Of a DNA stretch of 64,000 nt, positions 1-64,000 are shown piece by piece. Position 1 is the first letter of the stretch. Each line of letters begins with the position of its first letter. Position numbers and translations under genes: made by a program. The notes under the pieces are model-generated. The model was not told the DNA's origin. It saw only the letters and a list, made by a program, of their open reading frames with translations, and did not search any database. The stretch lies in assembly GCF_046119375.1 (NCBI RefSeq), contig NW_027362764.1:316324001-316388000 (forward strand), written 5' to 3'. This stretch comes from Phyllobates terribilis (taxonomy: Eukaryota).

Positions 1-2705
1 GACACCCACTCCCCAATAATGGGACTTATGTTTGTAATATGCTGTACTGCATGTGACGCGCCCCCTGGGCCGTTTGTACACGTGTGTGGGATACCCGGTG
101 CCGGGTCTCTGGGGTCTGTAGTCTCCGTGGCGGTGACCCGGTCCCATGGCTCAGGCTGGTCAAACCAGTGGCAGTCTTTCTTAGGTTTTGAGGTTAATTG
201 TCCGACTGCGCCACCCGTGGATTGCGGTCAGGGAGTACCACCGCTGCGAGGCAGACCGCTGAGGCTGGTGTTGTGTGCGCAGCATAGAATGGGATAACTC
301 CCCTCGGGAGGAGTATAGCCTCAGGGCAGTGAGTGTGGATGATGGGGGTGATGGTGCACGAGCGCAGCAGGAACGACTCAGAGTCTTTGCAGTGCAGTTC
401 AGGGTCTTTACTGATGATTATAAGGTAGACCCTTACGGGAGTACTGGCTAGCATAAGAGGCCTGGTCAGTCTGTGAGCAAGCAGGAGTTCCCCTGGCCAG
501 GTGGAGTTGCAGGCCTCCCCGTCTGTCTGCACTCTTCCTGGCTACCTTGCTGTAAGCGGGTAGAAGTAGCCCACGTCCCTGAGTGTACCGTGTAGTGCTC
601 ACCCGTATGGCTGGTGACTTGGGGCCTTCTGTTAGCCTCCGCTCCACGACGGCGGTGCTGGTCCCTTGCTTGTGACTGAGCCTCCGGGCTTCTATGGCCA
701 GAGGACCTGAAATCCCCTGCCGGCTGGTTTCTGCTGCTGGATATATAAGTCCTCACAGCTTCGGACTCCTGTGTCCGGTTCCTATTGTCTTCTGCCAGGG
801 CGAGATCTGCTCAGCTTCCAGCCCCTGGTCTTTAGCTCCTAGCTCCTACAGAGCTCCTTGCTGTTACTTTCCCTTGCTCTCACTCTGACTCTGACTGTTC
901 TCTGACTCACTCAACCCTGCCCCAGATCCAGTTTATAAGGGCAGAATTCTCCCCTCCCTGGACTGGGGCAGGAGGATGTTGCATGTTTAAGGGATCCTGA
1001 CCAGGAAACCTCCCACTTGCTCTCCGACGTAATATCTCTATTACTGTGGTGACCAGACCCCTGGGGTGCCACACATGGCTCTTGTAAGGGGCATTGTAGT
1101 TCCTCATTATTTTTGGAAAGCCTTCCATTCACTGCTTAGGCCAACAGTGCACGGGAGACCCAGTTGCTATAAATCGAAAAAAAGGTTTAGTTAACGCCCT
1201 CTGACCTCCATGTCATTTCCAAGGGACATTGGAGTGGCTCGAAATTTTTGGTAGGCATTGCACTCACTGTATGCCCTATAACTGTGTAGCCGAACAGCTC
1301 CTTTTGTTACAGAAACATATCCTACAAGACATATCTGGTTGACTGGCCTGATATTGATGTGAATGGTCCCTGTTCCTCCTGCTCTTTCTCCTTTGCCACC
1401 ACCTCATCCATCATTTATCACCTGAAGCTTTGTTTTAACGGGAGTCATAGAACTGGGATAGTAGCAGGAAAACATCCAGCAATCCTCGGAGGAGGTAGGA
1501 TATGCGCCAAAACGCGGACCACCTCAGGCCTAGCCGCTACTACATACATGCGCTTGCATTCCAAGAAAACAAAGCAGATGCTAACTTCTATCATCATCAT
1601 CATGCTCCTCACCTTCGCACTCTCAACTCCCCTGATGGAGAAGCCAGGGCCCACCGGAGGAGTCTGGTTCTCTGGTGGGCTCGTCCAATGCTGCCCTAAA
1701 GCAGGCCAGGCTAAGAAAAGTGTGGGGGAAGGTGACAGGAGAAATCAGGGCGGCTGGGGACCGAGTATGGACACCTGGCCGCTGGGCGGCTGGGGACAGA
1801 GTATGGATACCTCGCTGCCGAAGCGGCCATGAGGTAGTGGCCAGCTTCAGCCTCCTCCAAACTAAAAGGCCCCATTTCAAGTGAAAGATAGCAGTATGGT
1901 GTTGCAGCCAGCGGGTGGGTGGGTGGTTGGCTGCATATTTTCGCTTGCATTGCAAGGAATGGGGGAGGTACAATTGAACACTGCCCTGGGACAAGGACTT
2001 GCACGGGGATAGTTGCAAGTCTGCATCTTCTGATGCGGCAAGGATCACTTCTGATGGGCACACTTTTAGACAGTGACCTGGGTGTCAGAGATGCTTCCAG
2101 GGGTCTTCCCCATGCTGATCCCTTGTCTTTTCAGCACTGTATGCATGTGTCACACAGCACATGGCCAGATAAGGTTGTAAAATGTTAAAATGACATTTCC
2201 GGGTGAACGCATTTGTCATGGTTGAAAGCAATACAAAAGTGCAAAAATGCATGAAAAATGCTACTTGTGAACATAGCCCAAGGTGTGGAGGAGTATTTTT
2301 GATTTTGGTTATTTATTTTACCTTATACACAAGTTTTTACCCTGGAAAGGAAATTCCTTAACATATTTCACAGGAAAACCGTTTCAGTTTCGTTTTTGAA
2401 CGTTTTATTGTGAGCCCGCAAAAGTGGCTTAATACCTCTGACCACGTTGTTGACAGCAGTGACCTGGGGGTCAGAAATGCTTCCAGGGGCGATCCCCATG
2501 CTGCCCCCATGTCTTTTGAGCACTATCACTATCGTTTTGGCCACTTTTTAGGCTTTCTACAGACTGCCGGGGGTGCTGCCGCAAAAATGCTCGGGTCTCT
2601 CATAGACTAACATTGGGCTCGTTGCTCGGGTCGAGCACCTTAGTATCACGGTAAGCTCGGCCCGAGCTTCGAGCACCCGAGCATTTTAGTGATCGCTCAA
2701 CACTA
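1..2705 (+). mobile_element. 3' part of hAT-family DNA transposon (copy 1); left end outside window
   Basis: Ends in TIR tgatcgctcaacacta (rc TAGTGTTGAGCGATCA) with subterminal (T)GCTCGG/CCGAGCA motifs. Colinear with about 4600-7760 and with the ends of the hAT at 45076-53824. Confidence 0.75.
54..1073 (-). mobile_element. Solo LTR, diverged relative of the element A LTR family
   Basis: TGACGCG...GTGCCACA termini and colinear similarity to 12485-13485. 4-bp TSD CATG at 50-53 and 1074-1077; removing the LTR restores the satellite sequence gtactgcatggctc seen near 3845. Confidence 0.9.
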
Positions 2706-3441
2706 TCAGTCGTCATCTTGGTGAGGACACGGAAGTCTTGCCCGTTACCAGTCTGGCACCCATAGCTGACTTTATGTTACGCTGCCTTAACCGTGACCCT
2801 CGCATTGTCAAAATGTTGGGTGACAGTCATTACTGGTTGATGACACTTTTAGACCCCCCTCTACAAGGAGAACTTTCACTCTCTTATTCCTGAGTTGGAG
2901 AGGTCTACAAAAATGGGGCAGTACCAGAAGGCCCTTGCTGCAGAACTATTAAAAAAATTCCCATCTGAACACGGTAGTGGCAGAGGTCACAGTTCGCTGC
3001 CCAACTAAGGCATACAGGCGAGAGAGACGCAACTCCAATCCAGCAGAGGCAGGGGAACACTGTCAATGTTCTAGGACAGTTTTCTGAGACCTGCCCAGCT
3101 TACAGGCCCTGAGGCGCAGGGTACTCTCACAAGGAGTGGAAAGTTTCAAAAGATGGTGAGGAAGTACCAGCGTCCTCCGTGATTCCTCTGTGCCTTTTAA
3201 TTATAGGGTATCCAAGCTGGACAGTTGGAATGAACTCACTCTGTATGCCTTGGAGGTCCTGGCCTGCCCTGCCGCTAGCGTGTTATCGGAGCGTGTTTTT
3301 AGTGCCGCTGGGGGAAATATAACTGATAAGGGCACTCGCCTGTCAACTGACAATGCTGACAAGCTGACCCTTATCAAAATGAACAAGGGCTGGATTGGGC
3401 CAGACTTCTCATCACCACCAAATGACAGCAGAGTAGCATAA
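2706..3441 (+). pseudogene. hAT transposase C-terminal fragment (hATC dimerization domain)
   Basis: YRVSKLDSWNELTLYALEVLACPAASVLSERVFSAAG...LTLIKMN matches the hAT C-terminal motif and the 48408-49058 translation. Stops are present upstream. Confidence 0.9.
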
Positions 3442-3589
3442 AGTCAAATCCACTGTGTTATTTCGGGAGGTGTATTCCCATGCATCGCTTCACACCCACA
3501 CATGGGTATACGCTTCCTCATTTCGTCTGTTTTTTGCTCTTCTCCTTATCCTCAGCCTCCACGACCACTATACCACCAGGGTGACTGTG

Positions 3590-4490
3590 GTCCATGTTGC
3601 CAGCATTGCAAGTTCCTCTGTCCTAATTTTTGGCAGCTTTTGCTTGGAAGGCATAGGCAAAGACTATGGGAGACCCACTCCCCAATAATGGGAATAATGT
3701 TTTTAATATGCTGTTCTGCATGGCTCTTGTAAGGGACATTGCAAGTTCCCCCTTCCTAATTTTTGGCAGCTTTTGCTTGGAAGGCATAGGCAAAGACTAT
3801 GGGAGACCCACTCCCCAATAATGGGAATAATGTTTTTAATATGCTGTACTGCATGGCTCTTGTAAGGGGCATTAAAATCGTCTTGTTAAGCTACTGTGAC
3901 CTCCAAGTCTCTTCCAAGGGTGGTTAATATTGTCTTTTTATTCCACTGCAACCTCCACCACTCTTCCAAGGGGCATTAAAAGCGTCTTGTTAAGCTACTG
4001 TGACCTCCACGTCTCTTCCACAGGGCGTTGATATTGTCTTTTTATTCCACTGTAACCTCCACCACTCTTCCAAGGGGCATTGATATTGTCTTTTTATTCC
4101 ACTGCGACCTCCACCACTCTTCCAAGGGGCATTAAACCGTCTTGTTAAGCTACTGTGACCTCCACGTCTCTTCCACGGGGCATTGATATTGTCTTTTTAT
4201 TCCACTGTAACCTCCACCACTCTTCCAAGGGGCATTAAAACTGTCTTGTTAAACCACTCTGAACTCCACGTCTCTTCCAAGGGGCATTAAAACCATCTTG
4301 TTAAGCTACTGTGACCTCCACATCTCTTCCAAGGGGCATTAAAACTGTCTTGTTAAACCACTCTGAACTCCACGTCTCTTCTAAGGGGCATTAAAACTGT
4401 CTTGTTAAACCACTCTGAACTCCACAGCTCTTCCAAGGGGCATTGACATGTTGTTTTTAATTACCTCTAACCTCCACGACTCTTGCAACG
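3590..4490. repeat. Tandem repeats inside hAT copy 2: two ~140-bp units, then a ~52-bp minisatellite
   Basis: ttccaaggggcatt recurs at 52-bp spacing (4068, 4120; 4223, 4275, 4327). It shares the core cacgtctcttccaaggggcatt with the reverse complement of the 130-bp satellite. Confidence 0.85.
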
Positions 4491-6180
4491 GGCATGGCAT
4501 TTCCTCCTAATTTTTGTCAGCTTTTGCTTTTCAATGCATAGGCGAACACTAAGGGAGACCCACTCCCCAATAATGGGTAGAAGGTTTTTAATACGCTGTA
4601 ATCCACGTCTGTTTCAAGGGGCATTGCAGTGCCTAATAATTTTTGGAAAGCCTTCCATTTCCTGCTTAGGCCAACAGTGTACAGGAGACCCAGTTGCTAT
4701 AAATGGAAAAAACGGTTTAGTTAAGGCCCTCTGACCTCCATGTCACTTCCAAGGGGCATTGGAGTGCCTCAAAATTTTTGGTAAGCATTGCATTCACTGT
4801 ATGCCTTATAACTGTGTAGCTGAACCACTCCTTTTGGTACAGAAACATATCCTACAAGACATGTGTGGTTGGCTGGCCTGATATTGATGTGAATGGTCCC
4901 TGTTCCTCCTGCTCTTTCTCCTTTGCCACCACCTCATCCATCATTCATCACCTGAAGCTTTGTTTTAATGGGAGTCATAGAACTGGGATAGTAGCAGGAA
5001 AACATCCAGCAATCCTCGAAGGAGGTAGAATATGCGCCAAAATGCTGACCACCTCAGGCCTAGCTGCTACTACATACATGCGCTTGCATTCCAAGGAACA
5101 GAAAGCTAAGGAGGTGGATGGCCTCATGATCATGAATAATTTACTCGTTGTGTAGGAGGCCGACCACTGCTGCTGTCTACCTTCTGAACTTTGTGTTGAA
5201 GCCTAATTGACCCAGGACCCGCAATCCTCTATGTCTGGAGGACGTGTTGCATCCCAGTGTCCAACTGTGTCCCGGCTTCCACAATATTAACCCAGTTTGA
5301 AGGCGTCAGTGAGATGGACCATTCCTGGCCACATTCACTTGTCCACGTGTTTGTGGTTAGGCTGTCCTTCCCACTAAATGCACTGGGGAGGGCACAGGTA
5401 ATGTTTTGGTGTGCGCGCTTGTGTATAAGGCGCACCAGGACAAATAGCGGCGGCTGGGGACCGATTATGGACACCCGGCCACCCCCACGCGGCTGGGGAC
5501 TGTGTGTGGGCACCCGGCCGCGGGGCGGCTGGGGACTGAGTATGGACACCCGGCCGCCCCCTGGCGGCTGGGGACCAAGCGTGGACACCCGGCCGCCGGG
5601 CGGCTGGGGACTGAGTATGAATACCCGGCTACCGACGCAGCCATGACGTGGTGGCCAGATTCCACCTCCACATGCCTAAAAGGCCCAATTTCAAGTGCAA
5701 GCAAGCTAGCAGTATGGTATTGCAGCCTGGGGTTGGGTGGGTGGCAGGCTGCATACTTGCGCTTGTATTGCAAGTTATGGGGGTGGTACAATTGAACACT
5801 GCCCTGGGACAAGGACTTGCACGGGGATAGTTGCAAGTCTGCATCTTCTGATGCGGCAAGGACCACTTCTGATGGGCACACTTTTAGGCAGTGACCTGGG
5901 TGTCAGAGATGCTTCCAGGGGTCTTCCCCATGCTGTTCCCATGTCTTTTTAGCACTGTATGCATGTGTCACACAGCACATGGCCAGATAAGGTTGTAAAA
6001 TGTTAAAATGACATTTCCCGGTGAATGCATTTGTCACGGTTGAAAGCAATACAAACGTGCAAAAACACATAAAAAAATGCTACTTGTGAACATAGCCCAA
6101 GGTGTGGAGGAGTATTTTTGTTTTTAGTTAATTATTTTACCTTATACACAAGTCTTTACCCTGGAAAGGATGTTCCTTAA

Positions 6181-7412
6181 CCCCTTTCCGACCTGGTCAG
6201 TAATAGTACGCACCAGGTCGGGAAGGCCGGTTTAGCGGGGGCTCCGGCGGTGAGCCCGCACTGAAGCGAGCACATGTCAGCTGATTATTGGAATCGCAAT
6301 CCACCCGCAGCTGTTAACATGTTAAATCTCTGACAGTGGCATTTAACTCGCGCTTCCGGGAGTTCTAAGCCCCGCCCATCAGTGACCCCGTCACGTGATC
6401 GCGGGTCACCAATGGGTGGGCATGACAACTCAGGGTCTGCAGCAGACGCCTGTGGTTGTCATTTCTCAATTGCTATGAGCGCCACCTAGTGGTCAGCGCT
6501 CATACCAAGTGAGCATTTCTCCTGCATACAAGCGATCTGCTCATCGCTTGTATGCAGTAGAAGCAATCAGACAACTGCTGCTTCTAGTCTCCTCTGGAGA
6601 CTATAGAAGCAAGCAGAAAGTGTAAAAAAAAAGTTTTTAAAAAAATAAAAAAAATATATAAAAGTTTAAGTCACCCCCCTTTCGCCCCATTCAAAATAAA
6701 ATATATATATATAAAAAAAAAACCACATACACATATTTGGTATCGCCGCGTTCAGAATCGCCCGATCTATCAATATAAAAGAAGAATTAATACAATCAGT
6801 AAAAGGCATAACGAGAAAAAAATTTTAAACGCCTGAATTAAGTTTTTTTGGTCGCTACAACTTTGCAATAAAATGCAATAACGGGCGATCAAAACATTGG
6901 ATCTACCCCAAAATGGTATTAATATAAGCGTCAGCCCAGCACGCAAAAAATAAGCCCTCACCTGGCCCCAGATCCCGAAAAATGGAGAAGCTAAGGGTCT
7001 CGGAATATGGATTCATTTTTTTTTGTTTTTTTAGCAAGCTTTGGATTTTTTTTTCACCACTTAGATAAAAAAGAACCTATACATGTTTGGTGTCTATGAA
7101 CTCGTAACGACCTGGAAAATAATGATGGCAGGTCAGTTTTAGCAATCTGTGAACGTGGTAAAAAAAGGACCCAAAAAACAACTGTGGAATTGCATTTTTT
7201 TTGCAGTTTCACTGCACTTGGAATTTTTTTACCCATTTTCCAGCACACGATATGGTAAAACCAGTGATGGTGTTTAAAAGTACAACTCGTCCTGCAAAAA
7301 ATAAGCCCTCACATGGCCATATTGAACGAAAATTAAAAAAGTTCTGCCTCTGGGAAGAAGGGGAGCAAAAAAGGAAAACGCAAAAACAGAAAGACCCATG
7401 GTCGTTAAGGGG
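6181..7412. mobile_element. Non-autonomous piggyBac-like element (MITE)
   Basis: TTAA at 6177-6180 and 7413-7416; TIRs CCCCTTTCCGACC / GGTCGTTAAGGGG. The empty site ttccttaacatattt is present in hAT copy 1 near 2356. Confidence 0.9.
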
Positions 7413-7760
7413 TTAACATATTTCACAGGAAAGCACTTTCACTTTCGTTTTTGAACATTTTATTGTGAACCTGTAAAAGTGGCTTAATACCTCTGACCAC
7501 GTTGTTGACAGCAGTGACCTGGGGGTCAGAAATGCTTCCAGGGGCGATCCCCATGCTGTCCCCATGTCATTTGAGTGCTGTCACTATCGTTTTGGGCACT
7601 TTTTAGGCTTTCTACAGACTGCCGGGGGAGCCAACGCAAAAATGTTCGGGTCTCCCATAGACTAACATTGGGCTTGTTGCTAGGGTCGAGCACCCGAGTA
7701 TCACAGTGAGCTCGGCCTGATCTTCGAGCACCCGAGCATTTTAGTGCTCGCTCAACACTA

Positions 7761-9240
7761 GATATAACCACTATAGTGGCCTGTAAGGCTTCCTTTGGGA
7801 AGTGACCTTCATTGATGGCTGCATTAAACATACATGTTCGGGGATCTAAAAGATGATGTCTAAAAAGGTATTATAATATTTATTAGTTATGCCATTTGGT
7901 CCAGGTGATTTACTTTCCTTTAATGCTTCTGTATTTAGTTGTGGGAGATTAATTCTAGAAATAAATTTATTTATTTCTATAGTTTTTGGTTGAATTGTAT
8001 CTCTATCATCCTTTAAATTATATAAGGCAGAGTAAAACCCTGCAAATTTTTCAGCAATTTCTTGCGGATGCGTATATTTAATGCCATCATTCTTAATAGA
8101 AGAGACTCTAGTTATGATACACTGTTTTTGGACCTTGTTGGCCATAAGTCTAGACATTTTGTTATGGGAAAAATTATAATTAAGCTTAATGGAGTTCATA
8201 AGTTTATCATAGTCATCTAAAAGAATGGATTTTAGTTCTGGGATTTCTCTGTGGGTTTTTGTATCTGTTTTTCTTCTGGGATAGTTCTGGGATTTCTCTG
8301 TGTTTTTTTTTTTATCTGTATTTGTTTTTCTTCTTCTTCTGCAATCTTTTGTGAAATTTCTTCTATTTTTTTCTGGAGTTTTCCTTTTATGTTGAGAATT
8401 TAGTTGTATAAGGATCCCTCTGAGATCTGCCTTGTGAGCGTTCTAGATGGTAATTGGGGAAATATCATGTATGCTATTTTCTAGAAAGTACAGTATAATG
8501 GCTTTTTCAATCTTTGCTTTATATACTGGAGAATGAAGCAAGAAGGAGTTGCATCTCCATAATTTAGAACAGTTGTTTGGAGAAGAAGGTCCCAAAACTA
8601 ACCTCACAGGGGCATGGTCTGACCACATAATATTATCAATTTTTATTTCTTTGAATCTTTGTAGGGTGTTAATATTTTTCAAAATCATATCAATTCTAGA
8701 AAAAGTTTTGTGCTTATACGAGTAATAAGTATACTCCCTTGAGGAAGAATTGAGACACCTAAATGCATCAAACAACTGCTCTTTTATCAACCAGGTTTTT
8801 AATGTAAACATTTTGTTCCTTGACGATGTGGAAGTATCCATACTCTGGTCATGTGTTATATTAAAATCTCCAAAAATTAGTAGGTGACCTTTTTGGTGTT
8901 TATGTACTTTTTCATTCATTTATTTAAAAATGAAATTTGACCTCTGTTAGGTGCATAGATGTTGACTAACGTGTAGGTTGTTGTATCGATATTGCATATA
9001 AGAATATGGTATCTTCCATTGTTGTAATCAATTTCTTCAATTAATTGAAAATTTTCACATTCAATGTCAAAATTTTTAACTCCATAATTACACATATGGA
9101 AACACTGTTGGTGAGCCAGAAATATAAAAGTTCATTAGTTATTAATATTTAAGCAATAAAACCTGCGGAGAAAAATTTTAAATAGCACAATATTTTTTGA
9201 TTTGTTTAAATTGTTAACATCACAGCTCAGAAATATGGAA
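7761..9240 (-). pseudogene. L1 ORF2 (AP endonuclease and linker), frameshifted
   Basis: ORF fragments 8443-8919, 7846-8199 and 7761-7831 carry L1 ORF2 motifs. Confidence 0.85.
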
Positions 9241-9579
9241 ATACCAAAAAGAAAAACCAAAAGACTGGGTTTCCTCAGACGATCCGATGAAGAGGATGAG
9301 AGCAGCATGACTCAGGCTCTCAAGTACCTTTTCCTGATGTTGGGGGGGTTAAGAAAAGTTTGGCAGACTCTGCCCATGAGTCCTGTAATTAGGGCACAAA
9401 TAATTAAGAAATCAAATAAGGTAAAATCAGAAGACTTTTGTAGAACGCCTTCTCAAGATGTCACTGCAGGGGTTCTTGGTTCCTTTTCCGATGTGGATTA
9501 CGGTCATAGCCAGGAATGTTATAGTTTTTTAAAAAATTCCAACCATCAACCAGAATCAAGTATTGGATGAGATTTCCCA

Positions 9580-11506
9580 TTGATAAACAACAAAAAGTTT
9601 TGTGGGGAAACCCCATTTGTAGGGAAAGTTATTAGCTCTCAGGATGGTGGTAATACCTGCAAATTACTTTCTTGCATTTAAGGTCTCTTTAGAGAAATCT
9701 GGAAACACTTTGATGTTTTCATATGGAGGAGGCAAATTATTGTGTTTCCTAAAATAATCTAGTAGTCTGTCTTTTATTTGAAAGAAATGAAGTTTAGCAA
9801 TCACTTCCCTTGGGACCTCTTTTGGGAGAAATGTAGGTTTTTGCAATCTGTGAGCCCTATCAATGGTCAAATCAATATTAGAGGAAGTTAGTAGAGCTTT
9901 ATGAATTAGATCTTGGATATATGGAACAGATTTGCAGGGGAAACATTTTCTGGAACACCTCTAAACTTGAGGTTCTGTTACGATCCTCCAAGTCCGTGAG
10001 TTTTGCTTTAACCTCATTTTTTAACAGGCAACAATCTATCTCCAGTGTATTCTGTTTAGTGGCTATAGATTGAACTTTTTTGTCTGTGTCTGTAATTTTT
10101 TAATTCATTGTTTCTAATTGGGTACATATAGCAGCAAATTTGTTGTCGATATTCAGATTTACTTGCTGGATAGAATATGTCATATATCATTATTTATGTT
10201 TACAGCCGTAAATGCAGGAGGAGGGGGATGTGCAAGAGATGAATTTGCATTGTCCAGTCTCGGTTTTTGTTTGTAAGGGGTTATGTTGGGGGAAATCTCC
10301 TCAGAGCCCTCATCTGTGTCTGACGCATACATGACAGTGTCAGATTTCTTGTCACACAACTAGCTAGTTCATTCCTTTTATGACTTGCAGAGGATCCCCC
10401 TGACAAAGAAGCTGTATCCATATCTGTATGTGGGGAACTTTCTGTAGGTGTCTTATAGGCAAGAAAGTTTATATCTTGCTCCTAGAATACCATGTATTAG
10501 AATCATATTCTTGAGCTGGAGTTGCATAGTAGCTTGCATTGTCTATAGAACAAGGAGTATGTGCCATAGGTTTGCCACTATTAAGGGGTTTTTCAGACCC
10601 TTGAATGCCTCCCTGTGTAGTGATAATGTCAAATTTACCAGCCTTATTATTGATACCATACTCTACAACATCCCCAGATTTAGCAGGGCTGATAGTGGAT
10701 TTGTGCTCTGGAGCCATGACTGATAAGTAGTGTGACTACAGAGGCTTGTCAGATATAAATTGAGGAGTATTCTCCAGGTTTAGGGACACTTCAGGAAGTT
10801 TTAAGAAATTCTGCCCCTGATTATGATCCGGCTTTACTGTTTCATCAAAGACTGGAGCCGCAGCTGTCACGCAGAATAAACGCTGTGATCCTGCAAAGTC
10901 AGACTGGAAAGTGTTTCCCTCATGCAGGGACTCCCCATGCCCAGTTGAAGAGTCCTGCATATGTGTGGTGTGAGGATGAAATGCTCTGCTGCTTGCATGA
11001 TCCTCTGTGTCCCCTGCAGAGCGGTCACACTGATTTACAGGGATTTCCTCTGGGGCAGCGGCTGTTAGGTAGTGCTACTGTGAGCTAGCAGGGAGAGCTC
11101 CGGGGGAATTCCCTAAGTGCAGGGACTCCCCCAGAGCTCGGCGATAGTCCTGTTTTTGGTTGACAATGGAGCTGTCTGCTATTTTATCAGCACGGCGCTT
11201 CGTGTCATCAAAGAGCCTTGCAGAGCTACATGGTGGCAAAGGGGATTTACTCACCGCCGTGGATCTTTCAGTGTCCACGTTCAACACTTGTTCTTTACTT
11301 GTAGGTTGTGGTTCTTTTCTTCTGACCACGGGTTGTGGTCCTTTTGGGACTTGCTGAGGGGTCCTAGAGGAGGAATGGAGGTCTAAATCGCTTTTCTTAA
11401 GTGCTGCTGGCTTGGGAGGAGATATGAAAGATGCGTGGTTGGAGAGCTTCAGCGGAGTTGCTATGAGACATTGTGTCTTACCTTCCTTCCTCTTGTTTTG
11501 AGGCAT
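9580..11506 (-). pseudogene. L1 ORF1, fragmented; N-terminal extent uncertain
   Basis: RRM-like motif at 9664-9870. Upstream low-complexity K/S/P-rich ORF pieces begin with ATG at 11506, about 180 nt inside the L1 5' end. Confidence 0.55.
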
Positions 11507-12289
11507 TGTAGCTCCTAGAGAGGCCCAATATGACTAAAAATGTTCCAGAGAGGGTCCTGAGGCTTTTAAGTTGTGTAATATAAGTTCAGGTCTTCTGAAT
11601 TTCCTTCAAAAAGACATACCAGGGTCAGGGTCTGCAGAGAGTCAACAGAGTGCAGCCATCTTGTTCCACTCCCAGGCCACGCCCCACAATATCTACATAT
11701 TTTTGATCATTTTTTATTTAATTTTTTTCTGAAGAAGATGAACAAAAACAGTAATTCTGACTTTTTTTTTAACCAGATACAAACCAAGAACACATCTAAT
11801 GTGTCATTCCTTCAAATATAACAGCACCTTTTTTGTTCAGTTGCGGACCCCATAGGTTTGGCCCACATAGGTTGGTCGTGTATCTATATACATATTGGTA
11901 TATAATTTAAACATTTTAGGGCAGTGTTTTTTTATTGTTTTTTTTTGTACTTTTTTTGCAGTGTTCAGCAAGCAGGACTAATAATTATAAAGTGTTAAAT
12001 TATGTAGTATGTTGTTATGGATGTAGCACTACCAAATACAGTATGTATAGCTTTTACACCCATTCCTGATGCAGCCAATTTTACTTTATCAATTCTGATT
12101 TTTTCCTTTCAGAATCTGGTCCCTCTTATTAATCTGTGTCCACATTCTCCATACACCCATGCACTGTACTTAGACAGAGACTGGCTGATGACTGGCTATT
12201 GCAGCTTCATATCATAACCCGTATTTATTAGAATGATGGCTGGACCATACGTGACAAGCATGTTCTACCTATGCGGGGTCCTCACTCCT

Positions 12290-12402
12290 CCTTTAACTGT
12301 TGAATTATGTGTTACTTTGTAATGTATTGTCTGTATGTCCCCGCTCTATTGTAAAGTGCTATGGAACATGTTGGCGCTATATAAATAAAATTATTATTAT
12401 TA
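12290..12402 (+). mobile_element. L2-type LINE 3' tail
   Basis: tgtaaagtgctatggaacatgttggcgctatataaataaaa followed by (TTA)n. A similar tail lies on the minus strand near 58442-58490. Confidence 0.6.
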
Positions 12403-12484
12403 CGTGTACTACACACTGCAACTATGATCTATGGGCTTTACAGGAGCACAATGGCATGATGGCTGCATGAGCAACCCATGATTG

Positions 12485-13485
12485 TGACGCGCCCATGGGC
12501 CTGTGTCGCGCTGCGTTGCGCATGCGGGAGCTTACCCGGAGCCGGATCTGTTGAGGGTTGTAGTCTCATGGCAGTGACCCGGTCCGTGCCCAGGGAGTCA
12601 AACTGAGCGGCGATGTATCAGCGGTAGATGTTGGACGACTACGCCACCCGTTGAGTACAGCTAAGGAGCTGCTGCTGCAGGGCAGACCGCTGAGGCCGGT
12701 GGTAGGATTGTGCAGCGTGATAGTATAACCCCCAATGGGAGGGGTATGGCCTCAGGGCAGCCGACGTGGATGATGGGGGTAGCAGGAACCACTCGGAGAC
12801 GGTACGGTGTAGTTCAGGGTCTTTACTGGTGACAAAGATAGACCCTCCCGGAGTACTGGCTAGCGATTGGGGCCTGGTCAGTCCTTGAGCAGATGGGATC
12901 TCCCCTGGCCAGGCGGAGTTGTAGGCCTCCCAAACTAACTGTACTCTTCTGGCTACCTTGCTAGAGGCGGGTATAAGTAGCCCACGTCCCTGAGTGTACC
13001 GTGTGGTGCTCACCCGTATGGCCGGTGACTCGGGGCCTTCTAGTAGCTTCCGCTCCACGACGGCGGTGCTGGTCCCATGCGTGTGACCGTGCCTTCGGGT
13101 TTCTTGGCCAGAGGACCTGGAATCCCCTGCCTGACGGATTCTGCTGCTGGGTAGGAGTTAGTCCCCACAGCCTCGGACTCCGGGTCCGGTAAGAAATCTT
13201 CTCAGTCAGGGCGAGCTCTGCAGCTGCCAGCCCCTGACTCCTTGTAACACTGCTCCCACAGAGCTCCTGATGTTCTGTTCCTATATTTGCTTCTTTTCTC
13301 TGTCTCTACTTCTTCTCTGCTCACTAACCCTGCCTCAGCCCTAGGTTTATATAGGGGAAGTTCTTCCCCTCCCAGGACTGGGCAGGAGGTGTGGCATGCA
13401 TAGGATTCCTGACCAAGAGACCTCCCACCTGCTCTCAGACGTAATATCTCTATCACTGTGGCAACCAGACCCCTGGGGTGTCACA
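12485..13485 (-). repeat. 3' LTR of element A
   Basis: TG...CA on the sense strand, PPT at 13488-13494, about 7-8 differences from the 5' LTR counted by eye. Confidence 0.95.
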
Positions 13486-13844
13486 TTCCCCCCTAGTGAA
13501 ATTTAGTACTCCGGGACTAAACATATTTTAGAAAAACATAACAAGATATAACAATAACAATACAATAAAAAACACATAAAGGTGGTCACGGCATGTCCGT
13601 AACCGGGTGCAGTCTTTGAAGAAAGCAAGGTGTCCATTTCACCAAAACAGGGAGACGTAACCAGGTAGGGGTCTGTCCTGCCCCGAGTCCTTAACAGTCT
13701 TTAGTCCGTCCTGGGTTACGCTCCAACTATGTACACAGGATTCCCGGTAAATCCACCAAAGACTCCTATAAACAACTAGAAACACATAATTATACACAAG
13801 CAACAAGAAAAACAGGTAACCACAAATAAAACAATTTATACACT

Positions 13845-16800
13845 TCAAATCCTCCAACGTGCGGGTAACTGGCCTCTAGTGGCCCTAGTGGACCTACGGA
13901 GCTGACTGTCTGGCCCTGAACTACAGGGTGTAGGAGCTGACAAGGGTAAATTGGGCAGCTGTCCACGGGCCCTTTGGCTCACTAGAGGCATGGCAGGTTC
14001 ACTATAAGCAGAGGGTTGATCCTCCTGGTCTGCTGGTGTGGGGTCTTCTGCCTCCTGGACCGGCTGTTCTTCCAGCTCTAGCTGTTGCTCCGTAGGTGCT
14101 TGGGATGCTGGTTGGAGGAAGGTGAGTACGGGTACCACAACTGCGCCATTGACTTGAGCCCAAGACCGAGGGAAGTCTCCGAGCACAGTACTAACCATAT
14201 CTTCCCTTTCCTCTACGGGTCGAGGGTCTTCTTGTTCCTCTTCAGGGTTCCGTAGCTGTTCGGGACACTTCTTCAGGTGATCCCGGGATACAATGGTTGT
14301 GGTTTCCCCTCCGTCTTTACTGATGGTACAGACCTTTGGGTTGTCGTGGCTTGAGGGCAGTACGGTGTACGGGTCCTTCTCCCACTGGTCGTCCAACTTG
14401 TGGAGCCGTCTTTTCCTCTTCAAGACCTGCTCTCCGGGCACCAGGGGAACAGCGGGAGCATACTGGTTGTAAGTTTTCTCTTGTCTCTCCCTAGCCTGAC
14501 AGAGACTTCGCTCCACGCTCTCCTGTACTTTCTGGTACTGCTGCTGCCTCTCTGTGTCCCAGTCTGCTTCTGGTGAAGTGTCCTCGGGTGTCAGGACTCC
14601 CATTTCCAGGTCAACAGGTAACTTACCAGGTCTCGCCCTCATTAGGTAAGCCGGGGTACAGTTGGTGGAACCTACCGGGATGTGGTTGTATAGGTCCACC
14701 AGATCGGGCAGCTTCTCAGGCCACAGACTGCGTTCTTCCAGGGGCAACATTTTCAGAAGATCCATTACCACCTGGTTCATTTTCTCACAAAGTCCATTAG
14801 TTTGCGGATGATAGGGTGTCGTCCTTATCTTCCGGCAGCCATACAGATTGCAGAATTCCTGGAAGACCTCCGCTTCAAAGGCAGGTCCCTGGTCTGTCAA
14901 AACTTGGTCCGGGTACCCGTGTGGATGGCAGAAATGCTGCTGGAAGGCTCTAGCTGCTGTTCGAGCTGTTAAGTCCTTGACGGGGACGACAACCAAGAAC
15001 CGGGAGTAGTGATCCACGATGGTTAGTGCGTAGACGTAGCCACTTCTGCTTGGGGTCAGTTTTACATGATCCAAGGCTACCAGTTCCAACGGCTGCCGGG
15101 TGACGATGGACTGCAGGGGAGTCTTCTGGCTGGCACGGTCCTTCCTCCTCAGGTTGCATGGGCCACAGTCTCTGCACCACCTCTCGATGGTTCCCCTCAT
15201 GCCTACCCAATGGAACCGCCCGCTTCTTCCATCCGAAATGCCCAGCTCCATCGTGGTATGCCTCCATCACCATGGCTGCGTCTCGTCGTGGCACCACTAC
15301 TTGCCAGATTAGTTCATGCGTCCGGGAGTTAACCATCCTGCGGCACAACTTCCCCTTGTAAAGGAACAGTCTACTCTTTTCTGCCCACAGTTGCTTGGCT
15401 TCCTCCGGAGCGTCTGGGTCAAGGCGAGCCTCTGGCCGAGTCAGCATCTCCTTCACCAGCCGGACGGCAGGGTCACTGTCTTGCGTTTCCGCCCAGTTGT
15501 AGTGAGGTAAGGGGTTAAGCGTAGCGCCTTGCTTACTCCTTACCCGATGGGAATACTGGATAGTCCCATGACGGTGAATCGCGGGGAGTTCGACTTCTTC
15601 CAGTCCCTCTGGATCTTCTCCTACGTCCGGTAGGTTTGGCATCCTGGACAGGGCGTCCGCGTTGGTATTGGAGCGTCCTGCCCGGTATTTGATGGTGAAC
15701 TCGTAGTTGGACAGGCGGGCCATCCATCTCTGCTCTAGGGCACCGAGTCTTGCCGTGTCCAGGTGTGTCAACGGGTTGTTATCCGTGTACACGACGAACC
15801 GGGAAGAAGCGAGGTAGTGCTTAAAGCGTTCGGTGACTGCCCACACCACTGCCAGGAACTCTAGCTTAAATGAGCTGTAATTCTCAGGGTTTCTTTCGGT
15901 GGGTCGCAGTTTTCGGCTGGCGTAAGCGATTACTCGCTCTTTCCCCTGCTGGATCTGGGACAGCACGGCTCCTAGCCCGATGTTACTTGCGTCGGTGTAG
16001 AGGATAAAGGGCTGGCTGTAATCCGGGTACGCCAGGATTTCATCCCCCGTGAGGGCCATCTTCAGCTGGCGGAAGGACTCTTCTTCCAACTTCTCCCATC
16101 TGAAGGGCGGCTTCTGGTTCTTGGCCTTCCGGGACTGGCCTATCAGGAGGTCCTGCATAGGAGCTGCCTTTTTGGTGAAACCGGGGATGAACCTGCGGTA
16201 GTAGCCTACCAACCCGAGGAACTGCCGCACTTCCTTTACACTGGAGGGACTTGGCCATTCCTTAATTGCGGTGATCTTATCAGGGTCGGGAGCCACTCCG
16301 TCAGCGCTCACCACGTGTCCCAGGTACTGCACCTTTGGTTTCAGGAGGTGACACTTGGAGGGTTTCACCTTTAGGCCGTAGCTTGCCAGAGCTTCGAACA
16401 CTTCCGCCAGGTGTTTCAGGTGGTCCTCATAAGTCTTAGAATATACGATGACATCGTCCAGGTACAACAGGACCGTCTCGAAGTTTCTGTGGCCCAGACA
16501 GCACTCCATTAATCGTTGGAAGGTTCCTGGTGCGTTGCAGAGTCCGAACGGCATACAGGTAAACTCGCTAAGTCCCATCGGGGTGGTGAATGCGGTCTTC
16601 TCCCGGTCCGCCTCTGCTACAGGAACCTGCCAGTACCCACTAGTGAGATCCAAGGTAGAGAAGAAGTTAGCAGATCTTAAAGCAGCCAAAGACTCCTCTA
16701 TCCTTGGTAAGGGGTACGCATCCTTGTGTGTGATACGGTTGATTTTCCGGTAATCTACACACATCCTCATGGTGTTGTCTTTCTTTTTGACTAAGACTAG

Positions 16801-17964
16801 TGGAGCTGCCCAGGGGCTACAGCTATCCCTGATCACCCCAGCCTCCTTCATGTCTCTAAGCATCCCCTTGGCGTGTTGGTAGTGTGCAGGGGGTACGGGT
16901 CGATACCTCTCTTTTATGGGAGGATGGTCTCCCGTGGGGATGTGGTGTTCTACCCCCTTGACTCGCCCGAAGTCTAACGGATGTTTACTAAACACTCTCT
17001 CGTACTCTTGAACCACCCGATAGACTCCCTGTTTCTGGTGTGAGGGAGTGGAGTCAGTACCCAAATGTAGTTGCTGACACCAGTCCTCCATTGTTTTCTT
17101 AGAGCCGTTACCTTCCTCCGGGTGAGATGGAGGCAAGGGTTCCACAGATTGTATAGCATTTTGGTTAATGGTATATAATTTGGCTAGCGTGGCATACCGG
17201 GGGAGGTACACTTCCCTCTTCCCGATATTGATTATGCGAACGGGCACCCTCCCATGGCGTACATTAACCACCCCCCGTGCTGTCAAGATGGTGGGCCTAC
17301 TGTCTGAGTAAACTGGTTCTACCATTGCCTGGTAATCTCTACCTCTCAGACCAATAGCTGCCCGGCACCAAATCATCATTTCACTTTTTGGGGGCATGGC
17401 AATAGGGAAAGGGTCACACATTCTCACGCTACCAATCTCACCGCCGGAGAGTTCCACCTGTTGCCGTCGCATCAGTGCCCGGATCTCTTTTTGGAGCACT
17501 CGCTGCTCGCCGGAGCTGGCGTTCTTGGCAACCTGCTGTAAAAGGAAAATCACCTCTGCAAGACAATTTTCAATTACATTAGTTCCTAGAGTTATCTTTG
17601 GGTGACTCTCGTGTTTGTCAATGTCTACAATGATCAGTCCCTGTGCTGCCAGTTCGACTCTACCGATTTTAATGGTCACCTCTTTAAATCCAATCTGTGG
17701 CACGGGCTGACCATTGCTGGCGATGATACTCAAGTCGTCGTCAGGGTAGCGGGTGATATCCGAGTCATTCCAGTACTGCTTGAAGAGCACGTACGGGATG
17801 GTGGTGACCTGTGACCCGGTGTCCAGTAGGGCACTCATAGGAATGCCATCCAGTACCACGGGTAAGACTGGACGTCCTCCCACATATTTGTCGCGCCAGT
17901 TCGATGGGCCTGGTGATCTTTTTCCTGGGGGTTGGCCCTCTACCCCAGGTTGTGCCAGTTTAAA
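13845..17964 (-). pseudogene. pol: Element A pol (PR-RT-RNase H-IN) with a small frameshifting deletion near 15220 in the integrase zinc finger
   Basis: LLDTGS, YLDD, YTDAS, GHFG...CRDCGPC, LDH/TDQG/NGLCE motifs. The frame break falls between GHFGWKK and RFHWVGMR. Confidence 0.93.
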
Positions 17965-18467
17965 GGACAGTACCTTGCCATATGTCCGGGTTGATTGCAG
18001 CGGCGGCAGATGGGTCGTCCGTCCTCGTTGTATCGGTCGCTGGGTCTCCCTCTGGCCGGTGGGGTCCTCCTTGGTCGACGCCACGGGATGTCCTCCGGTC
18101 CGGATGCCAGCTGGATCTTCCCTGGAGTGGAAACCTGTAAAGACTGCACAGTTCGGGTTAGCGCAGCAACGCTTTTAGCTAGCTCTTGGACCTGATGGTG
18201 CAGGTCTGGAGCCGGGTCATTGTTCAAAGCCTGCGCATCAGCTCCCACAGGCCCTGCCGACAAGGGTGCCGCCTCCTGGTGGTAAGTGGTAGTGGGGCGT
18301 CTGTGGGTCACAACGCCACCTGGTGCCGGTTCTCGGAGCACCCGGATGGCTCTGTCCTTGAACTGTGCAAATCCCAGATGAGGGTCCTGTAAGGCCATTG
18401 CCCGCAACTGGGTTCGGTGGGCATTGCAATATAATCCCTCTATAAATTGTTCAGTCAATAGCCTGTC
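17940..18467 (-). pseudogene. gag: Element A gag, C-terminal part with CCHC zinc knuckle
   Basis: DRLLTEQFIEGL...CRRCNQPGHMARYC, stop at 17940. Confidence 0.9.
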
Positions 18468-19652
18468 TGTAACGGGTCTGGGAGGCGGAACCTCTGAGCT
18501 ACTATACAAGGGGGCGGCCCTTGTAAGGGAGCGGGTGGCAGTCTCTGGATGAACGGACAGGGAGATACGGCAAGTGATCAGGGCAGTCTCTGGGTAAAGG
18601 TTAGGTACGACCTGTGATGGCAGAGCCTCCGGGTAGGCTAGCAGGCAGATGGTAGATGTGTGCTCCCAGGTGAGCAAGCGAGAGTCTCTGGAATAACAGG
18701 TGGTCTCGGCACGTGACGGCGGAACCTCCGGGCTGGCAAGCAGGCAGGTAACGGAGAAGCGCTCCCAGGTGAGCGGGCAAGAGTCTCTGAAGTAGCTGAT
18801 GGTCACAGCACGTGACAACGGAGCCTCCGGGCTGGCAAGCAGGCAGGTAACGGAGAAGCGCTCCCAGATGAGCGGACAAGAGTCTGAAGTAGCTGATGGT
18901 CACAGCACGTGACAACGGAGCCTCCGGGCTGGCAAGCAGGCAGGTAACGGAGAAGCGCTCCCAGGTGAGCGGACAAGAGTCTGAAGTAGCTGATGGTCAC
19001 AGCACGTGACAACGGAGCCTCCGGGCTGGCAAGCAGGCAGGTAACGGAGAAGCGCTCCCAGGTGAGCGGGCAAGCTGGTCCATAGACAGACTGACCGGAG
19101 TTGTAAGGTAGACCGTCGGACCTCAGGAAGGTAGGCAGGTAGCTGATGTGCGCTCCCAGGTGAGCGGGCAGGCTGGTCCTTTAGACAGACTGACAGGAGT
19201 AGTAAGGCAGACCGTCGGACCTCAGACTGGCAGACAGGTAACAAGTATTCAGGCAGGAATCAGGCAGGTAACTGGCAGGAAACTGGCAGGTAACTGGCAG
19301 GTAACAGGCAACGGGACCTGAGGGCTGAAGCACAGGTGAGACACAGGTGCAAACAACATTGCTCGGGCACCTCCATTTTGGAGGAGGTGCCTTATATATG
19401 ATGAAGTCCTCCGGCCATTGGCCGGGGACTCCTTAGGACGGCGCGCGCGGCCCCTTTAAGAGGAGGGGAGCGCGCGCGCGCGCCCTAAGCACAGGGGCCG
19501 GGAAGGAGCGCGCGCTGAGAGCAGAGCGGGAGGAAGACGCCGGGAAGGAGCGCGCGCTGACAGCAGAGCGGGGAGAGGACGCCGGGCACGGAGCAGAGCG
19601 GTGAGGGGAGCAGCGTCCCTGCCTAGCAGAGGGCAGGGACGCCAGCGCTACA
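18468..19652 (-). repeat. 3' LTR of element B (1185 bp)
   Basis: Near-identical to 23867-25042 (about 6 substitutions and two small indels by eye); contains 97-bp tandem units. Confidence 0.95.
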
Positions 19653-22600
19653 GTACCCCCCCCTTTAGGCCCCCCCTTTTTTAGGCCAGACAGAAATTTA
19701 GCTAGGATGAGAGGGGCATGGATGTTCTCCCGGGGCTCCCACGTTCTCTCCTCAGGACCAAACCCCTTCCAATCTACCAGAAAAAAGGTCTTTCCTCTTA
19801 CCCTTTTGGTGGCAAGAATGTTCTCTACCTCAAACTCGTCCTCAGCAGAAACCGGAGCAGGAGGCGTACCTGTAGACTTGGAAAAAGAGTTAAGTACCAC
19901 AGGTTTGAGGAGAGATACATGGAAGGAGTTAGGGATCCGTAAGTTGGCCGGGAGTTTCAATTTATAGGCCACCGGGTTGATCTGACTGATGACCTCCAGT
20001 GGGCCGATGAACCGAGGCCCTAACTTATAGGAAGGGATCTTGAGTCGGACATATTTGGACGAGAGACAGACTTTATCCCCAGGACGGAATTGAGGAGGGT
20101 CCAGACGTTTTTTGTCAGCGTGTCTTTTCATACGCTCGGAAGACTGAAGGAGTGCGGATCGGGTACTCTCCCAAATGGAGGAAAATTTGCTAACAAGAGA
20201 TTCCGCAGCCGGGTTGTCCACCGAGGTGGAGACAGGAAAAGGAATCTGAGGATGCTGACCAAAGACAACAAAAAACGGGGATTTGGAGGAGGATTCGCTC
20301 TCGTGATTATTGTAAGAGAACTCGGCCCATGGTAGGAGATCCACCCAGTCAGAATGGTGGGCATTAACGAAGTGCCGGAGGTAACTGGTCAGGTTCTGAT
20401 TGATCCGCTCCACTTGACCATTGGACTGTGGGTGGTAAGCGGAAGAGAAGTCCAGGGTGACGTCTAGTAGTTTACAAGTGGCTCTCCAGAAGCGTGAGGT
20501 GAACTGTACCCCACGATCCGACACGATGTGGAGGGGCAGGCCATGAAGACGGAAGATGTGACGAATAAAGGCTCTAGCTAGCTCGGGTGCAGACGGGAGG
20601 CCTGGCAGGGGAACGAAATGAGCCATCTTGGAGAAGCGGTCAGCGACCACCCAAATGACCGTACAACCGGCAGAGAGTGGGAGGTCAGTTATGAAGTCCA
20701 TTGCAATATGCTGCCAGGGGGCAGCAGGTACTGGGAGCGGAAGGAGGCGACCGGCTGGCAGATGTCTCGGAACCTTGTTGCGGGCGCAGGACACACAGGC
20801 AGAAACAAAGTCTATTACATCCTTGTGCAGGGTAGGCCACCAGTAGTGCCGGGAAATAAGCTGGAGGGTCTTCTTCTGACCAGCGTGACCAGCCAGTTTA
20901 GACGAGTGACCCCAGTGAAGGATCTTCTCCCGATCAGGTACTGATACGAACGTCTTTCCGGGAGGGAGACGATTTAGACTCACGGGAGCCACCTGTATTA
21001 CTCTGGCGGGATCGATGATGTGTTTCGGATCTTCCTCGAGATCAGATACCAGAAAGGATCGAGACAAGGCGTCCGCCTTGACGTTTTTGTCAGCCGGGCG
21101 AAAATGAAGGACAAAATCAAAACGAGCAAAAAACAAGGACCACTGGGCTTGGCGCGGGTTAAGTCTCTGGGCATGCTGGAGGTAAGCCAAGTTCTTGTGG
21201 TCAGTGTAAATTATTACCGGGTGAAGAGCCCCCTCAAGCAGGTAACGCCACTCCTCCAATGCCAGTTTGATGGCCAATAACTCTCGATCTCCTATGGAAT
21301 AATTGCGCTCTGAGGAGGAGAAGAGTTTAGAGAAGAAGCCGCAAGTTACCATCCTCCCGGAAGAAGATTTTTGAGTAAGTACCGCTCCAGCTCCAGAGGA
21401 GGAGGCGTCCACTTCCAGGAAGAACTGCTTGTTGCCGTCCGGGCGATGCAGCACCGGGGCGGAAGAGAAGGCCTGTTTTAAGGAAAGAAAGGCTTCTTCT
21501 GCTTCGGGCGGCCACTCTTTGGGATTAGTGCCCTTACGGGTGAGCGCGGAAATTGGGGCAGTCCGGGAAGAGAAGTGTGGTATGAAGAGGCGGTAGTAGT
21601 TGGCGAAGCCCAGGAACCGCTGAATGGCCTTCAGCCCCTCCGGTCGAGGCCATTTCTCGATGGCAGACAGTTTCTCTGGATCCATTCGTAGGCCGGTCTG
21701 AGAAATAATGTAGCCCAAAAACGGAAGCGAGGTCTGCTCAAAGAGGCACTTCTCGTATTTAGCGAAGAGGTGATTCTGCCTGAGCCTGAGCAGAACCTGA
21801 CGAACGTCCCTCCGGTGAGTCTGGAAATCCGGAGAGAAGACCAAGATGTCGTCCAGGTACACCACTACGCAGGAGTAGAGAAGGTCCCGGAAGATGTCAT
21901 TGACCAACTCTTGAAAAACGGCAGGAGCGTTACAGAGACCAAAGGGCATTACCAGGTATTCATAGTGGCCGTCCCGGGTGTTGAATGCCGTCTTCCATTC
22001 ATCCCCTTGACGGATACGAACCAGGTTGTACGCCCCACGGAGGTCTAGTTTGGTGAAGATTCTAGCCCCCCTCAGACGATCAAATAATTCTGGAATGAGC
22101 GGAAGGGGGTACTTATTCTTCACCGTGATCTGGTTTAGGCCTCTATAGTCTATACAGGGACGGAGAGAGCCGTCCTTCTTTTTGACGAAAAAGAAGCCCG
22201 CTCCCGCCGGGGAGGTAGATTTCCGGATGAATCCCCTGGCCAGATTCTCCTCAATATATTCGGACATCGACCGGGTCTCAGCAGCGGATAAAGGATAAAT
22301 ACGCCCACGGGGAGGAGTAGTACCGGGTAACAGGTCGATGGGACAGTCGTATGGTCTATGAGGGGGTAATGTCTCTGCCTCCTTTTTATTAAAGACATCA
22401 GCATAAGACCAATAAGGAATTGGAAGTCCAGGTAGATTAGCTGGGGTAGGAGAGGGACGGACGGGATGGACGGGAACCAGGCAGGTCTTATGACAGTCTT
22501 GTCCCCAGCGAAGGACTTCTCCGGTTTGCCAGTCAAGCACGGGTGCATGTTTCTGGAGCCAAGGCAGACCTAGCAAGAGGGCGTGAGAGAGTCCAGGCAG

Positions 22601-22921
22601 AACATGAAAGGAGATACTCTCAGAATGTAGCATTCCCACCTGCAGAGTAATGGATTCGGTGATGAGTTGGATGGGGCGTGGTAAGAGCCCCCCATCCACG
22701 GCAGCCACAGACAAGGGTACAGCCAGAGGTTTGGTGGGGATGCGGTATTTCTCTACCAGGGACTGTGAAATAAGATTCCCGGCTGCTCCAGAGTCCAGTT
22801 GGGCTAGTTCAAAATAACGGTTCTCCCCGTAGACGATTGAAACTGACAACAGCAGGGATGGAGAGGATTTATTCTTGTCTAGGTGGACCTCTCTGAGCGA
22901 ACCTAGACACAGGCGTTTCCC
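19433..22921 (-). CDS. pol: Element B Pol (PR-RT-RH-IN-chromodomain), entered by -1 frameshift
   Basis: Uninterrupted frame from the slippery site: LDSG, YLDD, EVDAS, HHCC, MDF/SDRG/GQVE, chromodomain FEVENIL...LVDWKGFGPEERTWEP. Confidence 0.95.
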   Translation of the reverse strand, partial: GKRLCLGSLREVHLDKNKSSPSLLLSVSIVYGENRYFELAQLDSGAAGNLISQSLVEKYRIPTKPLAVPLSVAAVDGGLLPRPIQLITESITLQVGMLHSESISFHVLPGLSHALLLGLPWLQKHAPVLDWQTGEVLRWGQDCHKTCLVPVHPVRPSPTPANLPGLPIPYWSYADVFNKKEAETLPPHRPYDCPIDLLPGTTPPRGRIYPLSAAETRSMSEYIEENLARGFIRKSTSPAGAGFFFVKKKDGSLRPCIDYRGLNQITVKNKYPLPLIPELFDRLRGARIFTKLDLRGAYNLVRIRQGDEWKTAFNTRDGHYEYLVMPFGLCNAPAVFQELVNDIFRDLLYSCVVVYLDDILVFSPDFQTHRRDVRQVLLRLRQNHLFAKYEKCLFEQTSLPFLGYIISQTGLRMDPEKLSAIEKWPRPEGLKAIQRFLGFANYYRLFIPHFSSRTAPISALTRKGTNPKEWPPEAEEAFLSLKQAFSSAPVLHRPDGNKQFFLEVDASSSGAGAVLTQKSSSGRMVTCGFFSKLFSSSERNYSIGDRELLAIKLALEEWRYLLEGALHPVIIYTDHKNLAYLQHAQRLNPRQAQWSLFFARFDFVLHFRPADKNVKADALSRSFLVSDLEEDPKHIIDPARVIQVAPVSLNRLPPGKTFVSVPDREKILHWGHSSKLAGHAGQKKTLQLISRHYWWPTLHKDVIDFVSACVSCARNKVPRHLPAGRLLPLPVPAAPWQHIAMDFITDLPLSAGCTVIWVVADRFSKMAHFVPLPGLPSAPELARAFIRHIFRLHGLPLHIVSDRGVQFTSRFWRATCKLLDVTLDFSSAYHPQSNGQVERINQNLTSYLRHFVNAHHSDWVDLLPWAEFSYNNHESESSSKSPFFVVFGQHPQIPFPVSTSVDNPAAESLVSKFSSIWESTRSALLQSSERMKRHADKKRLDPPQFRPGDKVCLSSKYVRLKIPSYKLGPRFIGPLEVISQINPVAYKLKLPANLRIPNSFHVSLLKPVVLNSFSKSTGTPPAPVSAEDEFEVENILATKRVRGKTFFLVDWKGFGPEERTWEPRENIHAPLILAKFLSGLKKGGPKGGGTVALASLPSARQGRCSPHRSAPCPASSPRSAVSARSFPASSSRSALSARSFPAPVLRARARAPLLLKGPRAPS

Positions 22922-23853
22922 GACCTCTCCGGGCAGGCACGGATCCGGTGCTCCTTACTGCCACAGTAGAAGCAGGTCCCCTCGGCACGGCGTAAGTCCT
23001 GACGGGTCTTGACCATCTTGGTCTGGTCGACCTGCATAGGCTCAGGAGGGTGTACCTGGTTAGAGACAGAAGGAGTGACGGGTTTCTGAAAAGTAGGAGC
23101 TAGACGTGGTAACCTCCTCTCACGGGTGACCTCTCTGGCACGCTCCTGGAACCGTAGGTCAATCCGGGTGGCAAGAGTTATTAAGTCATCGAGAGTGGTA
23201 GGAATGTCCCGACCGGCAAGTTCATCTTTAATACGGCCGGACAGACCCTCCCAGAAGACGGAAACCAGAGCGTCGTTATCCCAGGCCAGCTCCGAGGCAA
23301 GGGTACGGAACCGTATGGCATATTGGCCCACGGTGAGACTCCCCTGACGGAGGCGTAGCAACGATGATGCAGATGAGGTCTTCCGTCCGGGTTCGTCGAA
23401 GACTTTCCGGAAAGCCGTGAGAAAAGCAGGCAAGTTGGACACCAGGGGGTCTCCTCTCTCCCATAGAGGATTCAGCCAGGCCAGGGCCTCCCCGGTGAGA
23501 TGGGACATGATGAAGGCAATCTTGGCCCGGTCGGAGTTAAACTGGTAGGACAAAAGTTCAAAATGCAGGGTGCACTGATTTAAGAAGCCCCGAGCCTGGA
23601 CGGGGTCGCCTCCGAAGCGAGGAGGTGCAGAAAGCCGGGGTCCGGGGTAGGATACCATAGTATTAGTGGGCAGCGGAGCTGCCGGATTGCAAGATATGGC
23701 ACTGGCGGAGGTTGTTGGTGGATCAGACAGAGTGTTCAGGCAAGTATTAACATTCCGCAGGTGACCCAGGATGGCCTCTTGTTGGGACCTCTGACGGGAC
23801 AGTTCAAGACAGAGGTCCGAGGGCGAGGGAGCTTGGGTGCCACCGGGTTCCAT
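22903..23853 (-). CDS. gag: Element B Gag (316 aa, retrotransposon capsid and CCHC knuckle)
   Basis: ATG start; PPRFGGDP...RGFLNQC and LRQG...Y...F motifs; CFYCGSKEHRIRAC. Confidence 0.95.
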   Translation of the reverse strand: MEPGGTQAPSPSDLCLELSRQRSQQEAILGHLRNVNTCLNTLSDPPTTSASAISCNPAAPLPTNTMVSYPGPRLSAPPRFGGDPVQARGFLNQCTLHFELLSYQFNSDRAKIAFIMSHLTGEALAWLNPLWERGDPLVSNLPAFLTAFRKVFDEPGRKTSSASSLLRLRQGSLTVGQYAIRFRTLASELAWDNDALVSVFWEGLSGRIKDELAGRDIPTTLDDLITLATRIDLRFQERAREVTRERRLPRLAPTFQKPVTPSVSNQVHPPEPMQVDQTKMVKTRQDLRRAEGTCFYCGSKEHRIRACPERSGNACV

Positions 23854-23866
23854 GGCCCGAGCAAAC

Positions 23867-25042
23867 TGTAACGGGTCTGGGAGGCGGAACCTCTGAGCTA
23901 CTATACAAGGGGGCAGCCCTTGTAAGGGAGCGGGTGGCAGTCTCTGGATGAACGGACAGGGAGATATGGCAAGTGATCAGGGCAGTCTCTGGGTAAAGGG
24001 TAGGTACGACCTGTGATGGCAGAGCCTCTGGGTAGGCTAGCAGGCAGATGGTAGATGTGTGCTCCCAGGTGAGCAAGCGAGAGTCTCTGGAATAACAGGT
24101 GGTCTCGGCACGTGACGGCGGAACCTCCGGGCTGGCAAGCAGGCAGGTAACGGAGAAGCGCTCCCAGGTGAGCGGGCAAGAGTCTCTGAAGTAGCTGATG
24201 GTCACAGCACGTGACAACGGAGCCTCCGGGCTGGCAAGCAGGCAGGTAACGGAGAAGCGCTCCCAGGTGAGCGGACAAGAGTCTGAAGTAGCTGATGGTC
24301 ACAGCACGTGACAACGGAGCCTCCGGGCTGGCAAGCAGGCAGGTAACGGAGAAGCGCTCCCAGGTGAGCGGACAAGAGTCTGAAGTAGCTGATGGTCACA
24401 GCACGTGACAACGGAGCCTCCGGGCTGGCAAGCAGGCAGGTAACGGAGAAGCGCTCCCAGGTGAGCGGGCAAGCTGGTCCATAGACAGACTGACCGGAGT
24501 TGTAAGGTAGACCGTCGGACCTCAGGAAGGTAGGCAGGTAGCTGATGTGCGCTCCCAGGTGAGCGGGCAGGCTGGTCCTTTAGACAGACTGACAGGAGTA
24601 GTAAGGCAGACCGTCGGACCTCAGACTGGCAGACAGGTAACAAGTATTCAGGCAGGAATCAGGCAGGTAACTGGCAGGAAACTGGCAGGTAACAGGCAAC
24701 GGGACCTGAGTGCTGAAGCACAGGTGAGACACAGGTGCAAACAACATTGCTCGGGCACCTCCATTTTGGAGGAGGTGCCTTATATATGATGAAGTCCTCC
24801 GGCCATTGGCCGGGGACTCCTTAGGACGGCGCGCGCGGCCCCTTTAAGAGGAGGGGAGCGCGCGCGCGCGCGCCCTAAGCACAGGGGCCGGGAAGGAGCG
24901 CGCGCTGAGAGCAGAGCGGGAGGAAGACGCCGGGAAGGAGCGCGCGCTGACAGCAGAGCGGGGAGAGGACGCCGGGCACGGAGCAGAGCGGTGAGGGGAG
25001 CAGCGTCCCTGCCTAGCAGAGGGCAGGGACGCCAGCGCTACA
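23867..25042 (-). repeat. 5' LTR of element B (1176 bp)
   Basis: GC-rich U3, TATATAA at 24786-24780, long repeat-rich downstream region. Confidence 0.95.
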
Positions 25043-25500
25043 CTGTCCTTGTCTCCCACGCCGTCAGGGTCGGTCTGCTTAATGGCTCTCAGGGCCTCTT
25101 GTAGGTTCAGGGCATAGTCCCTTATACTCTCGTATGCTCGCTGCTTGCACCCGTAGAATCTAAGCTTGATCTCGGCTGAGGTGCGGGTATCAAAGGTGTC
25201 CCTCAGCCGGGTTAGTATCCCTGCGACAGTCCTCCCCCCAGGTGGCCAGGACTTTACCTCCCTTCGGGCTGCCCCAGTTAATTGGGCCACCAGGATGCTC
25301 ACTTTTTGCTCTTCTGTGAGGGGGTACACCTGGAAGAGGCTATCCAGCTTTTCTCTAAAGTCATGCAGGGTATGTGACTCCCCTGAGTACTGGGGTAGCC
25401 AGGCCGCTCCCGGGATATAGGGCATGGTGAAAGGCATGACTGCAGCAGCGGTGGCGCTGGCGGGGGTTGAGGCAGTGAAGCTCTCCTCCGTATCCGACAT
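25043..25500 (-). pseudogene. gag: Element A gag, N-terminal part (PNMA-like capsid)
   Basis: ATG at 25500, MSDTEES...GVGDKD. Joins in frame with 17940-18467 when B and one TSD copy are removed. Confidence 0.9.
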
Positions 25501-25885
25501 CCTCCTCCCCCCTAGTGGACCGTGGCCTACCTTGCGATGATCCTCTTCCGTAGGCCGCGGCTCCGCAGTAGATCGTCAGGGTTGAGGACCTTCCGTCGCG
25601 CTCCTGTGACGTCGGCATCTGCTGGGCTCCTTCCAGGACCTTACGCGACGTCCGGACGTGAAGCGGGGCTTCAGTTCTCGCTCGCTTTCGGAGTCCACGC
25701 CCCTCTTCTTCCCGCGCGACGTCTTCAAGATGGCGTCCAACGGCGGGAAAACTCCAAGGAAGGCGGGAAGAAGGCTGAAAATGGCGCCGGATGGTGGGAA
25801 TCTTCACCGATGGCGGGAATCTTCACCACAGGTAAGTTTGAACAGTCTTTTTCAGGCACGCAGTACCCGGTGGTTGCGGGCACGA

Positions 25886-25904
25886 AATCCTGCCGACTAC
25901 GCCA
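25886..25904 (-). promoter_or_regulatory. Primer-binding site complementary to the tRNA-Ser(AGA-type) 3' end
   Basis: Plus strand AATCCTGCCGACTACGCCA matches the 3' end of vertebrate tRNA-Ser including CCA; it lies 5 nt from the LTR. Confidence 0.9.
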
Positions 25905-25909
25905 AAAGT

Positions 25910-26909
25910 TGACGCGCCCCTGGGCCTGTGTCGCGCTGCGTTGCGCACGCGGGAGCTTACCCGGAGCCGGATCTGTTGAGGGTTGTAGTCTCGTGGCGGT
26001 GACCCGGTCCGTGCCCAGGGAGTCAAACTGAGCGGCGATGTATCAGCGGTAGATGTTGGACGACTACGCCACCCGTTGAGTACAGCTAAGGAGCTGCTGC
26101 TGCAGGGCAGACCGCTGAGGCCGGTGGTAGGATTGTGCAGCGTGATAGTATAACCCCAACGGGAGGGGTATGGCCTCAGGGCAGCCGACGTGGATGATGG
26201 GGGTAGCAGGAACCACTCGGAGACGGTACGGTGTAGTTCAGGGTCTTTACTGATGACAAAGATAGACCCTCCCGGAGTACTGGCTAGCGATTGGGGCCTG
26301 GTCAGTCCTTGAGCAGATGGGATCTCCCCTGGCCAGGCGGAGTTGTAGGCCTCCCAAACTAACTGTACTCTTCTGGCTACCTTGCTAGAGGCGGGTATAA
26401 GTAGCCCACGTCCCTGAGTGTACCGTGTGGTGCTCACCCGTATGGCCGGTGACTCGGGGCCTTCTAGTAGCTTCCGCTCCACGACGGCGGTGCTGGTCCC
26501 ATGCGTGTGACCGTGCCTTCGGGTTTCTTGGCCAGAGGACCTGGAATCCCCTGCCTGACGGATTCTGCTGCTGGGTAGGAGTTAGTCCCCACAGCCTCGG
26601 ACTCCGGGTCCGGTAAGAAATCTTCTCAGTCAGGGCGAGCTCTGCAGCTGCCAGCCCCTGACTCCTTGTAACACTGCTCCCACAGAGCTCCTGATGTTCT
26701 GTTCCTATATTTGCTTCTTTTCTCTGTCTCTACTTCTTCTCTACTCACTAACCCTGCCTCAGCCCTAGGTTTATATAGGGGAAGTTCTTCCCCTCCCAGG
26801 ACTGGGCAGGAGGTGTGGCATGCATAGGATTCCTGACCAAGAGACCTCCCACCTGCTCTCAGACGTAATATCTCTATCACTGTGGCAACCAGACCCCTGG
26901 GGTGTCACA
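25910..26909 (-). repeat. 5' LTR of element A
   Basis: Near-identical to 12485-13485 and immediately followed on the minus strand by the PBS. Confidence 0.95.
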
Positions 26910-27681
26910 ATTGTATTATGGGTAGCTGTTGATGTGCACACAAACCATGAGCCTTCAATGCCTCTATCAGTCATTGACAGTGACATTGAAGAGGTTAACA
27001 ACAATCATTGGAGCCCAGTTCTGATCGCTGCTGTTTCAAGCTAATGCCAGCTGTGTAATAAACAGCATCTGGTGGGTATGGTGCAGGCCCATTGTTTGAG
27101 CTAACACCATACTCCTACTCCTTAAATGCACTATATATGTACGGTGGATGCTGGCAAAAGGTTAAGCCACATTTTTTATTGGAGCACTTGTATTTTGTGA
27201 AAGGTGTTTTTATTCTTTTATTAATCCCTTAAACACATTATTATTTACAATACTTATTAGTCCCCCAAATGGACATGATCATGCCATCCTATGGCAGCAT
27301 ATGTAATACTCTTCACTACTTAAGTAGTCCCGTGCATTACTTCATTCTGACAGTATAATGATGGCTGTAGATGGGCATATCAAAAATTGACTGAGTTTCA
27401 TCTAGAAAACTCAGACTATTATTTCCTAATTTACATCTGATTTTCATCCGTGTGCCATTTGTGTATCTGTTTTTTACGTCCATCCCTAAAAATCGAATGC
27501 CACTCATTTGTTCCATAGATATGAATGGGTGAGTCTCATCCCAGACTTAGAATAAAGTAGTGCATGCTGCCAGTTTTTTCATGGACAGCTGATCTTATGC
27601 ACTCATCTGCAGGAGCCCTAAGGCCGACAACTAGCCTATAAGGCACCACTTCTAGAGGGATCTGACAGATTACAATAAATA

Positions 27682-27844
27682 CAATTGAGTGAGGAGAGTG
27701 GTGGTTAGGAGTCCGTGCTGCCAAAGGTCAAAAGAACGATCATAGACAAAGATGAGGTATGAATGTGGATTATAAACCGCATTCATGCCTCATCTTTGCC
27801 TATGCCAGCACGGACTCCTAACCACCACTTTCCTCACTCAATTG
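27682..27844. repeat. Long near-perfect inverted repeat (two nested arms)
   Basis: 39-bp outer arms with 1 mismatch, 28-bp inner arms with 3 transitions, a 20-nt bulge and an 8-nt loop. Confidence 0.9.
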
Positions 27845-28427
27845 CCTTATATCCAATTGGTGGTCCTTCAGCAGTCTTCGCACGCTTTGTATAGGATTTG
27901 TGACTATCACAACCCTACCAGGTGAGCGCACTTTTAATTCTTTATACTCCTTTGTTACCGGATAAGATCCTATTTTGCTCTTTTTGTTTCTCCAGCGACT
28001 CTATTTTATTTAGGCTACAATGAATAACATGCCTGGAGGCTATAGTCAGGCTTTTTTACATAGTTACACAGTGAATGACCGACCTGGAAACATAACCTAA
28101 ACATGAATCATGGTAATATTGTTCTACAGGTCAGTATGGGAAATGATAAAGGAGTATATGAACAATAATAATGCATGATCTTTCTCCAGATGGAGGTAGT
28201 GCCACCTTGTCTTTTGAGGTTTTATTTATACATAAAACAGCTCTTGAATATACTTTTTGTATGGTCTATTTCTGTACTTGTACAAGTTAATAATGTCTCC
28301 ACATAGAAAACCCATTGGTACCCAGTGTCTGAGCTGTGGATGTGGTGATGATGGTCTGACAGAGTGAGTGGTCTTGCTTTATCAAATGCCCCATTATCTG
28401 CTGTTACTATTGAGAGCAGAATATGTA

Positions 28428-28850
28428 TGTTAGAACTCTCCTGTTAGGTTTTTTTTAGTTTGCTGGTCACATGACCATTTTTGCCTATTTAATCCGGCTC
28501 CGCCCTCCTGGTCTTGCTGGACTTCATTGTATTTACTACTCTTGAGCTAGCTTGGTGCTCTGTTGCCGTTCTCTGTTAGTTTTGCTAGGTCTTCTGACCT
28601 CTATGCTTTTTGTTGTGTGTATGTCTTTGACTGCTACTATTTCTGCTAGGAGGTGTCCAAACTTATCCCAGTCCCTAGTTCTTGTAGGGATCCCTCCCTC
28701 ACATCTATAGGTCTTCGTTCAGACTAGCCGAGGACTTTAGCGGGTCTGATCGCAGGATCAGGTTCCCCGTTACATCGTAGGGATCTAGTTTAGTTCTATT
28801 GTAGGGACAGTTCTCCTGTCTTTCCTTAGTCCCTGTAGCAGATCATAACA
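28428..28850 (+). repeat. 5' LTR of element C (423 bp)
   Basis: TGTTAG...CATAACA; about 10 differences from the 3' LTR by eye. Confidence 0.95.
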
Positions 28851-28913
28851 GTAAGTCCAGCCCTAAAAGAAAAAAAAATTTTTTTTCTAAGGAAAGACCT
28901 CCAGTTTTCCATC

Positions 28914-31900
28914 ATGGTCTCGGTTCAAGATTTGGCTCAACGCTTGCAGGGACTCTCTCTGGAGGTGGCCAAGCTCCAACAACACCTGAGTAGCTGTTCT
29001 GGAGCACATTTTGTGGAACCAAAGGTACGTCTGCCTAATTTATTTTTTGGCGAACAACAAGATTTTTTTTCTTTTAAAAATGCTTGTTTATTGTATTTTC
29101 GTTTGAGACCCGGATCCTCTGGTGATGAATCACAGCGCATAGGGTTCATAATGTCATTTTTGCGCAAAGATCCTCAGGAATGGGCCTTCTCTCTCCAACC
29201 TAGTGATCCGTGCTTTAGATCAGTGGATAGTTTTTTTTCTGCTTTGGGTTTGTTGTACGATGATCCTGATCGTGTCTCATCTGCTGAGTCTGAATTGAGA
29301 CGTTTGAGGCAGGGATCAGGTAATGTGGAAAAATATTGTTCTCACTTCCGTCGGTGGTCTGCCCAGGTGGGGTGGAACGATTCAGCTTTGAAAAGCTTGT
29401 TTCTTGCAGGGCTAGGTGAAAGGGTTAAGGATTTACTGATTGCTTATCCCACACCTGGAAACTTGCAGGAGGCAATGCAATTAGCTATACGGGTGGACAG
29501 GAGACTGCGTGCAAGGGTTAATGAGAGCAAATCCTCTGCTATGTCAGCTCCGAGTCTTGAGAGGGTCTGTGCTGACAATGGAGAGCCGATGGAGATTGGG
29601 GCGATGGCACCCCGCTCTCAGGAAAAAGATCGCAGGCTTTCTGAAGGCTTGTGCTTCTATTGCGGAAATTCTGGTCATTTTATTAAGAACTGTGTGCTTC
29701 GTTTGAAGAAAGAAAAAAAAATGGTCAGTTATGCCCGTATTGCCTGTTTAAATTCTAAGGGAGTATTCCTATCTGCCACTACTGCTGCTCAGGATGAATT
29801 AATTGAATTTCGGGTATTTGTGGATTGTGGTTCTACTCTGAATGTGATTGATGGGGGATTCTTGGAAAAACTTAGATTAGAACCTAAAACTTTGTCATCC
29901 CCTATTGCTGTGGTTTCTGTTGATGGCTCTCCCTTGAAGAGTGTTACTCATAAGGTCTGTGAATTTCCCCTCACTATTAATGGTATTCACCAAGAAAATT
30001 TGGATTTGGTGGTATTGGATAATTTGCCTTCTCCAGTAATATTTGGGTTACCCTGGTTAAAATTTCACAATCCTGTACTGGATTGGTCTACCAATGAAAT
30101 TAAGTCCTGGAGCCCTAAGTGTTATGACAAGTGTTGTAACGGACGTATTGCTGCTGTGGATAAAGGGGAATTGCCTGTACCTATTCAGGATTTTTGGAGA
30201 GTTTTTTCTGAGGAGGAGTCACATATTTTGCCTCCCCATAGAGACTATGATTGTACCATTGAATTTGTCCCTGGAGCGACTCTTCCTAAAAGTCGTTTAT
30301 TTAATCTTACTATTCCTGAGAGAAAGGCTTTGGAGGAATACATACAGACAAGCTTGGCCGCCGGTCACATTAGGCCTTCCAAGTCTCCTGTGGCTGTTGG
30401 ATTTTTTTTTGTAAAAAAAAAAGATGGCGGTTTACGTCCTTGTCTGGACTTTCATGAGATTAATAAAATTACTGTACGCAATCCTTACCCACTGCCATTG
30501 ATTCCTGATTTATTTAACCAGTTAGTGGGGGCCAAGTGGTTCTCTAAAATTGATCTCCGGGGGGCATACAATTTGTTGCGCATGAAGGAGGGTGATGAAT
30601 GGAAGACTGCTTTTAACACTCCTGTGGGTCATTTTGAGAATCTGGTTATGCCTTTTGGTCTTACCAATGCTCCAGCATTTTTTCAGAATCTTATTAATGA
30701 CATCCTTAGACCTTTAATCGGCAAAAATGTGGTTGTGTATTTGGATGACATTCTGATTTATTCGCAAGATCTGGAGTCTCATTGGCGGAACGTACGTGAG
30801 GTATTACAGTTATTAATGGACAATTCGCTTTTTGCTAAGCTGGAGAAATGTGAGTTCGCTGTACAGAGAATTAGTTTTTTGGGCTACATTATCTCCAGTG
30901 AAGGTTTTGAGATGGACCCGGTTAAAGTTCAAGCTGTGCAGGAATGGCCTAGGCCTATTGGTTTGAAATCGATACAGAGGTTTTTGGGTTTCGCCAATTA
31001 TTACAGAAAATTCATAAAAAAATTTTCTATTATTGTCAAACCGCTGACCAATCTCACCAGGAAAGGTGCTAATGCTGTTCAGTGGACTTCTGAGGCCATT
31101 GAAGCTTTTGTGTTTCTAAAGGAGAGGTTCACCTCTGCTCCCATCCTTATGCAGCCTGATGTGACTAAGCCGTTTTTGGTTGAGGTTGATGCTTCTTCGG
31201 TGGGGGTCGGTGCGGTGTTGTCTCAGGAAAACAAGGATGGAGTACATCACTGTGCCTTTTTTTAAAAAAAAATTTCTGAGACTGAACTTAATTACGATAT
31301 TGGTAATCGGGAATTGCTGGCGATTAAACTCGCATTTGAACACTGGCGTCACCTCTTGGAAGGTGCTGAATTTCCCATTCAGGTTTTCACTGATCATAAA
31401 AATCTGATCTATCTTGATGCTGCCAAGCGCTTGAATGCCCGTCAGGCTAGGTGGGCACTTTTTTTCTCGCGGTTTAATTTTTCCGTTACTTACATCCCGG
31501 GTACCAAGAATGTTAAAGCGGATGCTTTGTCTCGCAGCTTTTCTCCCATGGTCGGTGTTGAGGAGGAAGAGGAGAGCATTTTACAAGAAGGTGTTGTGAT
31601 TGCTGCTTTGGACTCCGTTTTGGAGGATGAGATTCTTAAAGCTCAGGAGAATGCCCCATCTAACACTCCCCATGGGAGGTTGTTTGCGCCTAGGACCTTT
31701 AGGAGAGATTTGTTTGTTGAGTGTCATGAGTCTCGGTTGGCAGGTCATCCAGGAATTTCTGAGACCAAGAGACTTGTGGGTCGCAGTTTTTGGTGGCCTG
31801 GATGGCAGAAGGAAGTCATTAAGTGGGTGCGCCAATGTACTGTGTGTGCTAGATCCAAGTCTTCGCATGCTCCTGCTGCGGGGTTGCTTTGCCCTCTGGA

Positions 31901-32984
31901 GGTTCCTAGTGCACCTTGGACACATCTGGCTATGAACTTTATTACTGACCTTCCCCCCTCTGAAGGTTTCACGGTCATCTGCGTGGTCGTGGACCGTTTT
32001 AGCAAGAAGTGTCACTTGGTTCCCTTCATCAAACTGCCTTGCGCTAAGACACTCGCTAAGGCCTTTGTCAAGGAAATTGTCAGACTACATGGTGTTCCTA
32101 CTGACATTGTTTCTGATAGGGGACCTCAGTTCGTGGCTTGTTTTTGGCGTGCCTTTTGTGACAGGTTGGGAGTTCATTTGTCGTTTTCATCTGGATATCA
32201 TCCTGAGTCTAATGGCCAGACAGAAAGGAAGAACCAGGATGTTGAGCAGTTCTTGCGTTGTTTTGTGGCAGACAATCAAGAGGGGTGGTCTGAGTTTCTG
32301 CCACTTGCTGAATTTGCTCTTAACAACCATACATCCTCTTCTGCTGGGTGTTCGCCTTTTTTTTGTTGTTCTGGGAGACATCCGTCTTTTGGGTCATTCT
32401 CCAAATTGGTTTCGGCTGTGCTTGAGGAGGAGAGTTTTTCCGGTGATTTGGAGAGAGTTTGGACGGATGTGCATGGTAATCTTCAGGAGGCTAACAAAAA
32501 ATCTAAGAGGTACTTTGATAGGAAACGGCAAGAGGTTTTGTTTGCTGTTGGTGACATGGTTTGGTTGTCCTCTAAGAATCTGCGATTGAGGATTCCTTCT
32601 AAAAAATTGGGTCCCAAGTTCGTAGGGCCCTTTAAGGTGCTTCAGATAGTTAACCAATCTGCTGTTAGGTTGGAGGTTCCTACGTCCTGGAAGATTAACC
32701 CGGTGTTTCATGTTTCTGTGTTGAAAAAAGCTGATGTGTCTGATGGTGACGCCTCTGCCACTGTTCCTCCGGTGGTGGAGGACGGGGAATATGAAATTTC
32801 CCGCATCCTAAATTCTAGACGGTATAGAGGGAGTTTGCAGTATCTCGTCGCTTGGAAGGGTTTTGGACCTGAGGATAACTCATGGGTGAGGGCGGATGAT
32901 GTTTCTGCTTCCAGACTTGTCAGAGCGTTTCACAGGAGGTTTCCTGGTAAGCCTGGGCCTAGGGGATCCGGAGGATCCTCTTAG
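28914..32984 (+). pseudogene. Element C single-frame Gag-Pol with one in-frame TAA (31263-31265) and a D-to-N change in the integrase
   Basis: ORFs 28914-31265 and 31314-32984 share a frame. CCHC, VDCG, YLDD, HHCC and chromodomain are present; AMNF replaces AMDF. Confidence 0.92.
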
Positions 32985-32996
32985 AAGAGGGGGTAC

Positions 32997-33419
32997 TGTT
33001 AGAACTCTCCTGTTAGTTTTTTTTTAATTTGCTGGTCACATGACCATTTTTGCCTATTTAATCCGGCTCCGCCCTCCTGTTCTTGCTGGACTTCATTGTA
33101 TTTACTACTCTTGAGCTAGCTTGGTGCTCTGTTGCCGTTCTCTGTTAGTTTTGCTAGGTCTTCTGACCTCTATGCTTTTTGTTGTGTGTATGTCTTTGAC
33201 TGCTACTATTTCTGCTAGGAGGTGTCCAAACTTCTTTCTGTCCCTAGTTCTTGTAGGGATCCCTCCCTCACATCTATAGGTCTTCATTCAGACTAGCCGA
33301 GGACTTTAGCGGGTCTGATCACAGGATCAGGTTCCCCGTTACATCGTAGGGATCTAGTTTAGTTCTATTCTAGGGACAGTTCTCCTGTCTTTCCTTAGTC
33401 CCTGTAGCAGATCATAACA
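32997..33419 (+). repeat. 3' LTR of element C
   Basis: Follows the PPT AGAAGAGGGGG-TAC. Confidence 0.95.
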
Positions 33420-33555
33420 ATGTAAAGTTCAATTGAGTGGATCAATGAGAATTAAAGCTACAGCACAATCCCAACTGTGTATAACAGTGGAGCTCCTGCA
33501 GCTGTTCACACTGATACAAAAGCTGAACCATGCGATCAACATGAAGCATGAAGTA

Positions 33556-34881
33556 CAGTGGGGAAAATAGGCATTTGATACACTGCCAATTTTGCAAGTT
33601 TTCCCTCTTATAAGGAATAGAAAGGTCTAGAATTTTTTATCATAGGTACACTTCCACTGTGAGAGACAGAGTCTAAAAATAAAATACAGAAAATCACATT
33701 GTATGATTTTTAATTAATTCAATTGCATTTTTTGCATGAAATAAGTATTTGATCTCCTACCCACCAGCAAGAATTTTGGCTCTCACAGAACTGTTAGTTT
33801 TTTTTAAGAAGCCTTCCTACTCTTCACTCATTAGTCATTACCTGTATTAAATGCACTTGTTTGAACTTGTTACCTGTATAAAAGACAATGGTCCAGACAT
33901 TAAATCAATCACACTCCAGACTCCCGACCATGGCCAAGACCAAAGTGTTATCTAAGGACACCAGGGACAAAATTGTAGACCCGCACAAGGCTGGGATGGG
34001 CTGCAGGTCCATAGGCAAGCAACTTGGTGAGAAGGCAACAACTGTTCGCACTATTATTAGAAAATGGAAGAAACACAAGATGACTGTCAATCTTCCTCAG
34101 CCTGGGGCACCATGCAACATCTTGCATCATGAGGTAAGGATGATTCTGAGAAAGGTTAGGAATCAGCCCAGAACAATATGGTAGGACCTTGTCAATGACC
34201 TGAAGAGAGCTGGGACCTGAGTTTCAAACATTACCACTAGTAACACAGTAAGCCATCATGGATCAAAATCCTGCAGGGCATGCAAGGTCCCCCTGTTCAC
34301 ACTAGCACATGTCTAGGCCCATTTGAACTTCGCCAATGACCATCTGGATGATCCAGAGGAGGCATGGGAGAAGGTCATGTGGTCAAATGAGACCAAAATA
34401 GATCTTTTTGGTATCAACTCCACTCACCATGTTTGGTGGAAGAAGAATAATGAGTACAACCCCAAGAAAACCATTCCAACTGTGAAGCATGGTGGAGGAA
34501 ACATCATACTTTGGGAGTATTTTTCTGCAAAGGGGACAGGACAACTGCACCATATTGAAAGGAGGAAGGATGGGGTCATGTATTGCGCAATTTTGGCCAA
34601 CAACCTCCTTCCCTTAAGAGCATTGAAGATGGGTCATGGCTGGGTCTTACAGCATGACAATTACTTGAAACACACAGCCAGGGCAACTAAGGAGTGGCTC
34701 CGTAAGAAGCATTTCAAGGTCCTGGAGTGACCTAGCCAGTTTCCAGACTTAAACCCAATAAAAAAATCTTTGGAGGGAGTTGAAACTCTATGTTGCCCAG
34801 CGACAGCCCCGAAACCAGAAAGATCTGGTGAGGATCTGTCTGGAGGAGGGGACCAAAATCCTTGCTGCAGTGTGTGCAAAC
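33556..34881 (+). mobile_element. Tc1-like DNA transposon (DD34E), 3'-truncated, degraded
   Basis: TA|CAGTGGGGAAAATA left end, ATG at 33930, WSNETKI, VKHGGG and QHDN...PDLNPI motifs with 34-residue spacing. Confidence 0.9.
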
Positions 34882-37318
34882 CCGCGTTCTCTCCTCTGGA
34901 CCATAACCCTTCCAGTGCACCAAGTATTGTAGAGAACGACGTTGGAGACAAGAATCTTCAATCTTCGAAATCTGGAACTCCAGATTACCATCAACCTTTA
35001 CCGGGGGCGGTAGTAGAGGTGAGGACTCAAGAGGTTCCACATACTTCTTGAGTAAGGACCTGTGGAACATGTTGTGGACCTTAAGGGCTTGAGGAAATTC
35101 AAGACGAAATGCTGCTGGGTTAATGACGGCAGTTATTATATAGGAACTAATAAACCTAGGTCCCAGCTTCCAAGAAGGAACATTCAATCTTATATTCCTG
35201 ATAGACAACCACACAGTCATTCACATTCAGGTCCAGACCTGGGAAGCATTTTCTGTCAGCCATACGTTTATACCTGTCTCCCATGATCTTTAATTTATTC
35301 AGTACACCCTGCCATACCGAGGAGAGGGACGAAGCAAACTGTTTCTCCTCAGTAACTCCTGAAGCTCCTCCCCCACTAAAGGTACCAAACTGTGGGTGAT
35401 AACCATATGCACCGAAAAACGGTGACCTGCCAGTGGATTCTTGACGATGATTATTAATGGCAAATTCTGCCAGCAATAAGTAGGATGCCCAATCCTCCTG
35501 ATTTTCAGAGATGAAAAACCTGAAGTAGGTCTCCAAATTCTGATTGACACGCTCGGTCTGTACATTCGACTAAGGGTGGAAGGCAGAGGAAAAGGACAAC
35601 TGCACCCCCAGTCGAAAACAGAATGCCCTCCAGAACTTAGAAACAAACTGGGTCCCTGATCTGACACCACATTGGAGGGAATCCCGTGAAGCTTCACGAT
35701 CTCATTTATGAACACCTGAGCAAGTGTCTTGGCATTTGGAAATGCAGGTAATGTGCCATTTTACTGAACCTATTTGCAACCACCAAAACCACCATTTTGC
35801 CAGCAGAAACCGGTAGGTTAGTAATAAAATCCATGGACAAGTGTGTCCATGGCCTACTAGGGATAGGTAGCGGAAGAAGAGTACCAGACGGACAGGTATG
35901 TGAAACCATAGAACGCTCACAAATACTACAAACAGATACGTGTTCAATCACATCCCGATGCAACTCTGGCCACCAAAAATGACAAGAGAGGAGGTCCGCG
36001 GTTGCCTTACCACCTGGATGCCCAGCAAGCACAGAGGTATGATGCTCCTTAATTAGTTTGTGGCGCAGATTAGATGGTACAAATAACCTTCCTGAAGGGC
36101 AGGAGGCAGGAGCGTCTCCCTAAGCCTCCAACACATCACCTTCCAGTTCAGGATACAGTGCCGAAATGACTACCCCTTTCGGTAATATCAGAGCAGGGTT
36201 CTCATGGTCAACACCACTAGGGAAGCTCCGGGACAAAGCATCAGCCTTGACATTTTTGACCCCTGGACGAAAAGTGACAACAAAATTGAATTTAGTAAAA
36301 AACAGGGACCATCTGGCTTGCCTAGGGTTAAAACGTTTAGCTGACTGGAGATATGACAGGTTATTATGGTCAGTAATAACAATAATAGGATGTAAAGCCC
36401 CCTCCAACCAATGTTACCATTCTTCGAACCCCAATTTGATCGCCAAAAGTTCCCTATTACCCACGTCATAATTTCTCTCAGCCGAAGACAATTTTTTAGA
36501 AAAGAAGGCGCATGGACGCCATTTAGCAGATTATGGACCCTGAGACAACACAGCCCCAACCCCAACATCAGACGCATCAACCTCCACAGTAAAGGGTTGG
36601 GAAACATCGGGTTGATTGAGTATAGGTGCAGTGGCAAAATGATTCTTTAAGGAAGAAAAAGCATAGAGGGAAGCAAAACATTGTAGAAAAACAATATAAC
36701 ATTGTAGAGCCTTCAGGTTCTCGGGACAGTCCCAAACAAGAACTTCATGGATCTTCTCCAGATCCATCGAAAACCCTAAGACGAAAACAAGTACCCCAAA
36801 AACTGCACCTCCTGAACAGCGAAAACACATTTTTCCAGTTTGGCATAAAGTTTGTTATTCCTTAATATCTGGAGCACCTGCTTAACATGCCCCCGATGTG
36901 TCTCCAAATCAAGTGAGTAAACCAAAATATCATCCAGATAGACCACCAGAAAGCTCCCCACCAAATGATGGAAAATATCATTTATGAAATGTTGGAATAC
37001 CGAAGTGCATTGGTCAAACCGATAGGCATAACCAGACTCTCGAAAATGCCCTTTGGAGGTATTGAACGCTGTTTTCCATTCATCTCCTTCTCTGATTCTA
37101 ACCAGATTGTAGGCTCCCCTTAAATCCAACTTGGAGAATACCTTAGCTCTTACAACCTGGCTGAACAAATAAGTAATCAGAGGAAGAGGGTATGGATCAC
37201 GGATGGTAATTTGATTTGATTTAATTCCTGGAAATCTAAACAGGGAGGTAGACCGTCATATTTTTTCTTCACAAAGAAGAACCCTGTCACCACCGGAGAA
37301 GATGAGGGTCTGAGTCTT
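34882..37318 (-). mobile_element. Degraded chromovirus pol fragment (RT to chromodomain), no LTRs
   Basis: FSKLDLRGAYN, YLDD, EVDAS, RQARW, SMDFI and [12 protein letters not shown] motifs across several frames. Confidence 0.9.
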
Positions 37319-37319
37319 T

Positions 37320-38178
37320 GATGTGGGGTGTGCGGAAGACCCTCGGGCTTGTCATTAAGGTTCTCCTGTGAATGCCGGTTCGTGGCCGGTATTCATAGAT
37401 CGTGATTTTTGCTAAACATCACAGTGCTGAAGCACTGCGATGTATTGCACAAGCAATCAAACAATCGCAGCTTCAAGTCTCCTGAAGGGACTATTAAATA
37501 AAGTAAAAAAAAAAAGTTTTTAAAAATATGAACAGTTTTTTAAAAAACACAAAGGATGAAATCACCCCCCATTTTTCAATCTATCAAACTATAAAATAAA
37601 TGAATCTGAAATTTAAACCCTCAAATTACGTTTTTTTGTCCGCCCCAACATTACAATAAAATGCAATAAAAGGTGATCAAAACATTGTAAGTACCCCAAT
37701 ATGGTATCAATAAAAATGTCAGCTCAGGCCGCAAAAAGAAAGCCAATACACAGTCCCAGATCCTGAAAAACTGAGAGCTATGGGTCTCGGAAAATGATAA
37801 CTGCAAAAACTTTTTTTCCTTCAAATTTCGGAATTTTTTTTAACCACTTAACTAAATAATAAACTACATGTTTAGTATCTGCGTACTCATACTGACCTGG
37901 GTAATCATATTGCCAGGTCAGTTTTACCATATAAACCATGTTAAATAAAAAACCCAAAAAACAATTGTGGAGTTGCACTTTTTTTGCAATTTCAATGCAC
38001 TTGAAATTCTTTTCCTGTTTTCCAGTACACTATGTGGTTAAATCAGTGGTGACATTCTCACAAAAAACATACCCTCACATGGCTATATTGATGGGAATAT
38101 ATAAAAGTTATGGCTCTTTGAAGAAGGGGAGGACAAAACAAAAATGAAAAAAATGGCAAATGGACATGGCGTGAAAGG
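37320..38178. mobile_element. Right part of a piggyBac-like MITE related to 6181-7412
   Basis: Colinear similarity to about 6450-7412; ends GGCGTGAAAGG|TTAA (38179-38182). Confidence 0.7.
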
Positions 38179-39298
38179 TTAAGCCGGCTACAGTAGCTTT
38201 CTGGTAAACAGAGAGACCTTGAAGGGGATAGCTTAATCAATCCTTGGGACTTTTATGACAAAACGGTTAAGAGAGTGACTAGTTGTTACATGCAATTTTT
38301 ACAATGCATTTGTTACAATAGTTCTTAAAGTTTTTGAGTCAAAAACTTGTGATCATCTCATGACCAGGACAAAACCATCTAGAAAAATCTATATCTAAAG
38401 TGTCTTGATAGAATTTAGCAGCATCACTTTTGTACCAATTAAATGAAAGCTGAAATTATGCTTTCCCTGTTGTACATTCTAACTTGAGCAAGCCGATCAC
38501 ATTCAATAAATTATTTTACTTGGTAAATCAAGTTTCGTAATAAATGAATGTACATAACACATCATTAAGTAGAAATAACATGTACAACCCAGTGACAATT
38601 CATTTCTAATGAGGGTTGAGCACAACTTTCTAGTAAAATATTGTTATGATTTATGCTGACAACTAAGGGCACTTAGATGGTGTTTTAATTAAATATATAG
38701 AGCTAGAAATTATTCAGCAAAAATAAATTGTCTCTCTGGAATGTTCAGAAAATAATCCCATATTATCATGGAGAATGAAGTCATTTTGATCTTTACTGAC
38801 AGCCAAATCTAATGAAAATTACCTAGCAAATATCTATATTATAAATCAGTTTATAAACATGATTACTTATCTATTCAGCAATTAGGGTAAGGATTGAATT
38901 CACAACCTATGCACCAGGATTACATTTGGCCCCTTTAACACCTTTCCATACTTTTTGCACATGTATGGTGCTGTCAGCAAGGACTTCCAATAAAACGTCT
39001 GTGCAGCGGGAAGTAGTCACCAGGTCTTTTAACATGGTGGCCAAGTAAAGATGATTTTTGTATCCTGACGGCATGCCATCTTCACATAACACCAAAGGAG
39101 CTTTGCATCCCCCTCATCAGCGATCACTGAAATTTTCAACTCAATTCTGACCAGCCAATTGCAACTTTTGTGGCTGAAGCCGAATAAAAATAGACCACAG
39201 GTGGCTGTGTGTAGTGGTAATTGGTGCTCTCTGGGTCTGCACCAATAAACCAAAAATGCGGTAGCGGAAGCTTGATGGCTCTGAGCCAGAGGTGTTGA

Positions 39299-39740
39299 AG
39301 GGGTTGTCCAGTACCTTTAAAAATATACCAATGTGTTTTAATGATAAAAGGAAGCTTCTTTCTAATTACCTTCTGGTGCTGTTTCTGCCTGTGAGCGGCG
39401 CTATCGGTGGCCACTCACAGGCATCATGTGACCCCCGGCTGCAGCCGGCTCTGACATCCGATGACGTCCCGACAAGTCCAAGCTGCAGCCGAGGGTCCCT
39501 CTTCCTCGTTCCACCGATGGCTCCTGGGTTGTGGGCGGAGTTACCCCACGTGTCACACCCGGCATCCACCGCGCGCTTTCCCTGGTGGATGCTGGGTGGG
39601 ACGCGGGGAATAACCCCGCCCACAACCCAGGAGCCACCGCGGGGACCCCAGCGCTGAGTCACATCTCACTTGACGTGACATCAGCGGGGGTTACGTGCTG
39701 CCTATGAGAGGCCACCGATAGCGCTGCTCACAGGCAGAAT
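39299..39740. mobile_element. GC-rich palindromic MITE, Kolobok/T2-like, right end missing
   Basis: TTGA|AGGGGTTGTCCA left end; nested inverted repeats near 39384-39412/39711-39738 and 39519-39634. Confidence 0.55.
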
Positions 39741-39918
39741 ACGTATTTCGTGCAATAAAATGCAATATAATTAATTAAAAATCATACAATGTGATTTTAT
39801 GTTTTTTATTTTTAGACTATGTCTCTCACAGTTGAAGTGTACTTAGAATACAAATTACAGACCTATCCATTCTTTGTAGGTGGGAAAACAAAATTGGTAT
39901 CAATACTTATTTTCCCCA
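39741..39918. mobile_element. Tc1 right long TIR fragment, same type as the 33556 left end
   Basis: Its reverse complement aligns to about 33558-33750 with divergence. Confidence 0.75.
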
Positions 39919-40009
39919 ATTTATTTATAAATATATATACCAATACCATAGAATGTACAGAATATATAAGGATCTGGCATTGCTTTTATTCACATTATGC
40001 ATATATAGT

Positions 40010-41628
40010 TAAATTCGGTACATAAAGTACTCAGACCCCTTTAAAATTTTCACTCTTTGTTTCATTGCAGCCATTTGGTAAATTCTAAAAGTTCATTTTT
40101 TTCTCATTAAAATACACTCTGCACCCCATCTTGACAGAAAAAAATACAGAAATGTAGAAAATTTTGCAAATTTATTAAAAAATAAAAACTGAAATATCAC
40201 ATGGTCATAAGTATTCAGACCCTTTGCTCGCTTTAAGTCACATGCTGTCCATTTCCTTGTGATCCTTCTTGAGATGGTTCTTCTCCTTCATTGGAGTCCA
40301 GCAGTGTTTAATTAAACTGATAGGACTTGATTTGGAAAGGCACACACCTGTCTATATAAGACCTCACAACTCACAGTGCATGTCAGACCTAATGAGAATC
40401 ATGAGCTCCAAGGAACAGCCCAAGGAGCTCAGAGACAGAATTGTGGCAAGGCACAGATCTGGCCAAGGTTACAAAAGAATTTCTGCATTACTCAAAGATC
40501 CTAAGAGCACAGTGGCCTCTATAATCCTTAAATGGAAGAAGTTTGGGACCACCAGAAGTTTTCCTAGACCTGGCCATTCAGCTAAACTGATCAATTGTGG
40601 GAGAAGAGCCTTGGTAAGAGAGGTAAAGAAGAACCCCAAGATCACTGTGGCTGAGCTCCAGAGATGCAGTAGGGAAATAGGAGAAAGTTGCACAAAGTCA
40701 ACTGCAGCCCTCCACCAGTTGGGCCTTTATGGCAGAGTGGCTCGACGGAAGTCTCTCCTCAGTGCAAGACATATGAAAGCCTGCATAGAGTTTTCTCAAA
40801 AACACATGAAGGACTCCTAGACTATGATAAATAAGATTCTCTGGTCTGATGAGATGAAGATAGAACTTTTTGGTGATAATTCTAAGCGGTATGTGTGGAG
40901 AAAATCAGGCACTGCTCATCACCTGCCCAATACAATCCCTACAGTGAAACATGGTGGTGGCAGCATCATGCTATGGGGGTGTTTTTCAGCTGCAGGAACA
41001 GGACTACTGGTTGCAATTGAAGGAAACATGACTGCGGCCAAGTACATAAATATCCTGGATGAAAACCTCTTCCAGAGTGCTCTAGACCTCTGACTTGGCC
41101 GAAGGTTCACCTTCCCACAAGACAATGACCCTAAGCACACAGCTAAAATAACAAAGGAGTGGGTTCACAACAACTCTGACCATTCTTGAGTGACCCAGCC
41201 AGAGCCCTAACTTAAACCCAATTAAGCTCATGTGGAGAGACCTGAAAATGGATGTCCACCAACGTTCATCATCCAACCTGAAGGAACTGGAGAGGATCTG
41301 CAAGGAAGAATGGCAGAGGATCCCCAAATCCAGGTGTGAAAGACTTGTTGCATCATTCCCAATTAGACTAATAGCTGTACTAGCTCAAAAGGGTGCTTCT
41401 ACTCAATACTGAGCCAAGGGTCTGAATACTTATGACCATGTGATATTTCAGTTTTTCTTTTTTACTAAATTTGCAAAAATTTCTACATTTCTAAGTTTTT
41501 TCAGTCAAGATGGGGTGCAGAATATACTTTAATGAGAAAAAAATGAACTTTTTAGAATTTACCAAATGGCTGAAATGAAACAAATAGTGAAAAATTTAAA
41601 GGGGTCTGAATTCTTTTCGTACCCACTG
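40010..41628 (+). mobile_element. Tc1-like transposon (IR/DR type), near full length, transposase pseudogene about 40401-41412
   Basis: ~210-bp TIRs with inner repeats ggtcataagtattcagaccct; right end ACCCACTG|TA; WSDE and VKHGGG motifs; stop at 40818-40820. Confidence 0.92.
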
Positions 41629-42378
41629 TATATTACTATAAGAATTTATGTGCGTAAGTGCTACAATAGTGCTTGTATGTTTCCACCAGGAAAAAATAAA
41701 AAATTATATCTAGGGCCCTGCCACCATTTCACTGGATCATTTGGTTATAATTTTGTGGTCTTCACTTATGTTTAGATTTTTATTATAATTTGTTTGCATG
41801 AAAAAATATGGAAAAAAATGAAAAACGTATATTATTGCAAATCTGCAATCAATTAATTCAAGTATACTTTTCAACATTGAAATTGCAACGCCAAGAAGGG
41901 AAAGTTGTGGAATTATGGAAATCACAGGATTGCTAGACATCATTAGCAAATTATAGAAAAATGGATACATTTTAAAAACATCTCAATTGATTTAGTATTG
42001 AGTATGAGTATCACATGAAAATGCACATGCACTAACGTGCCTTAGCATTTTATCACTGAGGTTGTTAATTGTCTGAGAAATGATCTGTCACATTGAATGC
42101 ACTTGTGACTGCTAATCATCAAGATCCACTGCTAGAAGCTCCCTTTAGAATTGCAAATCAATGTTGTCCTCACGGTGCTCAATGGAAGACAATTCCAGAG
42201 AAGCTGAAGGCTACCATAGCATATTTAGGTCTAAGGGGTAATGTTTTTCCTTGTGGAGAGTGACATACCGGCTCTTGCCTTGGCATGCCAGAGCCGGTAT
42301 GCCACTCTCCACAAGGAGAAACGTTACCTCTTAAACCTCAGTCCAGAGCCTCTCATCTAGCCAAATCAGTTCCCATAT

Positions 42379-42422
42379 TTTGCACTGATGAGGGCCTATA
42401 GCCTGAAACACTGTGCTGCAAA
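42379..42422 (+). ncRNA. Minimal type I hammerhead ribozyme, copy 1 (U16.1 deleted)
   Basis: tttgca-CTGATGA-gggc ctata gcct-GAAA-cactgtg-c-tgcaaa. Stem I is extended by a perfect 12-bp helix, 42358-42369 with 42431-42442. Confidence 0.85.
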
Positions 42423-42712
42423 TTGAGATTCTGATTTGGCTATTATCCTAAGTCATATTGCAAAACTCGTCAAAAGATCGATTGGGACTTGTAGGATTGC
42501 TGCTTTTAGTAGGTGGTGCTATAGAGTTTAAGTCCTTTTTCTTTCTGAAGAGGCAATTTACATAGCATTAAATTTCCCAGAGGACCATTGCACGGCAAAT
42601 AAGCCTTTTAATCTTGGCATGACAGAGCAGGTATGTCACTCTCCACAAGGAGAAACATTACCCTTTAGATCTCAGTCCAGAGCCTCTCAGCTAGCCAAAT
42701 CAATTCTCATAC

Positions 42713-42757
42713 TTTAGACTGACGAGGGCCAATAGCCTGAAACACTGTGTCTGCAAA
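42713..42757 (+). ncRNA. Minimal type I hammerhead ribozyme, copy 2 (GUC site intact, stem I 5' strand mutated)
   Basis: tttaga-CTGACGA-gggc caata gcct-GAAA-cac t gtg-TC-tgcaaa; predicted cleavage after C42751. Confidence 0.85.
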
Positions 42758-42869
42758 TTGAGATTCTGAATTGGCTATTATTTTGACTTGTAGGATTGCT
42801 GCTTCTAGTAGTTGGTGCTATAGAGTTCAAGTCCTTTTTCTCTCTGAAGAGGCAATTTACATAGCTTAG

Positions 42870-43320
42870 TTAGGCACACAGGCATTGTCATTTTCCACTA
42901 GGTCTCTAGACCAATCTCTGGCTATCATTTGCATTGAAGAAAAAAGTGGGACTCATCACTGAAGAGGATAGATCTTCATTCCAGTTTCCATTTATCCATT
43001 TAAGTCGCTGATATCAATTTCTAGCTCATGTGGTTTTGCTATAAAGAGGCCTTCATGAGGGAACATCACACCGGTCTTTCTTCTGAAATATGATACCATG
43101 GCAGCATCTCTGGACTTGTCTGCTAATGTAAACTTCTAGAACATCGTTGGTCAAAAATTTTAAAGGGAGCTGCCAGCAGTGGATCTTGATGATTTGAATT
43201 CCTAAGTGCATTCATTATAACAGGCCATTTCTCAAACATCCATTAATAACCTCAAGGAGTGTTAGTGTGTGTATTTCTGAGCTCATACTCAATACTGAAT
43301 AAATCAAGATGTTTTAAAAA
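42870..43320 (-). mobile_element. Highly degraded Tc1-like fragment; inverted homologue at about 42030-42150
   Basis: FSDES-like codons on the minus strand; 43130-43270 is an inverted match to 42030-42150. Confidence 0.45.
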
Positions 43321-43689
43321 CTTTGTTTCCATTTTTTCATCATTTGGTCAGCAGTAACATGTCTATTGATCAAAAACAGATAGTAACTTTTTTGCTATGT
43401 GTTTGTTCCTTTTTTGCACTTACTCATCGCTTTAAATGTGGGAAAACGCTGCAAAACTGGTGTAAAAATGCTGAAAGAAGTGACATGCTGCACTTTTCAA
43501 AAAAGGTGCAGTTTTCCAATTCAGTCAGGAAAAAAAAACAATGTGTGTGCATGAGATTTCTGAAATCTAATGGCTTTTGCTGGTACTGTAAAAAGTAGCT
43601 TTTAATTTGCATAAAAAATGCAGCAAAAAAAAGCGCCCAAACGCAACATGTGAGCATAGCCACATAAGTTACATACTTAGCGAAAGGAC

Positions 43690-44933
43690 GTCTACCTGGA
43701 AGCAATCTAAGTGTCACCACTAGGCAATCTAGGCACCACTAATCAAACAACACCATGAAGATCAAAGTTGTAGTACAAGTCAGGGTTGGGTTATAAATAT
43801 ATATATGAATCTCTGATTATCCCCTGGAGCACCATCAAATCCATTATCATCAAATGGAAAGATCATGGTACCATAACAAACCTGCCAAGAGAGGGACGCC
43901 CACAAAAACTCTCAGCCTGGGCAAGGAGGGCATTTACTGTAGAGGCAGCACAGAGGCCAAAGGTAACCCTGAAGGAGCTGCAGAGTTGCCAAGCCAAGAC
44001 TGGAGTATCTATCCATACGACCACAATAAGCCATGCATTCCATAGAGGTGGCCTTTATGCAAGAGTGGGCAGAAAAAAGCCTTTACTTACACAAATTGTA
44101 AAGCTCATTTTGAGTTTGACAAAAGACATGTGAAAGACTCTCCAAATGAACGGAGGAAAGTGCTATGGTGAGATGAGACCAAAATTGAACTTTTTGCCCA
44201 CCAAGTTAAACACTATGTCTGGTACCAAACCAACACAGCTCATCACCCCAAGAAGACCATCCCCACAGTGAAACATGGTGGTGGCAGCATCATGCTGTGG
44301 GGATGGTTTTTTTCGGCAACAGGGACTGGGAAAATGGTCCGAATCAAGGATAACATGGTTGGTGCTAAATATAGGGATATTCTTGAGCAAAAGCGGTTTC
44401 AGTTTGTCAATGATTTGAGACTGGGAAGGAGGATCACCTTCCAACAAGACAATGACCCAAAGCATACTGCTAAAGCAACACTCAAGTGGTTTAAGGGGAA
44501 ACATGTAAATGTTTTGGAGTGGCATAGTCAAAGTCCAGACCTTAATCCAATTGAGAATCTGTGGTCAGACTTTAGGTCAGAAACCATTTATCTTTAGGGA
44601 GCTGGAGCAGTTTCACCTTGAGGAATGGGCAAAAAACCCAGTAGCAAGATGTGGAAAGCTCATGGTGACTTACAGCTGTAATTACCGCAAAATGAGGCTC
44701 TACGATGTACTGACTTTAGGCGTGTGAATAATTATGTACTCTGAAGTTTTCAGTTATTTTGGCCTATTTGTTGCTTGTTTCATAATAAAAAGAAAACCAA
44801 ATGTTCATAGTTGTAGGCATGTTCTTTACATGAACTGATGCAAACCCTCAAAAAAAACCTGTGAAATTCCATTTTGTGAGGTAGCAAAACATAAAAAATG
44901 CCATGGGAGCGTGATTACTTTTGCAAGCCACTG
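43690..44933 (+). mobile_element. Tc1-like transposon (DD34E), 5'-truncated, degraded
   Basis: VKHGGGSIMLWG and QDNDPKH...PDLNPIEN (34 spacing); right end rc CAGTGGCTTGCAAAAG followed by TA. Confidence 0.9.
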
Positions 44934-45789
44934 TAGAAATATAAACATAGGAACTGCAACACCAAAAAGAAATATATATATATATAGTCACAATCATCAA
45001 CCTTTCATAGCAAAACTTAAATTTTTCAAGAGTCAAATTTAAAATGTGCTTATATAGTACGATATAATATGACTAGTGATGGGCGAGCATTAAAATGCTC
45101 GGGTGCTCGATGCTCAGGTAGGACAAATTGGAATGCTCGGGTGCTCAACCAGAGCAACGAGCCCATTGTAAGTCTATGGGAAACTCAAGCATTTTTCAGG
45201 CGGCTCCCCCCGGCGGTCTGCAGAGGGCCTAAAAATTGGCCAAATCGATGTGAACAGTGCTCAAATGACATGGGAACAGCATGGAGAAGACCCCTGGAAG
45301 AATTTCTGACTCCCAGGTCACTGGTGTCAACAACGTTGTCAGAGGTATTAGCCACTTTTACGGACTCACAATAAAACATACAAAAATGAAACCAAAATGG
45401 ATTTTCCTAGGAAATATGTTAAGGAACATTTTTTCCAAGGCAATGACTTGAATATAAGGCAAAAAAAATATACAAAAACAAAAATGCTCCTTCACACATT
45501 GGGCCATGTTCACATGTAGCATTTTTGATCCGTTTTTGACTTTTGCATTGCTTTCAACCAAGACAAATGCATTCACCGGGAAATGTCATTTTCACATTTT
45601 ACATTCTTATTTGGCCATGTGGTGTGTGACACATCATCAGACACATCCTGTTTCATTTATGATGGAGGGACTCTTAAAGTCACAAAGACTATTTTTAAAG
45701 GGCCATCAGGCGGCCCTTACTATTCTTAAAGGGCCAGTAGTTGGCCCTCACTATTGTTAGAGAGCCATCAGCCGACTATGCTTTGCTGT

Positions 45790-48110
45790 TCCCATTATTA
45801 ACGAGTGGGTCTCTTATACTGTTTTTGCGTATGCAGTGACTGCAAGGGCTGCCATAAATTTGGAGTCACTCCAATGCCCCTTGTAAGAGACGTAGAGGAC
45901 AGAGAGCCTCCTAAAAACAATGTTCCCATTATTAGGAAATGGGTCTCCAATAGTGTTTGCCCATGCAGTGAATGCAAATGCTGCCAAAAATTTGGAGGCA
46001 CTCCAATGCACCTTGGAAGAGACACAGAGGTCGGAGAGTCTCCTAAAAACAATGTTCCCATTATTAGGACGTGGGTCTTCCATAGTGCTTGCAAATGCAG
46101 TGAATGCAAACACTGCCAAAAATTTTGAGACACTCCAATGCCCCTTGTAAGAGACATAGAGGTTGGAGCCTCATAAAAACAATGTTCCCATTATTAGGAA
46201 GTGGGTCTCCCATAGTGTTTGCCTATGCTGTGAATGGAAAAGCTGCCAAAAATTTGGAGGCACTCCAATGCCCCTTGGAAGAGACGTAGAGGTTGGAGCC
46301 TCCTAAAAACAATGTTCCCATTATTAGGAAGTGGGTCTCCCATAGTGTTTGCCTATGCAGTAAATGCAAAAGCTGCCAAAAATTTGGAGACACTCCAATG
46401 CCCCTTGGAAGAGACGTAGAGGTTGGAGCCTCCTAAAAACAATGTTCCCATTGTTAGGAAGTGGGTCTCTCATAGTGTTTGCCTATGCTGTGAATGCAAA
46501 AGCTGCCAAAAATTTGGAGGCACACCAATGCCCATTGGAAGAGACACAGAGGTCTGAGAGCCTCCTAAAAACAATGTTCCCATTATTAGAAAGTGGGTCT
46601 CCCATAGTGTTTGCCTATGCTGTGAATGCAAAAGCTGCCAAAAATTTGGAGCCACTCCAATGCCCCTTGGAAGAGACGTAGAGGTCGTAGAGCCTTCTAA
46701 AAACAATGTTCCCATTATTAGGAAGTGGGTCTCCCATAGTGTTTGCCTATGCAGTGAATGCAAAAGCTGCCAAAAATTTGGAGGCATGCCAATGCCCCTT
46801 GGAAGAGACGTAGAGGTCGGAGAGCCTCCAAAAAATAATGTTCCCATTATTAGGAAGTGAGTCTCCCATAGTGTTTGCCTATGCAGTGAAAGCAAAAGCT
46901 TCCAGAAATTTGGAGGCACTCAAATGCACCTTGGAAGAGACAGAGGTCGGAGAGCCTCCTAAAAACAATGTTCCCTTTAGGCAGTGGGTCTCCCATAGTG
47001 TTTGCGTATGAAGTGAATGTAAAAGCTGACAAAAATTTGGAGGCAATCCAATGCCCCTTGGAACATACGTAGAGGTCGGAGAGCCTCCTAAATACAATGC
47101 TCCCATTATTAAGAAGTGGCTCTCCCATAGTGTTTGCCTATGTAGTGAATGCAAAAGCTGCCCAAAATTTGGAGGCACTCCAACGCCCTTTGGAAGAGAC
47201 GTAGAGTTTGGTGTGCCTCCTAAAAACAATGTTCCCATTAGGAAGTGGGTTTCCCATAGTGTTTGCCTATGCAGTGAATGCAAAAGCTGCCAGAAATTTG
47301 GAGGCACTCCAATGCCCCTTGGAAGAGACAGAGGTCGGAGAGCCTCCTAAAAACAATGTTCCCTTTAGGCAGTGGGTCTCCCATAGTGTTTGCGTATGAA
47401 GTGAATGTAAAAGCTGACAAAAATTTGGAGGCAATCCAATGCCCCTTGGAACATACGTAGAGGTCGGAGAGCCTCCTAAATACAATGCTCCCATTATTAA
47501 GAAGTGGCTCTCCCATAGTGTTTGCCTATGTAGTGAATGCAAAAGCTGCCAAAAATTTGGAGGCACTCCAACGCCCTTTGGAAGAGACGTAGAGTTTGGT
47601 GTGCCTCCTAAAAACAATGTTCCCATTAGGAAGTGGGTTTCCCATAGTGTTTGCCTATGCAGTGAATGCAAAAGCTGCCAGAAATTTGGAGACACTCCAA
47701 TGCCCCTTGGAAGAGACACAGAGGTCGGAGAGCCTACTAAAAACAAGGTTCCCATTAGGAAGTGCATCTCCCATAGTGTTTGCCTATGCAGTGAATGCAA
47801 AAGCTGCCAAAAATTTGGAGGCACTCCAATGCCCCTTGGAAGAGACATAGAGGTCGGAGAGCCTCCTATAAACAATGTTCCTATTATTAGGAAGTGGGTC
47901 TCCCATAGTGTTTGCCTATGCAGTGAATACAAAAGCTGCCAAAAATTTGGAGGCACTCCAATGCCCCTTGAAAGAGACGTAGAGATCGGAGAGCCTCCTA
48001 AAAACAATGTTCTCATTATTAAAAAGCGGGTCTCCTATACTGTTTGCTTATGCAGTGAATGCAAAAGCATCCAAAAATTTGGAGGCACTCCAATGCCCCT
48101 TGCAAGACAT
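45790..48110. repeat. ~130-bp tandem satellite (about 18 units) inside the hAT 3' region
   Basis: aaaaacaatgttccca recurs at 130-bp spacing (46175, 46305, ...). Confidence 0.95.
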
Positions 48111-48289
48111 GTAGAGGAGGTGATATGGTGGTGAATGATATGGTGACGGAAGATGAGGAGAAGGAGGAGGACAAGAGTAAATAGACAAATTCAGAAAGCG
48201 CATACCCATTTCTTTGCTGTGAAGACAGAGGTGCATGGGAATAGAATTAGACCTCCCAAAAAAAGACACTGTTTTTGAGTTTAGGTTAC

Positions 48290-51200
48290 GCTGCTTACAA
48301 TTCAGTGGTGTTGAGAAGTCTGGCTGAATCCAGTCCTTGTTCATTTTTATAAGAGTCAGCCTGTCAGCATATTCAGATGACAGGCGGATGCGCCTATTGG
48401 TTATAATTCAACTGGCGGCGCTAAAAACCCACTCTGATAAAACGCTAGCTGCAGGGTAGGCCAGGACCTCCAAGGCGTAGAGAGCTAGTTCATTCCACGT
48501 GTCCAGTTTGGATACCCAGTAATTATAAGGCACAGAGGAATCACGGAGGACGTTGGTACGGTCAGCAAGGTACTCCCTCACCATTTTCCGAAACTTTGCA
48601 CTCCTTGTAAGAGTACCCCGCGCCTCAGGGCCTGTAAGATGGGAGGGTCCGAGAAAACTGTCCCAGAACTTTGACAGTGTTCCCCTGCCTCTGCTGGATT
48701 GGAGTTGTGTTTCTCTCACCTGAACTCCTTGGTTGTCCAAGGAACTGTGACATCTGCCGCCAGCATTTTCAGATGGGAATTTTTTAAATATTTCCGCAAC
48801 AAGGGCCTTCTGGTACTGCCCCATTTTAGTAGACCTGTCCGCTTCAGGAATAAGAGATAGAAAGTTCTCCTTGTAGTGTGGGTCTAGAAGTGTCACCAAC
48901 CAGTAATGACCGTCACCCAAAATTTGGAGAATGCGAGGATCACGGGAAAGGCAGCGTAACATAAACACATCCATGCGTGCCAGAGTGCTAACAGGCAAGA
49001 CTTCCGTGTCCTCACCAAGAAGACAACTGACCATGCTCTCCTCCTCCTTCCTGTCCATAGGCCATCCACGCTGAACAGACGGTATGACAGTTGTGCAGGT
49101 AGTACCATCTATAGTGCCTGAAACTAGCTCCTCTTCCTCCTATTTGTCATTGTCACCTAATCCACGTTTGAATGAGATGAGGCAGGGCTGTGTGTAATCT
49201 CCCTGTATGGTTCTTTGCTCCATCTCATCGTGCTCTGTCTGGAATGCATCCTCTTTGATTGTGAGCAGAGAGCGTTTCAGAAGACAGAGAAGTAGGATCT
49301 AATTATGGCGTCATCGCCGCTCACCATCTTGCTGGAGACCTCAAAGTTTTGTAGGATGATACATATGTCTGACATCCATGTCCACTCCTGAGGTTTTATG
49401 TGTGGAGTCTGAACTGAATACCGATGGCCTTATTGATGCTGGTAGTCAACAATTGCCCTCTTCTGCTCACAAATCCTTCCTGACATCTGCAATGTAGAAT
49501 TTCAATGCGTGGGGACATCACACACCAGTCGGTAAACTGGAAGCTGCAAATGCTGCTGAAACACTGCAAGGGCGACGGAAGCTGTAAGTGACTTTCTAAA
49601 ATTGGCACACAGGCGGCGTACTTTGTCAAGCAGATCCGGCAGCTCCAGGTAGGTTTTGAGAAACCGCTAAACCACGAGGTTAAGCACATGGGCCAGAGCC
49701 GTCACCAGGTTCCTGCCATTGTCACACAAAACCATGCCTGGCTGTAGGTTCAGTTGTGTCAGCCACAGATCTGTCTGCTCTTTCAGATCTGTCCACAACT
49801 CTTCAGCATTGTGTGGTTTGTCACCTAAGCATATGAGCTTCAGCACAGCCTGTTGCCACTTGGCCGAGGCAGTGCTGCAGTGCTTCCAGCTTGTGACTGA
49901 TGTGGTCATTTTGGAGATGGATGCTGAAGAGGAGGAGGAGATGCAGGTGCTGTAGAATGTGGGGGCAACCCTGATTGAACAAGAACACTCAGTACTCGGC
50001 GTCAGGAGAACATGTTCCATCCCAAAGTCCTACTGGGTCCAGGCTTCCCCTATTTTAACCCAGTGTGCCATCAGCGAGATGTACCGTCCCTGCCCACAAG
50101 CACTTGTCCACGTGTCCGTGGTAAGGTGGAGTTTCTCAGTAACTGCATTGTTAAGGGCACGGCTAATGTTGTGGGACACGTGCTCGTGAAATGTGGGGAC
50201 GGCACACCGGGAGAAATACTGGTGGCTGGGGACCGAGTGCTGAGGGACGGCCGCTGCCATCAGGTTGTGGAAAGCTTCCGTCTCCATGAGCCTAAAAGGC
50301 AACAGTTTGAGCGCAAGCATTCGCGAAATGTGTGAATTTAGTAGTGTGGTCTGTGTCGCGTCCGCTTTGCACTTGCGTTCAAAGGACAACTGAACGCTGT
50401 GCTGGGACAAGGACGAGCTTGATGATCGTGCTAGTTGAGAGTATGCAATGACAAGTGTAGGGTAGGAGGCATCTTCACGTGTGCCATGGACAGAGGATTG
50501 TCTTGCATGCGGAAGAAGCAGTGGTGCCACTCGCAGACACTGTTCTTGGATCCTGGGGTTCGGCCCATTTAGTCGGGTGCTTTGCTGCCATGTGCCTGAT
50601 CATGCTGGTGGTGGTCAGGCTGGTAGTTTTGCTACCCCTGCTGATGCTGGCCTGGCAGGTGGTGCAAGTGGCTTTTTTGGGGTTATCGGCAGAGTCTTTA
50701 AAAAACAACCAGACTCGAGAAGACCTAACAGTTGTACTGGCAACTTCCGTCGTGTTGATGTTATGGGGAACGGTTGCTCATCTTCTGTCTGCGGCCACCA
50801 CACTGCTTCTTCCTGACTGTTGTGGTGCTCTGCCTCCCTCCCCCTGTGTGATACTCTCCTCGCTCTGTGTTATGCTCCCGCCCGGACTGACTAGCGTGAG
50901 CGTGATTAGTGATCCCACTGTACCATGAACCAAGGAAAGCCTGGAGGGGCGTAACTAAGTATCAACCCGATCCGACCAAGGTCGCATGGTGGCTCAGTTG
51001 ACTTCGTGAACCAGGGAGGAACCGAGCAGATGGACCAGGTGCTACTCCAGGTCAGACCCCGGTCACAGCTGTTGACCCACACCAGGGAATGCAGGAACAG
51101 GCAGGTTAAACTGGCATATTGACTAGTGGGTACTGGCAGGCATGGCTGGTATGCAGACAGGTGGATGTTGACAGGCACGGCAGGCATGCAGACAGGTGGG

Positions 51201-52997
51201 CACTGGCAGGTACGGCTGGCATGCAAACAGGTGGGCACAGGCAGGCACGGCTGGCATGCAGACAGGCGGGTACTGGCAAGTAGGAAGGTAGGCAGGATAG
51301 GGACCAGTACAGACTGGGATACCAGAACAGAGCCGCAGGTGCGGTAGACAAGCAGAGCGGAGCAAAAAACCCGCAGATGCAGTGAACAAGCAAAGCAGGA
51401 CAAAACCGCAGATGCGGTGGACAAGTGGAGCAGAGCGAACCGCAGATGAGGTAGACAAGTGGAGCAGAGCGAAACCGCAGGTGCGGTAGACAAGCTGAGC
51501 AGAGCGAAACCGCAGGTGCGGTGAGCAAGCAGAGTGACACCGCCGGTGCGGTGAGCAAGCAGAGCGAAACCGCAGGTGCGGTGGGCAAGCAGAGCAGAAC
51601 AGAGCAGGAGGTGCAGACAGGACAGGGCTCTGTTCACATGGAACAGACTGGAAAATACAGGAAGATAGTGAGAATACAAGAGTTAGATGCAGAGGCAGGG
51701 AAATGGGACAAGCAGAACCAGATACACACAAGGTACTTACAATGAAGTAGCAAGTGGACACTATACTCACAAACAGAAGTACAGAGACAACGAGTTGGAG
51801 TTAAGTGCAGGTTCAGACACTGCAAGACAAGGGCAGGTACGGACATAGAGACAAACAAGTAACGGGCTAGAACACTATTCAGACAGGAACTGAACCAGGA
51901 ACAAGATACAGGAAAGAGCCTGGGAACTCAGCCCCCAGGGTGGTGGAAACAGACTAGAAGTCACAGATACAGATAACGGGCCTGGGTATACAGCCCACAG
52001 GGTGGCGGAAACAGACTAGGAGTCAAAGGTACAGGTAACGGCCCTGGGTATTCAGCCCCCAGGGTGGCGGAAACAGACAAAATACAGGACAGGACCTGGC
52101 ACCTCTGTTGCAAGGCACAACTGAAGGAAAGTGTTGCTCAGGCCCCTCCTACTGGATGGAGGGGGTTTAAGTATCCAGTGACTCACAGCAATAGGCTGGG
52201 GACTCATTATGACTGTGCACACAATAGCTATAAGAAACGAGCAGAAAGCCGCGCCGACGCCCTAAGCAGTCAGACCAGAGACATGGACAGAGCAGGTACT
52301 GGAGCAAAGAGTGCAGCATGGACTGACAGGTAAGATTGCGGTCTTGCATGGTGGGAGGTGGGTGCACCATGCAAGCATGCCGCCAGGGATGTTACACTCT
52401 GTGGGTCCCCCTGCCAGGTTGGTTCAGTTACGATATAATCCACCACCTAATCTTCCACTTCCACACCCTAGTCCTCCTCCTGACTTTCTGGCAATTGTAT
52501 CTCATCATCGTCCACCTCTTGTGACATTTTCCCACCGTCACCTTCATGTGACCGTGGCTGCTCAAATATTTGGGCATCGCTACATGCGATCTCCTCTTGC
52601 CCCACTTCAAGTGGACCAAAAGTGAACAGCTCTTCTTAGTGTCCAAGTGTGAGATCAGTTGTCTCTGGGCACTCGGCATAGTGGGAGGAGGGGTGAGGAA
52701 TATGTGGTCCAGATTCACGGCTAGTGAGACTTGACCGTGTGAAAGACAGGGTGGTGGTGGTGATGGGTAAGTGGAAGCATTATCTGCTATCCAACCAATA
52801 ACCTTTTCATACAGCTCTGTGTTCAATAATGGTGTTCTTCAGTCCCCTATTAATTGGGACAGGAATGTAGATCGAGAAGATATGGGTGTTTGTTGTGGCA
52901 CAATTTCAGCTTGCCCACGGCCCCGGCCTCGTCCTCTGCATGCACCATCATCACCATCACGTCCACTTCCCCGTCCCTTGCCACGGGTCTTGCCCAT
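48290..52997 (-). pseudogene. hAT transposase (BED finger, catalytic core, hATC), frameshifted and split by a solo LTR
   Basis: ATG at 52997 (MGKTRG...), BED finger ATCTTC...RHMAAKH, LTTDTWTS, CDNG, SKLDTW...AASVLSE; 3' end approximate. Confidence 0.9.
50868..52396 (-). mobile_element. Solo LTR E (1529 bp), chromovirus-type, inserted in the hAT transposase
   Basis: TG...CA termini; 5-bp TSD CTCTG (50863-50867 and 52397-52401); same layout as the B LTR with internal short tandem repeats. Confidence 0.9.
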
Positions 52998-54129
52998 TTT
53001 AAATGGAGGACAATATTTTCCACGTTCACTACAAATGGCTGGATTTGAATCACAGTGATATGTGATACATGTGATGGAAAAACCACAGTTTTAAATAGCT
53101 GGCCTGTAGGTAACTATTTTTAACGGCGACCTCGTGTCAAAAACTTCGCTGACACACTGCAACAAAATTTCAATGGAGGCCAGAAATGGCAGAATTTTCA
53201 GCGCATTTATATGTGATCTGTGTGACGGACAAACCACAGTTTTATTTAGCTGGCCTGTAGATAACTATTTTTAACTGCGACCTTGTGTCCATAACTTCTC
53301 TGACACATTGCAACAAAATTTCAATGGAGGCCAGAAATATCCGTATAAGCACCAGCAGACAGAACTGGAACGGACCCTCTTGCTATATGCACTGCAGTCT
53401 GAAACATACACTGCCTGCCTGCCTAGCACTGATATCTCTGCAGATAGATTAATCTTCAGAAGGACTGTTAGATGAGATGGATATGTGAATAATATATGAT
53501 GGTATACCTACACTAACTAAGAAACAAGCAAATCTCTCCCTAGCTCTGCAGCACCTCTCCCTACCCTGCCTGATTCCGGAGTAGACTGTGACGAACATGG
53601 CGGCGCCAGGTCTGATATAGACCTGATGATGATTTGCGGCCAGCCAATCACTTTAATGCCACAACCAACATGGCTGCGACATTACAGTGTGTGGCAGACA
53701 ATCAGGGAGGAGACCCGAGCTCCCGCCGAGCAACCCCGGGAATACTCGGCGAGCGCCGAGCATCTCGATCAGTGAGATGCTCGGGCAAGCACCGAGCAGT
53801 AGCGAGCATGCTCACTCATCACTAAATATGACTATATTGAAGCAAAAAAAAGCTAATTTTTTTAGGTGAAATTTGCAAAACTGGGTCTGTTAAGACAGCA
53901 CAGGGAAACTTTCAGAATAAATTTGATAAATGTGCTCTGCATATAAACTGTATTTCACATTGCTTGAAGTAATTTGAATCCACTAAGTGTTATTTTTTGT
54001 GAAAAGTCTGGGCCAACCAAAAATTTCAGAAGAAATATTGATTTGAAACATACACGAGTGTAGTCATAAAAAGTTAGCCAGATTTATGTTATGAAAACGT
54101 ATCTCATAAAAATGTTGTGAGCCATATAG

Positions 54130-54360
54130 ATTACATCTTCTTCAGGAGATAAATCCAGACAAAACAAAACTCCATGACTTTTGCATTCACTTGGAGGGCC
54201 AATCGGATAAGGACAAATTTGGCAAAAAAATGGTGTTCAGCAATGAACCTACCTTTCACCTTTAAAGGAAGGTTAATCACCACTATGTTACAATTTGGGG
54301 ATCAAAAAACTATGTGCCCTAATCGAGCATGTCAGGACTCATCCAAAGTAAGTGTGTCTG
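54130..54360 (+). mobile_element. Tc1/mariner-superfamily transposase fragment
   Basis: KMVFSNEPTFHL*RKVNHHYVTIWGSKN resembles FSDEATFHLxGKVNRHNVRIWG. Confidence 0.6.
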
Positions 54361-54518
54361 CACAATGATGAGGCAAAAAGTCTATGGTCCCTTTTTTGTG
54401 CTGATATGTTAGTGCAACATAAACTGCAATGGGTGTCCAAGTGTGGTGTTCATCCAGGGAATTAAACCATCATGAGCAGGGTGAATAAATAGAATTTGAT
54501 GCTTTATTAGGATAAAAC

Positions 54519-54562
54519 TGCAATCTATTTTCGATTCCAAACTCCAGAATCTTCCTCAGGCA
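54519..54562 (-). ncRNA. Degenerate hammerhead-like motif, probably from a Penelope-like terminal repeat
   Basis: tgc-CTGAGGA-A-GATTC tggagtttg GAATC-GAAA-atagatt-gca, with AATAAA 11 nt downstream; stem III is poorly formed. Confidence 0.4.
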
Positions 54563-55328
54563 TGAAAATACATCTGTTCAATTTTAAGTTAAACCCAGTA
54601 ATCACTGACATGTATTTCAGGGTATTTTACCCTCTTGGGGCTGCAAACTTTCTATTGCTTACGCAGAACCCTGCCAGGCCTAGAAAACTAGAAAGCTTTG
54701 GGGATTTCACTGATGCCGATTCGAAAATGCAAAGAGGACCTGACGAGGGGCTGGGAGAGGTGAATATAAGGATTGCTTATTTATTATTTTTTAACAGTTT
54801 TATGGCGTTTTATAGTTCAGTAATATAGAAAAATGCTATTGCGCTTATTGTTATTCCAGCTTCTTTACCTCTGCATAATATCTTTGACAGATGTGATGCA
54901 GAACCGGCACCACCACTGAAGGAAAGAGAAGGATGCTGATACCTACCATCCTTTGGTGCCTATCACCCTTGCAAAATTAACAAAATCAGTGTGATGTTTT
55001 AATCCCATGCTCAGTATGAAGGCATTTCTCTCAATAACCTGCTCCTCGCTGATCCTAAACAATCCACTTAAAAAAAGCCTAAAAATCAATTAAAAACATC
55101 ACTGAAAAAAAGAAATAGCCACCATACTTGCACTATCACAACACAAATGTACAACAGAATACAGCTGGTCCTTCATGATAAAAGCACACAGGTGCAAAAT
55201 ACTAATAAAACAACCACTTTACTAACCCACCAAATGTCCGTGGGGTGGCAGACTAGTATTCAAAATGCACACAGGCTTGAAAAGAGTGCCATTCACTCCA
55301 TTATGTGAAATGCACCTCTCTACATATA

Positions 55329-56875
55329 CACTGTGTGCAGAATTATAAGGCAAGTTGTATTTTAGAGGATTATTTTTATTATTGATCAACAACTATGTTC
55401 TCAATCAACCCAAAAGACTCATAAATATCCAAGCTTAATATTTTTGGAAGTTTGAGTGGGCTTTTTTTAGATTTGGCTATCTTAGGAGGATATCTGTTTG
55501 TGCAGGTAACTATTACAGTGCAGAATTATTAGGCAACTTAACAAAAACCAAATAGAATCCCATCTCACTTGTTTATTTTCACCAGGTAAACCAATATCAG
55601 TGCACAAAATTTAGAAATAAACATATCTGACATGCAAAAACAAAAACAAAAAAAATTAGTGATCAATATTGCCACCTTTCTTTATGATGACACTCAACAG
55701 CCTTACATCCATAGATTCTGTCAGTTGCTCGATCTGTTTTCGATCAACATTGCATGCAGCAGCCACTACAGCCTCCCAGACACTGTTCCCAGAGGTGTAC
55801 TGTTATTCCTCCCTGTAGATCTCACATTTTATGAGGGACCACAGGTTCTCTATGGGGTTCAGATCAGGTGAACAAGAGGGCCATGTCATTATTTTTTCTT
55901 CTTTTAGACCTTTACTGGCCAGTCACACTGTGGAGTAGTTGGATGCATGTGATGGAGCATTGTCCTGCATGAAAATCATGTTTTTCTTGAACGATACCGA
56001 CTTCTTCCTGTACCACTGCTCGAAGAAGTTGTCTTCCAGAAACTGGCAGTAGGTCTGGGAGTTGAGCTTCACTCCATCCTCAACCCGAAAAGATCCCACA
56101 AGTTCATCTTTGATGATACCAGCCCAAAACAGTACCCCACCTCCTCCTTGCTGGCGTCTGAGTTGAAATGGAGCTCTCTGCCCTTTACAGATCCAGCCTC
56201 TGGCCCATCCATCTGGCCCATCAAGAGTCACTCTCATTTCATCAGTCCATAAAACCTTTGAAAAATCAGTCTTAAGATATTTCTTGTCCCATTCTTGACG
56301 TTTTATCTTATGTTTCTTGTTCAAAGGTGGTCGTTTTTCAGCCTTCCTTACCTTGGCCATGTCCCTGAGTATCGCATACCTTTTGCTTTTTGATACTCCA
56401 GTAACGTTGCAGCTCTGAAATATGGCAAAAATGGTGGCGAATGGCATCTTGGCAGCTTCACGCTTGATTTTCCTCAATGGGCAGTTACTTGGCCAACACT
56501 CTTCTTGCGACCCTGTTGGCTATTTGCCATGAAACGCTTGATTGTTCGGTGATCATGCTTCAAAAGTTTGGAAATTTCAAGACTGCTGCATCCCTCTGCA
56601 AGACATCACACAATTTTGGACTTTTTAGAGCTTGTAAAATCTCTCTTCTGACCCATTTTGCCAAAGGAAAGGAAGTTGCCTAATAATTAAGCACAGCTTA
56701 TATAGGGTTTTGATGTTATTAGTCAACACCCCTGCTCATTACAGAGATGCACATCACCAGATTTACTTAATTGGTAGTTGGCTCTCAAGCCTATGCAGCT
56801 TGGAGTAGAACCATTTGTATAAAAAGTATCAAAGTGATCAAAATACGCATTTGCCTAATAAGTCTGCATGCGGTG
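55329..56875 (-). mobile_element. Tc1-like DD37E (TRT-type) transposon, full length, degraded
   Basis: TA flanks; ~25-bp TIRs CACTGTGTGCAGAATTA...; WTDEMRVTLDGPDGW; QDNAPSH...PDLNPIE with 37 residues between D and E (one W codon is now a stop). Confidence 0.9.
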
Positions 56876-57399
56876 TAACAGCCTATTATCAACACCCCTA
56901 CTATTACATCAGGTGCGCTGCCAATATCATATGTGTATCCAAAGACCAGACATCCCATATTACCCAGCCTCCACTGGAAGGACCTGTCCTGTACCCTGCA
57001 TAAAAATGTGCAAAAAAGATGTATATAATGCATAAGGTATTGGTTGATATTTTGGCTAAAATACACAAACTAGCAACCCACAACAATGGTCTTCATTATC
57101 TTGAGTTCCTACTCTTAATTCAAATATAATTCACTGAGAAAGGCCAAAAAATCAATTAGAAACATCACTGGAAAAGAGAAATAGCATCCATACTTGCAAT
57201 GTCATGTCCAGACACAAATGCACAACAGGATGTAGCATGTCTCCGCCAATTCTTATCTAAACAAAAGCCTTATAAAAGTGCAAATTCACTTCAGACAAAA
57301 TCATGTTGCAGTAAGGGTCAATAACCAGCAACTGTTTCATTGTTTTATCATGAGGTAAGACAGTAAAAACCTACCTCAGGTTTTTATGGCACAAGGACA

Positions 57400-58180
57400 A
57401 TGACATCCAGAAGGAGGTCATAGATTACAGGATGAAGGTACATGTCTTTGACAACAGCCCCTCTCCTGCTGTAGCGATTTATGGAATAAGACAGACAGCC
57501 CAAGAAGGTGATAAGGAGTATGGACTTGATGCCCATCAATTTGTGAAGAAGAACTTCTATGTAGATGATGAACTTAAGTCCCAGAAGCAACAAGGGTGGG
57601 AGACATGTAAGAAGTTTCTGAAGGTTGTTAAACATCTCCAAGGCCCACGTTGTTATGCCTCAAAGTCCCTTTCAACTGCCCTCAGAAAAGAAGTTCATAT
57701 TTTCTCTCATGAATCTACAGAGGCAAGAGCCACAGTAACCTATATGAAAACCTTAGAACCAAAAAACAGGTACATTGAGGATTTGTCCTGGGCAAGGCCA
57801 AATTAACCCTAAAACCTTCATACTCTGTACCAAGACTTGAACCTTGTGCTGCTATACTAGCAGTGGAAATTGCCAATGTTACTCTTGAGCAGTGGCATCA
57901 CATCTTTACTAGTCTGGGCCCAAATGACCGAAGAACAGGACTCACTGCTGCATTTAGCTTTGGTGATAACATGTTCCTGTTGCCTCCAGATTTCCTGTAT
58001 GAGGATCGTGGCCCTATTGATCCCAGCAGTGCATATGAACTTGTGAAATCAGAGTCTGATAAGAAGAGCAGACCAGCCATCTCTACATGCTGCATACCTG
58101 TGGTACCAAGGTTAAAGCTGAGGCCTCATCGCTTTGGGCACTTCTTGAACTGGTATTCTGTTGTGCAGTCTGACTCACAT
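57400..58180 (+). mobile_element. BEL/Pao LTR retrotransposon pol fragments
   Basis: VHVFDNSPSPAVAIYG...FYVDD (BEL/Pao RT), and PDFLYE...ELVKSESDKKSRP...HRF (RNase H-IN linker-like). Confidence 0.65.
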
Positions 58181-58205
58181 TGCTCAGTGCTTCTTAAGAG
58201 AAGAC

Positions 58206-58430
58206 TAAAGATGAGCGAATGGTTCAATATTAGATTCGGATTACGAATGTCCAATTTGCAATATTGGTCGATTTATTTGTCGAATGATCGTCGAACGTTA
58301 CCAAACGCCATAGAATTCAATGGGGGGACAAAAAAACCCATACACAACACCTTAAAACTGGCCCAAAAGCTGGCAAAACGCATCAAATTAGGGGTAGACA
58401 CCTGGAAAGTGCCATAAATTGACCCAGAGT
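58206..58430. mobile_element. Terminal fragment of a non-autonomous hAT-like element
   Basis: Starts TAAAGATGAGCGAA, similar to the hAT TIR type, with CGAA/TTCG subterminal repeats. Confidence 0.45.
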
Positions 58431-58944
58431 ACTAATACTATAATTATTATTATTATTACAGCGACATTTATTCCGTGGCGCTTTATATGTCAAAAGGGGT
58501 CACTGACTCGTACAAAATGAGAGAGGACCCTGCCCACGAGGGCGCACAAACAATCTACAAGGGATGGATGAGGATACAGTAGGTCAGGGTACAGCTAGTC
58601 ATGCAGCGGTATGCTGGAGCGAGGTTTACCACAGATTGTACACTTGTCACAAGAACTGGGTCTTCAGCTTCCTTTTCAAGGTTTGCACGGTAAGTGAGAG
58701 TCTGATGTGTTGGGGTACAGCAATACACAGTAGTGGAGATACACGGGACAAATCTTGTATGTGATAGTGACAAGAAGAGAAAAGAGAGAAGTAGAGAAGG
58801 AGATCTTGGAAGGATGGGAAGTTGGGTGTAGATAACTAGAACAGGGAGACAAGGTCACACATGTATAAAGGAGACAGGTTTTCGATGGCTTGGTATGCCA
58901 AAATTAGGCTTTTCAACTGGAGTCTCTGGGCAACAGGGAGCCAG

Positions 58945-59154
58945 TGTTATGATCTGCAACAAAACTAAGGAAAAAATAAGAAAAGCTGTCCCTACAGTAA
59001 GACTAAACTGAATCCCTACGATGTAGCGGGCTGCCTGTTCCTTGTGAACAGACCCGCCTTCATCCTCGGCTAGTCTGAACGGAGACCTATAGAATTAAGG
59101 GAGGGGTCCCTAAAAGAACTAAGGACTGGGACAAAAATGGGACACCTCCTAACA
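58945..59154 (-). repeat. 3' LTR of element D, internally deleted (210 bp)
   Basis: Matches the 5' LTR apart from a ~221-bp deletion between CTAA microhomologies. Confidence 0.9.
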
Positions 59155-62100
59155 GACCCCCTCTTCTATGAGGATCCTCCAGGCCCAGGCCTATCTGGAA
59201 ACCTCCTGTGGAAAGCTTTAACAAGCCTAGAAGCAGAGACATCATCCATCCTTACCCAGGAGTTGTCTTCGGGACCGAAACCCTTCCAGTAGACAAGATA
59301 CAGTAATTTCCCTCTATGCCCTCTAGAATTCAAAATACGAGAAATTTCATATTCGCCGTCTACCACCACAGGGGGAACTGTGACAGTGGCGTCCCTATCA
59401 GAAACGTCAGCCTTTTTCAACAAGGAAACATGAAACACAGGATTAATCTTCCAGGAAATAGGGACATCCAACCTAACAGCAGACGGGTTAACAACTAAAA
59501 ATGGACCCACTTTAAATGGACCCACAAACTTAGGACCCAGTTTTTTAGAGGGAATCCTCAACCGCAGGTTCTTCGTGGACAACCAAACCATGTCACCCAC
59601 AGTAAACAAAACCTCTTTACGTTTCCTGTCAAAATACTTCTTGGACTTCTTGTTAGCCTCTTGCAGGTTACAACGTACATTAGTCCAAACTCTCTCCAAA
59701 TCACCAGAAAAATTCTCCTCCTCCGGCACCGCCGACCCCAATTTGGAGAACGAACCAAAAGACGGATGTCTCCCAGTACAACAAAAAAAAGGAGAACACC
59801 CAGCAGAGGAGGATGTATGATTGTTAAGAGCAAATTCTGCGAGAGGCAGAAACTCAGACCACTGTCCATTTGATTCAGGATGATAACCAGATGAAAATGA
59901 CAAATGGACTCCCAACCTGTCACAAAAAACACGCCAAAAGCGAGCCACAAACTGAGGTCCTCTATCAGAAACAATATCCGTGGGAACACCATGGAGCTTG
60001 ACAATGTCCTTAACAAACGCATTAGCGAGTGTCTTGGCGCAGGGCAACTTAACGAATGGAACCAAATGACACATCTTACTAAAACGGTCCACGACCACCC
60101 AGAAGACAGTAAAACCCTCAGACACCGGAAGATCAGTAATAAAATCCATAGTGAGATGCGTCCAAGGTACACTAGGAACCTCTAGAGGTCAAAGCAACCC
60201 CGAAGCAGGAGTATGTGAAGCCTTTGACCGAGCACACACAGTACACTGACGCACCCACTTGATGACTTCCTTCTGACATCCAGGCCACCAAAAACTGCGA
60301 CTGATAAGTCTCTTAGTCTCCGAAATTCCTGGATGACCTGCCAACAGAGATTCATGACACTCCACAAACAAATCTCTCCTAAAGGCACTAGGCACGAGCA
60401 ATCTCCCATGAGGACTGTTAGATGGAGCCTCATCTTGAGCATTCAGAATCCCATTCTCCAAAACGGAGTCCAAAGCCGCCACTACAACTCCTTTCTGCAA
60501 AATTCTCTCCTCCTCCTCGGAACCGACCGTAGGAGAGAAGCTGCGAGATAAAGCATCGGCTTTAACATTCTTAGTACCAGGGATATAGATAACAGAAAAA
60601 TGAAACCGAGAAAAAAAAAGTGCCCACCTAGCTTGACGGGCATTCAAGCTCTTGGCAGCATCCAGATAGATCAAATTCTTATGATCTGTGAAAGCCTGAA
60701 TAGGAAATCTAGCGCCTTCCAAAAAATTACGCCAATGTTCAAAAGGCAAGTTTAAAAGCCAGCAACTCCCGATTTCCAACATCATAATTCAGTTCGGTTT
60801 CCGAAAATTTTTTCAAAAAGAAAGCACAATGATGTACTCCACCCTTGTTCTCCTGAGACAAAACTGCTCCGGCCTCCACCGATGAAGCATCGACCTCGAC
60901 CAAAAAAGGCTTGGTTTCATCCGGCTGCATAAGGATAGGGACAGAACTGAACCTCTCTTTGAGATACTCAAACGCTTCAATGGCCTCAGTAGTCCACTGG
61001 GCCATATTAGCACCTTTCCTGGTGAGATCGGTTAGAGGTTTAACAATTACAGAAATATTCTTAATGAATTTCCTGTAATAATTGGCAAAACCCAAAAATC
61101 TCTGTATAGATTTCAAACCAATAGGCCTAGGCCATTCCTGCACAGCCTGAACCTTCACAGGGTCCATCTCAAAGCCCTCGCTGGAGACAATGTAGCCCAA
61201 AAAACTAATTTTCTGCACAGCAAACTCACATTTCTCCAGCTTAGCAAAGAGTGAACTGTCACTCAATAACTGCAAAACTTCACGTACACTCTGCCAATGG
61301 GACTCTAGATCTGGTGAATAAATCAAAATGTCATACAAATACACAACCACATTCTTACCAATCAAAGGTCTCAGGATGTCATTAAGAAGGTTCTGAAAAA
61401 ATGCAGGTGCATTGGTAAGACCGAAAGGCATCACCAGATTCTCAAAATAACCTACCGGAGTGTTAAAAGCAGTTTTCCATTCATCACCCTCCTTCACACG
61501 TAACAAATTGTATGCCCCCCAGAGATCAATCTTGGAGAACCACTTGGCTCCCACTAACTGGTTAAACAAGTCAGGAATTAACGGCAATGGGTAGGAATTG
61601 CGTACGGTAATCTTATTAATTTCACAAAAATCCAAACATAGACGTAAAACGCCGTCCTTTTTTTTAACAAAGAAGAATCCAACTGCCACAGGTGACTTAG
61701 ATGGTCTAATGTGACCAGCAGCCAAGCTAGTCAGTATGTACTCCTCCAAGGCCTTTCTTTCAGGGATAGTCAGATTAAACAAGCGACTTTTGGGAAGAGT
61801 AGCACCTGGAACAAACACAATGGCGCAATCATAGTCCCTATGAGAAGGTAAAACTTGTGACTCCTCCGATGAAAAAACCCTCCAAAAATCTTGAATAGGT
61901 ACAGGTAATTCACCTTTTTCCACAGCCGTAATGCGACCATTACAACATTTATCATAGCACTTCGGACTCCAAGACTTAATCACATTAATAGACCAGTCCA
62001 GTAAAGGATTGTGCAGTCTTAACCAAGGCAATCCTAGAACTGGAGAGGGCAAATTATTCAAAACAACCAAGTCCAAAATTTCTTGGTGATCTCCATTGAT

Positions 62101-63220
62101 AGTGAGAGGAAATGCAGCAGTCTTGTGAGTAATACATTTCAATGGAGTGTTATCAATTGCAACCACAGAAATAGGTGATGTCAAAGGTTTGGATTTCAAT
62201 TTAAGGTTTTCTAAAAACCCTTTATCAATCACATTAAGTGTTGAACCACAATCCACAAATACCTGAAATTCAATCAAATCTCCTTGCAGAGTAGTACTCC
62301 CAGAAAGAAATACTCCTGCGGAGCGTAAACAAGCTATATGGGCGTAACTGACCTTTTTTTTTTCTTTACTTAAACGACACTCACAATGCTTAATCAAATG
62401 GTCATTTTTACCACAATAAAGACACAAACCTTCGGCGAATCTCCGATCTCTTTCCTGAGAGCAGAGTGACATCGCCCCAAGCTCCATTGGTTCTCCGCTG
62501 TCAGGGCAGATTTTCTGGTAACTAGGACCTGAAGTTACAGGAGTTTTACATCATTAACCCTGGACCTCAGTCTCCTGTCTATACGAACAGCTAACTGCAT
62601 AGCTTCCTGCAGAGTCTCAGGTGCAGGGGATGCAATTAGCAAATCCTTAACCCTTTCACTCAGACCAGCAAGAAATAACATTTCAATGCAGAATCATTCC
62701 ATTTATCGTCTGAAGCCCACCTCCTAAAGTGTGTGCAATAAATTTCAACATCATCTGACCCCTGATTCAAACGTGTAAGTTCTGATTCAGCAGATGAGAT
62801 TCGATCAGGATTGTCATATAATAGCCCCATAGCAGAAAAAAAATTCTTCAACAGAACTTAAACACGGATCATTAGGTTGGAGAGAAAAGGCCCAACCCTG
62901 TGGTTCTTTGCGCAAAAGTGACATAATAAAACCAATGCGCTGTGATTCATTCCCAGAGGATCTTGGTCTCAAATGAAAATATAACAAACAAGCATTTTTA
63001 AAGGAAAAAAAATCTTGCTGTTTACCATAAAAAACATCAGGTAGTCCTTCCTTCGGTTCCACAAAATGCGCTCCAGGACAGCTACTCACGTGTTGCTGAA
63101 GCTCGGCCACCTCCAGAGACAATCCCTGCAGACGTTGAGCCAAATCCTGGACAGAAACCATACTGATCTCCGAATTTATTTCCTATTAGTTTTATTTATT
63201 TTTTTTTGGGCTGGACTTAC

Positions 63221-63650
63221 TGTTATGATCTGCAACAAAACTAAGGAAAGATAGGGAAAGCTGTCCCTACAGTAAGACTAAGCTGAATCCCTACGATGTA
63301 GCGGGCTGCCTGTTCCTTGTGAACAGACCCGCCTTCTTCCTCGGCTAGTCTGAACGGAGACCTATAGAATTAAGGGAGGGGTCCCTAAAAGAACTAAGGA
63401 CTGGGACAAAAATGGGACACCTCCTAAATAGAAGTTGTTGCAGAGCAAAAAGGACAAACTGACAAAAAGTACTAATGGTCCCATAGGACCCAGAACTGAA
63501 AGAGATAGGCACTGAGACATCTGGCTAGAGAGACAGTCAAAACAACACTGAAGTCCAGCAAAGGCAGAAGGGCGGAGCTGGAATATATAGGCTGCTGGTC
63601 ACGTGACCGCAAAACACAAGATAGCAAAAACTAACAGGAGGGTTCTAACA
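63221..63650 (-). repeat. 5' LTR of element D (430 bp)
   Basis: TGTTAG...CATAACA on the sense strand, followed by GTAAGTCCAGCCC. Confidence 0.95.
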
Positions 63651-64000
63651 GCCAGCACAGGGATTGACAGAGGGGAGAAGCCTGGGAATAGCTGGGTGAC
63701 AGGTTGATTAATCGGCCAGCACAATTTAAGATAAATTGAAGGGGTGTGAGAGTGGTAGAAGGGAGGCCATAGAGCAGGAGCTTGAAGTTGTTGAGGCGGG
63801 AGATGATGAGGGCGTGCACTGGTGTTTTTCTACATTCATGTTTGAGGAATGCGCAGATCCCTGAGATGCTTTAGAGTTGGAGCCAGCAGCAAGTTTAAAG
63901 GGTTTGGACCTGACGTTTGAATGACAGATCAGAGTCAAGCTTGCGGGACTAGGGAGATTGGGCAGCCATTCACTTTGATAGATAGGTCAGTTGGGGGGGG

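What the first reader, a model, noticed from the sequence alone, without database searches (positions are those of the whole stretch)
42279..42865. Non-coding 334-bp tandem repeat with minimal type I hammerhead ribozymes (retrozyme-like)
Seen: two copies 334 nt apart, each with CUGA(U/C)GA, a 4-bp stem II, GAAA, a palindromic ACAC-U-GUGU stem III, and stem I extended by a perfect 12-bp helix (42358-42369 with 42431-42442). There is no ORF and no adjacent RT or GIY-YIG sequence. Established: minimal type I hammerheads with short palindromic stem III occur in Penelope-like terminal repeats, newt satellite 2 and metazoan non-LTR retrozymes, which yield monomeric and circular RNAs. Inference: this is a member of a self-cleaving, possibly circRNA-producing, non-autonomous retroelement family in this genome. 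Both copies have G-U at 10.1/11.1, which looks like CpG decay.
Basis: partly seen in the sequence, partly recalled or inferred. Interest (0 to 1): 0.85.

Follow-up and report, generated by a model that had tools for sequence, protein, structure and literature searches.

The report
Decayed hammerhead-ribozyme retroelement (retrozyme) dimer
This is a worn-out, two-copy insertion of a known kind of small animal jumping element whose RNA cuts itself, and it ends in a fold-back like those left by Penelope retrotransposons, the elements thought to move it.

Summary
The repeat is real (228 of 249 aligned bases identical, plus a 36-nt indel). Both copies carry a type I hammerhead core. Two corrections: the ribozyme is the canonical, extended type (6-bp helix I, 4-bp helix II, loop-contact bases), not the minimal Penelope type; and neither copy is intact. 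Copy 1 lacks U16.1, so it has no GUC site; copy 2 has two helix I mismatches. Rfam Hammerhead_1 aligns end to end to copy 2, but at 16.5 bits against a cut-off of 34. Partial tandem, inverted head and long duplication are the published Penelope insertion signature. Best reading: a fossil non-LTR retrozyme dimer (newt satellite 2 / axolotl type), probably from a frog, inserted by Penelope machinery. Retrozymes are reported from 7 of 7 amphibians sampled, so this is a new member of a known kind. Copy number, transcription and cleavage could not be tested.

The parts
42215..42229 (.). Left copy of a candidate target-site duplication (about 12-15 nt; edges blurred by microhomology at both junctions)
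   Evidence: 13 of 15 identical to 42860-42874. A match of 12 of 14 or better was reached in 20 of 3000 local and 57 of 3000 window-wide random pairs. Alignment to a sister host fragment reaches 42218, inside this copy.
42227..42275 (-). Inverted (head-to-head) copy of the first part of the unit; forms a long fold-back hairpin with copy 1
   Evidence: 44 of 49 identical to 42290-42338 and 45 of 49 to 42624-42672; blastn E 3e-14; the hairpin folds at -84.5 kcal/mol.
42276..42290 (.). Fold-back junction: 3-4 filler bases and a 10-nt palindrome (42281-42290) at the head of copy 1
   Evidence: Read from the sequence.
42279..42612 (+). Unit 1, full length (334 nt; 335 counting the base missing from the ribozyme)
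42358..42442 (+). Extended type I hammerhead, copy 1: perfect 12-bp outer helix, internal loop, perfect 6-bp helix I (42379-84/42417-22), CUGAUGA 42385-91, stem II 42392-95/42401-04; U16.1 missing, so no cleavage triplet
   Evidence: fold z = -3.7, 0 of 200 shuffles as stable; no Hammerhead_1 match at E<=10.
42613..42865 (+). Unit 2, partial: lacks 36 nt near 42782 and stops about 46 nt short of the unit end
   Evidence: The 36 nt pair with downstream bases in copy 1 (-10.2 kcal/mol) and leave no structure in copy 2, which suggests a deletion in copy 2.
42692..42777 (+). Extended type I hammerhead, copy 2: CUGACGA 42719-25, stem II 42726-29/42735-38, palindromic stem III 42742-50, GUC with predicted cut after 42751; helix I has two mismatches
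   Evidence: Rfam RF00163 aligned 1-45/45 at 42713-42757, 16.5 bits, cut-off 34, E 0.072 in a 71-nt window chosen after the fact; fold z = -2.6, 2 of 200 shuffles.
42860..42874 (.). Right copy of the candidate target-site duplication; its first 6 bases are also the unit's own 3' end (microhomology)
   Evidence: 13 of 15 to the left copy against 7 of 15 to the unit's continuation; last 9 bases 7 of 9 against 1 of 9, P about 0.003.
41947..42226 (-). Left host flank: probable C-terminal remnant of a decayed Tc1-type transposase (not part of the element)
   Evidence: Weak: tblastn E 0.17 to transposase residues 261-279, seen with 32 of 52 queries; hhalign E 0.036, probability 1.4%; 26 of 300 shuffles score as well.
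42875..43075 (-). Right host flank: probable middle (first catalytic Asp) remnant of a decayed Tc1-type transposase, same strand as the left flank (not part of the element)
   Evidence: Profile positions 119-156; 1 of 300 shuffles scores as well; no Pfam match at E<=10.

Best explanation
A fossil insertion of a non-LTR retrozyme, a non-autonomous retroelement of the satellite 2 / axolotl Rtz331 kind, in a vertebrate genome that is probably a frog's. Shown in the sequence: a 1.9-unit tandem of a ~335-nt non-coding unit with a canonical extended type I hammerhead, an inverted head copy at a palindrome, and an imperfect direct repeat at both ends. Inferred from the literature: multimeric transcripts of an intact source copy cut themselves after GUC, probably as double hammerheads paired through the palindromic stem III. 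The monomers were ligated into circles. A Penelope-like element's reverse transcriptase and endonuclease copied such a template for more than one unit into a nick in an old Tc1 transposon, starting at a 6-8 nt microhomology. The copy folded back at the head palindrome, giving the inverted arm, and repair duplicated the target. The copies have since decayed neutrally (about 4% each), so this locus probably no longer yields a monomer or circle.
For: Unit size, 42% GC, dimer and canonical type I hammerhead fit the definition (PMC7229834 Fig. 1C legend; amphibian mean 316 bp; GC). Helix I 6 bp and helix II 4 bp with no extra base after A9 match 'canonical' in PMC4209133. The loop-contact bases of the Schistosoma ribozyme (PMC2632901) are present in both copies: U first in the internal loop, UAC/UAU before helix I, C...A loop 2. 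Rfam Hammerhead_1 aligns full length. Partial tandem plus adjacent inverted copy, palindromic junction and 8-10 bp duplication are the described Penelope signature (PMC8557442; PMC3846280). Arm and copies are about equally diverged (5, 4 and 7 differences in 49 nt), as expected if made in one event. The best hit of a nearby Ty3/gypsy protein is from Xenopus tropicalis, 53% identity.
Against: No Rfam match reaches a gathering score anywhere in the window; no hammerhead family appears at E<=10 in an 801-nt search; copy 1 has no Hammerhead_1 match even in a 70-nt window. Only two copies are available, with no compensatory changes between them. No other copy lies in the 64 kb. The circular monomer is not unusually structured (z = -0.9, 41 of 200 shuffles as stable), unlike the 'highly self-paired' circles described. 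The inverted arm is only 49 nt and does not end at the same unit position as the right end, unlike typical inverted pLTRs. The flanks map to transposase residues about 119-156 and 261-279, so host sequence may be missing at or near the site, which weakens the duplication reading. No sequence comparison with satellite 2, REP4 or a pLTR could be made.
Confidence: 0.75

Rival explanations
1. A remnant of an autonomous Penelope-like element: two pseudo-LTR-derived units and an inverted head left by a truncated or internally deleted insertion, not a free-standing retrozyme family.
For: Inverted head, palindromic junction and long duplication are Penelope features. 24 of 57 Xenopus retrozyme families match known TEs, nearly all Penelope termini, so the boundary is blurred.
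Against: The units are directly adjacent with no coding remnant. The ribozyme is canonical, whereas metazoan Penelope hammerheads are described as minimal variants lacking the loop contacts.
Confidence: 0.12
2. A solo monomer inserted first; the second unit and the inverted arm arose later by DNA-level duplication (unequal crossover, repair fold-back), with no circular template.
For: The 2026 preprint proposes local tandem amplification from a single Penelope terminus. The missing host sequence suggests repair events near the site.
Against: The direct copies are no closer to each other (7 of 49 differ) than to the arm (5 and 4). One candidate duplication brackets the whole structure.
Confidence: 0.1
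3. A chance hammerhead look-alike inside an ordinary local duplication.
For: Rfam scores are below cut-off; neither copy is a complete active ribozyme; the two copies are not independent evidence.
Against: The strict descriptor is met in 2 of 200 shuffled windows. Core, three helices, loop-contact bases and a 12-bp outer helix all coincide, and the two copies' lesions are complementary.
Confidence: 0.03

Closest known systems
Metazoan non-LTR retrozymes (PMC7229834; bioRxiv 10.64898/2026.07.22.740005), especially axolotl Rtz_331/Rtz_353 and Xenopus families such as REP4
   Same: Non-coding tandem of about 335 nt, GC under 45%, canonical type I hammerhead with weak palindromic helix III in each unit, dimer arrangement, long candidate target duplication.
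   Different: Both ribozymes here are damaged. G-U closes stem II. Helix III has three pairs round a 3-nt loop, against 1-2 bp with a tetraloop in axolotl. An inverted head copy is not described in the main texts of either paper. Sequence homology to these families was not testable.
Newt satellite 2 (about 330 bp)
   Same: Unit length, extended hammerhead with internally looped helix I, likely dimeric cleavage (PMC6155905 passages).
   Different: Reported from salamanders; this host looks like a frog. Its snRNA-type promoter (cited in PMC2220036) could not be confirmed here. No sequence comparison was possible.
Penelope-like elements (pseudo-LTRs with hammerheads)
   Same: Partial tandem, inverted 5' copy with a palindrome at a head-to-head junction, duplication of about 8-10 bp or more.
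   Different: No RT/GIY-YIG ORF; canonical rather than minimal ribozyme; inverted arm only 49 nt; no 30-40 bp tail could be defined from one locus.
Schistosoma mansoni SMalpha hammerhead (Rfam RF00163)
   Same: 6-bp helix I, 4-bp helix II, C...A loop 2 with AAUA, UAC-type bulge, end-to-end model alignment.
   Different: 16.5 bits against a cut-off of 34; different stem sequences; 5-nt loop 2; G-U at 10.1/11.1.

Membership tests
Non-LTR retrozyme | Short tandem repeat, about 150-450 bp unit, dimer or more | tested here: met
   334/335-nt unit, 1.9 copies
Non-LTR retrozyme | GC below 45-50%, no protein coding | tested here: met
   42% GC; longest stop-free frame 61 codons; frames overlapping the element have no credible Pfam match
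Non-LTR retrozyme | Canonical type I hammerhead architecture in the units | tested here: met
   Helix sizes, core and loop-contact bases; full-length but sub-threshold RF00163 alignment
Non-LTR retrozyme, 'active' in the preprint's sense | Complete hammerhead in two consecutive units | tested here: not met
   Copy 1 lacks U16.1; copy 2 has two helix I mismatches. This lowers 'active', not family type.
Non-LTR retrozyme | Target-site duplication longer than 4 bp, when present | tested here: inconclusive
   13 of 15 repeat, chance 0.7-2%; continuity of the empty site not shown
Non-LTR retrozyme | Multi-copy family in the genome | not testable with these tools
   No eukaryotic genome collection is on hand; no further copy in the window
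Non-LTR retrozyme | Self-cleavage and linear/circular monomer RNA | not testable with these tools
   Needs assays or RNA-seq
Non-LTR retrozyme | Highly self-paired circular monomer | tested here: inconclusive
   z = -0.9 for the decayed monomer; a family consensus is needed
Rfam Hammerhead_1 (RF00163) | Score at or above 34 bits | tested here: not met
   16.5 bits for copy 2, no match for copy 1; no positive control from an amphibian retrozyme was available
Penelope minimal hammerhead | Extra base between positions 9 and 10.1, usually longer helix II, short helix I, no loop contacts | tested here: not met
   No extra base, helix II 4 bp, helix I 6 bp, contact bases present
Autonomous Penelope-like element | RT plus GIY-YIG ORF between the repeats | tested here: not met
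   0 of 69 frames in 36-45.7 kb; fragments under 50 aa were not scanned
Penelope-type insertion signature | Partial tandem with adjacent inverted 5' copy and palindromic junction | tested here: met
   compared; the arm is shorter than typical
Newt satellite 2 | Sequence homology and snRNA-type promoter | tested here: inconclusive
   One-mismatch octamer at 42556 and 42855, but such sites occur at 3.1 per kb locally; source paper not held; homology not testable

The most novel reading that the evidence does not exclude
The junctions are a direct footprint of Penelope enzymes acting on a canonical-hammerhead retrozyme. If head-to-head fold-backs, long target duplications and 3' microhomology recur across this family's loci, they would identify the mobilising partner, and favour copying from a more-than-unit (circular) template over local amplification. 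That partner has so far been argued from co-occurrence and phylogeny. A bolder corollary: the two damaged ribozymes complement each other. Copy 1's core with copy 2's GUC strand gives a perfect 6-bp helix I and 7 of 9 helix III pairs, so the 'dead' dimer might still cut once at 42751. That fold lies 10.4 kcal/mol above the minimum, so I put the corollary alone near 0.1.
Probability: 0.4. Interest if true: 0.55.

Novelty: new member of a known kind. Interest (0 to 1): 0.3.

Why it matters
As a single locus it is an ordinary, decayed member of a class already catalogued in amphibians. Its value is as a lead. How animal retrozymes are inserted is open: the 2026 preprint says it has only limited evidence on the life cycle. 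The ends of this insertion look like a Penelope product, and a genome-wide junction survey, which is cheap, would test that.

Tried and rejected
Rfam at gathering level on the whole window: 0 matches. The miRNA-family matches at 42228-42337 (35-51 bits against cut-offs of 80-140) only reflect the fold-back hairpin and were rejected. Tandem Repeats Finder does not report this array. The 71% inverted repeat around the element (41947-42218 with 43089-43346) first looked like a pair of transposon TIRs; I now read it as two related transposase C-terminal remnants (55% identical in translation), which rests on weak scores and partly on my recollection of Tc1 sequences. Three attempts to fetch close relatives of the host Tc1, to test the empty site, failed: 5 of 5 hits were unrelated repetitive proteins; 0 of 73 candidates scored; no related copy lies elsewhere in the window. 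The 120 Tc1 proteins fetched are of a distant family; I used 52 of them (length 325-350) and 26. A snRNA-type promoter like that of satellite 2: a stretch near 42637-42650 resembles the frog proximal element from my memory only; searches found no text to check it against, so it stays a lead. Bacterial, phage and plasmid collections were not searched, as the locus is vertebrate.

Full report
Setting. The window is a transposon-dense stretch of a vertebrate genome. It holds several Ty3/gypsy retrotransposons, Tc1 transposons and a hAT remnant. The best named hit of one gypsy protein is from Xenopus tropicalis at 53%, ahead of fish at 43-49%. A frog host is therefore an inference, not a result.

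The repeat. Local alignment gives two direct copies starting at 42279 and 42613. Outside a 1-nt gap and a 36-nt indel, 228 of 249 bases are identical. The second copy ends at 42865, about 46 nt short of a full unit. The 36 extra bases of copy 1 pair with sequence that both copies keep, so copy 2 probably lost them. The offset is 334 before the ribozyme's 1-nt gap and 335 after it, so the source unit was probably 335 nt. GC is 42%. No frame longer than 61 codons is open. No other copy lies in the window.

The ribozyme. Both copies have CUGA(U/C)GA, a 4-bp stem II closed by G-U, a 5-nt C...A loop and GAAA. Copy 1 has a perfect 6-bp helix I and a perfect 12-bp outer helix, but lacks U16.1, so it has no stem III and no cleavage triplet. 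Copy 2 has the full palindromic stem III and GUC (cut predicted after 42751), but two helix I mismatches and 10 of 12 outer pairs. A strict descriptor finds only copy 2 in the window and is met in 2 of 200 shuffles. Rfam gives nothing at gathering level and no hammerhead in an 801-nt search. In a 71-nt window chosen after the fact, Hammerhead_1 aligns end to end with copy 2 at 16.5 bits, cut-off 34; copy 1 gets only a weak type III match. I had no known amphibian ribozyme as a positive control for these models.

Canonical, not minimal. PMC4209133 defines canonical metazoan hammerheads by a 6-bp helix I, a 4-bp helix II, loop contacts and a short palindromic helix III; minimal Penelope ones have an extra base before 10.1 and usually a longer helix II. 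This motif has the canonical sizes and no extra base. It also carries the contact bases described for the Schistosoma ribozyme in PMC2632901: a U opening the internal loop, UAC (copy 2) or UAU (copy 1) before helix I, and a 3' A in loop 2. That places it with retrozymes and satellite 2.

Decay. Of 21 substitutions, 8 fall in the 85-nt extended ribozyme, out of 249 aligned bases, so there is no sign of protection. None is compensatory. The G-U at 10.1/11.1 sits in a TpG context and CpG is scarce, but both copies share it, so it was probably in the template. The circular monomer is no more stable than shuffles. The lesions are complementary: copy 1's core with copy 2's substrate strand restores helix I. 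That fold costs 10.4 kcal/mol over the minimum, similar to copy 2's own active fold at 11.3, so activity is unlikely but testable. In the Xenopus preprint only 1 of 9 predicted dimers cleaved.

Directly left of copy 1, 42227-42275 is an inverted copy of the unit's head: 44 and 45 of 49 bases match the two copies. It folds back across a 10-nt palindrome at 42281-42290. The arm and the copies differ by 5, 4 and 7 of 49, consistent with one event, though the numbers are small. A 15-nt imperfect repeat brackets the whole structure (42215-42229 and 42860-42874; 13 of 15). A match of 12 of 14 arose in 20 of 3000 local random pairs. The right junction resembles the left flank (13 of 15) more than the unit's own continuation (7 of 15). 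The unit's 3' end shares 6-8 bases with the target. Partial tandems with an adjacent inverted copy are described as typical of Penelope-like elements (PMC8557442), with junction palindromes read as self-priming and 8-10 bp duplications (PMC3846280).

The host. Both flanks translate weakly, on the minus strand and in the right order, like pieces of a Tc1 transposase: positions about 119-156 on the right (1 of 300 shuffles as good) and 261-286 on the left (26 of 300). Tens of codons between them seem absent. I could not tell whether that loss sits at the insertion or a short way off, because no close relative could be fetched. The target duplication is thus likely but unproven. No Penelope coding sequence was found in 69 of 69 frames within about 6 kb left and 3 kb right.

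Mechanism and comparison. The best reading is a fossil non-LTR retrozyme dimer inserted by Penelope enzymes (0.75). Structure and ends are shown. Transcription, dimeric cleavage, circularisation and the partner enzyme are inferred from PMC7229834 and the preprint. One caution: in vitro, an Anolis Penelope protein starts reverse transcription at RNA sites not homologous to the target and does not need ribozyme cleavage (PMC11167929), so the microhomology and circle steps are not required by known biochemistry.

Novelty. Retrozymes were found in 20 of 31 vertebrates and 7 of 7 amphibians, mean amphibian unit 316 bp. This is a new member of a known kind. An inverted head on a retrozyme is not described in the main texts of the two retrozyme papers, and two searches showed no paper on it in their listings (12 listed, 20 of 39 listed). 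PMC4209133 does note pairs of minimal hammerheads on opposite strands. The preprint's supplements were closed and that of PMC7229834 was unreadable; either may hold such cases or the matching family sequence.

What I saw of each paper. Preprint 10.64898/2026.07.22.740005: parts 1-3 of 5 and passages. PMC7229834: parts 2-4 of 6 and passages. PMC4209133: parts 1-2 of 4 and supplement parts 1-2 of 3. PMC11167929: parts 1-2 of 4. Passages only: PMC8557442, PMC3846280, PMC2632901, PMC6155905, PMC7761336, PMC2220036, PMC2837043, PMC5054213, PMC3544641, PMC6765202. Coats 1994 and Lunse 2017: titles in reference lists only.

Noticed in passing
window 45787-48117 and 3604-4495: A 132-bp array (17.8 copies, 388-bp higher-order period) has relatives of 133 bp and 52 bp near 3.6-4.5 kb; the flanks of the two sites match in inverted orientation and one carries a weak hAT domain (48411-49139). 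It looks like one DNA-transposon family seeding satellites.
   Followed up: no
window 12485-26581: Ty3/gypsy element with 99% identical terminal repeats 13.4 kb apart, holding a nested element with 99% identical repeats 5.4 kb apart; both look young.
   Followed up: no
window 28428-33296 and 59172-63161: Two chromodomain Ty3/gypsy copies about 85% alike in opposite orientation.
   Followed up: partly
window 40263-41632, 43774-44724, 55600-56700: Three further decayed Tc1/Sleeping Beauty-type transposase genes, two of them flanking the locus.
   Followed up: partly
window 41947-42218 and 43089-43346: 71% inverted repeat around the element, apparently two related transposase C-terminal remnants whose similarity ends almost at the insertion point; that coincidence is unexplained.
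   Followed up: partly
window 42556, 42855 and 42637-42650: One-mismatch octamer in each unit and a stretch recalling a frog snRNA proximal element about 110 nt upstream of the cut site; a possible satellite 2-type promoter, unverified and near background.
   Followed up: partly
window 42281-42305: The unit's head folds into a 9-bp hairpin at the point where the inversion begins.
   Followed up: no
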